Shown: piece by piece, positions 1 through 64,000 of the stretch | How the letters are laid out: every line of letters begins with the position of its first letter | Numbering within the stretch: position 1 is the first letter of the stretch | Assembly: GCA_029880285.1 (NCBI GenBank) | Contig: JAOUOS010000009.1 | Location: forward strand, 871-64,870 | Length of the DNA: 64,000 nt | From: Spirochaetia bacterium | Lineage (GTDB): Bacteria > Spirochaetota > Leptospiria > Turneriellales > JAOUOS01 | Direction: 5' to 3' | Program-made: the position numbers and the translations under genes | Notes under the pieces: generated by a model | The model's database searches: none | What the model was told of the DNA's origin: nothing | The model's input: only the letters and a program-made list of their open reading frames with translations

Positions 1-153
1 GTGGATAACTTTTTTTTAAATGGCAAGCATACTGTTTTCGGCAAAGTAGTAAAAGGGCAAGCTGTATGCGAGAAAATTTCTACAGTAGAAAGAGATAATA
101 GAGACAAACCCAAAAATCCGGTAATTATGACCGAAGTTCGGGTTTTAAAATAA
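1..153 (+). CDS. Cyclophilin-type peptidyl-prolyl isomerase, 3' end (partial)
   Basis: Manual translation VDNFFLNGKHTVFGKVVKGQAVCEKISTVERDNRDKPKNPVIMTEVRVLK*. LNGKHTVFGKVV is the cyclophilin C-terminal motif. Confidence 0.9.
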   Translation: MDNFFLNGKHTVFGKVVKGQAVCEKISTVERDNRDKPKNPVIMTEVRVLK

Positions 154-155
154 AA

Positions 156-1202
156 TTGTCTGATATATCAAAAAAAAAAGCGGGGATTATAGGAGCCGGG
201 GGATTTACCGGTAAAGAACTTCTATTTCTTATTGCAAAACATAAATATTTTGAAATTTCATACGCTACATCAAACGAATACGCGGGTAAAAAAATCTCTG
301 ATGTTTTTCCTGAAATTAAAACAAAAACTTATGATAATCTTAAGTTTTTAAATCACCCTGAAGATATTACTAAAGTACCGGAACTTGATGTTATCTTTTT
401 AGCGGTACCAGATGAAACTTCAGTAAAATTTACTCCGCTTCTTTTAAAACGAGGATTTAAGGTAATTGATTTATCGGGAGCCTGGCGCATTCAAGATGAA
501 GAAATTTTTAAAAAATATTATGGTATAGAGCGAAATGACCCAGAAACATTAAAAAAAGCAATTTTCGGATTAACTGAGATAAACCGGGAAAAAATAAAAG
601 GAGCAAACTTAATTGCAAATCCGGGCTGTTATCCCACAGCCGCTCTTTTGCCTTTTTATGTAATAAAAGACTATTTAAATTCATTTGACAACCAAATATT
701 TATAGACGCGAAATCGGGCACAAGCGGCGCAGGAGGCAGAAAAGAAAAAGACACACTCGCTTTTTCAACTGTTTATGAAAATTTTAGAGCATATAAAACA
801 GACGGCCACCAGCATGAACCTGAAATCAATCAGGAACTTATGCCTTTTTTAAAAGGTGCCCAAGTAACTTTTACTCCTTATCTTTTACCTGTTTTTAGAG
901 GAATTTTATCAACCTCTTACTTAAAAGTAAATTCAGATATTGACGAAGAAAAGTTAAAACAAAAAATAAAACAAATAATAGAAAATGAACCCTTTATAAG
1001 ATTTTATGAATCACCTAATGAAATAAATCTTAAAAATGTGCAAAATACAAATTTTTTAGACTTTTCGTTTCTTTACAATAAACGTAAAAATACATTTATA
1101 ATTTTTTCTGCTATTGATAACTTACTTAAAGGAGCAGCAGGGCAGGCCGTTCAAAATTTAAATGTAATTTTTAACTTTTCAGAAACTGAAGGCCTGCTAT
1201 AA
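156..1202 (+). CDS. argC: N-acetyl-gamma-glutamyl-phosphate reductase
   Basis: GAGGFTG Rossmann motif, IANPGCYPT catalytic motif, SGTSGAG, IDNLLKGAAGQAVQNLN. Confidence 0.97.
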   Translation: MSDISKKKAGIIGAGGFTGKELLFLIAKHKYFEISYATSNEYAGKKISDVFPEIKTKTYDNLKFLNHPEDITKVPELDVIFLAVPDETSVKFTPLLLKRGFKVIDLSGAWRIQDEEIFKKYYGIERNDPETLKKAIFGLTEINREKIKGANLIANPGCYPTAALLPFYVIKDYLNSFDNQIFIDAKSGTSGAGGRKEKDTLAFSTVYENFRAYKTDGHQHEPEINQELMPFLKGAQVTFTPYLLPVFRGILSTSYLKVNSDIDEEKLKQKIKQIIENEPFIRFYESPNEINLKNVQNTNFLDFSFLYNKRKNTFIIFSAIDNLLKGAAGQAVQNLNVIFNFSETEGLL

Positions 1203-1206
1203 TCAT

Positions 1207-1614
1207 TTATTCGCGTTCTACTTCTTGGTAGTTTACATTTTCAGGTGAAAAGGCGTTATAAAAATAATCATAAAGCTTTCTTGCTTTATTTGAATTATCT
1301 GTTGTTACATTACAAACAAATATATCAAGTGTAATGTAATTTTTTTCTGGCCATGTGTGAATGGCAACATGAGATTCAGCCAATATAACTGTACCCGTAA
1401 CACCCGATTCAGGAAATTGATAAAAAGCTCTGCCGACTTCTGTAAGTTCTACGTCTCTAACTTTTTCTGAGCAGAATGATTCTAAAAACTCAGAAACTGT
1501 CATAAGGTCATATCCATCTTTACAGTTGTAAAATTCTGTTAAAATGTGTATACCTTTTTTTGGCACTTTATTTGATCGTATATCAAATACACTTTTTTCT
1601 TTCGTTTGTTGCAT
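1207..1614 (-). CDS. speD: S-adenosylmethionine decarboxylase proenzyme
   Basis: GVTGTVILAESHVAIHTWPE self-cleavage (ESH) motif. Start moved to the ATG at 1614, behind a G-rich SD (AAGGGGGG). Confidence 0.93.
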   Translation of the reverse strand: MQQTKEKSVFDIRSNKVPKKGIHILTEFYNCKDGYDLMTVSEFLESFCSEKVRDVELTEVGRAFYQFPESGVTGTVILAESHVAIHTWPEKNYITLDIFVCNVTTDNSNKARKLYDYFYNAFSPENVNYQEVERE

Positions 1615-1745
1615 ATTCCCCCCTTGCAGTAGTTTTTCGCGAGAGAACGGTTCACAACCTTTTGTTTTTAGAGTATTTGGGCTACCGCTAGGAGGGCGGC
1701 AAAGCAATTAGCTTATGCCAATAATGCTGTAGCTCTCTAAAAACA
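1615..1745 (-). promoter_or_regulatory. Structured 5' leader of speD, candidate cis-regulatory RNA
   Basis: Perfect 11-bp stem (1745-1735 with 1673-1663) encloses inner helices. Loop CCCUCCU and downstream GUUCUCUC are both complementary to the speD SD region. Confidence 0.6.
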
Positions 1746-1821
1746 TATCAGGTATGATTTGCCGTACATCTCAAATTTATTGGAACCAAAATTAAAATTG
1801 AATTTACGCTGTCAAAAATAA

Positions 1822-2775
1822 TTAAGTGTAATTATTAAAAATTTTTTCAATTTTTAACGATTCCTCTAAATTAATCTCTAATTCAGCCGCGGCCGCGTTT
1901 TCTTTTGCCTGTAACTCATTTCGCGCCCCTGCTATTGCCGATGTTACACCTTTTTTGTGCAAAACCCACGCTAAAGCTAGAGTTCCGGCTGATACATTTT
2001 TTTCTCGCGCGATTTCTTTTAGTTTATCAACTGCTTGAACTATTTTTGAAAATAAAGGTTCTTTGAAAAAATAATCTTTTTTACGCCAATCATCTGAAGC
2101 AAGATTTTTTAATTTTTCATGATTAAAACTGCCAGATAACAAGCCCGCCTGCATTGGACTATACGCTAAAGTCGCGGTTTGATTTTTATCGCAAACCGGC
2201 AGCACATCTTTTTCAATTTCACGTTTTAACAAACTAAAAGGCGGCTGGGATGAATCTACATGACCTATCTTTTCACAGTTTTCAATCATATCTGCCGTAT
2301 AATTGCTTACGCCAATATAACGTACCTTACCTTCTTCTTTTAATTTAACCATTTCGCCCCAGCTTTCTTCAATAGATGTATTAGGATCGGGCCAGTGAAT
2401 TTGATATAAATCGATTGTTTCGGTTTCAAGCCGTTTTAAACTGTCTTCGCATTCTTTTCTAATACTTTCTGCCTTATTATGTCTTTGAATACGTCCCCTA
2501 TCATCCCATACCAGACCGCATTTTGTGGCCACAAATATATCTTCATTAATTTCTTTTAGGGCTTTCGCTACAATTTTTTCAGCATGCCCTAGCCCGTATG
2601 CGGGCGCGGTATCAATCCAGTTTATACCCTGTTCAACAGATTTAATAACAGCTTCAATAGATTTTTTATCTTCTTGTTTGCCCCAGCCAAACTGCCAAGG
2701 ACCTCCTATGGCCCATGTTCCTAACCCTATAACTGTAATTTCGGGACCATTTTTACCCAGTTTTCTTTTTTTCAT
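1822..2775 (-). CDS. Aldo/keto reductase
   Basis: GLGTWAIGG, IDTAPAYG, IDLYQIHWPD, YIGVSN, YSPMQAGLLSG. Confidence 0.95.
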   Translation of the reverse strand: MKKRKLGKNGPEITVIGLGTWAIGGPWQFGWGKQEDKKSIEAVIKSVEQGINWIDTAPAYGLGHAEKIVAKALKEINEDIFVATKCGLVWDDRGRIQRHNKAESIRKECEDSLKRLETETIDLYQIHWPDPNTSIEESWGEMVKLKEEGKVRYIGVSNYTADMIENCEKIGHVDSSQPPFSLLKREIEKDVLPVCDKNQTATLAYSPMQAGLLSGSFNHEKLKNLASDDWRKKDYFFKEPLFSKIVQAVDKLKEIAREKNVSAGTLALAWVLHKKGVTSAIAGARNELQAKENAAAAELEINLEESLKIEKIFNNYT

Positions 2776-3788
2776 AATTTAATCGCGCCTTTATATTTAT
2801 TTAACCACTCATTGTATTCTTCAATAAAATACCGAAGCCTTGTTTTTTTAAATTCTCTTGTAGAGGTTAAAATTAAATAATCATCACAGTTTATATCGCG
2901 TGACATTTTTTCGGCAGTTTCTGTTAAATAGTCACTTGAAGAACCATGAATCATCGAGTATAAACTATAAGGAAAATCAGAAATAGGCGTTCTTGAATAA
3001 CAGTGACTCACATCAGGAAATTGAGCGAGTTTTTCTCCCGCTTTATCTAAATTTTCAGGTTTTACATTCCAAACAGCCATACCGTTAAAAGTAACGCCCA
3101 TTTTTCTGTGCATAAAAGTACCAATATATTTTCTTACCGCGCCCCCCATATTTTCATTTAAAAAGTTAATAATTTCTTCTTCTTGTGCGTTATTTTCATC
3201 AGCCAGAACTTTAAACGGATTTTTTACGGCAGGTAAATCTTTTTGAATAATTTGAATTAAGCGTTTATTTTTTTCGGTAATTTCAATTTGTTTTTTATTT
3301 ATTGAGTGAATTGTTTTTTCAGAAACATTTGTTTTATTCTTTAAATCTACCACTACGCCTATTTTATATACTTTTATTTTTTTAAGGGGGTGTATATTTG
3401 AAATACCGGTTAAAGACGAAAGTATTTTTATATCTTCTTCTACGCCATTTTTTCTTTCTGACGCTATAGTAAACCATAAGTTATATTTATGATTTCTTTG
3501 ATAATTATGAGTAACCAGAGGATGTTCAGAAATTACAGAAGCAGTATCTTCTATTTTTTCTGAAGAGACCTCGGCGCACACAAGAGCTGATTCATAGCCT
3601 AAAAGTTCACCCTCCATGACTGCTGATATTTCACGCAGCCTTTTTGTATTTTTCCATTCCTGAATTTTTAATAAAACATCCTCTTCGGTTGAATTAATTT
3701 GCTCTGCCAATACCTTAAAAGGTTCTTTATCAAGAGGAAATTTTTTTTGCAAAAGCTTGGCTAATTCGTTTTCTTGTTCTAAATTCAT
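2772..3788 (-). CDS. Fused siroheme decarboxylase (NirDL / AhbA-AhbB type)
   Basis: Two Lrp/AsnC-like halves: VTHNYQRNHKYNLWFT (AhbA/NirD-like) and HRKMG...VSHCYSR...YSLYSMIHG (AhbB/NirH-like). Confidence 0.85.
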   Translation of the reverse strand: MNLEQENELAKLLQKKFPLDKEPFKVLAEQINSTEEDVLLKIQEWKNTKRLREISAVMEGELLGYESALVCAEVSSEKIEDTASVISEHPLVTHNYQRNHKYNLWFTIASERKNGVEEDIKILSSLTGISNIHPLKKIKVYKIGVVVDLKNKTNVSEKTIHSINKKQIEITEKNKRLIQIIQKDLPAVKNPFKVLADENNAQEEEIINFLNENMGGAVRKYIGTFMHRKMGVTFNGMAVWNVKPENLDKAGEKLAQFPDVSHCYSRTPISDFPYSLYSMIHGSSSDYLTETAEKMSRDINCDDYLILTSTREFKKTRLRYFIEEYNEWLNKYKGAIKL

Positions 3789-3798
3789 TGGTTTTTAT

Positions 3799-4998
3799 TT
3801 ATAATCCGGTTTGAAAAGCTCTCCATATACCAAAAATTCCTGATGGCGACTTTAAAGGAATTCTCTTTAATTCTTCTCGCGTTAAGGCGTTAACAATTAT
3901 AAATTCATTGGTCATGTTACTTGAAATAAAAGCTTTATCACCTCTGGGTGTAAATACCATATGAAATATTTTTTTGCCAAAATTTATAACTTCAATTGAT
4001 TTTTCAGTTATAGTATCAATTATTTCAACTTTACCGTCATCTTTTTCGCCAGAGAAAGATATCCAAATTTCTTTTTGATTCGGATGTACAACAGCGTACA
4101 CGGGATCGCCAGCCAGCTCAATATATTTTTGAAATTTATAATCAATACTCGAAATAACGGCCAAACGTTTTTTACCGGGTAGGGGTATAAAAATTTTATT
4201 ACCAGCTACCGCCCAGGCTTCCATATGCGGCATTTTTACCGGAATTCTATCTACCTCTTTCGCGTCTTTAAAATGCACTGGTTTGGCCGCAGGGTTATTT
4301 TCCCAAAGGTCAACAAGGCTAATTTTTTCAGATTTAAAATGACCGGTTACATAATACCTGCCTTCAGGAGAAATTAAAGCATCAAAAGGAAAAGACGCCA
4401 CAGCTTTTATTTTTCTTTTAATCTTATAGGGCACGGGGCCTGTTTTATTATTTGTCTCGGGCATAAGTTCCCATATTTCATCGTTATCCATTAACGCGCA
4501 TAAAAATGTATTATTAGCGCCATCAACAAGGCCGGTAACTCTTGAAAGTGTAGTTTCGTTTTCAATATCGCCAGATATACGATTTGTAACGGTAAAGGTT
4601 TCAGTATCAACAAAAGTAATACCTCCCGGCTCATATTCTGATACAGCGATAGTTCTTCCGTCTTGTGAAATACCAAGACCAATGGAATTTTTCGATGTTT
4701 GAATATAACCATCTTCTTTCATTGTTTCAAGGTTTACTCTGGTTAAAACACCATTTCTTGTCGCTATAAATCCATAATGCAATTCAGGATCAAATACCAT
4801 GCTCGCGTGACGCAAATTGCCTGAAAGAGAAATTCTGCTTACTAATTCCATTGTTTTATAATCAATAACGGCCATACTTTCAGAAGCACGCTCTATGACA
4901 AATACCTTCGTTCCTAAATTCATAGGTTTCTTTTCTTCTGAACATGCCGTCAGTACCAAAGAAATAAAGGCCGCCATAATAATTATTTTTTTTCTCAT
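3799..4998 (-). CDS. nirF: Heme d1 biosynthesis protein NirF (cytochrome d1 beta-propeller lipoprotein)
   Basis: VIERA, LRHASMVF, KMPHMEAWA, C-terminal SPSGIF. Start moved to 4998 (SD AAAGGAG, lipobox LTAC). Confidence 0.85.
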   Translation of the reverse strand: MRKKIIIMAAFISLVLTACSEEKKPMNLGTKVFVIERASESMAVIDYKTMELVSRISLSGNLRHASMVFDPELHYGFIATRNGVLTRVNLETMKEDGYIQTSKNSIGLGISQDGRTIAVSEYEPGGITFVDTETFTVTNRISGDIENETTLSRVTGLVDGANNTFLCALMDNDEIWELMPETNNKTGPVPYKIKRKIKAVASFPFDALISPEGRYYVTGHFKSEKISLVDLWENNPAAKPVHFKDAKEVDRIPVKMPHMEAWAVAGNKIFIPLPGKKRLAVISSIDYKFQKYIELAGDPVYAVVHPNQKEIWISFSGEKDDGKVEIIDTITEKSIEVINFGKKIFHMVFTPRGDKAFISSNMTNEFIIVNALTREELKRIPLKSPSGIFGIWRAFQTGL

Positions 4999-5018
4999 AA
5001 ATTCTCCTTTTGCTTTCA

Positions 5019-6149
5019 TTAAATATAACAAGATGGATCTTCTTCCCACATATCATTATAAACCGCGAGAGCTCTTTCTCTGTGAGAGCCTCTGCAAATT
5101 TCAACATAATCGCAGTTTTTGCATTTGCCCTTTAAAAATTTAGTTCTAATTCGTAAACTCTCTATTAAACTGTTTTCTAATATTTCAGATAAATCTTTTT
5201 CAAGTAAATTTCCGCAGGTTGAAGTCTGCCAAAATTGATCAGGATGAACATTCCCTTTATAGTCGATGTTCAATAGTTTTTCGCCCGCAGTATTACCGCC
5301 TCTTTTTTTTAACAAATCATAAATTAAATTGGCTGAAGATTCTTCAAAGTTTTCTTTCGCGTATAAATATAAATAAACTCCATCGGCATCATTACCCCCT
5401 GTGACAATATTTAAAGGGATATTGTTATCAATATATTCTAAAGATTTTTCAAATATAAAGTTCATTAAGTTTTTAGTTTCTATTTTTTGCACATCATATT
5501 TTGAAAACGCCTTTCCTCTGCCGCCGTAAACCAAATGAGAAAGATAAAATCTGTGAATATTATTTTCAATGGCCAAGTTTAACATATCACCAAGCTGGGC
5601 ACTGTTTTTATCAGTAAGGGTAATTCTAATTCCCGTTTCAAGACCGGCATTTGCCGCGTTTTTAATACCTTCTAATGCCTTTAAAAAGGCGCCAGACATT
5701 CCTCTGTATGAATCGTTGAAATCAGACAATCCGTCTATACTTACGCCCACATAATTAATACCCGATTTTTTCAGGTTCTGAGCTTTTTCTTTTGAAATTA
5801 AAACGCCATTACTTGAAAGATGACAATGAATATTTTTTTTTGCCGCGTACTCAATTATATTAAAAACATCATCTCTTAAAAGAGGTTCGCCTCCTGAAAA
5901 AATTATAATTTTTATGCCATAATCAGAAAGTTTATCGATAATTTTATACATTTCACTAGTACCTAATTCATCATTATTTTTTTTTAATTTAGCAGAAGCG
6001 TAACAATGAGGGCATGTCATATTGCATTCATTTGTAATGTTCCATACAATAACCGGCGGCATATTTTTATGAAACCGAGGTATATCTTTTTTTACGATTT
6101 CATCTGAATTTTTTAAAGCGTACCGAAGAATTTGAGTGACACTCAGCAT
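5019..6149 (-). CDS. nirJ: Radical SAM/SPASM heme d1 (NirJ) or Ahb-pathway (AhbC-like) enzyme
   Basis: VWNITNECNMTCPHCY, FSGGEPL, RFYLSHLVYGGRG, VHPDQFW, SPASM cysteines, WEEDPSCY. Adjacent to nirF. Confidence 0.8.
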   Translation of the reverse strand: MLSVTQILRYALKNSDEIVKKDIPRFHKNMPPVIVWNITNECNMTCPHCYASAKLKKNNDELGTSEMYKIIDKLSDYGIKIIIFSGGEPLLRDDVFNIIEYAAKKNIHCHLSSNGVLISKEKAQNLKKSGINYVGVSIDGLSDFNDSYRGMSGAFLKALEGIKNAANAGLETGIRITLTDKNSAQLGDMLNLAIENNIHRFYLSHLVYGGRGKAFSKYDVQKIETKNLMNFIFEKSLEYIDNNIPLNIVTGGNDADGVYLYLYAKENFEESSANLIYDLLKKRGGNTAGEKLLNIDYKGNVHPDQFWQTSTCGNLLEKDLSEILENSLIESLRIRTKFLKGKCKNCDYVEICRGSHRERALAVYNDMWEEDPSCYI

Positions 6150-6164
6150 TTTTTTTTAGTTTTC

Positions 6165-6194
6165 TTGACAGACCGAAATATATCGGTTTATAAT
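6165..6194 (+). promoter_or_regulatory. Consensus sigma70 promoter for the MMPL operon with an operator-like palindrome in the spacer
   Basis: TTGACA (6165-6170), 18 nt spacer containing ACCGA-N6-TCGGT, TATAAT (6189-6194). Confidence 0.7.
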
Positions 6195-6239
6195 CGAAAT
6201 TGACACATGCTGTAAATTAAATATATTAAAAAAAAATTG

Positions 6240-6261
6240 TACCGAATTTATAAATTCGGTA
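6240..6261. promoter_or_regulatory. 22-bp perfect palindrome, operator-like
   Basis: TACCGAATTTATAAATTCGGTA, with the same ACCGA/TCGGT arms as the promoter-spacer site. Confidence 0.6.
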
Positions 6262-6293
6262 GATTTTAAGAAAAATATGGGTATAATTTCAAA

Positions 6294-9188
6294 ATGAAAA
6301 AAATTATAGAAAAGTGGATTACACTAATTATTAATAATCCGCGGGCGGTATTGGCATCAATTATATTATTGACTGCTTTTTTTATCAGTGGTCTTCGTAA
6401 AATTGAAATAGACAGTTCTGTTGAATACTTAATGCCAAAAGATGAACCTGTATATAAACTTACCGAGCGGGTAAAAGTTGCATTGGTAAATGAAAAAACA
6501 TTTTTAATTACCTCTATAGAACCATCTGAAGGACATGAACTTTTATCTAATGAAGTTTTTAACTCATTAAATCTTCTAGTTGAAGAAATTGAAGAGTATA
6601 AAGATTTTAATCTTAATCTTGAAAATGAAAGACTTAATACAATAATAAAAGCCGGTAATGCTTTATACAATATAGAAAATGAACCAGAAGTAAAAAAAGA
6701 AGAAGTCAATCTTGATAATCTTGAAGAGGACCTTGATAAAATGATTCTTGAAGACAGTGGTAAAGGTACAGAAAACGCTGAAAAATTATTAAAAAAACAA
6801 AAAGTTTCATCTTATGATATCTGGGACATGACAAAACCCCTTCCCGAAGACAGATATGATAAACCCGTTAGAGAAAAACGAATATATGATCTTACCAAAT
6901 ATACTCCGGTAAGTATTAGTCAAATTAGATCTTCTCTTGATACAATCGCCAATAGACAGCTTGATAGTATTTTACTTTATTTAAAACTAAATGATTTTGA
7001 TAAAAATATGAACTTATCAGTTAAGCAATATAAAAAAATATTAAACGCATGGGAAAGTCTTTATTTATATAAATCATTAAATATTGTACGGATGTTTTTA
7101 AATCCTATCAGCGGCGAAGATATTTCTGGCAAAAACAATGAGCTTACCCCTGTAGATTTTATTGAAAAAAATGAAAACGGTAAAAGAGAGCTTCCCGTTA
7201 CTAAAGAAGATTTTATTGAATATGAAAAAAAAATAAGACTAAGCCCTATCAATTCTATTAATCTATTTTCTTTAAATGAAAAAAATAAAATTCAAGCCTT
7301 TGCTCTCGGGATTTCGCTTCGCTCTATTGAACACTATAACCATTTTTATGAAATATTTCACCATGTGATAGAAAAATACAATACAAAACCTTTAAAATTA
7401 CACATAATGGGTTCAATGGTTATTGAAAAATATATGCAGGAATTCATGCAAAGAGATTTATCTACTCTTTTACCCATTGTTTTTATACTGGTTATTTTAA
7501 CTTTTTTTCTTAATTTTTATTCTATTCGCGGAGTTCTACTGCCAACACTTACAGTAGCTTTAGGGGCAATTTGGACCATGGGACTTTTAGGACATCTTAA
7601 TGTTAAAATGTCTTTGCTGGTTAATATACTCCCTCCGCTTTTAATTGCAATAGGCAGTTCATACTCTATTCATATGTTTAACCAGTATATGCTTGAATTA
7701 AAAACTTTTACAAAAGAAAACATGAAAAAAGCTCTAATTGAATGTATGAGTCATATTTCAGGTACTGTTTTTTTAGCGGCCTTTACTACCTGTATTAGCT
7801 TTTTAACTTTATCGGGAAGTCAGGTTACATCAATGAGACACTTTGGCCAATTCGCGGCGGTCGGCGCTTTTTTTGGCATGTTGGTTTCTTTTTTATTAAT
7901 TCCCGGAGTTTTAATTTTATTAAAACCGCTAAAGTTAGAAAATAATAAAAACCAAAAAGGTACAAATTTAATTATACAATTTTTTGTAGGAAGACTTTCA
8001 ATTTTAAGCACACATTACGCGAAGCCGGTATTTATTTTTTCGGTATTGCTTTTTGTTTTAGGCATCTTTGGGCTTACAAAAGTAAGGCCAGAAACAGCGC
8101 CAATGTTTAACTTTAAAGATGATTCAATAATAAGAAAAGCTGATGATAGAATAGGCGAACTTTTTAACGGAACCTTTGCCATTAATTTAATTTTTGATAC
8201 CGGCAAAAAAGACGGTGTAAAAGATCCTAAAATTTTAAAATATATTGAAGATATTCAAAAATGGGCAGACGATCCTGTTCAAAGAAATCAATATCACATT
8301 TTATCAACAGCCACCTTTGGCGATTTTATAAAACGAATGAATATGGCAATAAATGATGATAAAAAAGAGTTTTATAAAATACCTGATTCACAACATACTA
8401 TTCGCGATTATCTTGAGATTTTCGCAGGCGAAGACGAAGACTCTGACGGCAGACCAGACGCTTTTGAACAATTTGTAGATGTTGACTACAGACGGGTAAA
8501 TTTAATTATTCGTACCGGCTCAATAAAAGAAAGGCTTTTTAGTACAGAAATAAACAAAAAACTTGAAAAGCATTTGAAAAATTACCTTGAAGCACCAAAA
8601 AACCATCCGCCTGATAACGCTGAATATTTTATGGCCGGCAGTACCATGAATTTTCCTGTTTTAGCCGACTATATTTTTGAGAGCCAAACAAGTAGCATCT
8701 TATTAAGTTTATTTATAATATTTATTTTAATTTATATTCTATTTAAAAGAATAAAAGCTTCATTTGTATCTCTAATTCCCATCTGTTTTGGAATAAGTCA
8801 GGTATACGGATTGATGGGATTTCTAAATATCCCGCTTGATATTCCTAAAGTGATTTTATCATCAATAGCTATTGGTATAGGTATTGATGACACAATCCAC
8901 TTTATGCGCACTATGTCGCACTTTCTTAAAAAAGGTATGAACATTAAAGAAGCAATTTATCATACACACGCAGAAGCCGGCTTAGCAATAACATATACCT
9001 CAGTAGCTCTTATTTTAGGCTTTTCAATTTTAATGGTGTCTAGTTTTAAACCTGTATTTTATTTAGGACTATTGGTGTCTGGAGTAATGTTTTCAACAAC
9101 AATAGGAGCATTACTATTCTTGCCGGTTTACATTTATTTATTTAAAATAGAAATTCCAGATTTTGAAAATGGAGATAATAAGATTTAG
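6294..9188 (+). CDS. MMPL/RND-family transporter
   Basis: Two transmembrane blocks with LLIAIGSSYSIH and IAIGIGIDDTIHF motifs and two large periplasmic domains. Confidence 0.92.
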   Translation: MKKIIEKWITLIINNPRAVLASIILLTAFFISGLRKIEIDSSVEYLMPKDEPVYKLTERVKVALVNEKTFLITSIEPSEGHELLSNEVFNSLNLLVEEIEEYKDFNLNLENERLNTIIKAGNALYNIENEPEVKKEEVNLDNLEEDLDKMILEDSGKGTENAEKLLKKQKVSSYDIWDMTKPLPEDRYDKPVREKRIYDLTKYTPVSISQIRSSLDTIANRQLDSILLYLKLNDFDKNMNLSVKQYKKILNAWESLYLYKSLNIVRMFLNPISGEDISGKNNELTPVDFIEKNENGKRELPVTKEDFIEYEKKIRLSPINSINLFSLNEKNKIQAFALGISLRSIEHYNHFYEIFHHVIEKYNTKPLKLHIMGSMVIEKYMQEFMQRDLSTLLPIVFILVILTFFLNFYSIRGVLLPTLTVALGAIWTMGLLGHLNVKMSLLVNILPPLLIAIGSSYSIHMFNQYMLELKTFTKENMKKALIECMSHISGTVFLAAFTTCISFLTLSGSQVTSMRHFGQFAAVGAFFGMLVSFLLIPGVLILLKPLKLENNKNQKGTNLIIQFFVGRLSILSTHYAKPVFIFSVLLFVLGIFGLTKVRPETAPMFNFKDDSIIRKADDRIGELFNGTFAINLIFDTGKKDGVKDPKILKYIEDIQKWADDPVQRNQYHILSTATFGDFIKRMNMAINDDKKEFYKIPDSQHTIRDYLEIFAGEDEDSDGRPDAFEQFVDVDYRRVNLIIRTGSIKERLFSTEINKKLEKHLKNYLEAPKNHPPDNAEYFMAGSTMNFPVLADYIFESQTSSILLSLFIIFILIYILFKRIKASFVSLIPICFGISQVYGLMGFLNIPLDIPKVILSSIAIGIGIDDTIHFMRTMSHFLKKGMNIKEAIYHTHAEAGLAITYTSVALILGFSILMVSSFKPVFYLGLLVSGVMFSTTIGALLFLPVYIYLFKIEIPDFENGDNKI

Positions 9189-9200
9189 GAGAATATAAAG

Positions 9201-9938
9201 ATGAAAATAAAACTAAAAAATATGCTGGCTGTATTTTTAATTCTACCAGCACTGGCATTTGCCGATGAAAAAGGCCGTCAAATTATGGAAAAAAATGACG
9301 CGTTAAAAGAGCCCGACACTAGAAAAGGTGTTTCGGTTATGGTTGTTATGAAAGGAGACAGCAAAGAATTAAAAGAATTTGAAATGGTTTCAAAAAAATA
9401 CGGTAAAAAAACTCGATCACGTTCCACATTTTTAAAGCCAACCAGAATTGAATTCTTAAGCTGGTCTGAACCCGGTGAAGACTCTTTACAATGGATTAAA
9501 CTTTCAGGCGGCACAGTAAGAAAAATAGCCTCATCTGATAAAGGCGGTTCTTTTGTTGGCTCTCATTTTTACTACGAAGACATGCAAGATAGAGATATTG
9601 ACGATTTTAACTATAAATATCTTGGTGATGAAAAAGTAAACGGTGAAGATTGTTTTAAAGTAGAATCGGTCAAGAAAAAGGGAACAAAAGTTTACGTAAA
9701 AACAATTGTTTATATAAGAAAGTCAGATTACTTTATGATAAAAGCTGATTTTTATGAAAATAAAGGCCACACAAAAATTCTTGAGGTAGATAAAATTGAA
9801 ACCATCGACGGAATTTTAACCGCCCGAAAAATTACTATGTCAAGAACAGACGGAAAGGGTAAAAGTATAATTTATATTAAAGAGGTGGATTATAATAAGT
9901 CAGTCTCAGATGAATTTCTAAAGAAAGAATCTTTATAA
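9201..9938 (+). CDS. Outer-membrane lipoprotein-sorting protein (LolA-like)
   Basis: Signal peptide, VRKIASSDKGGSFVGSHFYYED motif, typical partner of MMPL genes. Confidence 0.88.
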   Translation: MKIKLKNMLAVFLILPALAFADEKGRQIMEKNDALKEPDTRKGVSVMVVMKGDSKELKEFEMVSKKYGKKTRSRSTFLKPTRIEFLSWSEPGEDSLQWIKLSGGTVRKIASSDKGGSFVGSHFYYEDMQDRDIDDFNYKYLGDEKVNGEDCFKVESVKKKGTKVYVKTIVYIRKSDYFMIKADFYENKGHTKILEVDKIETIDGILTARKITMSRTDGKGKSIIYIKEVDYNKSVSDEFLKKESL

Positions 9939-9943
9939 ATATA

Positions 9944-9965
9944 TAGCTATGGATTTACATAGCTA
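9944..9965. repeat. Palindrome copy 1 (TAGCTATG-GATTTA-CATAGCTA)
   Basis: Core 9946-9963 matches GCTATGGATTTCCATAGC at 17/18 positions. Confidence 0.85.
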
Positions 9966-10019
9966 AAAAAATTTATTGAAAAGTGGTATGTTTTAAATTT
10001 TTAGGGGTATTACATTAAT

Positions 10020-10535
10020 ATGAAATGTAGAAAACAACCACACTGGGTAAAAACAGAAATTAAAAATATTTGGGAAGTACATTTGGATAAATCCATCTGG
10101 AAAAAGGTAAAATTAGCGGCTAAAATACATAATAAAACATATTCATGGATTGTTCGATACTGTGTTTTTAAGTTAGCTAACAAGAAAAGCCTCCAATGGA
10201 CAAACGAATTGTTGAATATTAATTATAAACTAAAAATGAACGAAATACAAACAAAACACCGTCATATGCTTTGTTTATACGGCGACGATGAAATATTATT
10301 AAGAAATAGTGCTTTAATATTAGGTATTAGTATTTCTAAGCTTATACGAATTTCAATAATTTTATATTTAGAAAAGTTTTTTCAAAACAAAGTTAACAAA
10401 AAAGAATTATTCTGGTACGGTATAAAGTTATTTTCGAAAATAAAAAAATTTAGGAGTCTGAAAAATAATTTAATTGCTATGGATTTCCATAGCCATAAAA
10501 AATTCCTAATAGAAGAATATTGGGGATTTCAATAA
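10020..10535 (+). CDS. Putative tandem ribbon-helix-helix DNA-binding protein (Leptospira DUF1564-like)
   Basis: Two beta-alpha-alpha-like repeats: WEVHLDKSIWKKVKLAAKIHNKTYSWIVRYCV and RHMLCLYGDDEILLRNSALILGISISKLIRISI. Family assignment is inferred. Confidence 0.55.
   Translation: MKCRKQPHWVKTEIKNIWEVHLDKSIWKKVKLAAKIHNKTYSWIVRYCVFKLANKKSLQWTNELLNINYKLKMNEIQTKHRHMLCLYGDDEILLRNSALILGISISKLIRISIILYLEKFFQNKVNKKELFWYGIKLFSKIKKFRSLKNNLIAMDFHSHKKFLIEEYWGFQ
10476..10493. repeat. Palindrome copy 2 GCTATGGATTTCCATAGC (inside the RHH gene, encodes AMDFHS)
   Basis: Exact match to the copy at 12133-12150. Confidence 0.9.
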
Positions 10536-10556
10536 CCAAAAACCCGGAGAAATAAA

Positions 10557-11963
10557 ATGAAACATTTTTTAATTTTTGCATTACTTGTACTAAATCTATC
10601 GGCGCAGGGGGTTTCTGAAGAAGAGATGGACTCTCTTTTTTTAGAGGGTAAAGAAAACGAGACTCTTTCGGTACCTGAGTCTTCTTCAAAGTGGGATTTT
10701 TTTGGTTATTTTGAAAGTGAAAATTTTTTTTCAATCAGCAGACAGCTTGGTGGTAAAAACCCCGCAGAAAGCGATATTGTAAAAATAGAAACAAGAGCCC
10801 GAATAAACAGTAAATATGGCACCGATTTTTTTTACGGCAAGGCCTCGGCAGACATTTATTTTTATCCGGTTTATTATGCCGCTGTTAATCCGCAAAACTC
10901 TGGTGAAATAGATGCTTATGAATTATATATAGCCGCCGGAGAAAAATTACAGTTTAAAATAGGCAAACAGGTTTTCAACTGGGGCAGTGCCGATGCTTTC
11001 AGGGTAGTAAACTACGCTGATCAAAGAGATTTGCGTGAAATGTTTTTGAAAGAAGAAGACGAAAGGTATCGCGGAGTTTTCGCGCTCGATTTTAAATATA
11101 TTTTTTCAGATTTTAGTATAGAAACTTTTTTTATACCTGTTCCGGCAAAACCGCTTTTACCGGCCGAAAAAAGTTTTTGGGCGCTTCAACCTGAAAATGA
11201 AAGCGAAATGCCGGTTAAAATGGATATGAGTGAATCTGAAAAATTATTATTAAAAAATGGGGCTTTTGCGGTAAGAAGCGGAGGTACTTTTGGTTTTCTT
11301 GATATTTATTTAAGTTATTTTCACGGACAAAATAATAGTATTGTTTTTTATCCTCAAATTACTATTGATATGGCTACTCAGGCCCCCGCATCTGTTATTA
11401 TCAAACCCGATTTTTCAAAAGTAAATAAAGCGGGTGTCGATTTAGCGTTTAGCATAGAAAAGCTCGCCTTAAGAGCCGAGGCCGTGTATACGCATGATCA
11501 AACCGCGGTCTATAAAGATGAAAATGAAACAACAGTAATTAATACCGATATGACCGCGAATGAAATGACTCTTGAAAAAAACCGCGAAAAGACGCAATAT
11601 TTTTCATATACGACAGGTGCCGACTATAACATCTGGGGCAGTAACGGTAGACTTTTAATTGAATACGCGTCATCTTTCTATATTAAAAATTCTAATAAAT
11701 ATGAAGAAGAATTTTTCAGTAATTTTCTTCTTATTTCATTAGAAGACCGCTTTTTTAACGAATATCTTGAACTAAAAGCCATGTCTATTTTAAGGCTTGC
11801 CAATGATGTCGCATACATTCCCGGTTTAACTATTACCTACAATTTTCAAAACGGCCTAAAGCTTACGGGCGGCCTTATGCTTATATATGGTTATCAAGAC
11901 GATATGCTTTCTATGTTTGATAATCATGATATCGCCTATTTTAGAGCCAGAATGGATTTTTAG
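10557..11963 (+). CDS. Outer-membrane beta-barrel protein (DUF1302-like), partner of MMPL/LolA-like genes
   Basis: Signal peptide, IGKQVFNWGSAD motif, amphipathic strands, C-terminal Phe (ARMDF). Confidence 0.75.
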   Translation: MKHFLIFALLVLNLSAQGVSEEEMDSLFLEGKENETLSVPESSSKWDFFGYFESENFFSISRQLGGKNPAESDIVKIETRARINSKYGTDFFYGKASADIYFYPVYYAAVNPQNSGEIDAYELYIAAGEKLQFKIGKQVFNWGSADAFRVVNYADQRDLREMFLKEEDERYRGVFALDFKYIFSDFSIETFFIPVPAKPLLPAEKSFWALQPENESEMPVKMDMSESEKLLLKNGAFAVRSGGTFGFLDIYLSYFHGQNNSIVFYPQITIDMATQAPASVIIKPDFSKVNKAGVDLAFSIEKLALRAEAVYTHDQTAVYKDENETTVINTDMTANEMTLEKNREKTQYFSYTTGADYNIWGSNGRLLIEYASSFYIKNSNKYEEEFFSNFLLISLEDRFFNEYLELKAMSILRLANDVAYIPGLTITYNFQNGLKLTGGLMLIYGYQDDMLSMFDNHDIAYFRARMDF

Positions 11964-12134
11964 CGCAATAATATGCGATTTATTAATAAAGTACTGGCGA
12001 AATAGGCCAAGTGTATTTCTAATATTGCCAAACGCGTTATCGGCTGTTTTCATATCTCCCTTTTTTAGTTCTTTAATATCAACATTCAATTTCATTAGAA
12101 ACTTGTGAAACTCCTCATGGCCTATGCCGGTGGC
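11962..12134 (-). pseudogene. Possible 5'-truncated gene remnant (helical, ATGIGHEEFHKFL...LGLFRQYF)
   Basis: The open frame extends upstream of ORF 11856..12095 through the palindrome to a stop. It resembles the C-terminal half of small DnrO-like proteins (from memory, unverified). Confidence 0.3.
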
Positions 12135-12166
12135 TATGGATTTCCATAGCTGTCATAAAAATGACA
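12133..12166. repeat. Palindrome copy 3 GCTATGGATTTCCATAGC plus adjacent hairpin TGTCAT-AAAA-ATGACA
   Basis: Exact 18-bp match to 10476-10493, followed directly by a second inverted repeat. Confidence 0.9.
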
Positions 12167-12279
12167 AAAAAAATGGAAAAAATATAAATAGATACTTATA
12201 ATTATTATAGGTATTAAATGAATACTTTCTTTAAATTATGATCAACTTTGATTATAAAATAAAATCTTAAGGAGAGTGT

Positions 12280-12315
12280 ATGGGCGATTTACGAAGTTTT
12301 TTGAAAGTTTCGTAA
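12280..12315 (+). CDS. Candidate leader peptide MGDLRSFLKVS
   Basis: Strong SD AAGGAG before the ATG. Overlaps the 5' arm of a 13-bp stem (12288-12300 with 12359-12371). Confidence 0.4.
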   Translation: MGDLRSFLKVS

Positions 12316-12399
12316 CAGTTCACTATTTCGTCAAATAAAATATAAATTGATGCTTCTGAAAACTTCGTAAAACGCGAAATAATTTTTAAGGAGCAAAAT

Positions 12400-15132
12400 A
12401 TGAAAAAGTGCTTAATGTTAACGGCATTGGTTATTAGCGCTTTTGTATTCTTGGGTTGTACCATTGAAGGTCTTGGAGATATAGGTATTACCCCTACCCC
12501 CACTGAAAATTGCGGCAACGGATCAATTGAAGGTACAGAAGTATGCGATGACGGCAATGCTATAACTGAAACAAAATGCGATTACGGTACCGAAACCTGC
12601 ACGGCTTGCGACGCTTCATGCAAGAATGTATTAAATTTAACAGGTTTATACTGTGGCGACGGCGTATGCTCAGCTAATTTTGAAAATGACACAGCTTGTC
12701 CCGCTGATTGTTTCGCAGCTAATCCTGTATGCGGCGATGGTATCGCAGAAGGCGCTGAAGTTTGCGACGATGGTAACACAATTACAGAAACCGCTTGCGC
12801 TTATGGTACAGAAACTTGTACCTTCTGTAACAATTTATGCGATACAGAGCTATTTTTTACAGGTGAATTCTGCGGTGACGGAACATGTAACGGCCCAGAA
12901 GATACCGCTTCATGCCTAACAGATTGTCCAACAACATGCGGCGATGGTATTGTAGAAGGCGCAGAAGTTTGCGACGATGCTAACACAATTACAGAAACTG
13001 CATGCGCTTATGGTACAGAAACTTGTATCTTCTGTAACGATATGTGTAATACCGAGCTATTTCTTTCAGGTGATTTCTGCGGTGATGGTGCCTGCAACGG
13101 TCCTGAAGATACTAATTCTTGCCTAACAGATTGCCCAACAACATGCGGCGATGGTGTATGTAATGGAACAGAAACTTATGGAACTTGTTCTACAGATTGT
13201 CCTGATGGTGACAATACCTATGAAAGCGCAACAAGTATTGCTGTAGGCAGCAGTGCGGTGGGTTTTATTGATACGTTTGGCGATCATGATTACTTTTCGG
13301 TTACTATGGCAGCTGACCAGACAATTGTAATTACCACTGATGACGGCAATGGCTGTAATCAATTTGATACCGAACTGTATCTTTTTGATTCAGACGGCAT
13401 AACCCAGTTAAGTATGAATGATGATTATACAGGCTTATGTTCACAAATTACCTATACAAATACATCAGGAGCTGTAAAAACAGTTTACTTTTATATTGCC
13501 CATTATGCTGATAACAACACTGGTGCATATACTGTAGCTGTTATTATGCCCGTAGTTTGCGGCGATGGTATTGTAGAAGGCGCCGAAGTTTGCGACGACG
13601 GCAACACAATTACAGAGACCGCTTGCGCCTATGGCACAGCAAGTTGTACCGCTTGTAACGCGGCTTGTTCCAGTGTATTAACCTTAGCTGGCATGTATTG
13701 CGGTGATGGCACATGTAACGCGGGTTACGAAGACACTGCTTCTTGTGCTGTTGACTGCCCCGCGGCAGATACATCCCCGCCTGTGTTTAGCAACATATAT
13801 TACACCGGCGCAGGTTCAGGAGCCGGTGGAGCATTCACTGTTGGTGATACTATTACTTTATTTGCTGATGTTACCGATGCCTCAGGCGTGTCTTTCGCAG
13901 AATTGTATGTGTTTCAGGCAGATCTAATGAATTATGCAGGTTACTGTAACGCGTCTTTAATAGGCGGCAATACATATTCCTGCGCCATTACGGTACCCGC
14001 GGGATACATACCAAACGGTACAGAACACATACTGCCTTACGCGATGGATGTATTAGGTTACGCCGACTATTACTATTTTGATACATATGTATCGTCAACC
14101 TATTACACCCGTTACTGGGATGGCACTATGACAACAATACCAATAGTATTAGTACCTATGACAGAGCCCGCTGTTTGCGGCAACGGAGTTATCGAAGGCG
14201 CAGAAGCCTGTGACGACGGCAATACAATCAGTAACGACGGCTGTTCATCTGTTTGTCAATTTGATACAGATACAACACCGGCTGCGTATAGTAATATTTA
14301 TTACACCGGAACAGGTTCAGGAACCGGCGGAGCCTTTATAGAAGGTGACACTATTACATTGTATGCTGATGTAACCGATTTTTCAGGAATATCGTCTGTT
14401 ACTTTATATGTTTATCAGGCTGATATTTTCGATTATCCCGGTTACTGTACCGCAGCCTTAATAGGCGGTGATACATACTCATGCAGCTTTACGATTTCAG
14501 CGGGTTACGTGCCTAATGGCACTGAACATATAATAGTAGCCGCAACAGATAGCGCGGGTAACTATGAATTTTACTATTATGATACGGCCGTATCGTCAAT
14601 ATACTATACAATGTATTTTGCGGGTATGGTCACAACAACTCCTATCGTTTTTGTGCCAATTACAGAAGCTGTTACTTACGTAAAAACTGGCGATTACGTT
14701 GAATACGCGAACACTAGCGGTTTCAGCGCCAACTATTTATTGGGCCAAAAGGTTACTGTATCTTCAAATATGACATTAACCCATATGGGCTTAATAACTA
14801 AAGCGGCCAGCGCCGCGGGACAATGGGCGCTTTATACCAATAATACCGATTTACCCGGTACATTAATAGCGAATACGGCGCAGCATTCTGTATTAATGGG
14901 CGACCAAATGTACGCCATAGTTCAGGGCAGTGTTTCACTAAGCGCTGGAACTTACTGGATTATGGGTGTATATAATCCCAGTGCTTCTATGGCTGTAGAT
15001 ACAACAGTAACAACAAATAAAATAGCCTATATATCGTTTGGTTTTGGCGGCGCGTTACCTGCCACTTTTCCCAATCCAAGCGTATACAACGGCACTCGCT
15101 TCAATTACTATTTATACGGTACAAGTCCGTAA
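12400..15132 (+). CDS. Cysteine-rich modular surface lipoprotein 1 (Myxococcus-type Cys repeats, PPC-like domain, two Ig-like modules, distinct C-terminal domain)
   Basis: Lipobox FLGC, repeated CG(D/N)GxxEGxExCDDGN (DUF4215-type), DHDYFSV...DTELYLFD PPC-like domain, DTxPP-initiated Ig-like modules. Confidence 0.88.
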   Translation: MKKCLMLTALVISAFVFLGCTIEGLGDIGITPTPTENCGNGSIEGTEVCDDGNAITETKCDYGTETCTACDASCKNVLNLTGLYCGDGVCSANFENDTACPADCFAANPVCGDGIAEGAEVCDDGNTITETACAYGTETCTFCNNLCDTELFFTGEFCGDGTCNGPEDTASCLTDCPTTCGDGIVEGAEVCDDANTITETACAYGTETCIFCNDMCNTELFLSGDFCGDGACNGPEDTNSCLTDCPTTCGDGVCNGTETYGTCSTDCPDGDNTYESATSIAVGSSAVGFIDTFGDHDYFSVTMAADQTIVITTDDGNGCNQFDTELYLFDSDGITQLSMNDDYTGLCSQITYTNTSGAVKTVYFYIAHYADNNTGAYTVAVIMPVVCGDGIVEGAEVCDDGNTITETACAYGTASCTACNAACSSVLTLAGMYCGDGTCNAGYEDTASCAVDCPAADTSPPVFSNIYYTGAGSGAGGAFTVGDTITLFADVTDASGVSFAELYVFQADLMNYAGYCNASLIGGNTYSCAITVPAGYIPNGTEHILPYAMDVLGYADYYYFDTYVSSTYYTRYWDGTMTTIPIVLVPMTEPAVCGNGVIEGAEACDDGNTISNDGCSSVCQFDTDTTPAAYSNIYYTGTGSGTGGAFIEGDTITLYADVTDFSGISSVTLYVYQADIFDYPGYCTAALIGGDTYSCSFTISAGYVPNGTEHIIVAATDSAGNYEFYYYDTAVSSIYYTMYFAGMVTTTPIVFVPITEAVTYVKTGDYVEYANTSGFSANYLLGQKVTVSSNMTLTHMGLITKAASAAGQWALYTNNTDLPGTLIANTAQHSVLMGDQMYAIVQGSVSLSAGTYWIMGVYNPSASMAVDTTVTTNKIAYISFGFGGALPATFPNPSVYNGTRFNYYLYGTSP
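12730..13160 (+). repeat. 207-bp (69 aa) tandem repeat within lipoprotein 1
   Basis: Units start at 12730, 12937 and 13144 (third partial). A related copy starts at 13558. Confidence 0.85.
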
Positions 15133-15161
15133 TATAAACATACAGATATTAAGAATGTTAT

Positions 15162-15191
15162 AAGGGGAAGTCTCAAACTTCCCTTTTTTTT
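15162..15191 (+). terminator. Rho-independent terminator of lipoprotein 1
   Basis: AAGGGGAAGT-CTCAA-ACTTCCCTTT followed by a T run. Confidence 0.85.
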
Positions 15192-15222
15192 ATTTATTGG
15201 CCGGCAAGGGCGTTCCGCCTTA

Positions 15223-15309
15223 AAAACAACAAAAAATACAAAAAAAAGAGAAAAATTACATTTTTTTGTTTACATTTTTAACCGACATTGTAATATGTCA
15301 CAAAATGTG
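15223..15309 (+). promoter_or_regulatory. Duplicated 87-bp promoter block, copy A
   Basis: One mismatch to 17606-17692. TTTACA-N16-TAATAT with GACAT/ATGTC inverted repeat over the -10. Confidence 0.8.
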
Positions 15310-15500
15310 CAGAGTAAATTAAAAAATTACGAAAACACAATAAATTAAACAATAAATTAAATGAGAAGGTCTGAAAAATCTTACGACAATGCGACAAATA
15401 GTATATATCTTAGATTTATAAAGTTTCAAAATCAACGGTTTATTCTATAAATTTTATTCTTAATATTTTTTATTTTCTTCTCATAATATAAGGAGTATAA

Positions 15501-17102
15501 ATGATGAAAAAACGACTAATAATAATAGCGCTCATGTTCAGCGCTTTTATCTATATGGGTTGTCAAATAGAAGGTCTTTCTGTAGGCGGAACCTGTAACA
15601 ATAATGGTTTATGCGATAGCGGCGAAACTACCGCTTCATGCGCCGCAGATTGTCCTGTAAATAATACTGACAATACCGACAATACCGACAATACTGACAA
15701 TACAACAACGGCTGTTTGCGGCAATGGTGTAATAGAAGGGACTGAAGCATGCGACGAAGGCAGCGAAACCAGTACTTGCACGGCCCTATGTCAAGTTAAA
15801 GGCCCAAGCGGTGAAGTTTGTGGTGATGGTATACATGAAGGCATTGAAGTCTGTGACGATAGTAATACGGTTACTGAAACCAATGCAGACTGTGCTTATA
15901 ATACAACTTGTACAGATTACTGTAACAGTGACTGTACTACAGCATTAACACTAACCGGTGGTTATTGCGGCGACGGTATAATAAATGGGCCCGAAGAATG
16001 CGATGGCGAGGCAGATTGTGCAGGTGATTGTACCATTATTGCAGGCGGCGCTGACACAACACCACCAACCATTACTAATATTAATTTCTCAGGCACTATT
16101 GCCATGGGCAATTATGTATTAGTAACTGCAGATATTACAGATGCGTCAGGCATTGGCAATATTGGCTGGTTTAATTTATACGATGATTATGGTAATTGGC
16201 TAGGTGATTGTTCACCATACTTTTTTACCGGCAACACCTATGGCTGTGATATCTATGTTTATAATACTCCGGCAATTTCATATGGGTATGTTGAAATTTA
16301 TGCTGAAGATACATACATGAACGGGATCTACGGTTATGGTTACTGGTCAGGCGGCGGCGGTGATGTTTGCGGCGACGGCGCATGCACAGGTACTGAAACA
16401 AATGCAACATGCGCGGCAGACTGCTCGGCAGACACAACACCACCTGGCATTTCTGGTATTGGTTTTTACGGCACGCCAACAGGTGCTGGAGGCGCATATA
16501 TGATGGATGATTCAATTACCATGTACGCCACAGTCACTGATGAATCAGGTGTTGGATATGTATGGTTATCACTTTATGACGATTTCTGGTATAATTTAGC
16601 AGGGTGCTATGCTTTTGATATGGGCGGCGGTTACTATGAGTGCTCAACGACAATAAGTATCTTACCAGCTACAACATCAGGATTTATTGAGGTATTCGCC
16701 CAAGATAGTTCAGCAAATTGGAATTATACTTGGGAGTACTCTGCTTCTATTGTGCTGTTAGATACAACATTTGTACCACCCGCTACCATTGGAACCCTTA
16801 CCGCAAATGGAGGCTGGTATTCATATTCACTAGCTCAAATTGAATACGTGCAGGTTAATGTAACTGCTGGAACTTCATACACAGTATACTGGGACGATAG
16901 CTGTTGTGATGGTTCTGGTGCTTATACAGCAGATATTGCAGCCAGCGCTTATAATCCCGATGGATCTTCCATTTTTACATTCGAGGATTCTGGATATATG
17001 TATGGGTATTCGTTTACAGCAAGTCAAACGGGTTATGTTTATATTAAACTTGATCCCTACTGGTCAACTGGTACTGTAGGGGTTCAGGTAACCAGTCCGT
17101 AA
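15501..17102 (+). CDS. Cysteine-rich modular surface lipoprotein 2
   Basis: Lipobox YMGC, CG(N/D)G...ExCD repeats, two divergent DTTPP Ig-like modules, C-terminal YTVYWDDS..GSG.YT.DI PPC-like domain. Confidence 0.88.
   Translation: MMKKRLIIIALMFSAFIYMGCQIEGLSVGGTCNNNGLCDSGETTASCAADCPVNNTDNTDNTDNTDNTTTAVCGNGVIEGTEACDEGSETSTCTALCQVKGPSGEVCGDGIHEGIEVCDDSNTVTETNADCAYNTTCTDYCNSDCTTALTLTGGYCGDGIINGPEECDGEADCAGDCTIIAGGADTTPPTITNINFSGTIAMGNYVLVTADITDASGIGNIGWFNLYDDYGNWLGDCSPYFFTGNTYGCDIYVYNTPAISYGYVEIYAEDTYMNGIYGYGYWSGGGGDVCGDGACTGTETNATCAADCSADTTPPGISGIGFYGTPTGAGGAYMMDDSITMYATVTDESGVGYVWLSLYDDFWYNLAGCYAFDMGGGYYECSTTISILPATTSGFIEVFAQDSSANWNYTWEYSASIVLLDTTFVPPATIGTLTANGGWYSYSLAQIEYVQVNVTAGTSYTVYWDDSCCDGSGAYTADIAASAYNPDGSSIFTFEDSGYMYGYSFTASQTGYVYIKLDPYWSTGTVGVQVTSP
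15663..15703 (+). repeat. 9-bp in-frame tandem repeat (AATACYGAC)x4.5 encoding an NTD linker
   Basis: aatactgac aataccgac aataccgac aatactgac aatac. Confidence 0.9.
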
Positions 17103-17127
17103 CATAAAAAAAGTAAATGGAACAACT

Positions 17128-17156
17128 AAAAAAGCCGGCTTATGCCGGCTTTTTTT
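17128..17156 (+). terminator. Rho-independent terminator of lipoprotein 2
   Basis: AAAAAAGCCGGC-TTAT-GCCGGCTTTTTTT, identical to 20912-20940. Confidence 0.92.
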
Positions 17157-17394
17157 ATTTTTGTATCCATAACTCTTTGTAAAAACACATCTCTTAATGA
17201 TCGCGAAAGTGGGTAACAATTACTTGCATAATATATTCTCAATTGACGCGAAAAGTCATTCCGTTGCCCGTTTTCAAATGCACAATACTTGATGCAAAAT
17301 CTCTTGAAATTTTTCTACTAATAAATTCCCGTACCGCATTACCCGCGAAAGCTGGTATAAGTAAAGAAATCAGGGAAAAACCCACCCGACCACA

Positions 17395-17463
17395 GTCATT
17401 CCCGCTCCGCACCTAAGCCTGTGCCCGCGAAAGCGGGTACGGCATAAACTCCAGCGGGAATCT
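17395..17463 (+). repeat. REP/MITE-like palindromic element with a nested hairpin insertion
   Basis: Outer GTCATTCCCGCT...AGCGGGAATC with inner GTGCCCGCGAAAGCGGGTAC (17421-17440). Degenerate relatives near 17199 and 17325-17357. Confidence 0.75.
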
Positions 17464-17605
17464 ATAATTAACCCATCATACACGGCTAGCATTTTAAAAA
17501 AAATGGAAAAAATACACATGCTTTATTATATTTTAATAGATCTGAAAAAGTTTACACCTATCAAGTAATGCAAATGTTTTCTATACCGTTACATAATAAG
17601 GCAAG

Positions 17606-17692
17606 AAAACAACAAAAAATACAAAAAAAAGAAAAAAATTACATTTTTTTGTTTACATTTTTAACCGACATTGTAATATGTCACAAAATGTG
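17606..17692 (+). promoter_or_regulatory. Duplicated 87-bp promoter block, copy B
   Basis: One mismatch to 15223-15309. Confidence 0.8.
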
Positions 17693-17740
17693 TGAAGTAA
17701 TTTAAAAATTGCGAAAACACAATAAATTTAACGGGAGGGT

Positions 17741-17848
17741 ATGAAAATTTTCATGAAAAATAGAATATTTCATAGGTCTAAAAAGTTTCAAAATAAACAG
17801 TTTATTCTATTAATTTTATTCGTAAAATTTTTTCTGCTCATCCAATAA
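17741..17848 (+). CDS. Candidate 35-aa upstream ORF MKIFMKNRIFHRSKKFQNKQFILLILFVKFFLLIQ
   Basis: SD GGGAGG directly upstream. A related frame at 15361-15450 shares KFQN(K/Q)(Q/R)FIL. Confidence 0.3.
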   Translation: MKIFMKNRIFHRSKKFQNKQFILLILFVKFFLLIQ

Positions 17849-17867
17849 CAAAAAAGGAGTAAAAAAT

Positions 17868-20800
17868 ATGAAAAAACGACTATTAATAATAGCGCTCATG
17901 TTCAGCGCTTTTATCTACATGGGTTGTCAAATAGAAGGTCTTGGAGAAATAACGGCGACCGACACTGGTAAAACTGAGTGCGGTAACGGTGTTTTAGATG
18001 CTGGCGAAGCTTGTGACTCTTTCGGCCAAAACACGACAACATGTAACGCTAATTGTACGGCGCCTGTTTGCGGCGACGGTCACGTAAATGACGCGGTTGG
18101 CGAAAAATGCGACGACGGCAACACTATTAATGAAGAAAATTGTGATTATGGTGAAGCTGAATGTACAAGATGTGGTTCACAATGTAAAGTCGAAATAAGT
18201 CTAACCGGCAGCTATTGCGGTGATGGTGTTTGGGATGAAGCCAATGGCGAGCAATGTGATGATGGCAACACATCATCAACCGATTCATGTACAGTTGAGT
18301 GCATAACAGTAATCCCAGATACACCTGTTTGCGGCGACGGTCAGATAACTGGTACTGAAGTGTGTGACGATGGTAACAATGTAAATGAAGAAAATTGTGA
18401 CTATGGCACTGCAACATGTGAAACTTGCAATGCTGATTGTTCGGCACCATTAAGTTTAACCGGCGAATACTGCGGCGACCTTATTTGTAATGGCCCTGAA
18501 GATAGCTCTTCATGCGTAACAGAGTGTCCCGTAAACTGCGGCAATGGAACTTTAGATGAGGGCGAAATTTGTGACGACGGCAATACTACAGAAGAAACTG
18601 AGTGCGCGTATGGCACATCTACATGTACTACTTGCAATAGCAATTGTACCGCCGAGCTAAATTTAACCGGTGACACATGCGGCGATGGAGTAACTAACGG
18701 CCCAGAAGTTTGTGACGATGGCAATACAGTAACAGAAACAAATGCAGACTGCCCTTACGGTACAACTTGTACAACTTTCTGTAACGACACTTGTAGCACA
18801 CAACTAACCTTAACTGGTGCTTCATGCGGCGATGGCACATGTGATTCTGCTGACGGCGAAACAACAGCTTCTTGTGCTGGCGACTGTCCTGCTGCAGGTG
18901 TATGTGGTGACGGTACCCAAGACACAGGCGAAGCTTGTGACGATGGTAACACTACCACTGAGGTTGCCTGCTCTTATGGTACTGCAACATGTGAAACTTG
19001 CAATGCTGATTGTTCTGCACCATTAAGTTTAACCGGCGAATACTGCGGCGATAGCGTATGTACAGCTAGCGCTGGTGAAGACAATGTGACTTGTGCGGTT
19101 GATTGCCCTGTAGTTTGCGGTAATAGTGTAGTTGAATCAGGTGAAGCTTGCGACGACGGTAATACAGCATCTAACGATGGTTGTTCATCAACATGCCAGT
19201 TTGATACTGATACGATGGGCCCAGCTTTTAGTAATATTTACTATACAGGTACAGGCTCTGGAACAAGCGGCGCCTTTGTTGCAGGCGATACTATTACAAT
19301 GTATGCTGATGTGACTGACTTTTCAGGAATTAGTTTTGTTAATTTGTATGTAATGGGTGCTGATTTTTCAAGTACTGCAGGGTATTGTACTGCTGCTTTA
19401 GTAAGCGGCAATACATATTCATGTACTCTAACTATTCCGGCGGGTTTTGTGCCAAATGGTACAGAAACGGTAGTTCCGTATGCAGAAGATACAAACTTTA
19501 CATATGAAGCATACGTCTATAACACTGCAAATTCGACAACTTACTATTCTACCGACGCTACTTATCTGGTAACAGATATAGGTTTAGTTTTTGTACCAAT
19601 GGAAGCGCCTCCTGCGCAGGTCTGTGGCAACGGTACAGTAGAAGGAACAGAAACATGTGACGACGGTAACACAACATCAAACGACGGCTGTTCAGCGGCT
19701 TGTCAGTTTGATACTGATACAACACCACCAACCTATAGTAATATTTATTACACAGGTACAGGCTCAGGTGCCGCAGGCGCTTTTTTACAAGGTGATTCAA
19801 TTACAATGTATGCCGATGTAACAGACTTTTCAGGCATTTCAAGTGTAACACTGTACATAGTTGATGCTGATATTATGAATATTGTTACTTCTTGTTCAGC
19901 CTCGCTGGTAAGCGGCAATACTTATTCATGCGCCATTACGGTCCCCGCGGGATACATACCAAACGGTACTGAACACATACTCCCATTTGCTAACGACACA
20001 TTCGGATATGCTGACTACTTGTATTACAATACGGCGATGTCGTCAACATATTATACATTGTGGAATGCTGGTACTGTAACAACAACACCAATAGTTTTTG
20101 TTCCAATGGATGTACCGGCACAAGTTTGCGGTGATGGCGTAGTTGCCGGCTCTGAACAATGTGACGATGGCAACACAACTGCTGGCGATGGATGCAATAG
20201 TACATGCCAAATGGAGTTTGCTGCTGGCGGGGCAATAGTACCGGGTAATGTTACCGGCAGTACAGCCTATGGTACTTCTGATTACACTACCTTTTTGCAC
20301 ACCAACACGGGCGAGTTTTTCACTTTTACAGCAAATGGTACAAGTTCATATGCTGTTTTATGGGATGACTCATATAGCGGCAGTGGTGCATATACTGGTG
20401 ATATTTTGATGATTGGTACCAACTCTGCAGGAACTCAAATAATCTATCAAGACAGTGGTTATCTCTATCCTGCGATTATTACGCCCATAGCTGGTACGGT
20501 CACTCTTGAGACAAACCCTTATTATAGCGCTGGTACGGTAGGTATTAATGTACTGCCCTATAATACAATCACGGTAAACGGCGGCTGGTATTCTTATAAC
20601 TTGCCTGTAACTTCCGGCAGTATATTAATTGCTTTTTCAGTTACTTCTGGCCAAACTTGTACCGTAAACTGGGATGACTCTTATGAAGGTACAGGGACCT
20701 ATAGTGGTGACATCTGGATGGCTGCTTATCAGGGCAACCCTGGTGCCACACCATATTTTAACTTGGTAGACTCAGGTTATTATACAGGACAAACATTTAC

Positions 20801-20885
20801 GGCAACTGCTACAGGTACTGTGTATCTTGAAGCAAATGCTAACTGGTCCTCTGGTTCACTGGGTGTTAGTGTAAGCTGCCCATAA
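17868..20885 (+). CDS. Cysteine-rich modular surface lipoprotein 3
   Basis: First 75 nt almost identical to gene 2. Many CGDG/CDDGN repeats, two Ig-like modules homologous to gene 1, two WDDSY-type C-terminal domains homologous to gene 2. Confidence 0.88.
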   Translation: MKKRLLIIALMFSAFIYMGCQIEGLGEITATDTGKTECGNGVLDAGEACDSFGQNTTTCNANCTAPVCGDGHVNDAVGEKCDDGNTINEENCDYGEAECTRCGSQCKVEISLTGSYCGDGVWDEANGEQCDDGNTSSTDSCTVECITVIPDTPVCGDGQITGTEVCDDGNNVNEENCDYGTATCETCNADCSAPLSLTGEYCGDLICNGPEDSSSCVTECPVNCGNGTLDEGEICDDGNTTEETECAYGTSTCTTCNSNCTAELNLTGDTCGDGVTNGPEVCDDGNTVTETNADCPYGTTCTTFCNDTCSTQLTLTGASCGDGTCDSADGETTASCAGDCPAAGVCGDGTQDTGEACDDGNTTTEVACSYGTATCETCNADCSAPLSLTGEYCGDSVCTASAGEDNVTCAVDCPVVCGNSVVESGEACDDGNTASNDGCSSTCQFDTDTMGPAFSNIYYTGTGSGTSGAFVAGDTITMYADVTDFSGISFVNLYVMGADFSSTAGYCTAALVSGNTYSCTLTIPAGFVPNGTETVVPYAEDTNFTYEAYVYNTANSTTYYSTDATYLVTDIGLVFVPMEAPPAQVCGNGTVEGTETCDDGNTTSNDGCSAACQFDTDTTPPTYSNIYYTGTGSGAAGAFLQGDSITMYADVTDFSGISSVTLYIVDADIMNIVTSCSASLVSGNTYSCAITVPAGYIPNGTEHILPFANDTFGYADYLYYNTAMSSTYYTLWNAGTVTTTPIVFVPMDVPAQVCGDGVVAGSEQCDDGNTTAGDGCNSTCQMEFAAGGAIVPGNVTGSTAYGTSDYTTFLHTNTGEFFTFTANGTSSYAVLWDDSYSGSGAYTGDILMIGTNSAGTQIIYQDSGYLYPAIITPIAGTVTLETNPYYSAGTVGINVLPYNTITVNGGWYSYNLPVTSGSILIAFSVTSGQTCTVNWDDSYEGTGTYSGDIWMAAYQGNPGATPYFNLVDSGYYTGQTFTATATGTVYLEANANWSSGSLGVSVSCP

Positions 20886-20911
20886 CAAAAATATATAAAT
20901 AAAGAAAACCT

Positions 20912-20940
20912 AAAAAAGCCGGCTTATGCCGGCTTTTTTT
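20912..20940 (+). terminator. Rho-independent terminator of lipoprotein 3
   Basis: AAAAAAGCCGGC-TTAT-GCCGGCTTTTTTT. Confidence 0.92.
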
Positions 20941-21101
20941 ATTTTTACCCGAGAAAAGGAAGATTTAAAGCAAAAGTTAGAAAAAATAAATTTAGAAAAT
21001 ATTCAACTTCTTTTATTTTAATTTTGTTTCAAATACCGTTTTTATTATATTCTCAATTGCATTACCCTTATCGCAATGTAAAATATGCTCGATATTTTGT
21101 C

Positions 21102-21389
21102 TTACCTCTTTAGTAACTGCCAATATTCTCTGGGACTTACAATTTTGCATGATTTATATTTCTTAATATTTTGGAAAGCTTTATCACCAGTAACAATATA
21201 ATTTGCTTCAATAAATTCAGCCAATTGTAGAATTTTGTTGTCATCTACATCTGAACATATATTTGGAATATTATTTATAGGTTCAACAAATATTAAATTG
21301 TTTTTAATTAAATTTATTTTGTTTTCAATAATATTTTCTGGTATTTCAAGTTTTTGATCTAAAACGGTTTTATACTCAAGAAGTATAAA
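21102..21389 (-). pseudogene. 5'-truncated PIN-domain toxin (putative TA toxin family)
   Basis: Manual translation ...ICSDVDDNKILQLAEFIEANYIVTGDKAFQNIKKYKSCKIVSPREYWQLLKR*. No start codon, no N-terminal DTNV motif, in-frame TAG upstream. Confidence 0.8.
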
Positions 21390-21436
21390 AGCTCGAGATT
21401 TTCCGGTAACACGATTTATTGCTATTTTATTCTAAC

Positions 21437-21485
21437 AGATTCCCGTTGGAATTTATGCCGCACTATGATGCGGTACGGGAATGAC
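21437..21485 (-). repeat. REP/MITE-like palindromic element, uninterrupted copy
   Basis: Minus strand GTCATTCCCGTACCGCATCATAGTGCGGCATAAATTCCAACGGGAATCT aligns to 17395-17463 without the nested hairpin. Confidence 0.75.
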
Positions 21486-21635
21486 ACTGAAAATCACAGT
21501 TTATCTAAATTTATATTATTGCCAAATAAATCTAAAATTATAAGTGAGATGTCCATCCCGACCACCAGTAACATTTGCATAAATTATAACTATTTTGCTT
21601 GTAAACTTATCTTATATTTTATATTATTATAATAT

Positions 21636-22502
21636 ATGATAAAAAATATTATAATATTGAATTTTTTATATTTTATTTTTTTTCTTCCTCTATATTCTAC
21701 TGAAAAAAATAATCAAAATAAAACGGGTGATGTATATCTAGAAATAGAAACAAAATCTGAAGTTGTCTTAAAAGGCCGTCTTCTTGAAGAAACATCAGAA
21801 TATATAATTATTGTAACAATTGATGAACTTGAATTTAAAATATTAAAAAAGAATATAACAAGAAAAACAATCATAAATGAATCGCAAGTTTCAAAAGACA
21901 GCTATCACAAAGATCCTAATTATTCGCGGCTAATGTTTACGCCTACCGCCAGACCCCTTAAGGCCGGTGATGGTTATATTTATGACTACGAAATTTTATT
22001 CCCAGGCATTTCATATGGTATTACAGATAACATAGGCGTTATGACAGGATTTTCAATTTTGCCGGGATTAGGCCTTGACGAACAGTTATTTTATATCGCG
22101 CCAAAAATTGGCTATGAATTTTCTGATAAATTATCTACGGCGGGTGGTATACTATACGCGACGGTGCCCGAAGAGGGTTCATTGGGCATTTTATATTCTG
22201 TTACAACTTATGGCACTTATGACGCTCACCTGACAATAGGAGTAGGATTTGGTTTCGTCAATAAAGAATTTTCTAAAGATCCTATTTTTGTTTTTGGCGG
22301 CAATTTAAGATTAACAAAAAGCATTGCTCTAGTAAGCGAAAACTGGATGCATCCACAGCTATCTATTAATCAAACGCCTTTTGCCATAGCTGTACGATTT
22401 TTTGGCCAAAATATCGCCGTAGACGCAGGATTTATTATTATAGGAGAAGTCATAAAAATGGGTTTTCCTATGCCATGGTTATCATTTATTTATAATTTTT
22501 AA
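21636..22502 (+). CDS. Hypothetical exported, probably outer-membrane beta-barrel protein
   Basis: Signal peptide, Gly/aromatic-rich strands, C-terminal YNF. Confidence 0.65.
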   Translation: MIKNIIILNFLYFIFFLPLYSTEKNNQNKTGDVYLEIETKSEVVLKGRLLEETSEYIIIVTIDELEFKILKKNITRKTIINESQVSKDSYHKDPNYSRLMFTPTARPLKAGDGYIYDYEILFPGISYGITDNIGVMTGFSILPGLGLDEQLFYIAPKIGYEFSDKLSTAGGILYATVPEEGSLGILYSVTTYGTYDAHLTIGVGFGFVNKEFSKDPIFVFGGNLRLTKSIALVSENWMHPQLSINQTPFAIAVRFFGQNIAVDAGFIIIGEVIKMGFPMPWLSFIYNF

Positions 22503-23866
22503 ACCTCAAGATCACTAATTTCTTTTGGGGCCTCATGTGTAATTATTTCATGTTTTCCGTTTTGCATAATTACATCATCTTCAATTCTAATGCCTATGCC
22601 CCTAAATTCTTCTGGCAAAAAATCGTATTCATGCGGCATGTAAATCCCCGGTTCTATAGTAAAAACCATGCCGTTTTCAAGGGGCCGTGGTTTATGATTA
22701 ATGTACCGTGACCCTGCATCGTGAACATCAAGCCCTAAATAATGAGATGTATTGTGCATATAATATGTTTTATAATATTCTTTTTTTATAATTTCTTCTT
22801 TTGAGCTTGAAGATTTCATTTCTGTTTTTTCGTTTTTTATAAATAAAAACTTTTTAAAAAAACCAAGTTCAAAAAGTCCATCCACAATAGTATTTAAAGC
22901 CGCGTCATGTATACCATCTAAGGTATTATTTATGTAGCACTTTTCAAAAGCTTTTTTTTGCGCGGTTAATACAATTTCATAAAGAATTTTTTGAGCCTCG
23001 GTAAATTTACCGCCAGCGGGAAAAGTTCGCGAAATATCAGAAGCGTACCCTTCGTATTCACATCCGGCGTCTACAAGTACTAAATCTTGCGCGCTAACTT
23101 TTGAAGTTAAATTGGTGTAATGTAAAACTGTGGCATTATTACCGGCGGCAATTATACTAGGATACGCAAGACTTGTTAGGGCGTTTTTTGAAAATTCCCA
23201 TTCAATATATGATTTTAATTCAAATTCAAAAAGTTCTTTTTTATTTACATTTTCGCGGCAGTACTTTATTAAATTCTCGTGCGCCTTTGCCGATATCTCT
23301 GCCGCTTTTTTCATTAGCTTTATTTCTTCAGGGGTTTTTATAATTCGCATTTCATGAAGTATTTCTTGCGGATGAATAATTCTGGTGGGAGCAAAATCTC
23401 CTTTTTTTAAATTATTTTTTATATTATTTATAGTCTCTGTAATTTTAACGTCAATTTGGCCGTCTTTACCTAAAGAAAAATAGACTGTTTCTTTGTTTTT
23501 TAAAAGTTCTTTTAATTTAGCCCATATTTTTTCATAAGGATGTATATTTTTTTCAATGTCAATATTTATATTTTTAGATATATTTTCAAAAGTAACCCCC
23601 CGGCCCTCCCATCGTGTTTTTTCTGCGTTAGATTCAGAAAGAAAAATATGCGTACCTTCTTTTGAATCTATGTATATGGCAAATTCAGGAGTATTTATAC
23701 CCGTAAGATATAAAATATCTGAGTTTGTTCTATAGCTGTAATGAACTCCCGAATTTCTTTCTTTTTTTCCCGAAGAAAATAATACCATGGCCGAATCTGG
23801 CGCCATTTTTTTTCTTGCCTGTTTTATTCTATTTGAATAATATTCTGACGATAAATATGAGCTCAT
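22499..23866 (-). CDS. pepP: Xaa-Pro aminopeptidase
   Basis: LVDAGCEYEGYASDISRTF, HYLGLDVHD, TIEPGIY, GIRIEDDV. Confidence 0.95.
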   Translation of the reverse strand: MSSYLSSEYYSNRIKQARKKMAPDSAMVLFSSGKKERNSGVHYSYRTNSDILYLTGINTPEFAIYIDSKEGTHIFLSESNAEKTRWEGRGVTFENISKNINIDIEKNIHPYEKIWAKLKELLKNKETVYFSLGKDGQIDVKITETINNIKNNLKKGDFAPTRIIHPQEILHEMRIIKTPEEIKLMKKAAEISAKAHENLIKYCRENVNKKELFEFELKSYIEWEFSKNALTSLAYPSIIAAGNNATVLHYTNLTSKVSAQDLVLVDAGCEYEGYASDISRTFPAGGKFTEAQKILYEIVLTAQKKAFEKCYINNTLDGIHDAALNTIVDGLFELGFFKKFLFIKNEKTEMKSSSSKEEIIKKEYYKTYYMHNTSHYLGLDVHDAGSRYINHKPRPLENGMVFTIEPGIYMPHEYDFLPEEFRGIGIRIEDDVIMQNGKHEIITHEAPKEISDLEV

Positions 23867-23875
23867 AAATATATA

Positions 23876-24967
23876 CTAATTTTTTCTCTTTTTTATTTTT
23901 TGCTGTATTGTCAAAAGTTTCATTTGCATAGAAGCTTCTTCAAGATACAGGTACTTATCAATTAAAAAAATAGCTTTGTTATATTTTTTAAAATAATAAT
24001 ATAATATTACAAGAGCCTCTGGCAAAGCCTTTGAAAGCCCTTTTTTATAAGCTTTTCTAAAATATTTATATGACTGAATATAATTTTTTTTCTTTTTGTA
24101 AGCTTTAGCCATATAATACATATCTTCGGCATCTACATTTGCCATACCTGAAATATTTTTAATAATAAAATCGGGATCTGTTTTTTTATTCTTTAAACGG
24201 TATATTTTATATTTATATTTTTTATTTTTATCTATATCTGTAAAAGATTCATTTATGGCACTATTTATTTTTAAGGCAAGGGCCGCCATAGAAGCAATAT
24301 CTGTTTGATTATGTAAAAATAATTTTTTTAATAAAGTATCATCATTTTTTTTCTGGTATTCAAAATATGCCTGCCCTGCCATAGAACCGGGCAAATCATC
24401 TTGTCTTATCATTTCTAACACTGAATTTTCGTAATCAATTAAACGAGAACGCTTTTGCGGATATATTTTTCTAAGTATATGATACAAATCGAAATGTTCT
24501 AAAAAATGATTGGGAAATTTTTTTAAGAATAGCTGATACCTGCTTTTAATAAGCGGAATATCAAACGATTTGCCGTTAAAAGTAACCAGATAATTAAAGT
24601 TTTGCCAAATATTATCTAAAAAAGAAAGCATCGCGTTTTCATGTGCCATATTTTTTAAAAATATCTGTTCTAAATGAAAACCATCTTCTTTAAAATAACC
24701 AAGGCCCAACAAAAACGGAATGTTCGACGCCGTAAAACTTAAATTTACGCATTCAACATCAAAAAATAATATTTTCTTTGAATCATATTCGTTTTGGGCC
24801 AAAAAATTAATTTTTTTTTTAGCCTTTAAAATTAATTTATAATTTAACGGATGTTTTTTAAAAAATAATTCTGCATGCTCTATTTTTTTTTCGCCGGTTT
24901 GTATTATCTTTTCTTTTTTTTTAGAATTAAAGTAAATGCTCAGTTTTTTTGAAGTGTTAGAAACCAT
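23876..24967 (-). CDS. YprB-like RNase H-fold exonuclease with C-terminal TPR
   Basis: FFDVEC, VTFNGKSFDIP, HFDL, HNQTD. Confidence 0.8.
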   Translation of the reverse strand: MVSNTSKKLSIYFNSKKKEKIIQTGEKKIEHAELFFKKHPLNYKLILKAKKKINFLAQNEYDSKKILFFDVECVNLSFTASNIPFLLGLGYFKEDGFHLEQIFLKNMAHENAMLSFLDNIWQNFNYLVTFNGKSFDIPLIKSRYQLFLKKFPNHFLEHFDLYHILRKIYPQKRSRLIDYENSVLEMIRQDDLPGSMAGQAYFEYQKKNDDTLLKKLFLHNQTDIASMAALALKINSAINESFTDIDKNKKYKYKIYRLKNKKTDPDFIIKNISGMANVDAEDMYYMAKAYKKKKNYIQSYKYFRKAYKKGLSKALPEALVILYYYFKKYNKAIFLIDKYLYLEEASMQMKLLTIQQKIKKRKN

Positions 24968-26388
24968 TACTCTAAAGGATACTTTTCTTTAGCGATACTT
25001 AGCAAATTTAATAAATCTCTCGAAAGAGTATCTTTTAAACCTTCGTCCATTATCTGAAGCAGTATAATTTTAAGTTCACTTTGTTTAATACTTGTAGTAT
25101 CTTTATTTTCATAAAGAGTAATCAACTGAGAATACATCTGCTGGGCCGTATGCGCGTTTAAGCCCCGTGCCTGGGTCTGCTTTAAAATATTTTGTATTGC
25201 TTTTAATATTTCGCTATAAGCTTCTGTTTCTTGCTTTACTTTTTTAATAATATCAACAGACACTTTATAATTTTTTGAGAGCTGATTAAAAACTTCCTGC
25301 CAATTCACCTGCTCATGCCTTAGTACCTTATTAATATGATTATTTAAATTTAATGTTAGTTTATGCACAGGCGAAAGAGTTGAATACCATTTTTGATATC
25401 CCTCGCTGTCTTTTACTTTCATATACTTTGAAACTGTACTGCCTAAAGAAACATAATGCTTTAACAAAGTCTGCCGTGGAATTTTTAACAGATCATTATT
25501 TTGCTCTGTATTGACAGTAGTTTCTTTTTTTAGGACAAGCGGCCTTGAATGCTGAAATTCCGCGCCTTCTTTTTCAATTAATATCTGCCCTGGTAGTCTT
25601 GTGTCTTTTGGCTTTTGAGGTTCTTCTGGTATTATTTTTTCTTCAAGCGCCGCGGCTTCTAATTTATTTTCTTGAGCAACATCTTTAGATAACTCAACAT
25701 TCAATTCAAATTCTTCTTTATTTTCCCGTTCAAGTTTTAAAGGCGGCGCTAAGTTAAATAATTTTTCATACCCGTCTAAAAGTATACTTCCCGGTATGAG
25801 AATAGATTTGTTTTCTTCAATTATCGGTGCTGCTTTTTCGTTATTTGCATATTGATTTTGATTATTATTTGTTGCATTGTTCGAATGTACTTGACTATAA
25901 TTCTCTTGAGGTTCATTTATATCTTCTTCTGCATCTTGTACTTCTATTTTTATTTTAAGAGGTGCCGCTTTCATGAATAAAGTACCATAAGCCTCTAGAA
26001 AACTGTTTGACACAGCTCTAAAAGGATTATCAAATTTATCTTTCGCTTTAGGCAGTTCGGTTTGATACAGTTTGGCTTTTGTTTTTTCAAGAGAAGATAG
26101 AAAATAACGGCCTAGAAAAGAACTAAAACGTGCTTCATCAGATTCTCCTATGTATTCGGCTAATAAATTTAATTTTTCAAGGTAGTCTTCAAGTTTTGTA
26201 AAGTTTTTATCGGTAAATGCTTTTAACGTGTTAATCTTATTTTGTGTAACCGCCGGTTCTGCGTGTAAAACTTGTGTCATGTAATGAGATAAAAGCTGAC
26301 GCATTGTAAAAAAATAAGACATTGATTCGCCATAAGTTGAAAACCCATAGCTGCCATTATCTTTTTTTATTACAATATCTTTAATCAT
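24967..26388 (-). CDS. Hypothetical protein
   Basis: 473-aa ORF in operon with aroB/aroQ, no recognised motif. Confidence 0.8.
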   Translation of the reverse strand: MIKDIVIKKDNGSYGFSTYGESMSYFFTMRQLLSHYMTQVLHAEPAVTQNKINTLKAFTDKNFTKLEDYLEKLNLLAEYIGESDEARFSSFLGRYFLSSLEKTKAKLYQTELPKAKDKFDNPFRAVSNSFLEAYGTLFMKAAPLKIKIEVQDAEEDINEPQENYSQVHSNNATNNNQNQYANNEKAAPIIEENKSILIPGSILLDGYEKLFNLAPPLKLERENKEEFELNVELSKDVAQENKLEAAALEEKIIPEEPQKPKDTRLPGQILIEKEGAEFQHSRPLVLKKETTVNTEQNNDLLKIPRQTLLKHYVSLGSTVSKYMKVKDSEGYQKWYSTLSPVHKLTLNLNNHINKVLRHEQVNWQEVFNQLSKNYKVSVDIIKKVKQETEAYSEILKAIQNILKQTQARGLNAHTAQQMYSQLITLYENKDTTSIKQSELKIILLQIMDEGLKDTLSRDLLNLLSIAKEKYPLE

Positions 26389-26392
26389 AAAT

Positions 26393-26821
26393 CTACATAT
26401 TATCTTTAAAATAATTTAGAGCCAACAGATACCCTTTCATACCAAGACCGGCTATTATTCCCTCTGCTATATCGCTAAAATAAGATTTTTTTCTGAACTC
26501 TTCTCTAGCGTATATATTTGATATATGTACTTCAATAAAAGGAATTTTAACCGAAAGTACAGCGTCTCTTATCGCGAGGCTTGTGTGAGTAAAAGCTCCT
26601 GGGTTAAAAATAAAAGCATTTATTTTTTCTTTTGGCAAATTTTGAATATAGTCAATTAAATTTCCTTCATGGTTGCTTTGCATAAAAGAAAGCTGAACAT
26701 CACTGCCCGCTTCTTTTGTTAATTTTTTTTCAAGCTCTTCAAGAGTAAAAGCGCCATAATGCTCTTTTTCTCTAATGCCCAACATATTTAAATTGGGGCC
26801 GTTTATAACCGCTATTTTCAT
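26393..26821 (-). CDS. aroQ: Type II 3-dehydroquinate dehydratase
   Basis: NGPNLNMLGIRE, QSNHEG, NPGAFTHTS, EVHISNIYAREEFR. Confidence 0.97.
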   Translation of the reverse strand: MKIAVINGPNLNMLGIREKEHYGAFTLEELEKKLTKEAGSDVQLSFMQSNHEGNLIDYIQNLPKEKINAFIFNPGAFTHTSLAIRDAVLSVKIPFIEVHISNIYAREEFRKKSYFSDIAEGIIAGLGMKGYLLALNYFKDNM

Positions 26822-27912
26822 AGTTTATAAAATTCCTTTAATGCTAAAAATAATTTTTTACTTTCAACTGGTTTTGGTAAAAGATATTGGCCAATATCTT
26901 TCAACATAACAAAATATATCTCTTCTTTTTTATTTTTTTTATCTTTTTTCATTAATTCTAAAAGTTCTTCTGCCTTTGGTTTCTTTTGCCCCGGTAAATT
27001 TGAAATATTTTTATTTAATTTTAAATTTGTTAAGATATCAATAATTCTATGGTATTTTTTCTCTTCTAAAATTCCCTGTCTATAAGAAAAAAAAGCCGCA
27101 AAAGAAAGACCAATGGATACTGCTTCGCCGTGATTTATATACTTATAATTATACCAGCTTTCTATAGCATGGGCAAGAGTATGCCCCAGATTTAAAATTC
27201 CGCGTAAAAGATTTTCTTTTTCATCTTTTTCAACCACAGCCGCCTTAACTAATACGCTTTCTTTTGAAAGTAAATTCATAATATTTATATTCTTATTTAA
27301 TATATTCTCTACGTTTTTTTCAAGAAAGCTGAAAAATACTTTATTCATAATAAGAGCAGATTTAACCGCTTCTGCCAATCCGCAGTTTATTTCTCTTTTG
27401 GGCAAAGTTTTTAAAAATTCACAGCAGATGAATACAGCCTTAGGCTGATAAAAAGTACCCGCCATGTTTTTACCTTGTGAAAGATTTACGCCTGTTTTGC
27501 CCCCCACAGAAGAATCTACCATTGCCAGTAAAGTTGTGGGAACTTGAACAAATGAAATACCCCGCGCGTAAATAGAAGCGGCAAAACCGGTAATATCGCC
27601 TATTACCCCGCCCCCAAAAGCAATCAAAAGAGAATCTCTGTTAAAATTTTCTTTTAAAAGTTTTTCACTTATTTCTTCAATGGTTTTTATCCTCTTTGTT
27701 TTTTCGCCGTCAGGTAATATAATGAGTAATGAATTTTTAAATAGATTATTTATTTCTTTTTTATAAATGCCATATATTTTTGTGTTGGTTATAACAGCTG
27801 TTTTTCTGCCTTCTGTGAATTTTTCAATATCTTTTTTTAAAGATAGTATCAAATCTTGCCATATTACTGAATAGCTGTTTTCACCTAAATTTACTTTAAT
27901 TTGATCTTTCAC
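26818..27912 (-). CDS. aroB: 3-dehydroquinate synthase
   Basis: GGGVIGD, PTTLLAMVDSSVGGKTGVN, LNLGHT, HGEAV. Confidence 0.97.
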   Translation of the reverse strand: MKDQIKVNLGENSYSVIWQDLILSLKKDIEKFTEGRKTAVITNTKIYGIYKKEINNLFKNSLLIILPDGEKTKRIKTIEEISEKLLKENFNRDSLLIAFGGGVIGDITGFAASIYARGISFVQVPTTLLAMVDSSVGGKTGVNLSQGKNMAGTFYQPKAVFICCEFLKTLPKREINCGLAEAVKSALIMNKVFFSFLEKNVENILNKNINIMNLLSKESVLVKAAVVEKDEKENLLRGILNLGHTLAHAIESWYNYKYINHGEAVSIGLSFAAFFSYRQGILEEKKYHRIIDILTNLKLNKNISNLPGQKKPKAEELLELMKKDKKNKKEEIYFVMLKDIGQYLLPKPVESKKLFLALKEFYKL

Positions 27913-28077
27913 TTAATTCAGCTTTCATTTTACTTTCTGGATGTAAAATAGATTTTTCACTTTTACTTTCTATTTTTATTAAATTTATATTTACACCATA
28001 AATATTTTATATTTTCTGCGCATACAAAGAATAATAAAAGTTTTATGCTTTTATTATTATAATTACATTCACATCTT

Positions 28078-28150
28078 GGCCAGATAGCTCAGTCGGTAGA
28101 GCAGGGGACTGAAAATCCCCGTGTCGGGAGTTCGAATCTCTCTCTGGCCA
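28078..28150 (+). tRNA. tRNA-Phe(GAA), CCA not encoded
   Basis: GGCCAGA/TCTGGCC acceptor stem, D arm AGCTCAGTCGGTAGAGC, anticodon arm GGGGA-CTGAAAA-TCCCC, TTCGAAT T-loop. Confidence 0.97.
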
Positions 28151-28157
28151 ATATTTC

Positions 28158-28622
28158 TTACTCAAAAGCAATTTGTACAATATTTGAATGAAAAGATTCC
28201 CTTTCGCCGTCAAAAGCGGTTACTGTAAAATAATAGACACCCGCCCCTTCATAATAATTTTCTATATAATCTTCAAATGAAAACTCGCGATTTTTACTTT
28301 CATTTTTATCCCAAATATATACAATATCTTCATCTAAATAGTATGCCTCGGGCAATAATTTATAATAACAGTATACAAAATATGTTGAAACGGGTAAATT
28401 TGTATCAGGATCAATTGATTCGGTCCATTGTATTGATATATTTTCAGTGTTATAACTTAACTCGGGAGTTAGCGGTTTTTCGCCGCCGGCAATATTCGCG
28501 TTGTCTTTATAATAATCTTCACTAATAGGATCACTTAAAGAACAAAAATTAATAAAAACAATAATTAATAATAATTGAATATATTTTATTTTTTTAAACC
28601 GGAAAAAAAATAATATTTTCAT
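28158..28622 (-). CDS. Hypothetical lipoprotein with fibronectin type III-like domain
   Basis: Lipobox-like INFC, ISIQWTESIDPD...YYFTVTAFD...ES.HSN. Confidence 0.65.
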   Translation of the reverse strand: MKILFFFRFKKIKYIQLLLIIVFINFCSLSDPISEDYYKDNANIAGGEKPLTPELSYNTENISIQWTESIDPDTNLPVSTYFVYCYYKLLPEAYYLDEDIVYIWDKNESKNREFSFEDYIENYYEGAGVYYFTVTAFDGERESFHSNIVQIAFE

Positions 28623-29167
28623 TTTTCTATGATACCATATTTTACTATGTTTTTATTAACTAAAAACGCGTTAGTAATAATTCGGTTGTTGTGAATAATA
28701 TACCCCGATTCTAATAAAATTCCCGCTTTATTAATATATTCTTTTGTTTTTTTAATATCACTTTGAAACATATAAGTTAAAGCAATGTTATTATAATATT
28801 TTGCCATTAATTCTATGTCATTAGAAATTTTATTAATTTCTTCTAATAATAATTTTCCCGCTTCACTTTTTTTGCCTTCTAATAAAAAATGATAACTTTT
28901 TTTTAAGTAGTTATCATCACAAAAAACATACAAAATATTTTCTTCTGTAAATGATGAATCTGCTTTATTTTCCCACGGTGCCTCGGCAGGATTAACTCTA
29001 TCATTTACTTTAGCTTCTGCCTTATAATATTGGTAAGGCAGAGGAACCATATACTGAAAGCGCAGTTTCTTAGGAGACATTGCGCAAAAAATAAAATTAA
29101 AAAAAATGATCAATAAAACATTTATTTTTAATAAAAAAAACCAGTTAATATACATTTTATTTTTCAT
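28619..29167 (-). CDS. Hypothetical TPR-containing lipoprotein
   Basis: FIFC signal end, AKYYNNIALTY TPR-like helix. Confidence 0.6.
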   Translation of the reverse strand: MKNKMYINWFFLLKINVLLIIFFNFIFCAMSPKKLRFQYMVPLPYQYYKAEAKVNDRVNPAEAPWENKADSSFTEENILYVFCDDNYLKKSYHFLLEGKKSEAGKLLLEEINKISNDIELMAKYYNNIALTYMFQSDIKKTKEYINKAGILLESGYIIHNNRIITNAFLVNKNIVKYGIIEK

Positions 29168-29224
29168 TTTTTATTGTCTAAAGGGTTTAGGTTGACAGTG
29201 TGTCAAATAAAACAGTTTGAATTC

Positions 29225-29737
29225 ATGCGGTTGTTTGTCGGTTTGGGTAATCCGGGTAAAAAATATATTCATACTCGCCATAACGCGGGTTCCATTATTC
29301 TTCAAAAAATAACTGAATCTTGTAAATTTCATGAAAACAAAAACTTAAAAGCAATTTACGGTTCTATTGAACTTAAAGATACAAAAATTATATTCCTTTT
29401 TCCATTAACTTTTATGAATTTATCGGGTGAAAGTGTTTTAGCCGCTTTAAAATATTTCAATCTTAATATTAATGATACTGTTGTTTTTCATGATGAAATT
29501 GAACTGCCCGAAGGCTCTCTTAGATACAAACTTGGCGGCGGACACAAGGGCCATAACGGCTTGAGAAATATTATACAAAAATGCGGAGGTGACTTTCATA
29601 GAATAAGAATAGGCGTAGGCCGCCCTGCTGATGATAGAATATCAGTGGCCGATTATGTGCTTATGCCGTCTGATTTAAGTTTTTTGCCCGATAAAAATGC
29701 GGTAGAAAGATTACTAGAAAATCATAAATTATGGTAA
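29225..29737 (+). CDS. pth: Peptidyl-tRNA hydrolase
   Basis: VGLGNPG, TRHNAG, TFMNLSG, HDE, GGHKGHNG. Start moved to the ATG at 29225. Confidence 0.96.
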   Translation: MRLFVGLGNPGKKYIHTRHNAGSIILQKITESCKFHENKNLKAIYGSIELKDTKIIFLFPLTFMNLSGESVLAALKYFNLNINDTVVFHDEIELPEGSLRYKLGGGHKGHNGLRNIIQKCGGDFHRIRIGVGRPADDRISVADYVLMPSDLSFLPDKNAVERLLENHKLW

Positions 29738-29868
29738 AGATAAGCCTTTGGCAATTGAACTTGCCACGTTGGGGCTGTCAGGGTTAACTGTAACTTTGCA
29801 TAAAGAAAGACTGGTGGTCGGGATAGACATCTTTTTTATTAATATACTGTTTATTATTATTAAAAATA

Positions 29869-31335
29869 TCACTCCCCGGCGAACCGTACTAAAAATATTT
29901 TCTTTCTATCATATTCTTCAAGAACTTGGGGTAAAAAAATAATAAGTTCATCTTTTCCTGCGGGGTTAGTTACTGTTTTTAAAATACCATAGCTGGGCAC
30001 ATTAATATTCTGCCAGAATTCAACATCATGAGAATTATCGCCTTTGTATATGGCCATCTCACGAAGCGTGTGCCCCAGTACAAAATCGGTATTTGAATCT
30101 GCGTTAAAATCACCCGTGGTAAAACCGGGAAAAAGACTACCCTCTGCGTCAAATGAAAGAGAAACATTATTTTCTTCAACTATTTGTTTATTTTCAATAG
30201 ATAAAAAAGCGGCGTTAATTAAAATTTTTCTTCTTACAATATAGTTTATAAAAAATGTAACCCCCGGATCTATAGTTGGTATAATTAATTTTTTTTTCAT
30301 ATTAAACGAAGCCACAAGAGGTGAAAAAAACCCGCCCTGCTGTATAAAGAATGTTTTATTGCTTGAATCAGGAATAAAGTTTTTACCCCAAAAAACAAAT
30401 ATCTCGGTTCTTATTTTTAATCCCAACCCTTTTATTATTGAAAATATTAAATCTGGATTATTGTCATTATTTAAATCATCAACTTCAACGTAAGAAGCGT
30501 ATACTTCTGAAAGTTCAACAGGAAACACCCGTAAAATTGTTTGGTTAAAAGGCATAATATTATTTTTTTGCAATTGGCTCAAATAAAAGTAAACCTTGTT
30601 TTCGGTGCGGCAGTACGCATCTAATATGGTATCGTTATTTAAGTCTTTAAAATAAAGTCTGGGTATAAAAGACTGCGCCCTAACCGTGTTAGACCTTCTA
30701 TCAGAATTTTTCCATACTCTGTCTGAAAATTTACTTATAAAATCAAAAGGCATAACCGATTTTTTAATATATCTGCCCAAATTATTTTCAAAAAAATAAA
30801 ATTTTCCAACACCGGGCAATATTAAATCAAAATCTTTATCGTTATCAATGTCAGCGCCAAGAGTAATTCTTTCGACATTTACCGTGTAGTAAGGCGCGAA
30901 AAAATATTCTTTAATATTTATTTTTTCACGTTTTATAAAGTTTGAATTATTATTTTGATATCTTACAAAAACCCCTTCAGGACCAAATTCAATTAAATCA
31001 TCATATCCATCGCCGTTTATATCACCAAAATCAAAAGCCGAAATGTTTTTTGAAAAACGAATAGCGCTTGAAATTATAAAATCTTTGTTTAGTATCGTAA
31101 TTGTTCTTTCAAATACCGCGAAATATGAATTATCTTCGCCTGAAAAAAAAGATCCTGCTGTCTCAGGTATAAAAGACAAAGTAGTTTCAAAAACATGGGC
31201 TTCTTTTGAATTCGCGATTAGAGATTGAATTATACCCAAACCAAAAAAAATAAAAATATAAAAATATTTTTTATTTATATAAAACGCCACCATAAAGCGC
31301 CGCCAAAATATTTTCATAGAATTAAATTTTTTCAA
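29869..31335 (-). CDS. FG-GAP/VCBS-repeat exported protein
   Basis: GDINGDGYDD, ADIDNDKDFD, DLNNDNNPD, GDFNADSNTD. Confidence 0.85.
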   Translation of the reverse strand: MKKFNSMKIFWRRFMVAFYINKKYFYIFIFFGLGIIQSLIANSKEAHVFETTLSFIPETAGSFFSGEDNSYFAVFERTITILNKDFIISSAIRFSKNISAFDFGDINGDGYDDLIEFGPEGVFVRYQNNNSNFIKREKINIKEYFFAPYYTVNVERITLGADIDNDKDFDLILPGVGKFYFFENNLGRYIKKSVMPFDFISKFSDRVWKNSDRRSNTVRAQSFIPRLYFKDLNNDTILDAYCRTENKVYFYLSQLQKNNIMPFNQTILRVFPVELSEVYASYVEVDDLNNDNNPDLIFSIIKGLGLKIRTEIFVFWGKNFIPDSSNKTFFIQQGGFFSPLVASFNMKKKLIIPTIDPGVTFFINYIVRRKILINAAFLSIENKQIVEENNVSLSFDAEGSLFPGFTTGDFNADSNTDFVLGHTLREMAIYKGDNSHDVEFWQNINVPSYGILKTVTNPAGKDELIIFLPQVLEEYDRKKIFLVRFAGE

Positions 31336-33565
31336 GCTTTGTGTATTTTAAAAGAAATTTTCTCGATTTATTATCTTCAAAAAAAATATGAATTTTAGAA
31401 GCCTCGCCTGTTCCTTCTAAACGCAAAATTCTGCCCCTGCCAAAATTAGGATGTCTTATTTTATCACCTGGTTTATAAAGACTGTTAAAAGAACTTGAAG
31501 TTTCAGTTTTATCTTTGCTAAAATCTTTTAAATTTATCATATTAGGAAATTTAGGCGCCGTATTATAGCTCTTTTTCTCATAAAAAGAAGTAGATGATAT
31601 TTCTTCTTCAGTTTGCATAAAACATCCGGGTATTTCTAATAGAAATTGTGAGGGTTCTGAAACCTGCCTGTATCCCATTTTAAATCGTGTTTGCGCGCGT
31701 GTTAAGTATAGCCTGTTTTTTGCTCTGGTAACGGCTACATAAAAAAGACGCCTTTCTTCACTGCAAGAACCGTCTTTTTTAGCCAAATAATGAGGAAAAA
31801 CATCTTCATCCATGCCGGTTAAGATAACCGTATCAAATTCAAGACCCTTGGCGTTATGAACTGTCATTAAATTTACTCGGGGTTTATTATCTAAATCGCC
31901 CGATTCTTCTGCCGATGTATAAAGACTTATATTTTGAAGATAATCGGCTAAAGTTGAATTTTTATTTTCAAGCTGAAAACGAAGTAAAGACTCTTTTAGT
32001 TCGCGTAAATTTTCCTTGCGGCTTGAACCTAAAAGTCTGTCTTCTTCTTCATACATTTTTCCTAAACCGCTTTTTTCTAAAATATCTTCAAGCAGAAAAC
32101 CAAAGTCTATGTGATTTTTTATTTTTTTATTTAGATCATTTGTCCAGTTATATAAATTTTTAACTTCTATCTCGGCTTTTTTGCTTAAACCTAACGATGA
32201 TATCTCATTTAATACCATTAAAAAATCAGCCGTACTGCCCAATTTAGACTGCAATTTTTCACGCGCTTCATATAATTTTTGTATTGATTTTTCGCCAATA
32301 CCACGAGATGGATTGTTTATTAATCTTAAAAAAGAAGCCTCATCAAACGGATTTATTAAAAACCTAAAGTACGATAAAACATCTTTAACTTCTTTTCTGG
32401 CAAAAAACGAAACCGCGCCAAATATTCTGTAAGGAATTTTCATCTCTAGAAAGGCTTCTTCAAAAAGACGCGATTGTGAGTTCGTGCGGTACAAAACAGC
32501 AATTTCATCGGGTGAAATATTTTTAACAAAAGAGCTTACCATGGCTGCCGTACTGTAAGCTTCTTCATTATCACCTTTTAATAATTTTAAATGCGGATTT
32601 ACGCCTTCTTTTTTAGCTGTCCAAAGTTTTTTAGGCATTCTATCTTCGTTTTTTGAAATTACATGGTTCGCTAAATCTAAAATAGGCTGTGTAGAACGAT
32701 AGTTTTGCTCTAATTTAACAATTTTAGCGTCTTTAAAATCAGATTGAAATTCAAGAATATTAGTTACATCCGCACCCCTCCAACCGTATATTGCCTGATC
32801 ATCATCGCCTACAACACATAAGTTCTTATTTTTAGACGATAACAATTGAATTAAAGTATACTGCGCGTGGTTTGTATCTTGATATTCGTCTACTAAAAAA
32901 TACTGGTATTTGTTTTGAACGGTTTCTAACGCTTCAGGAAATTTTTGAAATATTTTTACCACCATAAATATAAGATCAGCAAAATCTACGGCAAGTGAAT
33001 TTTGTTTTTGAATTTCATAAAGTCTATAAATGTCAGGAAGAATTTCGCCAAATTCATACGCGTCAAGATCTATTTCACCTGACAGCTCTTCGGGTGAAAT
33101 AAGCATATCTTTAAATGATGAAATTGTCTGTGAAAAATATTTAATTTGCGTTTTATTAAATTTTTCAGTAAAATTAGCTGATACAAGTTTTTCAATAGCC
33201 CCTTTTTGATCTGTGTCATCCCAGATAGTAAAACCCGAAGGATAGTTAATATAATGAGCATTTTGTCTTAAAAAATAAAGGCCTAAAGAATGATAAGTTC
33301 TTATAAGACAATCTGAGGCCATAGGTCCGGCGATACTTAAAGTTCTTTCAAGCATTTCTTGGGCGGCCTTATTGGTAAATGTTACAGCGGCTATTTTATA
33401 TGCAGGTATTTTTTTCTCATGCAGAAGATAAGCAATGCGGTGAACAATAACTCTTGTTTTACCGCTGCCGGCTCCCGCTAAAATCAAAAGAGGTCCTTCT
33501 GTATGCGTTACAGCCTCTTTTTGTTCTGTATTTAAATTTTCGAGTATTTCTTCGGCAAAACTCAT
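31322..33565 (-). CDS. pcrA: ATP-dependent DNA helicase PcrA/UvrD
   Basis: AGAGSGKT, VDEYQDTN, VGDDDQAIYGWRGA, MTVHNAKGLEF, EERRLFYVAVTRA, C-terminal Tudor-like domain. Confidence 0.93.
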   Translation of the reverse strand: MSFAEEILENLNTEQKEAVTHTEGPLLILAGAGSGKTRVIVHRIAYLLHEKKIPAYKIAAVTFTNKAAQEMLERTLSIAGPMASDCLIRTYHSLGLYFLRQNAHYINYPSGFTIWDDTDQKGAIEKLVSANFTEKFNKTQIKYFSQTISSFKDMLISPEELSGEIDLDAYEFGEILPDIYRLYEIQKQNSLAVDFADLIFMVVKIFQKFPEALETVQNKYQYFLVDEYQDTNHAQYTLIQLLSSKNKNLCVVGDDDQAIYGWRGADVTNILEFQSDFKDAKIVKLEQNYRSTQPILDLANHVISKNEDRMPKKLWTAKKEGVNPHLKLLKGDNEEAYSTAAMVSSFVKNISPDEIAVLYRTNSQSRLFEEAFLEMKIPYRIFGAVSFFARKEVKDVLSYFRFLINPFDEASFLRLINNPSRGIGEKSIQKLYEAREKLQSKLGSTADFLMVLNEISSLGLSKKAEIEVKNLYNWTNDLNKKIKNHIDFGFLLEDILEKSGLGKMYEEEDRLLGSSRKENLRELKESLLRFQLENKNSTLADYLQNISLYTSAEESGDLDNKPRVNLMTVHNAKGLEFDTVILTGMDEDVFPHYLAKKDGSCSEERRLFYVAVTRAKNRLYLTRAQTRFKMGYRQVSEPSQFLLEIPGCFMQTEEEISSTSFYEKKSYNTAPKFPNMINLKDFSKDKTETSSSFNSLYKPGDKIRHPNFGRGRILRLEGTGEASKIHIFFEDNKSRKFLLKYTKLEKI

Positions 33566-33695
33566 ATAACTTTAAGCTGATAATGAAATGAATTTCAATT
33601 TACAAGCTTCTAACAAGGCTGTTTTATATGAAATAATACATAGCGGCTGTAAAGTAAAAAAATATTTTTATGTGTTTCTTTTTTAATTTTTTCGT

Positions 33696-33729
33696 TTGAC
33701 AAAGTTTCAAAACAATATATTATGTCACA
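33696..33729 (+). promoter_or_regulatory. Putative sigma70 promoter of the AI-2E/ftsQAZ operon
   Basis: TTGACA-N16-TATTAT followed by GTCACA. Confidence 0.5.
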
Positions 33730-33775
33730 TTTAATATTATAGATAAAATGAAAATACAAAATTTTAACATAAACC

Positions 33776-34855
33776 ATGGATATCAAAAAAAAATATAACT
33801 TTTTAGATATCAGCCGCTTGTTGCCATGGTTGTTTCTTGTTATTTTTACTTTTTTTCTTGTTATGGTAGTTATAATCTACCGTTCATATTTAATTTCTTT
33901 ATTTTTTTCTATTATTTTATATTTAATTTTTAGACAATATCACAATTTTTTAAGCAAATATCTGCCCCAAAAAGAGAATTTAAATGCGTTATTATCTACA
34001 TTATTTGTATTTATTGCTGTTATATTGCCTTTACTTTTTATTGCAATTTCTTTAATTAAAGAAGCGCAAATTGCTGTAACACATCTTAAAATTCTGTTAA
34101 GTATGAAAAACATAGAAGAATTTTACGCAAATAATTTATGGATTAAAGACTGGACATCTATAGAAATAGCCGATCTTCACAACCTTCAAAGCCGTATTGT
34201 TGAACTTTTAAAGGGAGTTGGTTTAGTCGTTTTTGAAAAAACAAAAGATATTCTTCAGGGATCACTTAAGTTTATAATTAACTTTTTATTATCTATTGTT
34301 TTCTTATTTTTCTTATTTAGAGGCGGCGAGAAAATAGGCGAAATCATATATCAAAATTTACCCTTCCCTCAAGATATGGAACGTCAAATTGGTGAACGTA
34401 TTTTTGGAGTTTTAGATGCCGTGGTAAAAGGCAACCTTTTTGTGTCTATATGCCAGGGTTTAATGATGGGTATTTACTTTTGGATATTTAATCTTTCTAC
34501 GCCTGTTTTGTATGGTTCTTTGGCTGCTTTTTTCGCGCTTGTACCGGTTGTAGGTACTATGATAATTTGGGTACCGGCTGTTATTTATTTATACGCTGCC
34601 GGATATACTATATCTGCTTTTCTTTTAGCCGGTTTTAGTTTTGGCACTTATTTTCTTCTTGAAAATATTCTTAAACCATATCTTCTTGATAAAAAATTAA
34701 ATTTACACCCGTTATTTTTATTTTTAGCTTTATTAGGCGGTTTAACAGAGTTTGGCATTAAAGGATTAATTTTAGGACCTTTTATCGTAACTGTTTTTTT
34801 AACACTATGGGAATTTTTAAGAATTTGGAACAAGGAGTATGGTAACATTGGATAA
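33776..34855 (+). CDS. AI-2E family transporter
   Basis: Multi-TM, LVPVVGT, ENILKP, LHP...GGLTEFGIKGLILGP. Confidence 0.92.
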   Translation: MDIKKKYNFLDISRLLPWLFLVIFTFFLVMVVIIYRSYLISLFFSIILYLIFRQYHNFLSKYLPQKENLNALLSTLFVFIAVILPLLFIAISLIKEAQIAVTHLKILLSMKNIEEFYANNLWIKDWTSIEIADLHNLQSRIVELLKGVGLVVFEKTKDILQGSLKFIINFLLSIVFLFFLFRGGEKIGEIIYQNLPFPQDMERQIGERIFGVLDAVVKGNLFVSICQGLMMGIYFWIFNLSTPVLYGSLAAFFALVPVVGTMIIWVPAVIYLYAAGYTISAFLLAGFSFGTYFLLENILKPYLLDKKLNLHPLFLFLALLGGLTEFGIKGLILGPFIVTVFLTLWEFLRIWNKEYGNIG

Positions 34856-35633
34856 AAGAAAAATATTACTGCTTTCTGGCTCATTATTTTCTTTAGCCGG
34901 ATTCTTCGCTCTTCTTTATTTTTTTTATTTTTTAAAACCATCAGGTACAGGATGGGATATTGTTATTAAGGGCTGTAAACATTTGAAAGACCAAGAATTA
35001 AAAGAGACCGTACTTTACCTTATTCAAACTGAAAAAAAAGGTGTATCGGCAGAACAAATTAAAGACACTTTAATATTAAACCCGAGAATTAAAGATGCCT
35101 TTGTAAAAATACGTCCCGGAAAGAAAATTTTAATTGAACTAACTGAAAAAGAAACAGTTTACGCTGCCATCTCAAATACATCCGGCATTTCTGTTTTTAA
35201 AGAATATGATATAAACGACAATCTGATGTCAGAATCTGATTTATCAGAAAATATTCTATATATAGATTCTAAAGTTCCTATTTTCTATTTGACCGTACCA
35301 AAAGAAAATAAAATGTATGCACAAGAATTAAAAAGAGACATAATTAAGCTATGGCAGAAAACTAAAGATAAATATGGATTTATATGGCAGAGAATAAGTG
35401 AAATTGAAATTTCGTCTGTCAATAAAAACCATAGCATTTTTAATATTTATTCAGCCGACTTACCAGCGCGTATAATATTAGAAATGGAACCAAATGAAAA
35501 GATGCTGCAAAGGCTATGGTCAGTTTTTTATATGCTTGAAAAACAAAAAGCCAATAAATGGTATGATATAGAAATTTACCAGCATTACGCTGTAACAAGA
35601 ACACGTGACTTTATGGCATTTGCCGGTGGATAA
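34839..35633 (+). CDS. ftsQ: Cell division protein FtsQ-like
   Basis: Single N-terminal TM plus POTRA-like region (NPRIKDAFV..RPGKKILIEL.E), directly upstream of ftsA. Confidence 0.75.
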   Translation: MVTLDKRKILLLSGSLFSLAGFFALLYFFYFLKPSGTGWDIVIKGCKHLKDQELKETVLYLIQTEKKGVSAEQIKDTLILNPRIKDAFVKIRPGKKILIELTEKETVYAAISNTSGISVFKEYDINDNLMSESDLSENILYIDSKVPIFYLTVPKENKMYAQELKRDIIKLWQKTKDKYGFIWQRISEIEISSVNKNHSIFNIYSADLPARIILEMEPNEKMLQRLWSVFYMLEKQKANKWYDIEIYQHYAVTRTRDFMAFAGG

Positions 35634-35639
35634 AAAAAT

Positions 35640-36863
35640 ATGGAAAAAAATGAAAGAATAATTACAGCTATCGATCTTGGTTCTTCAAAAACTACGGCTT
35701 TGACAGCAAGAGTTTTAAGTTCAGAAGAAGTAGAACTTATAGGTATTGGAGTATCTAATATCGTTGGCGTAAAAGCAGGTGCTGTTACTAATATTGAGCA
35801 GACAGTCAGAGGAATAAAAGAAGCTGTTGAAGAGGCTGAGTTGATGTCTGGCGCGAATATAAGCAATGTAATTATCAATATTTCGGGAAAACACGTAAAA
35901 GGCGATAATTCAACAGGAGTTATTGCTATAACAAATAAAGAAAGAATTGTAACTCAGCACGATATTCTTAGGGTTATTGACGCTGCTCAGGCAATTAGAA
36001 TACCGGCAGATCAAGAGATTTTGCATGTTCTCTCAAGAGAATTTCGCGTAGATGATCAAAACGGTATAAAAGACCCAACAGGAATGGTTGGCGTAAGGCT
36101 TGAGTCAGAAGTACATATTGTAACTGGCAGTATAACACATATACAAAATACTGAAAAAGCTGTGAATGAAGCAGGCGTTTCTGTTACCGATAGAGTTTTA
36201 AGTTCTTTAGCAAGTAGCCATTCTTTTTTATCAGAAGGCGAAAAAGAATTAGGAGTGGCTATAGTAGATATAGGGGCCGGCGTTATGGATTTAATAATCT
36301 ATATTGACGGCGGTGTTTCATACACCTCTACAATTTGTATAGGCAGCCAGCATTTAACACAAGATATATCTATCGGATTAAAAACGCCAATTGAAGCGGC
36401 AGAGCTGATAAAAAAAAGAGAAGGTTATGCCATTGCCGCTGAAATTGATCCTGCTGAAATTGTCGAGGTTCCTTCGGTTGGCGACAGACCACCGAGAGTT
36501 GTTCCTCGAAAAGATCTCGCTGAAATTATGGAAGCCCGAATTCGCGAGATTCTAGAGCTAATAGACCATGAATTAATAAAATCCGGAAAAAAAGGGATAT
36601 TAGCAGGCGGTATAGTTTTTACAGGAGGAGGTTCTCTTGTAGAGGGACTAATACCGTTAGCTGAAGAGACGCTTCAACTTGGAGCTTCTTTAGGGTTTCC
36701 AAAGGGATTGTTGGGGATTACAGATAAAATATCTTCGCCGATATTTTCTACTGCCGTAGGAATGATACGATACGCGGCAAAATACGGCAGGGTAGATCAA
36801 AAAAGTTCAATGGGTAAAGGTATTTTATCAAAAATGAAATATTGGATTCAAGAAAATCTTTAA
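35640..36863 (+). CDS. ftsA: Cell division protein FtsA
   Basis: AIDLGSSK, EKELGVAIVDIGAG, VFTGGGS. Confidence 0.97.
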   Translation: MEKNERIITAIDLGSSKTTALTARVLSSEEVELIGIGVSNIVGVKAGAVTNIEQTVRGIKEAVEEAELMSGANISNVIINISGKHVKGDNSTGVIAITNKERIVTQHDILRVIDAAQAIRIPADQEILHVLSREFRVDDQNGIKDPTGMVGVRLESEVHIVTGSITHIQNTEKAVNEAGVSVTDRVLSSLASSHSFLSEGEKELGVAIVDIGAGVMDLIIYIDGGVSYTSTICIGSQHLTQDISIGLKTPIEAAELIKKREGYAIAAEIDPAEIVEVPSVGDRPPRVVPRKDLAEIMEARIREILELIDHELIKSGKKGILAGGIVFTGGGSLVEGLIPLAEETLQLGASLGFPKGLLGITDKISSPIFSTAVGMIRYAAKYGRVDQKSSMGKGILSKMKYWIQENL

Positions 36864-36899
36864 TAATAAGGGTTTTTTTACGAAGCAAATGGAGGTAAT

Positions 36900-38111
36900 A
36901 TGTTAGCTTTTGAAGAAAATGATAGATCCCCCGCAATAATTAAAGTGGTAGGAGTGGGCGGCGCCGGCATGAATGCGGTAGAAAGAATGGTATCTCTTGA
37001 TTTATCGGGAGTAGAAATTATCGCTATGAATACAGATGAGCAGGTACTTAAAAGAGCGACCGCCCATCTAAAAATACCTCTAGGTAATAAACTTACAAGA
37101 GGCATGGGAGCAGGCGGCCGCCCAGAAGTTGGAGCACAAGCAGCTATTGAAGATAGAGATAAAATAGTAAGCGCGTTAAAAGGCTCAGACATGGTTTTTA
37201 TTACAGCCGGTATGGGCGGCGGCACGGGCACCGGCGCTTCGCCCATTGTTGCTGAAGTAGCGAAAGAATTAAAAGCATTAACAGTTGGTGTTGTTTCTAT
37301 GCCATTTAAGTATGAAGGACAGCAAAAGATGGAATATGCCAGAAAAGGCCAAATAAATATGCGTGAAAAAGTAGATACACTTATCACCATTCCTAATGAT
37401 GCTATATTTAAAGTAATAGATAGAAACACACCTATTAATTTAGCCTTTAAAGCCATTGATGATGTTTTGGCCCGCTCGGTTATTGGCATCAGTGATATAA
37501 TAAATTCAACAGGACTTGTTAATGTTGATTTCGCTGATATAAGAACCGTGATGAGTCAAAATGGTGACGCTGTTATTGGTGTTGGTTTTGGTGAAGGAGA
37601 AAACAGAATATCTGACGCGCTTCAACAGGCAATTCACCATCCGCTTCTTGAAGGCAAAAGTATTGAAGGCGCTAGAGCTGTTCTTATTAACGTGGTAGGC
37701 GGTTCAGATCTAACACTTTATGAATATACAGAAATTCAAGAAACTATACATGAACTAGTTTCAAAAGATGCTCATATTATTGTAGGGTTTACCGAAGATT
37801 CAGGAAAAGAAGATCAGGTAAATATTACGGTAATAGCAACAGGGTTTAAATCGGGAAGAATAACTTCTATAGGTATAGACAATAACGCTGAAGAAAAAAA
37901 GGGTCACAATCAATTAAATAATGAGAAAAAGAATATTTATGAGCAAGAAGAAATACCACAGAAAAAAACAGGAACAGATTACGGGTCAATTAAAATTCAT
38001 AAAAACCAGAGTGATCATAAAAGCTCTATTCAACAGGGATTTAATTTTCCTAATCTTGAGACCGACCTTGATAAATTAAATATTCCCGCTTTTTTAAGAA
38101 AAAACAAATGA
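36900..38111 (+). CDS. ftsZ: Cell division protein FtsZ
   Basis: GMGGGTGTG, NVDFAD, C-terminal IPAFLRK. Confidence 0.99.
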   Translation: MLAFEENDRSPAIIKVVGVGGAGMNAVERMVSLDLSGVEIIAMNTDEQVLKRATAHLKIPLGNKLTRGMGAGGRPEVGAQAAIEDRDKIVSALKGSDMVFITAGMGGGTGTGASPIVAEVAKELKALTVGVVSMPFKYEGQQKMEYARKGQINMREKVDTLITIPNDAIFKVIDRNTPINLAFKAIDDVLARSVIGISDIINSTGLVNVDFADIRTVMSQNGDAVIGVGFGEGENRISDALQQAIHHPLLEGKSIEGARAVLINVVGGSDLTLYEYTEIQETIHELVSKDAHIIVGFTEDSGKEDQVNITVIATGFKSGRITSIGIDNNAEEKKGHNQLNNEKKNIYEQEEIPQKKTGTDYGSIKIHKNQSDHKSSIQQGFNFPNLETDLDKLNIPAFLRKNK

Positions 38112-38129
38112 AATTAAAATAACAGCCGC

Positions 38130-40055
38130 ATGTTCTTTTTCTGCGCGATATTTATTTATGCGGCAGTTATTCTTTTTAACTTTAAATATATTCCTTTATA
38201 TGTTCCTATAATATTATTATTATTTTTAATAAGTATATGCGTTTTCATTTTTCAAAAATATAAGCAAAATATAAATTATTTAATAACTACATCAACAATA
38301 GGTATTATAACGGGAATTATTTTATCAATTTATTCTTTATCGCTTTATAACATACCTGAAAATAAGTTTGAAAATAACCAATTAATAAATTTGCGGGGTA
38401 AAGTACTTGAATTTTCAGGTAAATCTGCGGTGGTTGCGATAGAAAAAAGTTTAACTGAACCAAAAAATATTTTTAACATAAGGCTTTCTGGTTTAAATAA
38501 AATAAAAGAAAGAATATTAAAAAATTCTATTGTAGAATTTGAATGCAGTTTTAATGAATATGATACAATAAATTTATTTACCAGTTTAGAAAAACTTAGA
38601 GGTATATATGGCATTTGTTATGTTAAAAAACTTAATGTTATTAAAGATGATTCCTATTTTTATGAAACAAGAATAAAAATATATGATTTTTTAAATGAAA
38701 AACTAAATCAAATGCCTGAAAATAGTTTGGCAAGAGGATTTTTATTGGCCGACACAGAAAGTATTAACGCAGCTGAATTAAAATTATTTAGAAAGATGGG
38801 AATAGCTCACTTGTTTTCAGCATCGGGACTACATTTGGGACTATTGTACGGATTTTTTTATATACCATTCATGTTTATAGGCTATAAAAAATCAGGAGCC
38901 ACCGCAGGCTTTTTAGCGTCTCTATTGTTTTTAATTTTATTAGATTTTCGCGTTTCTCTCTTTAGAGCTTTTTTATTTTTGTTATTTTATCTTTTGTTAA
39001 AAGCAGCGGATAGAAAACCTTCGCCGTTAATTATTTTATCGGCTGCTGCTTTTTTTATAGAATTAGTATATCCGCGTTCTATATTTTCAGCCTCATTTCT
39101 CTTATCATTTGGGGTTACAGGTGTTATTCTTATTTCATTTCAATCTATTAAAAAATTATTTTTATTTTCAAATAAACCTTTAAAAGATCACACTGCCTTA
39201 TCTTTTTCGGCTTTTATTGGTTCTGTTTTTTTATCTTTTTGGCTTTTTGACTATATTCATGTTTTTTCATTATTATATAATTTCTTATTGGTTCCTATAT
39301 CTGGTATTTATTTGGCTTCAGTAATAATAAGCTTATTTATTCCTTTTATAAAATATATAGTACATTTTATAGATACGATTTTTCATTTATCGGCTTTTGT
39401 TCATTATAATATTTGGGACAGATATTTTCCTGTCATACTAAATACCTATGTTCAGTTCTGGCTGTTCATTATGTTTCTGTATATCGTTTATTTTACCTAC
39501 CATGCTTCTGAAAACCATTATTGGATACTCAGAAAAAGAAAATCAATATTTTTCATACTGCTTATATCTTTTTTTGGACAATTTATTTTCATAAATTATC
39601 CACAAAAAGGTGTTAAAGCATTCCCTTACGCAGTGATGCATTTTGAAGAAAATATACTTAGTATAGTGGGCCAAAAGGCATCATTTATAGAAGACAATTC
39701 TTTACAAAATTTTCTTCAAATTGAAGATTTTAAAATAAAAGAAATCAGAGCTTCAGACAATTTAGAATCTGAAATAAAAGCATACCTGCTGCCGCCTTAT
39801 GAAAATATCAATACTCTTGAAACAGTTGAATCAAGTAAAAATTATATTAAAATTAACAAAGATTGTTTTTTATTTTTTAAAACTAAATTATTTAAAAATT
39901 GGGATAACGATGAATTTTTAAGTTGCTCAAATATATACTTAATACATTCAAAAAAATATACACCTGATGCAGAAAAATGGTATGGTTATTTAAGTAAATA
40001 TTCTTTTAATGGCAAAATTCATTTAATAAACTATAATAAATGGGTTTTTTATTGA
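38130..40055 (+). CDS. comEC: ComEC/Rec2 competence membrane protein
   Basis: GIAHLFSASGLH motif, SFLLSF, multi-TM. Confidence 0.88.
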   Translation: MFFFCAIFIYAAVILFNFKYIPLYVPIILLLFLISICVFIFQKYKQNINYLITTSTIGIITGIILSIYSLSLYNIPENKFENNQLINLRGKVLEFSGKSAVVAIEKSLTEPKNIFNIRLSGLNKIKERILKNSIVEFECSFNEYDTINLFTSLEKLRGIYGICYVKKLNVIKDDSYFYETRIKIYDFLNEKLNQMPENSLARGFLLADTESINAAELKLFRKMGIAHLFSASGLHLGLLYGFFYIPFMFIGYKKSGATAGFLASLLFLILLDFRVSLFRAFLFLLFYLLLKAADRKPSPLIILSAAAFFIELVYPRSIFSASFLLSFGVTGVILISFQSIKKLFLFSNKPLKDHTALSFSAFIGSVFLSFWLFDYIHVFSLLYNFLLVPISGIYLASVIISLFIPFIKYIVHFIDTIFHLSAFVHYNIWDRYFPVILNTYVQFWLFIMFLYIVYFTYHASENHYWILRKRKSIFFILLISFFGQFIFINYPQKGVKAFPYAVMHFEENILSIVGQKASFIEDNSLQNFLQIEDFKIKEIRASDNLESEIKAYLLPPYENINTLETVESSKNYIKINKDCFLFFKTKLFKNWDNDEFLSCSNIYLIHSKKYTPDAEKWYGYLSKYSFNGKIHLINYNKWVFY

Positions 40056-40059
40056 TTTT

Positions 40060-40521
40060 TTAGTCAGTTTGATGACCATGTTTTTTTTGTAAATGCTCAA
40101 TTTCAATATTTGCCATACTGATATTATCAATAATTGACTGGGCCTGTTTAGAAAGATATCTTAGTAGTGTAGGCTGGTCTAAAAATCCCATTTTCATTAA
40201 TACAAAACCTAATTTTTCTTTTGTTTCTTCCTGCCTTTCAAGAGCTCTTTCAAGTTCAGTTTGCGTTATTACGCCTTCTTTAATCAGCAAATCACCCAAT
40301 CTCATCTTAGGGGCCGGTTCTCTTTTATCCTCAAAACCGGCTTCGGCTAATTTTTCCTGTTCTTCAAGAGCTTCAGCTAGAACATGTGAGTCAATAAGAC
40401 CCATTTCTACAAGAACAACACCTAAAAGTCCGCCTCTTTTTTTTTGTAATTCTAATGCTTGATTTAGCTGTGTTTCGTTAATTAGATTCTTTTTAATTAA
40501 TAAATCGCCTAATCTTATCAT
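40060..40521 (-). CDS. Stand-alone tandem MshEN-domain protein (putative c-di-GMP receptor)
   Basis: RLGDLLIKKNLINETQLNQALELQ and RLGDLLIKEGVITQTELERALERQ, each followed by a second half-motif. Confidence 0.85.
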   Translation of the reverse strand: MIRLGDLLIKKNLINETQLNQALELQKKRGGLLGVVLVEMGLIDSHVLAEALEEQEKLAEAGFEDKREPAPKMRLGDLLIKEGVITQTELERALERQEETKEKLGFVLMKMGFLDQPTLLRYLSKQAQSIIDNISMANIEIEHLQKKHGHQTD

Positions 40522-40587
40522 ATACCTTTTTAATTTTGATAGATACCTTTACAATAAATTTCAAAAATAAATATATTTATTTTTAAT

Positions 40588-40619
40588 AAAAAAAAAAGAC
40601 GGTTTAAAACCGTCTTTTT
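40588..40619 (-). terminator. Rho-independent terminator (possibly bidirectional) after the LipL21-like gene
   Basis: AAAAAGACGGTTT-A-AAACCGTCTTTTT. Confidence 0.85.
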
Positions 40620-40644
40620 ATTATAATATAATCTTTGCATTATA

Positions 40645-41106
40645 CTATTCTGTACTTTTTGCCATTGATTCCGCTTTTTCTTTTAAGTCTTCAGCGTGAA
40701 TTCGATATACTATTTCACAGTTATCTTCACCATCATACGTTTCTTTAACAATGGCACCGCCTTTTACCATACCTTCAAATTCTTTTGTAATAGCGACTCC
40801 AGTAGATTGGCCGCTGTCAGATCCAGAAGCACCTGTTAATTTGGCCCCTACCAAAAGCTCTACAACTCTCTTTTGAGCACTCATTAAAGCAGCTTCTTTA
40901 GACTGAGTTCTTCGTACCACAAAACCTTTCGCATTTTCAGCGGCAGCACCTAAACCCCTAACTTGAAAAGTTTCATCGTCAAGCCATCCTTCTGTAACAT
41001 AGTCATCACCAGATATCATTGACTCAGATGGCCCACATCCAATAAAAATAACCATACTAAAAGCACATATGGCTATTAAATTTCTCAAAAACCGAATATT
41101 TTTCAT
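40645..41106 (-). CDS. LipL21/LPP20-like lipoprotein
   Basis: Lipobox FIGC, EGW...EAA...VVELLVGAKLTGASGSDSGQSTG...GMVKG, resembling leptospiral LipL21. Confidence 0.7.
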   Translation of the reverse strand: MKNIRFLRNLIAICAFSMVIFIGCGPSESMISGDDYVTEGWLDDETFQVRGLGAAAENAKGFVVRRTQSKEAALMSAQKRVVELLVGAKLTGASGSDSGQSTGVAITKEFEGMVKGGAIVKETYDGEDNCEIVYRIHAEDLKEKAESMAKSTE

Positions 41107-41216
41107 ATTATCCTCCTCCTGATAAATATCTTAATAATATTCCTTAACTAATTTTATTCTTTAAAGATACTAGTCAAAAAAGATTAATTTAGTCAACTAA
41201 TTTTTATTTTGCGTAT

Positions 41217-41927
41217 TTATTCTTCCCACAAATAATCATATAGAGCTATGCCTGCGGCTAAATAAATAAATAAAAACGCGATTATTAAATTTAATATTCC
41301 TTTTGAATCTTGCCACATGCCACCGTTTATTATATTGCGGCAAAACGAGCTGCCCGCTATTAAAACAGGAAGACTTAAGGGAAAAAATAATATTAAAAGT
41401 AATATATGACGAAAACGACTGTGTAAAGCTAAGATAGCGGCTAATTGTCCTAAGAATGTTATTCCAATAGTTGTTAAAGAGCCCGCTAGAATAAACATAT
41501 TAATAATATTAATACCTTTATCTATAAAAGTATCACCTGCAAACATAAATGTACTGTTAAAAAAAATAAACCATATAATCAGCTCTAAAAGCCATAAAAG
41601 CACTAAAGCTATAAAAGACGCTGTAGATTTGCTTACGAAAACCAAATGACCCTGCGTGCCGCTTAATCTTACGGCTCTATACGCGAACCATTCCCATTCC
41701 CATTCCTGAGCCGCTAAAAGACAAAATAAGCAGCTTATTAAATGGGCGGCCCAAAGAATACTTACTGCTGTCTCGCCGCTCATGTGTTCGGGCGGCAGCG
41801 TAAATCTAAAAAGCATAAACAGTCCAATAGAAAATATAAGTGAAAGCCAAAAAAAACCCGAGCCCGAAAAAAGAAGATGAAGTTCTTTTTTTAAGATATT
41901 AAAAAATACATTTGAGACAAGTTTCAT
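41217..41927 (-). CDS. ccmB: Heme exporter permease CcmB
   Basis: 6-TM protein, LLLILFFPLSLPVLI, follows ccmA. Confidence 0.82.
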   Translation of the reverse strand: MKLVSNVFFNILKKELHLLFSGSGFFWLSLIFSIGLFMLFRFTLPPEHMSGETAVSILWAAHLISCLFCLLAAQEWEWEWFAYRAVRLSGTQGHLVFVSKSTASFIALVLLWLLELIIWFIFFNSTFMFAGDTFIDKGINIINMFILAGSLTTIGITFLGQLAAILALHSRFRHILLLILFFPLSLPVLIAGSSFCRNIINGGMWQDSKGILNLIIAFLFIYLAAGIALYDYLWEE

Positions 41928-42637
41928 GATAATTTTTTTTCAAGCTCCTTTAATGATATCTTTTTTTTCTCAATTTTTTGGGCAAGGCTTCCCTTTGTAA
42001 CTATCCATAGCTGTTCTGATAATTCATGGGCCCTTTTAAAATCATGATCTACTAAAATGAAACTTTTTATTTTCCATGATATTTCGGGCATACCTCTTTT
42101 TTGAAGTATTTGAATGAGCATTTTTTGTCCGGAAAGATCTAAACCCGTAAAAGGCTCATCTAAAAACACCATCTCAGGTTTTATTAAAATCATTCGGGCC
42201 AAGGTCAAACGCTGTAGCATACCCCGTGAAAATCCATCCGCTTTTTTCCTTTTAGCCTGCTGAAGTCCTGTAAACTCTAAAGCGTAATCTATGCTTTCTT
42301 TGGCTTCTTTTTCAAAACGCAGTCTATTAAAAAAATCTATATTTTCAAATGCTGAAAGTCGGGGATAAAACATACTATGATGACTTAACAAATCCATTTT
42401 TGAATAAAAATCCCTAAGATTTTTAAAACCGGGATAACTTACTTCACCCTCATGCGCTTTATATAATCTTGTGAGAAGATGCAGCAATGTAGATTTTCCT
42501 GCTCCGTTCGGACCTAATAAAGCAAGATAATCATTTTCAATTATTTCGCCCTGGGCCTTTCGAACGGCCCAACGGTAATCAAACTGTTTACCCAAATTTG
42601 AAAAGCAGATAAGCCTGTTTATATTTTTTTCAGGCAT
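41924..42637 (-). CDS. ccmA: Heme ABC exporter ATPase CcmA
   Basis: GPNGAGKST, FSRGMLQR, LDEPFTGLD. Confidence 0.88.
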   Translation of the reverse strand: MPEKNINRLICFSNLGKQFDYRWAVRKAQGEIIENDYLALLGPNGAGKSTLLHLLTRLYKAHEGEVSYPGFKNLRDFYSKMDLLSHHSMFYPRLSAFENIDFFNRLRFEKEAKESIDYALEFTGLQQAKRKKADGFSRGMLQRLTLARMILIKPEMVFLDEPFTGLDLSGQKMLIQILQKRGMPEISWKIKSFILVDHDFKRAHELSEQLWIVTKGSLAQKIEKKKISLKELEKKLS

Positions 42638-42646
42638 AAATAAAAC

Positions 42647-44308
42647 CTATTTTTCAAACCATCGGCTTAAAGCATTTTGACGGCTTTCTAATTTTTCTTT
42701 TAATTTTGTTTTCTTTTCATCTGATATTGGCAAGTCTTTAAGACTGTCGAGACGGTATTTAATTTTTTTAAGTTCTTTTAGCCAAATTGATTTCAACCAA
42801 GCCGGATTCGACTGTATATGTGACAAAAAAATAAAAAATAAAATAATGACTACTATAGAAAATATAAATTTTTCTTCTATAGAAACTGGTGACTTTATTT
42901 CTATTGGTGACCCATGAGATTGCTCTTTTTCTTGTGGGCGTGTATTCGTCATAGAAGATGAATCTTGAATTTCGCTACCGCCAGAAAAAAGAAAAGTTAT
43001 CTGCTTTTGCAATAAAGGAAGCTTTACCGCTGTCTGCCCTTCAACCTCTACTTCTTCCCAGTTTATTGACCATTTAGGGTCTTCTTTAATTTTTACAGAA
43101 ATATCCCGAGGCTCAATTGAAAAATCCATTGGTTCTGCCTGTGGATATGGAATACCAATTTTTAGTTCTGCTTTTTTATCTTTGTATGGAATAAAATATT
43201 GCACCTGAATATATTGATCGCCGGGCTTTGCCGATATGGGCACATAATAAAGATCACTATCTGGGGCCGTAGGTTCTGGTGAAACGTTAAGCCACTCTAA
43301 ACCAGATTCAATATTTTCAACTCCTATAGAAACTGTTTTATTAGAAGCTATTTTTGGTATTGCTACAACAAGCCCTTTATTTTTTTCTGAAAATGATTTA
43401 TTCATATTATTTTGAAAGCGGTAAAGTGTTTGTACAATTAAAGTATTTTGATGGTATTTTAAGTTGATAAATGTTCTTGTCTTTATTTGGGAAGAATATT
43501 TATTTTCTGTTTCAAATACTAAAAAGTTTGTTTTAAGTTCTTCTTTATCACTTATATTTAATACTTGAAAAAATGATATTTCTTTATAAATACCATGAAT
43601 TAAAAGAGACTTTACGTCATCTATATTCACATCTTTTAAAATATACTGGGGTCCGATATTTTTTACTGACTTAAATTGATTTGTTTTTAAATTTTGCATT
43701 TTATAAATAATTAAATTTTCAATCTTTACCGGCTTATTAACAGTACCATTTATTATATTTATTTCAATATCTAAAGCCTTTACAGGTTTACTAAAAAAAG
43801 AAAAAAGAATCAGCAGTAAAAAACCAGATAATTTGTTTTTACTTTTTGAATTTTTTAAAGACTTACCGCATGAACTACAGAATTTATCTTCAGCTTCTAC
43901 TTTTTTGCCGCATGATGAGCAAAATTTTTGTTTTAACGCTTCAGGCTTTGATGATATATTTGATTTTTTAATATCTGTTTTTTTAATTTTACCTTTAGGA
44001 ACCTTGGTAAGTAAATTTTTATAAATTTCTTCTTGCTCAACCCAGTCAGAAAGAAGTTCTTTTTTTAACAAATCAAAATCTTCATTTGAAATTTTACCTA
44101 TATTATGCTCTAAATCAAGATCTTTTAAAGCCAGCTTTGTACTTTCAATTTTATCATGCAAATCTTGAAGTTTTTTTTCATCTTCTGTATTTTTTTTCTC
44201 TGAAGCAGACTCTTCTATTATATATTCCGCTGCATCCCCTTTCATAATAGGCAATAATAAAATTACAGCAGAGATAATAATTACTATTAAAAAAATAATA
44301 TATATCAT
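42647..44308 (-). CDS. CcmI-like/zinc-ribbon membrane protein fused to a periplasmic domain
   Basis: N-terminal TM, LKDLDLEHNIGKISNEDF, CSSCG..CSSCG zinc ribbon, internal hydrophobic segment, C-terminal TM. Confidence 0.7.
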   Translation of the reverse strand: MIYIIFLIVIIISAVILLLPIMKGDAAEYIIEESASEKKNTEDEKKLQDLHDKIESTKLALKDLDLEHNIGKISNEDFDLLKKELLSDWVEQEEIYKNLLTKVPKGKIKKTDIKKSNISSKPEALKQKFCSSCGKKVEAEDKFCSSCGKSLKNSKSKNKLSGFLLLILFSFFSKPVKALDIEINIINGTVNKPVKIENLIIYKMQNLKTNQFKSVKNIGPQYILKDVNIDDVKSLLIHGIYKEISFFQVLNISDKEELKTNFLVFETENKYSSQIKTRTFINLKYHQNTLIVQTLYRFQNNMNKSFSEKNKGLVVAIPKIASNKTVSIGVENIESGLEWLNVSPEPTAPDSDLYYVPISAKPGDQYIQVQYFIPYKDKKAELKIGIPYPQAEPMDFSIEPRDISVKIKEDPKWSINWEEVEVEGQTAVKLPLLQKQITFLFSGGSEIQDSSSMTNTRPQEKEQSHGSPIEIKSPVSIEEKFIFSIVVIILFFIFLSHIQSNPAWLKSIWLKELKKIKYRLDSLKDLPISDEKKTKLKEKLESRQNALSRWFEK

Positions 44309-44374
44309 AAATTTCAGTCAGTAAAAGCTTAAAACATGTTAAATGTGTAAACCCTTTTTCTATATAGTTTTTTA

Positions 44375-45652
44375 TTATTTATCTGATTCATCTAATTCCC
44401 ACCCTTTTTCAAATATCAAAACGCTTTTAGGATCGGGTATATTACCTTTATATATTAAAGCTGTTCCCAAAGGCGATAAAAAACAAAGTTCGTTTTGTAA
44501 TCCGGCATAAATTTGAGAACCCCAAAAAGGCATTTCTTTTTCTTTATCATTCTTTTTTTCAATTAGGCGGCTGCCCATTAAATAAAAATAATGATCGCGT
44601 GATATAAACGCCCCATTCTTCCATTCTTTTATGGGAAATTGAAAATCGATTTCTACTTGATCGCTAATTTTATAAAAAACCATTTTATGCTCAGACGCCC
44701 CCCCTAAAAAAACTCCCGGCACTTCATCTTGACCAAGAAAAAAAACATGACTAAAAGAAGCTTCATTCGTTATTTTTTTAATTTTTTTATCTATTATTGC
44801 ATAAAAATCATATCTGCCAAATACACCATATAAAAAATATGGATTATTATTAGTAGAAAAAAAGAAACTGCCTATATTATTTAATTTTTTAACCGGCGGC
44901 ACCGGTTCTTCTTCTACAAATTGATAAACAAATGGGTTTTTATTTATATCATAGGCTGAAATTTTTTCATTTAATATAAATAATACAATTCCCTCTTCTG
45001 AAACAGCCGGTTTTTGGTAGCAATTCAGCAAAAGATCTGCCGTAGGTATAAAGATTTCTTTTTGATTATCCCAAATCCATATCGCGCAATTCTCTTCTTC
45101 AATGAATTCTTCATCACTTTCTTCATCACTTTCTTTAGGAATATCTTTAGGAATATCTATTTTTTTATTCTGAGAAAAGATAGAAAATAAAGCATATCTA
45201 CCTTTAGGCGATAAGACCGTGTAGTAGACTTTGCCTTTTATCTTTTCTTTTAATTCATCTTTATCTTTTAAATCTATAATCCAAAAAATATTTTCATTTT
45301 TTTTTGTTTTCTCTTTCTCTAAAAGTAACGCTTTACTTCTATCTGCAGAAACAGTTATCATTGAAAAAGCAATGTCTCTATCTGCAAGAAAAAATTCATC
45401 AGGCAAAGAAACTTCAAAAGCTTTTTGAAAATATCTTAGCGCCTCATAACTATTTTCTTTTAATAGCTCATCTTTTGCCTTTTTTATCAAATCGTCAACA
45501 CTAGGAGAACAGAAAAAAAAGAAAGAAAAACATAACAAGAGTTCAACTTTATATAATTTTTTATGTGCTATTTTTTTTAAAAATCTATAAATAAAAACCA
45601 TTATATTATTTTTTAGTATTTTCAAGCTTACTTGAAGGAAATTCAAGAGCAA
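44375..45652 (-). CDS. Hypothetical lipoprotein (TPR helix plus beta-propeller-like region)
   Basis: FFFC lipobox-like segment. The true start is probably downstream of the ORF start. Confidence 0.65.
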   Translation of the reverse strand: MLLNFLQVSLKILKNNIMVFIYRFLKKIAHKKLYKVELLLCFSFFFFCSPSVDDLIKKAKDELLKENSYEALRYFQKAFEVSLPDEFFLADRDIAFSMITVSADRSKALLLEKEKTKKNENIFWIIDLKDKDELKEKIKGKVYYTVLSPKGRYALFSIFSQNKKIDIPKDIPKESDEESDEEFIEEENCAIWIWDNQKEIFIPTADLLLNCYQKPAVSEEGIVLFILNEKISAYDINKNPFVYQFVEEEPVPPVKKLNNIGSFFFSTNNNPYFLYGVFGRYDFYAIIDKKIKKITNEASFSHVFFLGQDEVPGVFLGGASEHKMVFYKISDQVEIDFQFPIKEWKNGAFISRDHYFYLMGSRLIEKKNDKEKEMPFWGSQIYAGLQNELCFLSPLGTALIYKGNIPDPKSVLIFEKGWELDESDK

Positions 45653-46106
45653 TAGTTCCCGTACGAGCCATTTTTAATATGGTATACTCAGAAAAAACTC
45701 TAATAAATGTATCAATTCTTCTTGGATTACTGCTCATTTCTATCATAATAGCGCTATCTGTCATATCTACAATAGTTGCTTTAAAAACATCCACAAGACC
45801 TAATATCTCATGTCTTTTATCTTTTGAAGTTTTTACTGTTAATATCACAAGTTCACGCTGAAGCGACTCTTTTTTTGTTAAGTCTTCTATGCTTATAACA
45901 TCAACAAGTTTATAAAGCTGTTTTTCAATTTGAAGCACCATATGGGGTTCTTCATCTACGACAAGCGTAATAATTGATTCTTCAGGATTATCAGTTTCAC
46001 CAACAGACAATGAATCGATATTATACCCTCTTCGTGTAAATAATCCTGAAACATGGCTTAAAACACCGTAATGATTTTTTACCAATACTGAAAGAGTATG
46101 TTTCAA
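45606..46106 (-). CDS. ilvN: Acetolactate synthase small subunit
   Basis: GVLSHVSGLFTRRGYNIDSL, QIEKQLYKLVDV, MARTG. Confidence 0.96.
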   Translation of the reverse strand: MKHTLSVLVKNHYGVLSHVSGLFTRRGYNIDSLSVGETDNPEESIITLVVDEEPHMVLQIEKQLYKLVDVISIEDLTKKESLQRELVILTVKTSKDKRHEILGLVDVFKATIVDMTDSAIMIEMSSNPRRIDTFIRVFSEYTILKMARTGTIALEFPSSKLENTKK

Positions 46107-46129
46107 ATCTAATTCCTTATTTTTTTACT

Positions 46130-47887
46130 TCACGGATTGTTTGGTACTACCGTAAACAAATTTCCCTTACTATTATCATGTTCGTAATCAATAATACTTT
46201 CATATTTGGCACCGGCAGGTATCATAGGATATACTTTTTCGGCACATGGAATTTTTACTTCTAATATACAAGCGTCATTATTTTCAAGCAGAAAATTTAA
46301 TCCTTCTTCAATTTCATCTTTTTTAATTATTCTTTTTGCCTTCAAATCGTAAGCTTCTGCTATTTTAATAAAATTCGGATTATACCCCATAATAGAATGT
46401 GAAAATCTTTTTTCAAAAAATAGTTCCTGCCATTGTCTTACCATCCCTAAAAAGCCGTTATTAAATATAACTATTTTTACGGGAATATGATGCATTTTCG
46501 CCGTAGCAAGTTCCTGTATATTCATTTGAATAGAACCATCGCCTGAAATTAATATTACCGGCTTTTCACCTACACCAATTTTTGCGCCTATAGCCGCAGG
46601 TAAACCATAACCCATAGTACCTAAACCTCCCGAAGTAATAAATTGTCTGGGATGTTTAACCGGATAATACTGAGCGGACCACATTTGATGTTGACCGACA
46701 TCTGTAACAATAACAGCGTCTCCTTTTGTTTTTTTATAAAGTTCATGTAAAAAATATTGAGGCTTAATTTCACCTTTACCAAGATCAAATTTTAGCGGAT
46801 TTTCTTTTTTTAACTTTTGAATAAAACTTACCCAAGATCCGCTTGTTTTTTTCTTTATATGCGGATTTATTTTTTTCAACGCTTCTTTTAAATTTGCTGA
46901 AATATAAATATCTACAAATACTCTCTTATCAATCTCAGCCGGATCAATATCAATTTGAGCTTTAATGGCTTTTTTCGCGAAATCGCTGGTATTACCGGCC
47001 ACGCGGTCATCAAATCTTGCTCCTAATGCAATTATGAGATCACATTCCATAACAGCCTTATTGGCATAAGCCGTTCCATGCATTCCCAGCATTCCTAAAG
47101 ACAGTTCATGATTTCCCGCAAAAGCCCCTAAACCCATTAAAGTACTAACAACCGGTATCTGCGCTTTTTCAGCTAATTCTTTTATTTCATTGTAAGCGTT
47201 TGATGTAATGGCCCCGCCACCAACATACAATACAGGTTTTTCTGCCTTATTAATTGCACTAATTAATTTATCAACATCCCCTTCAATGGGAGGATTTTTA
47301 AAATGATAATCGGGTATTCTCATTTTAATATTTTTATAGTTTGTACTTAAACCCACTTGAACATCTTTAGGAAAGTCAATTAGCGACGTTCCCGGCCGGC
47401 CAGATAATGCTATAGTAATAGCTTCTTTAGTTACCCTTGCCACATCATCAGCACTTTTTAAAAGTGCGTTATATTTGGTTATAGGTATGGTCATCCCATA
47501 AGTATCTACTTCTTGAAAAGCATCAGAACCTATATCAGCACAAGCTACCTGACCCGTAACAGCTAAAACAGGCGTTGAATCCATTTTAGCGTCAGCAAGG
47601 CCCGTCATAATATTTGTAGCTCCAGGCCCCGATGTGGTAATACAAACCCCTAACTTTCCCGTGGCTCTCGCGTAACCCTGTGCCGCATGAACGGCGCCCT
47701 GTTCATGCCTTACCAGATAATGTTTAAGTTTAGAATGCATCAAAGCATCATAGAAAGGAAGTATCGCGCCGCCTGGATATCCCCAGCATACTTCAATATT
47801 ATTTTCGAGCAAAGTATCAATCATAATTCTTGCTCCGTTTTTTTCTATATTATTAGATAACTTGCTGTCTTTTTTTTCTTTACTCAT
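46130..47887 (-). CDS. ilvB: Acetolactate synthase large subunit
   Basis: [39 protein letters not shown]. Start moved to MSKEKK. Confidence 0.96.
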
Positions 47888-48086
47888 TTTAGTAATTTTA
47901 TTTACAATATAAATTAAAACCTTTTTAAATAATAACACTATTGATTAATTTTAAGACACGCCGTCAACCTTAAACATAAACTTAAATGTGGGTCCTTCTA
48001 GCATAAAAAGAATATTAAATTATTAAAAATTGCTTTTCAACCTGTCTTTGAATAAAAAAATGTCTAAATATTCGAGGAGAATTCAT

Positions 48087-48680
48087 ATGAAAACATCAAT
48101 GCTTGAAAAACTTAATTTACTGCAGGTTACACGGCCGCTAAGTTTTAGTGTAGGAGATACAGTTAAGGTTCAGTATAAAATTATTGAAGGAACAAAGCAA
48201 AGAATTCAGGCCTACGAGGGCGTTGTAATAGCAATAAAAAACGGTGGTTCGGGAAAAACATTTACTGTAAGAAGAATAAGTTTTGATGTAGGCGTAGAGA
48301 GAATTTTTCTTCTTAATTCACCGTCTATTCATAAAATTGAAGTTGTAAAAAATTCAAAAGTAAAACAAGCAAAGCTTTATTATTTAAGAGAAAAAATAGG
48401 TAAACAAGGCCGCTTAAAAGAAATAAATAGAAAACCTCAAGAAGATACAGTTTATAAGCAGGCAGAAGAACTTAGAAACAGCGAGTCTGCAAAAACAAAA
48501 AAAGAAGATGAGAAATTAGAAGAACTTAAAGATACTACAGCGGCTACTGTTGAAGACGGTACACTAAAAGCCGATAAACAAGAAAAGCAGCCCGAAAATA
48601 CAGCAGAAGAAAACCAAGAGCAGGCTGTCGAAAAAACGGCTGAAACATCAACAGCAGAACCAAAAGAAGAAAAAAAATAA
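48087..48680 (+). CDS. rplS: 50S ribosomal protein L19 with long acidic C-terminal tail
   Basis: [48 protein letters not shown] before the ATG at 48087. Confidence 0.96.
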
Positions 48681-48698
48681 ATTAAAAACCGGCTTTCT

Positions 48699-49403
48699 GT
48701 GTTTGAACCATGGGAAGAACATTTCTCAAAAAAATATTTCACGAATAAAAAAAACTGTGATAATAGTTATTTAGTTTCTATAGATGAAGCAGGAAGAGGC
48801 TCTCTGTTTGGACCAGTTACAGTGGGCGGTATTTTAATACCAATTAATGAAATTTATAGCCTCACTAATATAGAATGGTATAATCAAATAAAAGATTCAA
48901 AAAAACTAAACATTTCAATACGTGAAAAATTATACAGCTTAATTAACACTAAGTTTAATTTTGCTTTTTCACATATTTCAGTAAAATTTATTGATACTTA
49001 TAATATCAACAGAGCAATTCAATATGGTATTTATCGTTTAATAAAACAGCTTTCAAGACAGTTAAACACTACGCAAAATAAAGACAAAATTTCTTTTGTT
49101 TTATTAGACGGCAAATATAATTTTTCGTATCCGGCAGTGGGGATGTCTGATCCCATGCCTGTAATATTTGACTTAGTAAACGGCGATAACCTGTCTTTTT
49201 CTATCGCGTGCGCATCAATTATAGCAAAAGTAACTCGTGATAAACTAATGCTAAAAGCTGCAAAACGTTTTCCTGATTATGATCTTCATAAAAACATGGG
49301 TTATGGGACATTAAGCCATAGAACTGCGATAAAAAAACTAGGCTGTACCACATTTCATAGAAAAACTTTCATAAAAAAGATAGTCAAATCAGACAATTTG
49401 TAA
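48699..49403 (+). CDS. rnhB: Ribonuclease HII
   Basis: IDEAGRG, DSKKL, IACASIIAKVTRD, GYGT..H, HRKTF. Confidence 0.95.
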   Translation: MFEPWEEHFSKKYFTNKKNCDNSYLVSIDEAGRGSLFGPVTVGGILIPINEIYSLTNIEWYNQIKDSKKLNISIREKLYSLINTKFNFAFSHISVKFIDTYNINRAIQYGIYRLIKQLSRQLNTTQNKDKISFVLLDGKYNFSYPAVGMSDPMPVIFDLVNGDNLSFSIACASIIAKVTRDKLMLKAAKRFPDYDLHKNMGYGTLSHRTAIKKLGCTTFHRKTFIKKIVKSDNL

Positions 49404-49413
49404 ATTTTGACTT

Positions 49414-50799
49414 ATGCTAGAAAGCTCTCATCAGTATTATTTAATTACTGAAGAAAACCAGCAGCGTATCGTTTCATTAATTAAGCGTCTTATCGGGCGA
49501 AAGCGGGAATCTTGGCTTAAAAAAATACTTTCTCAAATTCATTCTACCGCTATGGCCAATTTATGGCATTTTTTCAACAAGACAGAAAAACAACTTATAA
49601 TTAGTCTTTTACCTTCAGATATAAACGCAGATCTTTTGGCTGAACTTGATGAAGCAGAAAGAACAGAAATTTTAAAGTCAAAAAATACTGAATGGATTGT
49701 TGATAAATTAAAATCTCTTGAACCTGATGATACTGTTGATATTTTAAAAGGACTTGAGAAATGGGAAGCCAACTCAATAATTAAAAAATTCGACAAAACA
49801 TACTCTCAAAAAATTAAAGAATTAATGAAATATCCCGAAGAAACAGCGGGAGCCTTAATGACTTCTGACTTTATGGCTGTTATTGAAACGGCTACGGTCG
49901 AAAAGATAATTAGTCAATTTCGTAAAGTAGTTGAAAAAGATGAATTAGAAGATCTGCATTTAATTTTTGTGGTAAATAAGCAAAATCAATTTCTAGGATA
50001 TATTCCTCTTAGAAAACTTATTCTTGAAAAAAAAAACAAAAAAGCAAACGAAATAATGAGTCCGCCTTTGGTTACTGTTCAGCCAGGGTTAGACCAAGAA
50101 GAAACGGCCAGAATTATTCAAAATTATGACATAGTCAGCCTTCCCGTGGTAGACGATAGAAACGTTTTACTAGGCAGAATTACAATTGACGATATTGTCG
50201 ATGTTCTTGAAAAAGAAGCCTCTGAAGATGTTTATAAAATGGTTGGTTTAAATAAAAATGAAAAAATCTCAAATACATTAAGCACATCACTAAAACATAG
50301 AATACCATGGCTATTTGTAAATTTATTTACAACCAGCTTAGCCGCTATAATAGTGGGTTTTTTTCATGGAACTTTGCAAAAATTTATTATACTTGCTTCG
50401 TTTATGCCTATTGTCGCGGCACTGGGCGGGGCCACAGGAAATCAAATGGTGGCCATGATAGTACGGGGTCTGGCAACCGGCGATCTAAACTGGAAAAAAG
50501 CAAAATGGGTATTATTTAGAGAAATTAATTCTGTGATTATTGGTTCTTTAATTATAGGAAGTTTAATTGGCTTTACAGCATATAAAATTGAAAATTCTTA
50601 TATTTTAGGAGTTATTGTCGCTAGTGCGCTTTTACTAAATATGATTTTTGCCACAATTACCGGCATTGCTATCCCTTTTTTATTAAAATTCGCGAGACAA
50701 GATCCCGCTTGGGGCTCATCTGTACTGGTTTCTGCTTTAACAGATGCTATGGGATTTCTTATTTTTTTAGGTATGGCCGCCAGCCTTTTAGGGAAGTAA
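49414..50799 (+). CDS. mgtE: Magnesium transporter MgtE
   Basis: YPEETAGALMT, CBS pair, GRITIDD, RIPWL, GGATGNQ, DPA. Confidence 0.95.
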   Translation: MLESSHQYYLITEENQQRIVSLIKRLIGRKRESWLKKILSQIHSTAMANLWHFFNKTEKQLIISLLPSDINADLLAELDEAERTEILKSKNTEWIVDKLKSLEPDDTVDILKGLEKWEANSIIKKFDKTYSQKIKELMKYPEETAGALMTSDFMAVIETATVEKIISQFRKVVEKDELEDLHLIFVVNKQNQFLGYIPLRKLILEKKNKKANEIMSPPLVTVQPGLDQEETARIIQNYDIVSLPVVDDRNVLLGRITIDDIVDVLEKEASEDVYKMVGLNKNEKISNTLSTSLKHRIPWLFVNLFTTSLAAIIVGFFHGTLQKFIILASFMPIVAALGGATGNQMVAMIVRGLATGDLNWKKAKWVLFREINSVIIGSLIIGSLIGFTAYKIENSYILGVIVASALLLNMIFATITGIAIPFLLKFARQDPAWGSSVLVSALTDAMGFLIFLGMAASLLGK

Positions 50800-50803
50800 A
50801 AAC

Positions 50804-51568
50804 ATGAGTGTTCTAAATGAAATTATAAATGAAAGAAAAAAAGATTTAGCGGCAGCCCGTATTCTTACAAAAAAACCTACTGAACCTACAAATAAAAACT
50901 TTATAGAAGCGTTACAACGAAAAAACAAAATACCAGCTCTCATCGCAGAGCTAAAAAGAAAAAGTCCATCAAAAGGAGATATTAGGCCTGAGATAACAGT
51001 TGAAGAAGCCGTTAAAATATATGAACCTTATGCGGCAGCTTTATCTATTTTAACTGAACCACGGTATTTTGGGGGTTCACTGAACGATTTGGCTCTAGCT
51101 GCCGCTTTTACAAAAAAACCTCTTCTTAGAAAAGATTTTCTTATTGATCCGGTTCAGGTAAAAGAAAGCCGTTTATTTGGAGCAGACGCTTATCTATTAA
51201 TAGCGGCCGCACTTTCAGATTCTCAACTTCAAGAAATGATTGAAGCAGGCAAAGATTTTAATATGCCTGCTCTTGTAGAAGTACACAATGAAGAAGAAAC
51301 TGAAAGAGCATTAAACCAAAACATTAAAATTTTAGGTATAAATAATCGAAATTTATCTGATCTATCTATTGATTTAAACAACACGGCGAATATATTAAAA
51401 ATTATTCCTAAAGAAAAACTAAATAATTTAATTATTGTCTCTGAATCGGGTTTTCAAAACAAAGAGCAATTAGAAAATTTACCGAGCGATGTAAACGCCG
51501 TTCTTATGGGTACCGCATTTATGCAGGCAGAGAACCCTCAGGATCTAATATCTTCCATTTTCAGTTAA
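50804..51568 (+). CDS. trpC: Indole-3-glycerol phosphate synthase
   Basis: IAELKRKSPSKG, SILTEPRYFGGS, LRKDF, EVH, GINNRNL, VSESG. Confidence 0.97.
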   Translation: MSVLNEIINERKKDLAAARILTKKPTEPTNKNFIEALQRKNKIPALIAELKRKSPSKGDIRPEITVEEAVKIYEPYAAALSILTEPRYFGGSLNDLALAAAFTKKPLLRKDFLIDPVQVKESRLFGADAYLLIAAALSDSQLQEMIEAGKDFNMPALVEVHNEEETERALNQNIKILGINNRNLSDLSIDLNNTANILKIIPKEKLNNLIIVSESGFQNKEQLENLPSDVNAVLMGTAFMQAENPQDLISSIFS

Positions 51569-51572
51569 TTTT

Positions 51573-53012
51573 ATGCTCTTCAATAAAAGCATAAAAAAAA
51601 AATATTTAGATAACTTTATTTACGCTATGGCGTCATTGGTACTTATATTTTTTTCTTTTTATTTTTGGAAAGATACCGCTAATTCATGGGAAGATAACTT
51701 TTATTTTTATTGGGCAGAAAGTAAAATTTCATTAGAAAGCGCTTTATTTTATTTTTTTAAGGAACCTATGTTCCTAAACATGAACCTAAGCCTGCTGCAC
51801 CCTCTTTTTATTGGCGCTTCAATTTTCTATAAACTATTCTCATATAAAGTGTTTATATATTTTGTTATCATATTTATTTTTATAATCTTGTTACAATGCG
51901 CAGATATAATAAAAAAATACATTCCTTTTGAATTTTTTTTATTATCTATACCTTTTTTGTTTCAAAAAGGAAGCGAGCTTTTAATTATTTGGGCCGGTAT
52001 TTTTCTTTATCTTTTTATAACCCAAAACCCTAATTTAAATACATTTTTACAAAAAAAAAAATTCTTTCTGCTGTATGTTTTTTTAATTCTTTTGTTTTCT
52101 TTGTTTTACATGCCCTTAATAGGTTTTCTTTTTATTTTTGAGATAAAACAAAATAAAAATACTAAAAGAATAATTCAACTATTTTCAACTGCTCTTTTCT
52201 TTCTTATAATATCGCATTATTTTTTCGCGAAATTTTTATTCTTCAAATATGACAATTTTTATGTATATCTAAAAACTTTTCTTACTGCATACTACCAAAA
52301 AGATGCTGTTTTTAAGAATGATATTTTCTCAAAAGAAATTTATTTTAATTATCAGTATATTTTATTTTTAGTTTTCACGTTAATTATTTATATCTACACA
52401 ACAATTTTTAAGGTAGAAAAAAAAAATATATTCTTTCTGCTTTCTATAGAACTTATACCAGCTCTTATAGCGTTAATAATAACAAAAGCTCAATCAGGTT
52501 TATTTTTTTATCTTTTAGCTTTCTCTTTTATTCCCAAAAGTGTTTTAAATATAAAGCAAAAAATATTTACTCTCAGCATAAGCGCTTTGTTTGTACTATA
52601 TTCTTTAAGTAAAACAGAAAATATAAACTATATACATACAAATATTAAAAATCCTATTGTTTCTCTTCAAGACTTAAAGTATTTCAAATTTAAAAATGAA
52701 GCTCCTCTTATAAATATTTTAGATATTCATATTATTTCTCAAGATATAACAAAAATTTTTTTGATGCAGCCAGAAAACTCAGCGGATAATTATTTTTTTT
52801 CAAAACAAACTCTTGATTTTCTAAAAACAGAAGAAGATTATGCTTATAATATATTTAATAAATTAAAAAAAGAAAGCACCATTTCATTTCTTTTAAAAAC
52901 TAAAATTCATCCAAAAGATGAGCTAAAACCTTATAGAAGAGTTAGAAAATGGCATGAAAAATTAAAAGAAGACGGCAAAGAAGATAAAGCTGTTTTTTTT
53001 ATTTTAAAATAA
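51573..53012 (+). CDS. Hypothetical polytopic membrane protein
   Basis: Long Phe/Ile/Leu-rich ORF with many TM segments. Confidence 0.7.
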   Translation: MLFNKSIKKKYLDNFIYAMASLVLIFFSFYFWKDTANSWEDNFYFYWAESKISLESALFYFFKEPMFLNMNLSLLHPLFIGASIFYKLFSYKVFIYFVIIFIFIILLQCADIIKKYIPFEFFLLSIPFLFQKGSELLIIWAGIFLYLFITQNPNLNTFLQKKKFFLLYVFLILLFSLFYMPLIGFLFIFEIKQNKNTKRIIQLFSTALFFLIISHYFFAKFLFFKYDNFYVYLKTFLTAYYQKDAVFKNDIFSKEIYFNYQYILFLVFTLIIYIYTTIFKVEKKNIFFLLSIELIPALIALIITKAQSGLFFYLLAFSFIPKSVLNIKQKIFTLSISALFVLYSLSKTENINYIHTNIKNPIVSLQDLKYFKFKNEAPLINILDIHIISQDITKIFLMQPENSADNYFFSKQTLDFLKTEEDYAYNIFNKLKKESTISFLLKTKIHPKDELKPYRRVRKWHEKLKEDGKEDKAVFFILK

Positions 53013-53021
53013 AACCTAAAT

Positions 53022-53786
53022 TTATTTTGAACATTCTTTTTTAGCTACAAGTGTCACACAGTTAATTTCATTATCTCTTTCAATATTCAGGCTGTCAAAA
53101 AGCTTGTTCATTACTTTAACACCTCTCATTAACGATGATTTTTCAGAGAATTTTTCTTCTATACTTTTTTCATCGTAAACAATTTGATAAGTACTATTCA
53201 CCATTTTAATTTTATAATTAGAACCATTAAACGACTGCTCAGCGGCTATTGTGTATAAATCTGAATATTTTACCGCATTTTCAGCAGCTTCTATAACACT
53301 AATTATAATTTCATCTATATTTTTTTTATTTATATTAAACTGCTGGCAAAAATTTTTCACACGAGATCTCGCATATTGAAGAGGATTAAGGTTTAAATTG
53401 TTCCCTAAAAAGAAAACATCATGATTGTTTCTAAAAAAAATTATTTTTGATTTATCTTTTAAAGAATATTCATTATATAATGTATTTTCTAATACAATTT
53501 CTTTTTCTTCTAATATTTTTAACTCTTTTATAATATCTTTTTCATCCGCGTCTTCTAACATTAATAATGAATCCGTTGAAAAGTTTTTTACAGATTTCAT
53601 AAATTCTGAGTGAAATCCCTCTATTTTTTCTGAAAGACCTTCTCTTATTATCTGTAGACACATTTTACCCCAGTCTTTGATCATTGCGGGAGTACCTTCA
53701 ACACCGTGTGTTAAAAGGTTTATAATTGCTTCAGATAATTGTTTTTTCATATATTTTAATATACAATAAATACTTGAATTTTTCAA
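53022..53786 (-). CDS. ATP-binding protein with C-terminal anti-sigma-factor-like HATPase domain
   Basis: IIISVIEAAENAVKYS N-box, SLMRGVKVMNKLFD. Confidence 0.72.
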   Translation of the reverse strand: MKNSSIYCILKYMKKQLSEAIINLLTHGVEGTPAMIKDWGKMCLQIIREGLSEKIEGFHSEFMKSVKNFSTDSLLMLEDADEKDIIKELKILEEKEIVLENTLYNEYSLKDKSKIIFFRNNHDVFFLGNNLNLNPLQYARSRVKNFCQQFNINKKNIDEIIISVIEAAENAVKYSDLYTIAAEQSFNGSNYKIKMVNSTYQIVYDEKSIEEKFSEKSSLMRGVKVMNKLFDSLNIERDNEINCVTLVAKKECSK

Positions 53787-54616
53787 AAATCTATTTCAGG
53801 GCTTGAAGCCGTAGCGTATAGTTTTTGAGGAATTCTGCCTCCTATGTATGATAACCTCCCTGCAATCCATCCAAATCTCATTGCTTTTGCCATTGCTTCT
53901 GGATTTTGTGCTTTAGCAACTGCTGTGTTTAAAAGTATCGCACTAGCTCCTGCTTCCATTGCCAACGCCGCGTCAGCAGGAGAGCCAATACCCGCATCAA
54001 GAACTATAGGAACTTTACCTTTTATGATGTCAATTATCATTTTTAAATTTTGGGGATTCTGTATTCCGCGCCCGCTGCCAATAGGACTGCCTGCCGGCAT
54101 AATACAATCTGCGCCTGCATTTAATAACTTAAGCGCCATAATAGGATCATCATTTGTATAAACCATTAAAAAAAGTTTTTCAGATGTAAATTCTTTTCTT
54201 AATATTTCAACTGTCTTTAATGTTTCAATGGGATCAGGTAAAAGTGTTTTTGTGTCTCCCATAACTTCTATTTTTAAATATCGCATACCCATCGCTACAG
54301 CCATTTTAGCCAGCCGGTACGCTTCTTTCGCACTGAATGTTCCCGATGTATTTGGTAGTAAAGTTATTTTTTGGGTATCTATATAATCTATTATCGATTT
54401 CAATTTATTATTTTTCCCATTCAAACCTAGGGGCACTCGCCTTAGGGCCACAGTTACCATTTCTGTACCTGAGGTTTCATGACATTTTTTCATGATATTA
54501 AAATCAGCATATTTTCCCGTACCAATAATTAAGCGCGAGAAGAATTTTTTTTCGCCTAAGATTAAAGGATCATGCTTAAAAATATCTTTTTCGAGATTAA
54601 AATCATTATGACTCAT
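53783..54616 (-). CDS. thiG: Thiazole synthase
   Basis: SRLIIGTGKY, LLPNTSG, KIEV, MPAGSPIGSGRG, DAGIG, ATASSP. Confidence 0.97.
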   Translation of the reverse strand: MSHNDFNLEKDIFKHDPLILGEKKFFSRLIIGTGKYADFNIMKKCHETSGTEMVTVALRRVPLGLNGKNNKLKSIIDYIDTQKITLLPNTSGTFSAKEAYRLAKMAVAMGMRYLKIEVMGDTKTLLPDPIETLKTVEILRKEFTSEKLFLMVYTNDDPIMALKLLNAGADCIMPAGSPIGSGRGIQNPQNLKMIIDIIKGKVPIVLDAGIGSPADAALAMEAGASAILLNTAVAKAQNPEAMAKAMRFGWIAGRLSYIGGRIPQKLYATASSPEIDF

Positions 54617-54675
54617 ATAACAAGGCTTATCTTTATTATTAAACCGTCAAGACAGAAGCTATTTTTAAATATTTC

Positions 54676-55620
54676 CTATATAATAGCTTTTTTAATAGAC
54701 TCTACAATTTCACTAAGAGCGTCTTTTTTATTAATTTGTTTAATTCTTGAATCATTTCTAAACCATGTCATCTGTCTTTTTGCGAAACGTCTCGTGCTTA
54801 TAGAGATAATATCAATTAAATTAGCAATTACTTCGGGCAATATTTTTGTAACCGATGAAGGTTTGGGATTTAAATTTTCATAAAACCGAAGAATTTCTCG
54901 ATAACCTATAGTGCGAAGACCGGGATCTACAGAGGTATATTTTTTTTCAAGCAATGAGTCAATTTCATTTAATAAACCATTATTAAACATCTCTTTAACT
55001 CTTTTATCTATTTTTGAATAAAGTTCTTCTCTTGGCAAGTCTATCCACCAACCTGAAAAATTATAGGTATTATAAATACCGCCCTGACGAATATGCGTTG
55101 AAAACGGCTGCTCTGAAGCCATTGTAACCAAAAGAGCTCTTTTTATGCGATACACATCATTTTTACCAATGTTTTCTGCCGAGATAGGATCCAGCTTTGA
55201 CAACTCTTCCCATGCCTCTCTATACGTCATATTTTCAACTTCGTTCTTTAAAATAACGGGAACTTCGGGTTCTTTTAAGAGACCATCCCATAGTGAACGA
55301 ATATAAAAAAAAGTACCGCCTACCACAATGGGTATTTTATTTTTTTCATGAATTTCTTGTATAAGCTTTAACGCCTCTTTAGCGAATTGTCCGGCAGAAA
55401 ACTGCTTTTTCAAAGATAGAAATTCCAGCAAATGATGGGGAAATTTATTTCTAACTTCATCAGAAGGAAGAGCAGTTCCTATTTTAATTTCTTTATACAC
55501 CTGCCTAGAATCGGCGCTTATAATTTCTATAGGTAAATCTGCCGGTAAATTTTCTATAATTTCGGTTTTGCCTACACCAGTAGGACCTGTTATTACAAAA
55601 ACTGGTTTTTTCTCACTCAT
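54676..55620 (-). CDS. miaA: tRNA dimethylallyltransferase
   Basis: GPTGVGKT, ISADSRQVY, VGGTFFY, TRRFAKRQMTWF. Confidence 0.97.
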   Translation of the reverse strand: MSEKKPVFVITGPTGVGKTEIIENLPADLPIEIISADSRQVYKEIKIGTALPSDEVRNKFPHHLLEFLSLKKQFSAGQFAKEALKLIQEIHEKNKIPIVVGGTFFYIRSLWDGLLKEPEVPVILKNEVENMTYREAWEELSKLDPISAENIGKNDVYRIKRALLVTMASEQPFSTHIRQGGIYNTYNFSGWWIDLPREELYSKIDKRVKEMFNNGLLNEIDSLLEKKYTSVDPGLRTIGYREILRFYENLNPKPSSVTKILPEVIANLIDIISISTRRFAKRQMTWFRNDSRIKQINKKDALSEIVESIKKAII

Positions 55621-55621
55621 C

Positions 55622-56176
55622 TTAGTCTAAAACGTGATCGGATATTATGCCGTCAAGTTCTTCCGTTGTTTCTTTTAATTTATCATTTATTAATATATGG
55701 TCAAATTTTTTTGCTGTTTTTATTTCAACTTCTGCTAAAATTAACCTTTTTTTTATTTCATCTTCTGATTCGCTGCCTCTTTCTTTTAACCTTCTTTCTA
55801 ATTCTTTTAAACTTGGCGGTTTTATAAAAATAATAACACTTTCGGGATTTGTTTTTTTTACCTGAAAAGCTCCCTGAACATCTAAATCTAATATTGCATT
55901 TTTATTTTTAGAAAAAATTCTCTCTATTTCTTTTTTTGATGTGCCATAATAATTATCTAAAACCTTCGCCCATTCAAGAAATTCATTTTTACTTATCATA
56001 TTATTAAATTTATCTTTACTTAGATAATAGTAATTAACCGCTTCTTTTTCTCCTTTTCTTATCGCTCTTGTAGTGGTAGAAATACTATGAATTAAATCGT
56101 TCCTTCGCTCTAATAATCTATTTATTATTGTATTTTTTCCTGTACCTGAAGGCGCTGATATTACAAATATTTTCAT
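55622..56176 (-). CDS. gmk: Guanylate kinase
   Basis: SAPSGTGK, STTTRA.RKGE, NYYGT, DLDVQGA. Confidence 0.97.
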   Translation of the reverse strand: MKIFVISAPSGTGKNTIINRLLERRNDLIHSISTTTRAIRKGEKEAVNYYYLSKDKFNNMISKNEFLEWAKVLDNYYGTSKKEIERIFSKNKNAILDLDVQGAFQVKKTNPESVIIFIKPPSLKELERRLKERGSESEDEIKKRLILAEVEIKTAKKFDHILINDKLKETTEELDGIISDHVLD

Positions 56177-56319
56177 TTTAATCTTTTTTATTCTATCGAT
56201 ATAGTTTTATATTTTCACATAAATTATATTTTTTAAACATTTTCAAATATTATATTAATTTATTGACGGTTCAACTATTTTTTACTATATCTATACAAAA
56301 ATGTGTGTGCGAGGCATAA

Positions 56320-57180
56320 GTGGCTACAATCGAAAGAAGGAAAATTTTTATAAAACTTCGTGAAGCGCAAGAACTTTTTCACGATGAAGATTATACGAGA
56401 GCATTTAATTTATTAACCAGCCTAGAAAAAAATTCATCTAATGAGCATTTAAAATCAAAAATCTCTCAGATGAAAATACAATGCTTGATGCAAGTTGGCA
56501 ATGTTAATTCAGCAAAAAATTATATTGAAGACATTCTAGACGAATCTCCATTGAGCGGTAAAATAAATTTTATAGCCGCAAATTTTTATAAAGATATCGG
56601 ATACAATGAAAAAGCAAATAGACTTTATCTTAGAAGTGTTTGCTTATATCCTGAAAATATTCAATACGCCCTTACTTACTCAAGACTACTGCGGGATAAC
56701 CATCGCGGTAAAGAGGCGCTTGGCATTCTTATGAAAACTCTAAGAAAAGTAAGAAAATTTAAAAGAACAGATGATATGGCATTATATTTTTTATATACAG
56801 AACTCGCTAACGCATATTATTACAGTGGCTATTATAAAAGAGCTCTTGTTATATTTCATCATACCGAAAAATTACAAAAAGATTTTCCTTATCATGATTT
56901 AATTGCCGAATGTTATTTATTTAATAAAGAATATGAAAAAGCTTTATCAAATATAAATAAACATTTTTTACAATGGGGTAATACAGATCCCGAAGCAACA
57001 TTTATAAAAGCAAAAGCATTGGCAGGCCTTGGCAAAAATAATGAAGCAATTATTGAAATTTCTAAGTGCATAAAACTTTGGGGAGAAATTGTAATAACCG
57101 CAAAAGATATGACTCACCTCTTTCCGCTTATGCAGGATGGATCGTTAAAAAAAATACCAAATATAATTTTTAACTTGTAA
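56320..57180 (+). CDS. TPR-repeat protein
   Basis: Repeated helical TPR-like motifs. Confidence 0.75.
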   Translation: MATIERRKIFIKLREAQELFHDEDYTRAFNLLTSLEKNSSNEHLKSKISQMKIQCLMQVGNVNSAKNYIEDILDESPLSGKINFIAANFYKDIGYNEKANRLYLRSVCLYPENIQYALTYSRLLRDNHRGKEALGILMKTLRKVRKFKRTDDMALYFLYTELANAYYYSGYYKRALVIFHHTEKLQKDFPYHDLIAECYLFNKEYEKALSNINKHFLQWGNTDPEATFIKAKALAGLGKNNEAIIEISKCIKLWGEIVITAKDMTHLFPLMQDGSLKKIPNIIFNL

Positions 57181-57209
57181 AAATATCAAATAAAAAAAAA
57201 TAATTAAAA

Positions 57210-58460
57210 ATGAGTATAGAAAAAAATAAAATATTAATAGCAGAAGATGACCCTGTATCTCTGAAAATTGTCTCAAATTACTTATCTAAAAATGGCTACA
57301 TACCGGTATCGGCAAAAGACGGAGCAGAAGCATTAGAAAAGTTAAAAGAAACAAACTTTCTAATAGCTATAGTTGACTTGAATATGCCAAAACTAGACGG
57401 GTTCAGTCTTATAAAAGAAATGAAAAAATTAGGTAATGAGCCTATAGTTATAGTTCAAACCGCAGATAGAGATGTTAAAACAATTGTTAATCTTATGAAA
57501 CAGGGTATCTTCGACTATCTTGCCAAACCAGTAAATGAAGATGAATTAATAATAAAAGTAGCAAAAGCTTTTGAACTGGCCTCTTTAAGAAAAATGGAAA
57601 AGGCTGTAGAAAAAGAGCAGGATATGAGACTTGCGCGCCAGCTTGACTGGAACCTTTTAAGAAAAGAAATCTCAGGGAAAAAAGGATTTGATAAATATGA
57701 TAAAAATCTTTTTGCGAGCTTAAAAACCAGCTTTACTCAAGGCGCCGGCATTGGTACTTTAATTTCACTACTATCTTTACTAACTCAACAGGCAAAAAAA
57801 GAAGATGATAAATATATTGTTCCCGCGGGAATTATGGAATTGGTAGTTTCTAATACTCAAATGGCCGAGAAAGCCTTAAAAGTAATAAGTGAAATTGACG
57901 AACTTATTCAAAAAGATTTCAGATTGGTACCTGTAAGTCTTCTTGATCTTTATGAACTTATAAAACAAGAAATTAAAGACCTTGATAAATTAAGAAAAAT
58001 AAAAAATCAAACAATAAAAATTAGTGATCCTAACTTTCCTTTGCAGGGCAAAAGAATATCTGTTAATAAAGAACAAATGCGAAAAGTAATAAGAGAAATG
58101 CTTTTAAACGCGTTTAGGTTTTCAGAACCTGAAAGTTCTATAACCATCCTTTTGTCTGCTGCCAGAAATTTATTTACAATTTCAGTCTTAAGCACACCCC
58201 TAAAAGGCATAGCTGAAGGCGAAGGCATTCCTGCCGGTTATGAAAGAGTTATTTTTGAACCATTCTTTCGTTTAACAAAACATTTAGACGAAAGATTCGA
58301 AACACTTGATTACGGCTTGGGATTAACCATGGCAAATAAAGTTATACAAAAACATAAAGGTAAAATAAATGTAAGTACTTTAAAAGATTATATGGATCTT
58401 GACCAAAAAAGAAAAGTCATGGTTAACTTTGAAATTGAAATACCTTTAACAAGCGAATAA
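57210..58460 (+). CDS. Response-regulator receiver fused to a histidine-kinase-like ATPase domain
   Basis: REC (AEDD, VDLNMP, DYLAKP), N-box EMLLNAFRFS, FEPFFR, GLGLT. Confidence 0.88.
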   Translation: MSIEKNKILIAEDDPVSLKIVSNYLSKNGYIPVSAKDGAEALEKLKETNFLIAIVDLNMPKLDGFSLIKEMKKLGNEPIVIVQTADRDVKTIVNLMKQGIFDYLAKPVNEDELIIKVAKAFELASLRKMEKAVEKEQDMRLARQLDWNLLRKEISGKKGFDKYDKNLFASLKTSFTQGAGIGTLISLLSLLTQQAKKEDDKYIVPAGIMELVVSNTQMAEKALKVISEIDELIQKDFRLVPVSLLDLYELIKQEIKDLDKLRKIKNQTIKISDPNFPLQGKRISVNKEQMRKVIREMLLNAFRFSEPESSITILLSAARNLFTISVLSTPLKGIAEGEGIPAGYERVIFEPFFRLTKHLDERFETLDYGLGLTMANKVIQKHKGKINVSTLKDYMDLDQKRKVMVNFEIEIPLTSE

Positions 58461-58559
58461 TTTAACTAAATTTCTAAACTACCCTCAAAATAACCTATAT
58501 TTTAATACATTCTATCTGCTATTTGCTCGACACTGCTGCTTAAAAACAATTTTTGACTT

Positions 58560-59486
58560 ATGGGAATATTAGTAGCAGGTACTGTCGCCTTAGATGACGT
58601 AAAAACTCCATTTGGCAAACGAGAAAAAATATTAGGCGGTTCTGCCAGTCATTTTTCAATGGCAGCTTCGTTTTTAGCGCCAGTGCAAATAGTAAGCGTT
58701 ATTGGCAATGATTTTCCCAAAGCTCATTTAGATTATTTAGCCGCAAAAAAAATAGATACATCAGGCATAGAAGTTTCAGAAGAAAAAACTTTTCACTGGA
58801 AAGGACATTATGAATATGATATGAATGTCGCCCATACTGATGAAACTATATTAGGTGTTTTAACAAAATTTAATCCGAACTTAAAAGAGGCCCAGAAAAA
58901 TTTTCCGTTTTTATTCTTAGCGAACATTGATCCTGAAATTCAAATGAAAGTTGTAAATCAAATGACCAACTTGTCGTTTGTAGGCTTAGACTCTATGAAT
59001 TTTTGGATAGAATCTAAGCAAAAATCATTATGGGACGTGTTAAAAAAAGCCGATGCTTTATTTCTTAATGATGCAGAAATAAGAGAACTCGCACAAGAAG
59101 CTTCTTTAATAAAGGCCGCTAAAATTGTTCAAAAAAACGGACCTAAAATTGTTCTTGTAAAAAAAGGAGAACATGGCGTATTAACTGTTACCAAAGATTT
59201 TGTTTTTGTGGCAGCCGCCTATCCCACTGAAGAAGTAAAAGATCCCACAGGAGCCGGTGATAGTTTCGCGGGCGGATTTACATCGTACCTATATTCACAA
59301 TATCTACAAAATAAAGACAATATTTATTCAATGCCGGTTATTAAGAAAGCCGTTATCTGGGGCGCGGCCGCGGCCAGCTTCTGTGTTGAAGAATTTACTA
59401 CCGAAGGTCTAGAGAAAACAAGTATTGAACAAATAAAAGAAAGATGTCACGATATTCATGAATTTACATCCTTTGAAAAACATTAA
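58560..59486 (+). CDS. PfkB-family carbohydrate/nucleoside kinase
   Basis: LGGSA, KKGEHG, DPTGAGDSFAGGF. Confidence 0.93.
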   Translation: MGILVAGTVALDDVKTPFGKREKILGGSASHFSMAASFLAPVQIVSVIGNDFPKAHLDYLAAKKIDTSGIEVSEEKTFHWKGHYEYDMNVAHTDETILGVLTKFNPNLKEAQKNFPFLFLANIDPEIQMKVVNQMTNLSFVGLDSMNFWIESKQKSLWDVLKKADALFLNDAEIRELAQEASLIKAAKIVQKNGPKIVLVKKGEHGVLTVTKDFVFVAAAYPTEEVKDPTGAGDSFAGGFTSYLYSQYLQNKDNIYSMPVIKKAVIWGAAAASFCVEEFTTEGLEKTSIEQIKERCHDIHEFTSFEKH

Positions 59487-59507
59487 AACACGGCTTATAT
59501 TCGTGAA

Positions 59508-59981
59508 ATGATAAAAAAAATTAATAAATACGATATTGATTTTTTTGTTAATAATTTAAAAACAAACATACCTGAAAGTAAAGTTAATCAAGTAAAACTT
59601 GATACTGCAATAATCAACATAAAAAAAAACTGGCCTGAACTTATAGGCTATACTCTTGCCTCTCATAGTATGCCAGTATCATTAAAAGGCAACTGCCTTT
59701 TTGTCACGGCAGATCATGCCATCTTTGCCCAGCAGATATCTCTTTTGCAAAAAGAAATCTGCGAAAAAATATCAAAAGGACTGCTTTGCCCCGTAAATTC
59801 TATTAAAACAAAAACCGGCCAAATAAACTGGGAAGACCTAAAAATTTTTACGGAAAAATCAAATATAAAAATGAAAGACATTATGTCTCTAACTAACAAT
59901 ATGGCCCCTGAAAGAGAACAACAGAATGAAAATTCTAATGTTTTAGAGAACTTAATACAAAAATTAAAGAAAATCACATAA
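59508..59981 (+). CDS. dciA: DciA (DUF721) helicase-loader family protein
   Basis: W.ELIG..LASHSMP..LKG..L.V....AQQI, immediately upstream of gyrB. Confidence 0.75.
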   Translation: MIKKINKYDIDFFVNNLKTNIPESKVNQVKLDTAIINIKKNWPELIGYTLASHSMPVSLKGNCLFVTADHAIFAQQISLLQKEICEKISKGLLCPVNSIKTKTGQINWEDLKIFTEKSNIKMKDIMSLTNNMAPEREQQNENSNVLENLIQKLKKIT

Positions 59982-61943
<1,962 letters not shown>

Positions 61944-61992
61944 ATAATAAAAAATTTTCTTTTACCCTTATTTGCTAATATAATATAGGAAC

Positions 61993-63714
61993 ATGCCTTT
62001 AGATAGTAATAAATATTTTAAATCATATATTAACGCGCCTTTATCTGAAAGCGATAAAAAAGAAATTTTACTCAACAAAGAAACCTTAATTAACAAAGGC
62101 GCTTTTGAAGAAGAACCTGTTTTTGGCACAGGAGGGATGAGGGCCGTTGTGGGCCATGGCACAAGCAGGTTGAATATATTTAATATCACCCGGCTAAATG
62201 CCGCCTTAGCAAAAAATCTGGTAAAAAATTTTACAAATGAAATTAAAATTGTAATTGCTTATGACTCAAGAAATTCTTCCCGTACATTTGCTCAAATAAC
62301 ATACCATTTTTTAACGAGCAGAGGTTTTAAAGTAAATGTATTTAAAAGGCCCTCGCCTACCCCTTTATTATCGTTTGCCGTGCGCCATTTAAACGCTCAA
62401 TGCGGTATTGTAATTACGGCATCACATAACCCTCCCGAGTACAATGGCTATAAAGTTTACTGGTCAGACGGCGGGCAAATTGTTTCTCCGCTTGATAAAA
62501 ACATTCAAAAATCTTTTATTGAAACAAATTATAAAGACATACCGCCTGAAGTTTATAAATGGCAAAACGAAAAAATACTAAACGATGACCTTATTGAAGA
62601 AAATATTTTTCAAAATTATATGCATAAAATAAAAAAAGAACCCTTTATAAATACCAAAGAAAAAAAAATTAAAATACTATACAGCCCTCTTCATGGCACC
62701 GGTGGATGGATTTTTGAAAAAGCGTTTAAAGAATGCGGCTTTATTAACTTTGATATTTTAAATAGCCAAAAAGAACCTGATGGTAATTTTCCCGAAGTAA
62801 AAAGTCCGAATCCTGAAGAAGAATTATCATTTGAAAAGCTCTTTATACAAGGTAAAAAAAATAATTATGACCTTCTTTTAGCTACCGATCCCGATGCTGA
62901 TAGAATAGGATGCGCTTATAAAGAAAAAAACAATTACATCTTCTTAAACGGCAACCAAATTGGATGCATACTGCTTGAATATATGATTCAAAAAAAGAAA
63001 AATTTGCTTAAAAATCCCTATATTTGTAAAACGATTGTAACAACAAATCTTCAAAATAAAATAGCTGAAAGCGCTAATATTCAAATTAAAGAATCTTTAA
63101 CAGGTTTTAAATATATAGCCGAGGCTATAAAAGAAGATCCTGAAAACTATCTTTTTGGCAGCGAAGAGTCTTTTGGATACCTTCCCATAAACTGGGTTAG
63201 AGATAAAGATTCTTTATCCTCCGCTTTAGCCTTAGCTTCAATTGCAGAAGAAAAGTCTCTAATAAACTTATTGTATGAAATCTATCAAAAATATGGTTTA
63301 TATTTTGAAATTTTGCATAATATCAAATTTTCACCTGAAGAATCAAGTAAAATGAAAGCATTTCTTGAAAAATTAGAAAACCCCGCTTCTTTTATAAGTA
63401 ATCTGAATATTTCAAGAAAAATTATTGATATTTTAGATCTTAGAGCAAATACAAAACAGCCAGCAACCGAAGAAGCCATAAAACTAAAAAAAAGTTTGCC
63501 TGAATCTTTTGTAATTCAATATTTTCTAATGCCTGAAGGCAGGCTGACTATTCGTCCCTCAGGCACAGAACCTAAAGTAAAAATTTATATAAGCCTTTCT
63601 GAAAAAACAAAAGAATCAAAAAGTTCCATAGAAGAAAAAAAGAAAAAATTAGAAGAAGAAGCTAAAAACATATTGACAGAGTTTCTAAAATGTTTGAATA
63701 TACAAAAGGAGTAA
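61993..63714 (+). CDS. Phosphoglucomutase/phosphomannomutase
   Basis: FGTGGMR, ITASHNP, TDPDADR, EESFG, IRPSGTEPK. Confidence 0.95.
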   Translation: MPLDSNKYFKSYINAPLSESDKKEILLNKETLINKGAFEEEPVFGTGGMRAVVGHGTSRLNIFNITRLNAALAKNLVKNFTNEIKIVIAYDSRNSSRTFAQITYHFLTSRGFKVNVFKRPSPTPLLSFAVRHLNAQCGIVITASHNPPEYNGYKVYWSDGGQIVSPLDKNIQKSFIETNYKDIPPEVYKWQNEKILNDDLIEENIFQNYMHKIKKEPFINTKEKKIKILYSPLHGTGGWIFEKAFKECGFINFDILNSQKEPDGNFPEVKSPNPEEELSFEKLFIQGKKNNYDLLLATDPDADRIGCAYKEKNNYIFLNGNQIGCILLEYMIQKKKNLLKNPYICKTIVTTNLQNKIAESANIQIKESLTGFKYIAEAIKEDPENYLFGSEESFGYLPINWVRDKDSLSSALALASIAEEKSLINLLYEIYQKYGLYFEILHNIKFSPEESSKMKAFLEKLENPASFISNLNISRKIIDILDLRANTKQPATEEAIKLKKSLPESFVIQYFLMPEGRLTIRPSGTEPKVKIYISLSEKTKESKSSIEEKKKKLEEEAKNILTEFLKCLNIQKE

Positions 63715-63717
63715 AAT

Positions 63718-64000
63718 ATGTTAAAACCCCTCACTACTGAAGAACTAAAAATTCTTAATTTATTAGAAGATAATTCTAACATTACTGATACAGAACTGGC
63801 AAAAAAAATTAATCTATCAGAAGAAGATATAAAGAAAATTAAAAAAAACCTGGAAGATGAAGAAATTATATTGAAATATAAAGCTATTGTAAACTGGGAA
63901 AAAATTGAAAGTCCCGAAGTAATCGCTTTAATACAAGTAAACGTTACACCCATGCAGGGTTCAGGCTATGATGAAGTAGCCATACAAATATCTGAATTAG
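63718..64000 (+). CDS. Lrp/AsnC-family transcriptional regulator (partial, runs off the window)
   Basis: Manual translation MLKPLTTEELKILNLLEDNSNITDTELAKKINLSEE...IILKYKAIVNWEK...ALIQVNVTPMQGSGYDEVA, SD AAGGAG. Confidence 0.88.
   Translation, partial: MLKPLTTEELKILNLLEDNSNITDTELAKKINLSEEDIKKIKKNLEDEEIILKYKAIVNWEKIESPEVIALIQVNVTPMQGSGYDEVAIQISEL

Follow-up and report, generated by a model that had tools for sequence, protein, structure and literature searches.

A conserved leader of speD in one spirochaete order, possibly a translational switch of a new structural class

Several bacterial riboswitches act on translation through an aptamer that pairs with the Shine-Dalgarno (SD) sequence, as in SAM-II/SAM-V, SAM-III (the SMK box) and preQ1-II, and in eukaryotes the control of AdoMet decarboxylase by polyamines operates through a peptide-encoding upstream open reading frame (uORF). 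Specific polyamine sensing by RNA has been accepted only since a spermidine riboswitch derived from SAM-I was described in 2023 (Salvail et al. 2023, PMC10853860). According to that account it is a SAM-I variant with four stems and an intrinsic terminator, it precedes polyamine genes including speD, and its 13 representatives come from Gram-positive genera and from metagenomic DNA (PMC10853860). The ldcC motif is an orphan cis-regulatory candidate, described as a bulged hairpin, to which a possible pseudoknot of invariant bases is added (Weinberg et al. 2017, PMC5737381). Its sites are placed by the same description in the 5' UTRs of arginine, ornithine or SAM decarboxylase genes or of polyamine transport genes, in Firmicutes and in two Spirochaetes (PMC5737381).

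The speD gene compared here with these systems lies in a window of 64,000 nucleotides, the whole stretch of DNA that was analysed, from a 3.3-Mb assembly in 102 contigs (labelled G000 in the comparisons) of an uncultured spirochaete that belongs to the Leptospira class. Its coding sequence occupies 1207-1614 on the minus strand (135 codons), with the ATG at 1614-1612, where the preliminary description of this DNA had placed it. The product is a small pyruvoyl-type AdoMet decarboxylase, which matches Pfam PF02675 (98.8 bits, E = 2.8e-28) and the NCBIfam equivalog TIGR03330 (97.2 bits for a cut-off of 75.65) and contains the processing-site motif ...LAESHVAIHTWPE.... A spermidine synthase homologue is present on another contig of the same genome. 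Upstream, an aldo/keto reductase gene on the minus strand ends at 1822 and is separated from the speD ORF by a spacer of 207 nt; downstream, speD faces the convergent argC (156-1202, plus strand) and is thus monocistronic. The GC-rich patch noticed earlier in this AT-rich DNA is real, with a GC fraction of 0.47 at 1600-1699 versus 0.23-0.31 at 1700-1899. No terminator-like site was found between 1100 and 2000 on either strand, which fits control at translation. A putative -35 box would imply a leader of about 165 nt; TTGACA or TTGACG occurs 60-90 nt upstream of the first helix of the leader, P1, at all four loci that carry the element described below, and the TTGACA of the window is absent from the list returned by a consensus promoter scan.

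The speD leader element is about 135 nt long (1612-1760, minus strand) and comprises three helices, P1, P2 and P3 (Table 1). Its 101-nt core (1655-1755) folds at -31.2 kcal/mol, compared with -18.7 ± 2.9 kcal/mol for shuffled sequences (z = -4.32, none of 200 as good); over the whole 231-nt stretch, folding was not unusual relative to shuffles (z = -1.35). The preliminary description had reported an 11-bp stem closing a multi-helix junction. The stem is present in the sequence as it was given there, and the junction had to be abandoned: the co-varying helices are nested in a single long imperfect hairpin, unbranched and devoid of a four-stem junction. Two pairings that had been assigned to this junction fell with it, as AGCA-UUA with UAA-U-UGCU has no counterpart among the relatives and CCGC with GCGG is left only as a weak local alternative in the RNAalifold comparison. 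The possible outer extension of P1 has a counterpart in G001, a relative from the same family, where ACUUU/AAAGU stands at the same place.

Table 1. Coordinates of the features of the speD leader, as positions in the window; helices and the anti-SD helix are predicted.
Feature	Position	Strand	Basis and remarks
Putative -35 box TTGACA, speD promoter	1810-1815	minus	-10 box and transcript start inferred
Possible outer P1 extension, ACCU (with AGGU 1657-1660)	1750-1753	minus	single fold; weak
P1 5' strand (UGUUUUUAGAG in G000)	1735-1745	minus	sequence, fold, pair counts, RNAalifold
P2 5' strand (GCUAC-A-GC)	1726-1733	minus	fold and pair counts; UAC/GUA core invariant
J2/3 (AUUAUU)	1720-1725	minus	six A/U-rich bases in 4/4 leaders
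P3 hairpin (GGCA...UGCC, inner AAGC/GCUU)	1698-1719	minus	3/4 closing pairs double-changed in the four-sequence alignment; 100% of cells paired
Anti-SD CCCUCCU	1690-1696	minus	unpaired in the P3-P2 internal loop when the hairpin is folded
P2 3' strand (GC-G-GUAGC)	1681-1688	minus	common to P2 and the anti-SD helix; GGUAG invariant in 4/4
P1 3' strand (CUCUAAAAACA in G000)	1663-1673	minus	6/11 pairs change on both sides in the four-sequence alignment; predicted by RNAalifold
Variable linker, includes GUUCUCUC (1641-1648)	1633-1662	minus	47% identity G000/G001; no conserved SD partner
Pre-SD segment CUACUGC	1626-1632	minus	rival of the P2 5' strand for GCGGUAG; duplex prediction
Shine-Dalgarno AGGGGGG	1618-1624	minus	GGGGG(G) invariant in 4/4; 3' half of the anti-SD helix

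When 41 related genomes were searched at the DNA level, one homologous leader was recovered, that of G001, from the same family. With a protein search, close speD genes (46-77% SpeD identity) were found in 14 of the 34 genomes of the order, and the element lies directly upstream of speD in four of these 14: G000 and G001 (family f1), G004 (f4) and G005 (f5). The other ten leaders (families f2, f3 and f7) are short or unrelated and lack the element, and none of the 20 genomes of family f6 gave a match to the query SpeD. Covariance models were built from G000 and G001 (R1) and from all four leaders (R2). With R2 the four leaders scored 99-140 bits. The runner-up among the 34 genomes reached 24.8 bits and falls inside a long ORF, the ground on which the model match on contig C91 of G000 was dropped. 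The genes that neighbour speD differ in G004 and G005, which indicates that the element travels with speD. The sample amounts to only four distinct leader sequences, from one order and three families.

Conservation and covariation upstream of close speD homologues had been proposed as a check on the preliminary description, and both are found in these four of the 14 leaders. In a structure-blind MAFFT alignment of G000 and G001, three pairs are changed on both sides, two in P1 (U-A to C-G and G-C to A-U) and one in P2 (G-C to A-U), and in the alignment of the four leaders double changes fall in P1 and P3 (Table 1). The alignment used for the pair counts was model-fitted to the structure, so that the covariation counts lean towards that structure, and its members are all kin within one order; read in this light, 94% of cells are paired, a share that drops to 40-46% once the partners are shifted by one to three columns. 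P1 reads GCUUUUAAAG/CUUUAAAAGC in G001, UUUCUGGGG/CCCCAGAAA in G005 and CGUCUC/GAGACG in G004, with GC/GC beyond a bulge in the latter; P3, closed by GGCA...UGCC in G000, becomes GGCAGUU...AACUGCC in G001, GACCG-GCAA-CGGUC in G004 and GAAGCGC...GCGCUUC in G005. RNAalifold predicted P1 and P3 unaided; P2 was absent from its prediction, which preferred a small local hairpin in the anti-SD region (columns 58-62 with 66-71). P2, on which the switch model depends, is the weakest helix, with an invariant UAC/GUA core and flanking pairs that stand in another register in G004 and G005.

Identity between G000 and G001 is 45% at third codon positions, 47% in the linker and 66% in the core, and the tail that leads up to the AUG is identical at 21 of 21 positions. 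A third relative, found on one contig of run X1, is identical over 1615-1635 and diverges beyond that stretch. The unpaired junctions show little conservation save for J3/2, which is the anti-SD; J2/1 is A-rich and variable, and J2/3 keeps its length (6 nt) and A/U content, reading AUUAUU, AUUUAC, AAUUAU and ACAUUA across the four aligned leaders. Such poor conservation of the junctions is unlike that of most riboswitch ligand pockets.

The feature is real and under selection. We find it barely credible that the element is non-functional, either as a chance hairpin, against which the covariation and the shuffle tests both argue, or as coding sequence of a longer SpeD starting from a TTG at 1707. 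The latter would account for the frame that is open from 1707 into speD and for open frames of 166 aa in G004 and G005. In G001, however, an in-frame stop stands upstream of the AUG and restricts the open frame to only 150 aa, the G000 and G004 frames cross the conserved stretch in different registers and encode unrelated upstream peptides, and the SD and the AUG are invariant. On the stop, the unrelated peptides and the differing registers, an N-terminal extension from this TTG was rejected. A uORF or leader peptide was likewise discarded, since the short ORFs of the G000 and G001 leaders are unrelated.

The complementarity of CCCUCCU to the SD, pointed out in the preliminary description, is confirmed in the sequence. 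Past A1689 it extends into GCGGUAG (1688-1682), whose partner CUACUGC (1632-1626) is separated from the SD by A1625. The resulting anti-SD helix engages the 15 nt of CCCUCCU and the P2 3' strand (1696-1682) with 1632-1618; owing to the continuation past A1689 it reaches 14 pairs around one A.A mismatch and overlaps P2. In all four leaders, the best partner of the SD segment according to RNAduplex is the homologous J3/2 and P2 3' strand, with energies of -24.1, -21.5, -23.9 and -20.4 kcal/mol; among 300 dinucleotide shuffles of each, 0, 1, 0 and 1 did as well. The cells of this helix are paired at 92.6%, and pairing is kept through five one-sided changes and one double change, so that its support comes mainly from conservation and from the shuffle test. 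The anti-SD helix and P2 are predicted to be mutually exclusive, as they overlap on the P2 3' strand. In G005 the two competitors for this strand both read UACCAC (the pre-SD segment being CUACCAC), and in G000 they read UACAGC and UACUGC. The helix also crosses P1, and its coexistence with P1 and P3 would thus be as a pseudoknot, beyond what nested-fold scoring can evaluate.

A second anti-SD partner had been put forward, GUUCUCUC in the linker. It can pair with GGGGGAAU (1622-1615) and is used in this way when G000 is folded alone; G001 and G005 have no homologue of it, and its analogue in G004 is AUUCCUU. The competition envisaged between two anti-SD partners is replaced by another one, in which the P2 5' strand and the pre-SD segment vie for the P2 3' strand. 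The more general claim, that a conserved, structured and cis-acting speD leader has the layout of a translational switch with a built-in anti-SD, is supported. Taken together, these comparisons make it quite probable that the leader is under selection as an SD-sequestering element.

Sequestration of the SD by an upstream pyrimidine-rich strand is also what an RNA thermometer would display, its SD helix melting with temperature. Known RNA thermometers, however, use short, mismatched helices that are far less stable than the 14 pairs at -20 to -24 kcal/mol predicted here, no Rfam thermometer family was matched, and the label 'sediment metagenome' of the sequencing runs that contain this DNA suggests no obvious temperature cue. 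We regard a thermometer as very improbable.

We propose that the leader adopts two forms, in which P2 and the anti-SD helix alternate. In form A, the long imperfect hairpin with P1 (11 bp), P2 (7 bp around an A.G mismatch) and P3 would expose CCCUCCU and leave the ribosome site available; in form B, the off state, the loop and the P2 3' strand (1696-1682) would pair with 1632-1618, for which P2 must open. During transcription the hairpin of form A would be complete about 30-40 nt before the SD emerges. The exposed loop might then serve as the first docking point for the SD, followed by displacement of the P2 5' strand to give form B, and the balance between the two forms would set the synthesis of SpeD. 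Spermidine or dcSAM may promote form B, in an end-product feedback; such a metabolite effector is favoured by analogy with the spermidine riboswitch, which is also described before speD (PMC10853860). The data establish a conserved structure, a conserved complementarity, predicted energies that are almost equal for the two forms and the link to speD; that the leader switches at all, in which direction and with which effector, is what we infer. Control of speD by a metabolite has a little less than an even chance.

The energetics bear on this proposal in two ways. Forms A and B lie 0.3-4.8 kcal/mol apart in all four leaders (nested models), a closeness that argues against a leader that does no metabolite sensing. 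Such a leader would act by constitutive damping of translation with mRNA stabilisation, or under the control of a protein, an sRNA or a general action of cations (Mg2+, polyamines) on the pseudoknot in place of a specific pocket. Another point against it is that a plain trap needs neither P1 and P3 nor a competing P2 5' strand kept by compensatory changes. On the other hand, forcing the SD and AUG to be single-stranded costs 6-10 kcal/mol above the minimum free energy in all four leaders, and P2 (-6.4 to -9.5 kcal/mol) is far outweighed by the anti-SD duplex (about -20 to -24 kcal/mol), so that the leader might be 'always mostly off'; both observations speak for control without a metabolite, as do the few unpaired bases conserved outside the anti-SD and the ten of 14 orthologous leaders that do without the element. 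Evaluated over a longer context, the probability that the SD is paired in nested models did not clearly separate leaders with the motif (0.44-0.88) from those lacking it (0.32-0.69), in a comparison of four with five leaders of the same order in which the start codon of one control is off by one base. We hold a leader without metabolite sensing to be a serious contender with distinctly less than an even chance, and damping or control by protein, sRNA or bulk cations is nearly as likely as a metabolite switch.

The preliminary description had suggested a similar string before speD in other phyla, a suggestion to which our searches give no support. Among 151 genomes sampled from the phylum, the 150 besides G000 yielded no instance of the motif: R1 matched only G000, and R2 matched G000 and G119. 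The G119 match is false, since its core is deleted and it sits in a spacer ahead of a non-SpeD ORF of about 320 aa. No real match came from 16 speD loci in the remaining families of the class (33-38% SpeD identity), whose hits at L141 and L144 are artefacts with no core that lie across a promoter-like TTGACA and the start of speD, nor from 79 speD loci of other phyla among the matches listed (mostly Betaproteobacteria, with a few Chloroflexota, one Balneolales MAG, one CPR bacterium and one archaeon). A protein-guided scan of genome contigs found the motif, among the matches listed, only in L018, which is the G005 contig region. Scanning metagenomes with a strict pattern (conserved core and G-run) returned 38 stretches, one of them real: L102, which equals G001 in model score and in SpeD identity. 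Chance accounts for the remaining 37, which lie almost all in GC-rich DNA and have neither speD nor a model match; at L098, among the pattern matches, an SD and an ATG precede an ORF that does not encode SpeD. In three public runs there are contigs with this DNA or its relatives, and one of these runs also contains a G001-like contig and the third variant; no RNA run was listed among those that contain this DNA. This narrow distribution (four species-level genomes and environmental contigs) limits the wider impact of the element.

The element is new to Rfam. With cmscan and all 4227 families at E<=10, the check suggested in the preliminary description, no existing family was detected on 1590-1830, nor there in a scan of 1-6000, nor on the G001, G004 and G005 leaders. 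The leader has no SAM-I model match and no SAM-I features, in agreement with the earlier statement that it is not the SAM-I-like aptamer. At 20 other speD loci of the class (E<=0.01), the only match was an unrelated weak one of sraL type. If the leader were a diverged form of the ldcC motif, it could not count as a new class. The hairpin with a bulge, the possible pseudoknot, the decarboxylase 5' UTRs and the occurrence in Spirochaetes given in the description of that motif provide a loose fit (PMC5737381). Against this stand the lack of any Rfam match at E<=10 for the four leaders, ldcC itself having been compared by description only, and a Bacillota speD region in which a scan with Rfam revealed no ldcC-type family; we judge membership improbable. 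A literature search found no description of the present speD leader element; supplements such as the 224-motif alignments lay outside its scope and may bear on ldcC.

The reading that best accommodates these observations is a switch that acts on translation, structurally of a new class and possibly a riboswitch, which we advance tentatively, at somewhat under even chances. Its most specific version is a new riboswitch class, unrelated to the SAM-I-derived one, that would sense spermidine, dcSAM, MTA or SAM and gate speD translation by a loop-initiated strand exchange between P2 and the 14-bp anti-SD pseudoknot helix; as a whole this version is doubtful. If true, it would be a second RNA leader, unrelated to the first, for the enzyme that commits SAM to the aminopropyl branch, and RNA control of this step would have evolved more than once in bacteria. 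The architecture is mechanistically tidy, with an anti-SD in an internal loop and a helix that reaches into the adjacent stem, and a construct of about 135 nt makes a small study object. Should there be no ligand, the leader would still illustrate clearly how a conserved long-range pairing can trap an SD, in a spirochaete lineage that has received little study.

Set beside the known systems, the element shares with eukaryotic uORF control its target, AdoMet decarboxylase, and the principle of controlling translation through the leader, and it differs in that the present speD leaders contain no conserved small ORF. With the spermidine riboswitch it has in common a cis-acting leader on polyamine-synthesis genes and the expected logic of end-product feedback; here the leader is an unbranched hairpin with no SAM-I match and no terminator, and the SD is sequestered instead. 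The ldcC motif, likened by description only, resembles it by its place in the 5' UTR of a decarboxylase gene (upstream of speD in four of four), its hairpin, its possible pseudoknot and its occurrence in Spirochaetes, whereas the four leaders match no Rfam family at E<=10. There is also a likeness in layout with SAM-II/SAM-V, SAM-III and preQ1-II, in which an anti-SD also lies inside the folded domain and control is exerted at initiation; in addition to having no Rfam match to them, the speD leader is distinguished by an anti-SD helix that is predicted to extend into P2 and to exclude it.

In the protein search with the window SpeD (E<=1e-10), a match was found in all 13 other genomes of families f1 to f5 and f7, whereas family f6, with 20 genomes, gave none. 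Reading of the upstream regions at three family f7 speD genes (loci L009, L010 and L011, in genomes G014, G017 and G011) showed that the folded leader is absent from their start regions but that a G-run Shine-Dalgarno (SD) sequence, GGGGGGUGAAAUG or GGGGGUGAAUUG, is kept there. Judged from these sequences, the unusually G-rich SD of speD thus predates the anti-SD structure, or is independent of it.

The region around the SD and start codon also recurs in environmental DNA. Two more contigs of sequencing run X1 matched the window exactly over 21-23 nt only (within 1612-1635) and diverged beyond; the first was a G001-like sequence, found in run X2 too, and the second a third variant. Judging by these contigs, several related lineages thus occur together, all with this invariant tail.

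Within the anti-SD region, RNAalifold predicted a small local hairpin in which RCCC, the first bases of the anti-SD, is paired with GG-GGU of the P2 3' strand. It is kept in 4/4 aligned leaders via G-U/A-U and C-G pairs, and on this folding model it could constitute a third state, masking the anti-SD itself.

Features located in the window
Feature	Window position	Columns of the four-leader alignment (A5)	Strand	Remark
Small local hairpin	1684-1697	58-71	minus	RNAalifold prediction
NirDL-like siroheme decarboxylase and cytochrome d1 / NirF-like beta-propeller protein	2772-5049		minus	directly upstream of aldo/keto reductase

The genome carrying the window and G001 share the order cyclophilin-type isomerase, argC, convergent speD and aldo/keto reductase (window 1-2775 versus locus L004), whereas the speD neighbours in G004 and G005 (AAA ATPase; glycosyltransferases) are unrelated to these. 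The NirDL-like protein carries AsnC_trans_reg2 and NirdL-like HTH domains. Together with the cytochrome d1/NirF-like protein, this decarboxylase points to a gene cluster for haem d1, the nitrite reductase cofactor.

What the first reader, a model, noticed from the sequence alone, without database searches (positions are those of the whole stretch)
12400..20940. Array of three modular Myxococcus-type Cys-rich lipoproteins: candidate undescribed variable adhesin or recognition system in a spirochaete
Seen: three tandem paralogs (910, 533, 1005 aa), each a separate unit with its own leader and terminator. The shared plan is a lipoprotein signal plus C(T/Q)IEGL, a stalk of acidic CG(D/N)GxxxxxExCDDGN repeats, DTxPP-initiated Ig-like modules separated by single Cys repeats, and a terminal beta domain ending TSP or SCP. 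Module number and order differ: gene 1 has an internal PPC-like domain and a unique tip, gene 2 has one WDDS-type tip, gene 3 has two. Established: these repeats (DUF4215 / Myxococcus cysteine-rich repeat) typify surface proteins of myxobacteria, and leptospiral Lig proteins are tandem Ig-like lipoproteins with shared 5' regions. Inference: a disulfide- and Ca-stiffened stalk displaying exchangeable binding heads for prey, host, kin or surface recognition.
Basis: partly seen in the sequence, partly recalled or inferred. Interest (0 to 1): 0.8.

Follow-up and report, generated by a model that had tools for sequence, protein, structure and literature searches.

The report
Cysteine-repeat stalk-and-head lipoproteins, spirochaete expansion
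Three neighbouring genes of an uncultured sediment spirochaete encode probable lipid-anchored proteins in which a chain of small cysteine-rich beads and antibody-like domains carries different sugar- or protein-binding-type end domains; the building blocks are catalogued but unstudied, so this is a clear but fairly ordinary case, unusual mainly for how far the family has multiplied in this lineage.

Summary
Three same-strand ORFs (910, 533 and 1005 aa) each have a signal peptide ending G-C, the motif C(T/Q)IEGL, Cys-rich acidic repeats (TIGR02232/DUF4215), Big_7-type Ig modules, their own terminator hairpin and a C-terminal beta domain.

New here:
- The 'WDDS' heads are a diverged PPC/collagen-binding-type beta-sandwich (pLDDT 94.6; Z 10.9 to ColH CBD). 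They have no Pfam model of their own but match 2,798 protein clusters.
- Gene 1's tip is a lectin-like sandwich shared with phage tail-fibre heads (Z 18.4, 14.2).
- The array is 3 of 33 Cys-repeat ORFs, about 3.5% of this genome.
- The repeat is rare in other spirochaetes: 3 of 200 sampled genomes.
- In the one family-level relative, the same site beside pepP holds different genes built from the same modules.
- One Ig module is a recombination mosaic.

No reverse transcriptase was found in the genome, no recombinase in the five flanking genes scanned, and no donor cassettes or population variation were seen. So 'variable system' is not shown.

Function is inferred: stalk-and-head surface or extracellular binding proteins.

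This scan has met the same protein kind several times on other DNA (Myxococcota, CPR, DPANN).

Verdict: new members of a known, uncharacterised kind.

The parts
12400..15132 (+). gene 1 (910 aa): lipoprotein-type signal, Cys-repeat stalk, PPC, Cys unit, Ig, Cys repeat, Ig, lectin-like tip
   Evidence: ORF; TIGR02232 70.8 bits, DUF4215 42.9 bits, Big_7 35.3 bits
12400..12462 (+). g1 signal peptide up to the lipobox-like FLG-C (Cys21), followed by TIEGL
   Evidence: Read from the sequence. No signal-peptide predictor was available. LspA is present in the genome.
12511..13215 (+). g1 Cys-rich acidic stalk: three long ~69-aa units plus short CGDGxC units. It includes a 207-nt tandem duplication at 12729-13155.
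   Evidence: Regex repeats at residues 38, 111, 180; TRF period 207, 2.1 copies, 87% matches
13207..13569 (+). g1 internal PPC domain
   Evidence: PF04151 27.1 bits against cut-off 25.9, E 8e-6
13765..14175 (+). g1 Ig-like module 1 (starts ADTSPP)
   Evidence: Big_7 weak on its own (17.8 bits); aligned with the other five modules
14176..14265 (+). g1 single 4-Cys repeat between the Ig modules
   Evidence: Best TIGR02232/DUF4215 stretch at residues 592-620
14266..14679 (+). g1 Ig-like module 2
   Evidence: Big_7 best stretch at residues 644-711, 35.3 bits for the protein
14662..15129 (+). g1 C-terminal lectin-like beta-sandwich tip
   Evidence: No Pfam family. Model pLDDT 90.7. Z 18.4 to 9jwb_Z, 14.2 to the Cwp84 lectin-like domain, 14.1 to the Bxb1 tail tip. 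60 viral models at E<=0.001.
15162..15186 (+). terminator hairpin after g1
   Evidence: 10-pair stem plus T run
15223..15578 (+). g2 upstream region plus signal-peptide DNA, shared with g3
   Evidence: 82.7% identity over 358 aligned nt to 17606-17942
15501..17102 (+). gene 2 (533 aa): signal, (NTD)n, two Cys repeats, Ig, short Cys unit, Ig, one WDDS head
   Evidence: ORF; BLASTP to g1 and g3; TIGR02232 18.5 bits, below cut-off
15663..15703 (+). 9-nt tandem repeat (AATACCGAC x4.6) encoding NTDNTDNTDNTD
   Evidence: TRF score 68
16047..16775 (+). g2 Ig-like modules 1 and 2 (both start ADTTPP), with a short CGDGAC unit between them
   Evidence: Alignment with the g1/g3 modules; Big_7 15.5 bits, below cut-off
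16758..17099 (+). g2 WDDS head (PPC-superfamily beta-sandwich)
   Evidence: Model pLDDT 94.6. Z 10.9 to ColH CBD 3jqw, 10.4 to ColG 5iku, 9.8 to PPC 5sv5.
17128..17155 (+). terminator hairpin after g2 (same sequence as after g3)
   Evidence: 12-pair stem; copies also in C90, C13 and C18
17606..17942 (+). g3 upstream region plus signal-peptide DNA, shared with g2
17868..20885 (+). gene 3 (1005 aa): signal, long Cys stalk, (Cys repeat + Ig) x2, Cys repeat, two WDDS heads
   Evidence: ORF; TIGR02232 151.4 bits, DUF4215 109.2 bits, Big_7 26.5 bits
17979..19205 (+). g3 Cys-rich acidic stalk (7 strict repeats plus short units)
   Evidence: Regex positions 68-417
19206..20123 (+). g3 Ig module 1, Cys repeat, Ig module 2. 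Ig2 is a mosaic of g1-Ig2-like and g1-Ig1-like DNA.
   Evidence: Max chi-square 19.6, reached in 1 of 2000 permutations; 93% identity to g1-Ig1 in one 60-nt window
20235..20882 (+). g3 tandem WDDS heads 1 and 2
   Evidence: tblastn and HMM hits; rows 2 and 3 of alignment A1
20912..20939 (+). terminator hairpin after g3

Best explanation
The three genes are paralogous stalk-and-head lipoproteins.

How each most likely works:
- Each is probably exported by Sec and lipidated at the Cys that follows the signal peptide.
- Each probably folds in an oxidising compartment into a rod. The rod is made of small disulfide-locked acidic 4- to 6-Cys modules (TIGR02232/DUF4215) followed by Big_7-type Ig modules.
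- The rod holds one or two beta-sandwich binding domains at the far end. In genes 2 and 3 these are a diverged PPC/collagen-binding-type domain. In gene 1 there is an internal canonical PPC plus a lectin-like domain of the kind found at the tips of phage tail fibres and on polysaccharide-degrading enzymes.

The most likely job is to bind polymers, particles or other cells outside the cell (adhesin or capture protein), with different heads giving different ligands.

The array belongs to a lineage-specific expansion that grew by duplication, module shuffling and occasional gene conversion. It is not a programmed variation device.

Shown: the ORFs, domain families, folds of both head types, copy numbers, distribution, the mosaic, and the presence of LspA, DsbB and VKOR.
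Inferred: lipidation, disulfides, calcium binding, surface exposure, ligand binding.
For: - Architecture and family scores.
- Head model: pLDDT 94.6. Best neighbours are ColH and ColG collagen-binding domains at Z 10.9 and 10.4, and B. anthracis PPC at Z 9.8 (also Foldseek).
- PF04151 passes its cut-off in 3 of 10 proteins that carry arrays of this head. The head weakly hits a canonical PPC in contig C56 (E 6e-5).
- Tip model: pLDDT 90.7. Z 18.4 to cyanophage A4 chain Z, 14.2 to the Cwp84 lectin-like domain, 14.1 to the Bxb1 tail tip, 13.1 and 12.8 to the polymer-binding modules of esterases.
- 60 viral models match the tip at E<=0.001, including collagen-repeat and minor tail proteins.
- The same tip is fused to Kelch/glyoxal-oxidase, S8 peptidase, GH5/GH9 and T9SS-tail proteins among 50 hits.
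- A PPC segment of a Grimontia collagenase binds collagen (PMC6168687; abstract in the search listing only).
- A diatom adhesive-trail protein carries 12 DUF4215 repeats (bioRxiv 10.1101/2023.03.06.531300; one passage read).
- LspA (123 bits), VKOR (56.9 bits) and DsbB (43.6 bits) are present.
- No enzyme domain appears in any of the three proteins.
- Expansion and rarity.
Against: - There is no experimental datum for any DUF4215 protein. The three term searches found 1, 3 and 0 papers.
- A shared fold does not show function. PliG lysozyme inhibitors (Z 10.4) and GOLD domains (Z 9.9) tie with the collagen-binding domains for the head.
- The lipobox (F-L-G-C, Y-M-G-C) departs from the classical L-[AS]-[GA]-C pattern (recalled, not from a call) and was judged by eye only.
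- Many spirochaete lipoproteins are subsurface (general knowledge).
- The structure of the Cys repeat itself was not modelled. Its only solved relative is one copy in pappalysin-1 at a marginal E of 0.0014.
- No RNA data were examined.
Confidence: 0.6

Rival explanations
1. Programmed variation system. The array and its paralogues act as a cassette repertoire whose heads and Ig modules are actively exchanged, giving variable adhesion or recognition within a population.
For: - Mosaic Ig module in g3 (max chi-square 19.6, reached in 1 of 2000 permutations).
- g2 and g3 share 358 nt of 5' region at 82.7% identity.
- The site beside pepP carries different gene sets in G000 and G001.
- 33 paralogous ORFs.
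- A 9-nt in-frame tandem repeat in g2.
Against: - No RVT_1 reverse transcriptase was found in the 92%-complete genome.
- No recombinase family appeared in the five flanking proteins scanned, and no promoterless cassettes were seen.
- Module DNA identity is only 57-68%, too low for frequent homologous exchange.
- Each gene has its own terminator.
- The pieces found in two other sediment runs are identical to the window (0 or 1 other letters), though these are contigs at 2-4x depth.
- The mosaic triplet was chosen after seeing the protein alignment.
Confidence: 0.1
2. Periplasmic or released structural/protective proteins rather than adhesins. Examples would be subsurface lipoproteins that bind peptidoglycan or inhibit lytic enzymes (PliG-like heads), or secreted matrix proteins that stiffen a sheath or biofilm.
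For: - PliG is tied with the collagen-binding domains as nearest fold (Z 10.4).
- Many spirochaetal lipoproteins are subsurface (general knowledge).
- The Peregrinibacteria paper suggests rigidity or attachment roles for similar Cys-rich proteins (PMC4736985; one passage read).
Against: - No sequence similarity to PliG (13-14% identity in the structural alignments).
- The same heads occur in arrays of up to 22 per protein and on collagen-like stalks.
- The tip fold is typical of distal phage-fibre and enzyme-accessory binding modules. Both point outward.
Confidence: 0.2
3. The C-terminal PPC-like domains are export or processing pro-domains, as in pre-peptidases, and are removed after secretion. 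They would not be functional heads.
For: - PPC is named for C-terminal domains cleaved from secreted peptidases (Pfam description; E495 protease forms with 0-2 PPC domains, PMC3327674, abstract in the search listing).
- The heads are strictly C-terminal in g2 and g3 and share a conserved ...V(T/S)(S/C)P end.
Against: - No peptidase or other cargo domain is present.
- Heads are internal or tandem in other paralogues: 5 in a C42 frame, 5 in a C2 frame, and up to 22 per protein in other proteins.
- g1 ends in a different fold with a similar ...TSP end.
Confidence: 0.1

Closest known systems
DUF4215 (PF13948) / TIGR02232 'cysteine-rich acidic repeat' proteins, mostly of Myxococcota. Sources annotate them as 'DUF4215 domain-containing', 'cysteine-rich repeat protein', 'fibro-slime domain-containing' or 'DVUA0089 family'.
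   Same: Same repeat, passing the curated cut-offs in g1 and g3. Same overall logic of a long Cys-repeat chain plus varied beta domains. 6003 proteins match g3 at E<=1e-5 among the 8000 scored.
   Different: - The host is a spirochaete, where the repeat is rare: 3 of 200 other sampled genomes, each a single copy.
- The partner modules here are Big_7-type Ig, WDDS heads and a lectin-like tip.
- NCBIfam returned only TIGR02232, not a DVUA0089 model, at E<=0.01.
- The best match from outside this genome's own data covers only 36% of g3 at 43% identity (P0003).
PPC domain (PF04151), including the collagen-binding domains of clostridial collagenases ColG and ColH
   Same: The g1 internal domain is a member. 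The WDDS heads share the fold (Z 10.9, rmsd 2.4 over 99 residues to 3jqw). Relatives carrying head arrays reach the PPC cut-off in 3 of 10.
   Different: The heads of g2 and g3 get no PF04151 hit even at E<=5 and carry their own W-D-D-x-x-x-G signature. No protease is attached. Collagen is not an expected ligand in sediment.
Lectin-like domain of C. difficile Cwp84 (PF18560), and the distal domains of phage tail-fibre, tail-tip and decoration proteins (cyanophage A4 chain Z, Bxb1, phi812)
   Same: Same fold as the g1 tip (Z 18.4, 14.2, 14.1, 12.9). Same position at the C-terminal end of a fibrous or repetitive stalk, as in phage collagen-repeat proteins. The Atlas lists PF18560 as the nearest named cluster at 0.91.
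   Different: Sequence identity is 13-20% only, with no Pfam hit. Here the domain sits on a bacterial lipoprotein, not a virion or an S-layer protease.
Leptospiral Lig proteins (LigA/LigB; recalled from general knowledge, no call)
   Same: Spirochaete lipoproteins with tandem Ig-like domains, and paralogues that share their 5' part.
   Different: Lig proteins use Big_2 domains, and none was reported here at E<=0.01. Lig proteins lack Cys-rich repeats and PPC heads. g3 matched nothing in 0 of 7 class-level genomes of family f8.
Pappalysin-1 (PAPP-A), residues ~866-894
   Same: The only solved structure containing a copy of this repeat motif (CGDG..E.CDD.N..DGC...C), with profile E 0.0014. It is also named beside Myxococcus repeats in PMC4736985 (passage read).
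   Different: A single copy inside a metalloprotease. The score is marginal, and the structure was not inspected here.
Diatom adhesive trail protein Ca5255
   Same: Carries twelve DUF4215 repeats and was recovered from an adhesive secretion (bioRxiv 10.1101/2023.03.06.531300; one passage read).
   Different: Eukaryotic. Its other domains were not compared. The adhesive role of the repeat itself is not shown there.

Membership tests
TIGR02232 / PF13948 (DUF4215) cysteine-rich acidic repeat proteins | Score over the curated cut-off (20.8 bits NCBIfam; 27 bits Pfam) | tested here: met
   g1 scores 70.8 and 42.9 bits; g3 scores 151.4 and 109.2 bits. g2 alone fails (18.5 bits; no Pfam hit) but has 2 strict motif copies.
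TIGR02232 / PF13948 (DUF4215) cysteine-rich acidic repeat proteins | Repeated unit with conserved C-G-x-G ... E-x-C-D-D ... C ... C spacing | tested here: met
   In 16 aligned repeats, C1, G2, E10, C12, D13 and C23 are invariant.
Big_7 bacterial Ig domain (PF17957) | Score over the gathering cut-off of 24.1 bits | tested here: met
   g1 35.3 bits, g3 26.5 bits. The g2 modules score 15.5 bits at best, below the cut-off, but align with the others.
[quoted passage not shown] | Score over the 25.9-bit cut-off | tested here: met
   For the g1 internal domain only: 27.1 bits.
PPC superfamily: WDDS heads of g2 and g3 | Sequence match to PF04151 | tested here: not met
   No PF04151 hit at E<=5 for any of the three heads. 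Support is indirect only: 3 of 10 related head-array proteins pass.
PPC superfamily: WDDS heads of g2 and g3 | PPC/collagen-binding-domain beta-sandwich fold | tested here: met
   pLDDT 94.6. Z 10.9, 10.4 and 9.8 to 3jqw, 5iku and 5sv5. PliG and GOLD are tied within 1 Z unit.
Cwp84-type lectin-like domain (PF18560) / phage fibre distal domain: g1 tip | Sequence match to a curated model | tested here: not met
   No such family at E<=5. Atlas feature score 0.91, a lead only.
Cwp84-type lectin-like domain (PF18560) / phage fibre distal domain: g1 tip | Shared fold | tested here: met
   Z 14.2 to 4ci7_A residues 331-497; Z 18.4 to 9jwb_Z.
Bacterial lipoproteins (Lgt/LspA pathway) | Signal peptide with a lipobox Cys | tested here: inconclusive
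   An n-region with K/R, a hydrophobic core of about 14 residues and G-C at positions 20-21 are seen by eye. No predictor was available. LspA is present in the genome.
Leptospiral Lig family | Tandem Big_2 (PF02368) domains | tested here: not met
   PF02368 was not reported at E<=0.01 for any of the three proteins.
   The NCBIfam scan at E<=0.01 returned only TIGR02232.
Diversity-generating retroelement targets | A DGR reverse transcriptase in the genome | tested here: not met
   0 matches to PF00078 in the genome, which is 92.4% complete.

The most novel reading that the evidence does not exclude
An uncultured sediment lineage of Leptospira-related spirochaetes has built a combinatorial surface 'capture' repertoire that takes up about 3.5% of its genome. 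The repertoire uses Cys-repeat/Ig stalks and interchangeable heads. One head type is shared with phage tail-fibre tips. The other is a large PPC-derived family with no curated model. Heads and Ig modules are reshuffled by gene conversion at hot spots such as the pepP site, so that strains differ in what they can bind (particles, polymers or prey cells).
Probability: 0.15. Interest if true: 0.6.

Novelty: new member of a known kind. Interest (0 to 1): 0.35.

Why it matters
DUF4215 stalk-and-head proteins are among the commonest large secreted proteins of sediment and soil bacteria, yet none has a tested function.

This locus offers compact, separately expressible examples of 533 to 1005 aa. Their two head types fold confidently and can be made alone for binding screens.

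The WDDS head deserves a curated model of its own. It matches 2,798 clusters, some with up to 22 copies per protein, and current Pfam mostly misses it.

The expansion in one spirochaete lineage, against near absence in the rest of the sampled phylum, gives a natural contrast. It could help show what ecological trait these proteins confer.

Tried and rejected
1. Population variation.
- Only Logan contigs were available. X1 (0.99 of the words) may be the source sample. X2 and X3, also labelled sediment metagenomes, hold short pieces at 2-4x depth with 0 or 1 other letters.
- The listed 'joints' have sides of 20-39 nt at 85% likeness and fall between repeats, so I treat them as cross-matches of paralogous repeats.
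- One minor contig set differs at 15 sites plus two indels across 16098-16295 (depth 3.1-3.4 against 29-33). It could be a rarer strain or a paralogue.
- Nothing can be concluded about variability or habitat range from this.

2. DGR or reverse transcriptase: none found, although 14 FGE-sulfatase-type domains exist, some inside DUF4215 giants.

3. Recent transfer from high-GC Myxococcota is rejected. The raised GC (0.43-0.44) lies in codon position 2 (0.50-0.54 against a background of 0.315). GC3 is 0.32-0.34 against 0.246 +/- 0.053. The older origin of the repeat is unresolved; I built no repeat phylogeny because 30-residue units carry too little signal.

4. The search for related loci with g2 in genome contigs gave only one weak Myxococcota locus (35% over 120 residues) and named no relative.

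5. P0002 (905 aa) first looked like the closest homologue of g3. It is g1 itself read from Met6, on an 8,558-base contig of run X1, the probable source sample, so it is not independent.

6. A direct PDB sequence search with g1 and g3 gave 0 hits at E<=1.

7. Promoter scan: no enrichment.

8. Literature: 'DUF4215' 1 paper; 'TIGR02232 / Myxococcus cysteine-rich repeat / myxo_disulf_rpt / cysteine-rich acidic repeat' 3 papers; 'Leptospira + cysteine-rich repeat + lipoprotein' 0 papers. Supplementary tables of the diatom and Peregrinibacteria papers were not seen.

Full report
WHAT IS THERE

Three ORFs lie head to tail on the + strand at 12400-15132 (910 aa, g1), 15501-17102 (533 aa, g2) and 17868-20885 (1005 aa, g3).

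Each starts with a short basic n-region, about 14 hydrophobic residues and G-C, followed by (T/Q)IEGL. The proteins hold 56, 29 and 69 cysteines and are very acidic, with 108/66/129 Asp+Glu against 11/5/7 Lys+Arg.

A strong hairpin terminator follows each gene (15162-15186, 17128-17155, 20912-20939). The hairpins after g2 and g3 are identical.

Sigma-70-like sites are not enriched (35 found, 33.3 expected).

g2 and g3 share about 358 nt of upstream region plus signal-peptide DNA at 82.7% identity. g1 shares only 88 nt at 72%.

DOMAINS

- g1 and g3 pass the curated cut-offs of TIGR02232 (70.8 and 151.4 bits against 20.8), DUF4215 (42.9 and 109.2 against 27) and Big_7 (35.3 and 26.5 against 24.1).
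- g2 passes none (TIGR02232 18.5 bits). It is clearly paralogous by BLASTP (E 6e-59 to g1, 7e-71 to g3).
- Strict repeat motifs number 5, 2 and 9. Sixteen aligned repeats keep C1, G2, E10, C12, D13 and C23 invariant.
- There are two repeat forms. One is a short 4-Cys form that separates the Ig modules. The other is a long ~69-aa composite form that builds the N-terminal stalk. g1 carries a 207-nt tandem duplication of the long form.
- Scanned alone, the internal domain of g1 is a PPC domain (27.1 bits against 25.9).
- None of the C-terminal domains matches any Pfam family at E<=5.

THE TWO KINDS OF HEAD

I collected 25 copies of the 'WDDS' head from the window, from other contigs of the genome and from four relatives.

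- The model of the g2 head is confident (pLDDT 94.6, pTM 0.87).
- An all-against-representatives structural search puts the collagen-binding domains of ColH (Z 10.9, rmsd 2.4, 99 residues) and ColG (Z 10.4) first. PliG (10.4), GOLD domains (9.9) and the B. anthracis collagenase PPC domain (9.8) are tied within one Z unit. Foldseek gives the same set.
- A profile of the 25 heads matches 2,798 of 1.84 billion cluster representatives at E<=0.001 (1,484 at 1e-10; 353 at 1e-30), with up to 22 copies in one protein.
- Of ten such proteins scanned, PF04151 passes its cut-off in three and is sub-threshold in one. One is a Treponema 'collagen-like protein' with a collagen repeat in front of three heads.

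So the WDDS head is a large, diverged branch of the PPC superfamily that the current Pfam model mostly misses.

The g1 tip is rarer. It gave 4 hits among 887 candidates of similar length, one of them g1 itself. A five-sequence profile found 50 hits among 7,999 longer candidates. In those hits the tip is attached to Kelch/glyoxal-oxidase-type proteins, S8 peptidases, GH5 and GH9 glycosidases, LTD and PKD domains and T9SS tails.

Its model (13-row alignment, pLDDT 90.7) matches:
- chain Z of the cyanophage A4 capsid map, Z 18.4 over 151 residues;
- the lectin-like domain of C. difficile Cwp84, Z 14.2;
- a Bxb1 tail-tip protein, Z 14.1;
- the accessory modules of a carbohydrate esterase and a polyvinyl-alcohol esterase, Z 13.1 and 12.8;
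- a phi812 baseplate protein, Z 12.9.

Sixty predicted viral proteins match at E<=0.001, many of them collagen-repeat or minor tail proteins. The ESM Atlas points the same way, though as a lead only: unnamed Uroviricota clusters at 0.93-0.96, Lectin_like at 0.91 and DUF4082 at 0.89.

Both head types therefore have folds used elsewhere as distal binding modules on fibrous stalks or as substrate-binding modules on enzymes.

GENOME AND LINEAGE

The genome (3.32 Mb, 102 contigs, 92% complete) has two FlaA genes over the cut-off, against 0 of 14 control genomes. This fits the earlier notes that call it an uncultured Leptospira-related spirochaete.

- TIGR02232 gives 133 matches with only 150 of 296 candidates scored.
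- My motif scan finds 227 strict repeats in 33 stop-to-stop frames, totalling 38,639 aa, about 3.5% of the genome.
- HMMs built from the window's modules were run over 3,673 frames of 100 aa or more. The Ig module occurs in 6 frames (the three here, a 1,942-aa frame in C44 and two in C90). The WDDS head occurs in 10 frames and the tip in 2. The HMMs include the sequences they then find.
- Many paralogues also begin with a signal peptide ending in Cys.
- The raised GC of the genes sits in codon position 2 (0.50-0.54 against 0.315). GC3 is only mildly raised, at the 91st-96th percentile. This gives no sign of recent import from a high-GC donor.

DISTRIBUTION

- g3 finds matches in 5 of 41 genomes of the relatives set, G000 included. 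There are 69 matches in the only other genome of the family (G001; best 42% identity over 268 residues). A few occur in three genomes of the order, and none in 7 class-level genomes of family f8.
- TIGR02232 was found in 4 of 201 genomes sampled across the phylum, G000 included. The other three each have one copy in a short frame.
- Outside the phylum, 6003 proteins match g3 at E<=1e-5 among the 8000 scored. Among the 120 best that are listed, those that carry an organism name are mostly Myxococcota and all are uncharacterised.

THE SITE IN THE RELATIVE

- In G001 the pepP orthologue (58% identity) and its RNase-H-fold neighbour are followed directly by one 2,384-aa lipoprotein-type gene. It is built of the same pieces: Cys repeats, Ig, head, Cys, Ig, PPC, Cys, Ig, head, plus an extra C-terminal domain. 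A further DUF4215 gene follows and is cut by the contig end.
- Those genes lie on the opposite strand relative to pepP compared with the window.
- The orthologue of the other flank (DUF1302 protein, 64% identity) lies on a different contig and is followed by unrelated genes.
- So the position beside pepP is shared, but the gene content is not.

EXCHANGE OF MODULES

DNA identity among the four g1/g3 Ig modules is 57-68%. g3-Ig2 follows g1-Ig2 at 26 of the first 31 informative sites. It then follows g1-Ig1 at 47 of the next 74, including a 60-nt window at 93% identity. The max chi-square is 19.6 and was reached in 1 of 2000 permutations.

This fits past gene conversion. The triplet was chosen after I had seen the protein alignment, so the p-value is optimistic.

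TESTS OF AN ACTIVE VARIATION DEVICE

- No RVT_1 reverse transcriptase was found in the genome.
- The five flanking proteins scanned are housekeeping or unknown: a DUF1302 protein, M24 aminopeptidase P, an RNase-H-fold protein and two without a family.
- Public runs gave only contigs. Pieces from two other runs are identical to the window, and no trustworthy joint was seen.

PREREQUISITES OF THE MECHANISM

LspA, a VKOR-family protein and DsbB are all encoded. Lipoprotein processing and periplasmic disulfide formation are therefore possible.

The only solved structure with a copy of the repeat is pappalysin-1, residues about 866-894 (profile E 0.0014). I did not inspect it. Calcium binding remains an inference from the acidic D/E/N positions.

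VERDICT

The best reading is a set of stalk-and-head lipoproteins that bind external polymers, particles or cells. They are members of a catalogued but unstudied protein kind that this scan has already met several times on other DNA.

What is particular here:
- the host lineage and the scale of the expansion in it;
- the identification of the two head folds;
- a shared site with different content in two genera;
- one recombination mosaic.

A programmed variable recognition system is not shown.

Noticed in passing
window 17200-17439 and 17395-17477; also 21425-21485: The g2-g3 spacer holds three copies of a small GC-rich palindrome (CCCGCGAAAGCGGGTA-like). The window has 4 matches against 0.12 expected. 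An ~83-nt element there is 90% identical to a stretch of contig C5. A related ~60-nt element downstream of g3 recurs in C5, C76, C84 and C72. These look like REP/MITE-type dispersed repeats.
   Followed up: partly
window 17128-17155 and 20912-20939: The identical terminator hairpin (AAAAAAGCCGGC-TTAT-GCCGGCTTTTTT) behind g2 and g3 also recurs at three other genomic places (contigs C90, C13, C18). The C90 copy lies just beyond the C90 Ig-module region matched by g3. The 3' ends may have been duplicated together with the genes.
   Followed up: partly
window 15663-15703: An in-frame 9-nt tandem repeat (4.6 copies) encodes NTDNTDNTDNTD near the N-terminus of g2. It is a possible length-variable linker.
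   Followed up: no
window 6294-11963; L036 (G001:C31) 2-4675: Upstream of the array lies a conserved gene group ending in a DUF1302 protein (25.3 bits). In G001 it is preceded by a large multi-pass membrane protein and a small secreted protein. By eye these look like an MMPL/RND-type exporter and a LolA-like protein, but only the DUF1302 gene was scanned. In G001 this group is not next to DUF4215 genes, so the adjacency is probably incidental.
   Followed up: partly
G000 contigs C4 (2433-aa frame) and C65 (2876-aa frame): Giant DUF4215 paralogues carry 2 and 4 FGE-sulfatase/C-type-lectin-fold domains (14 such matches genome-wide). That fold is the usual DGR target scaffold, yet no reverse transcriptase was found in the genome.
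   Followed up: partly
L035 (G001:C40) 5416-12570 and 12743-14032: The G001 giant gene contains a run of about 20 near-identical 32-aa Cys repeats (CGDSVTNTLAGESCDSGGVQTSLCEADCSSPV). The next gene contains a run of near-identical 34-aa repeats. Both look like very recent tandem amplification, unlike the diverged repeats in the window.
   Followed up: no
protein P0213 (cluster with NCBI MDR2501034.1): A Treponema 'collagen-like protein' of 381 aa has a collagen triple-helix repeat followed by three WDDS heads. The same head is therefore carried on a different kind of stalk in another spirochaete.
   Followed up: partly
C-termini of g1, g2, g3 and of many aligned heads and tips (A1, A3): Two unrelated head folds often end in ...(T/S)(S/T/C)P at the very C-terminus, also in proteins of other phyla (for example P0123, P0288, P0296). 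No known sorting signal was matched. The meaning is unknown.
   Followed up: no
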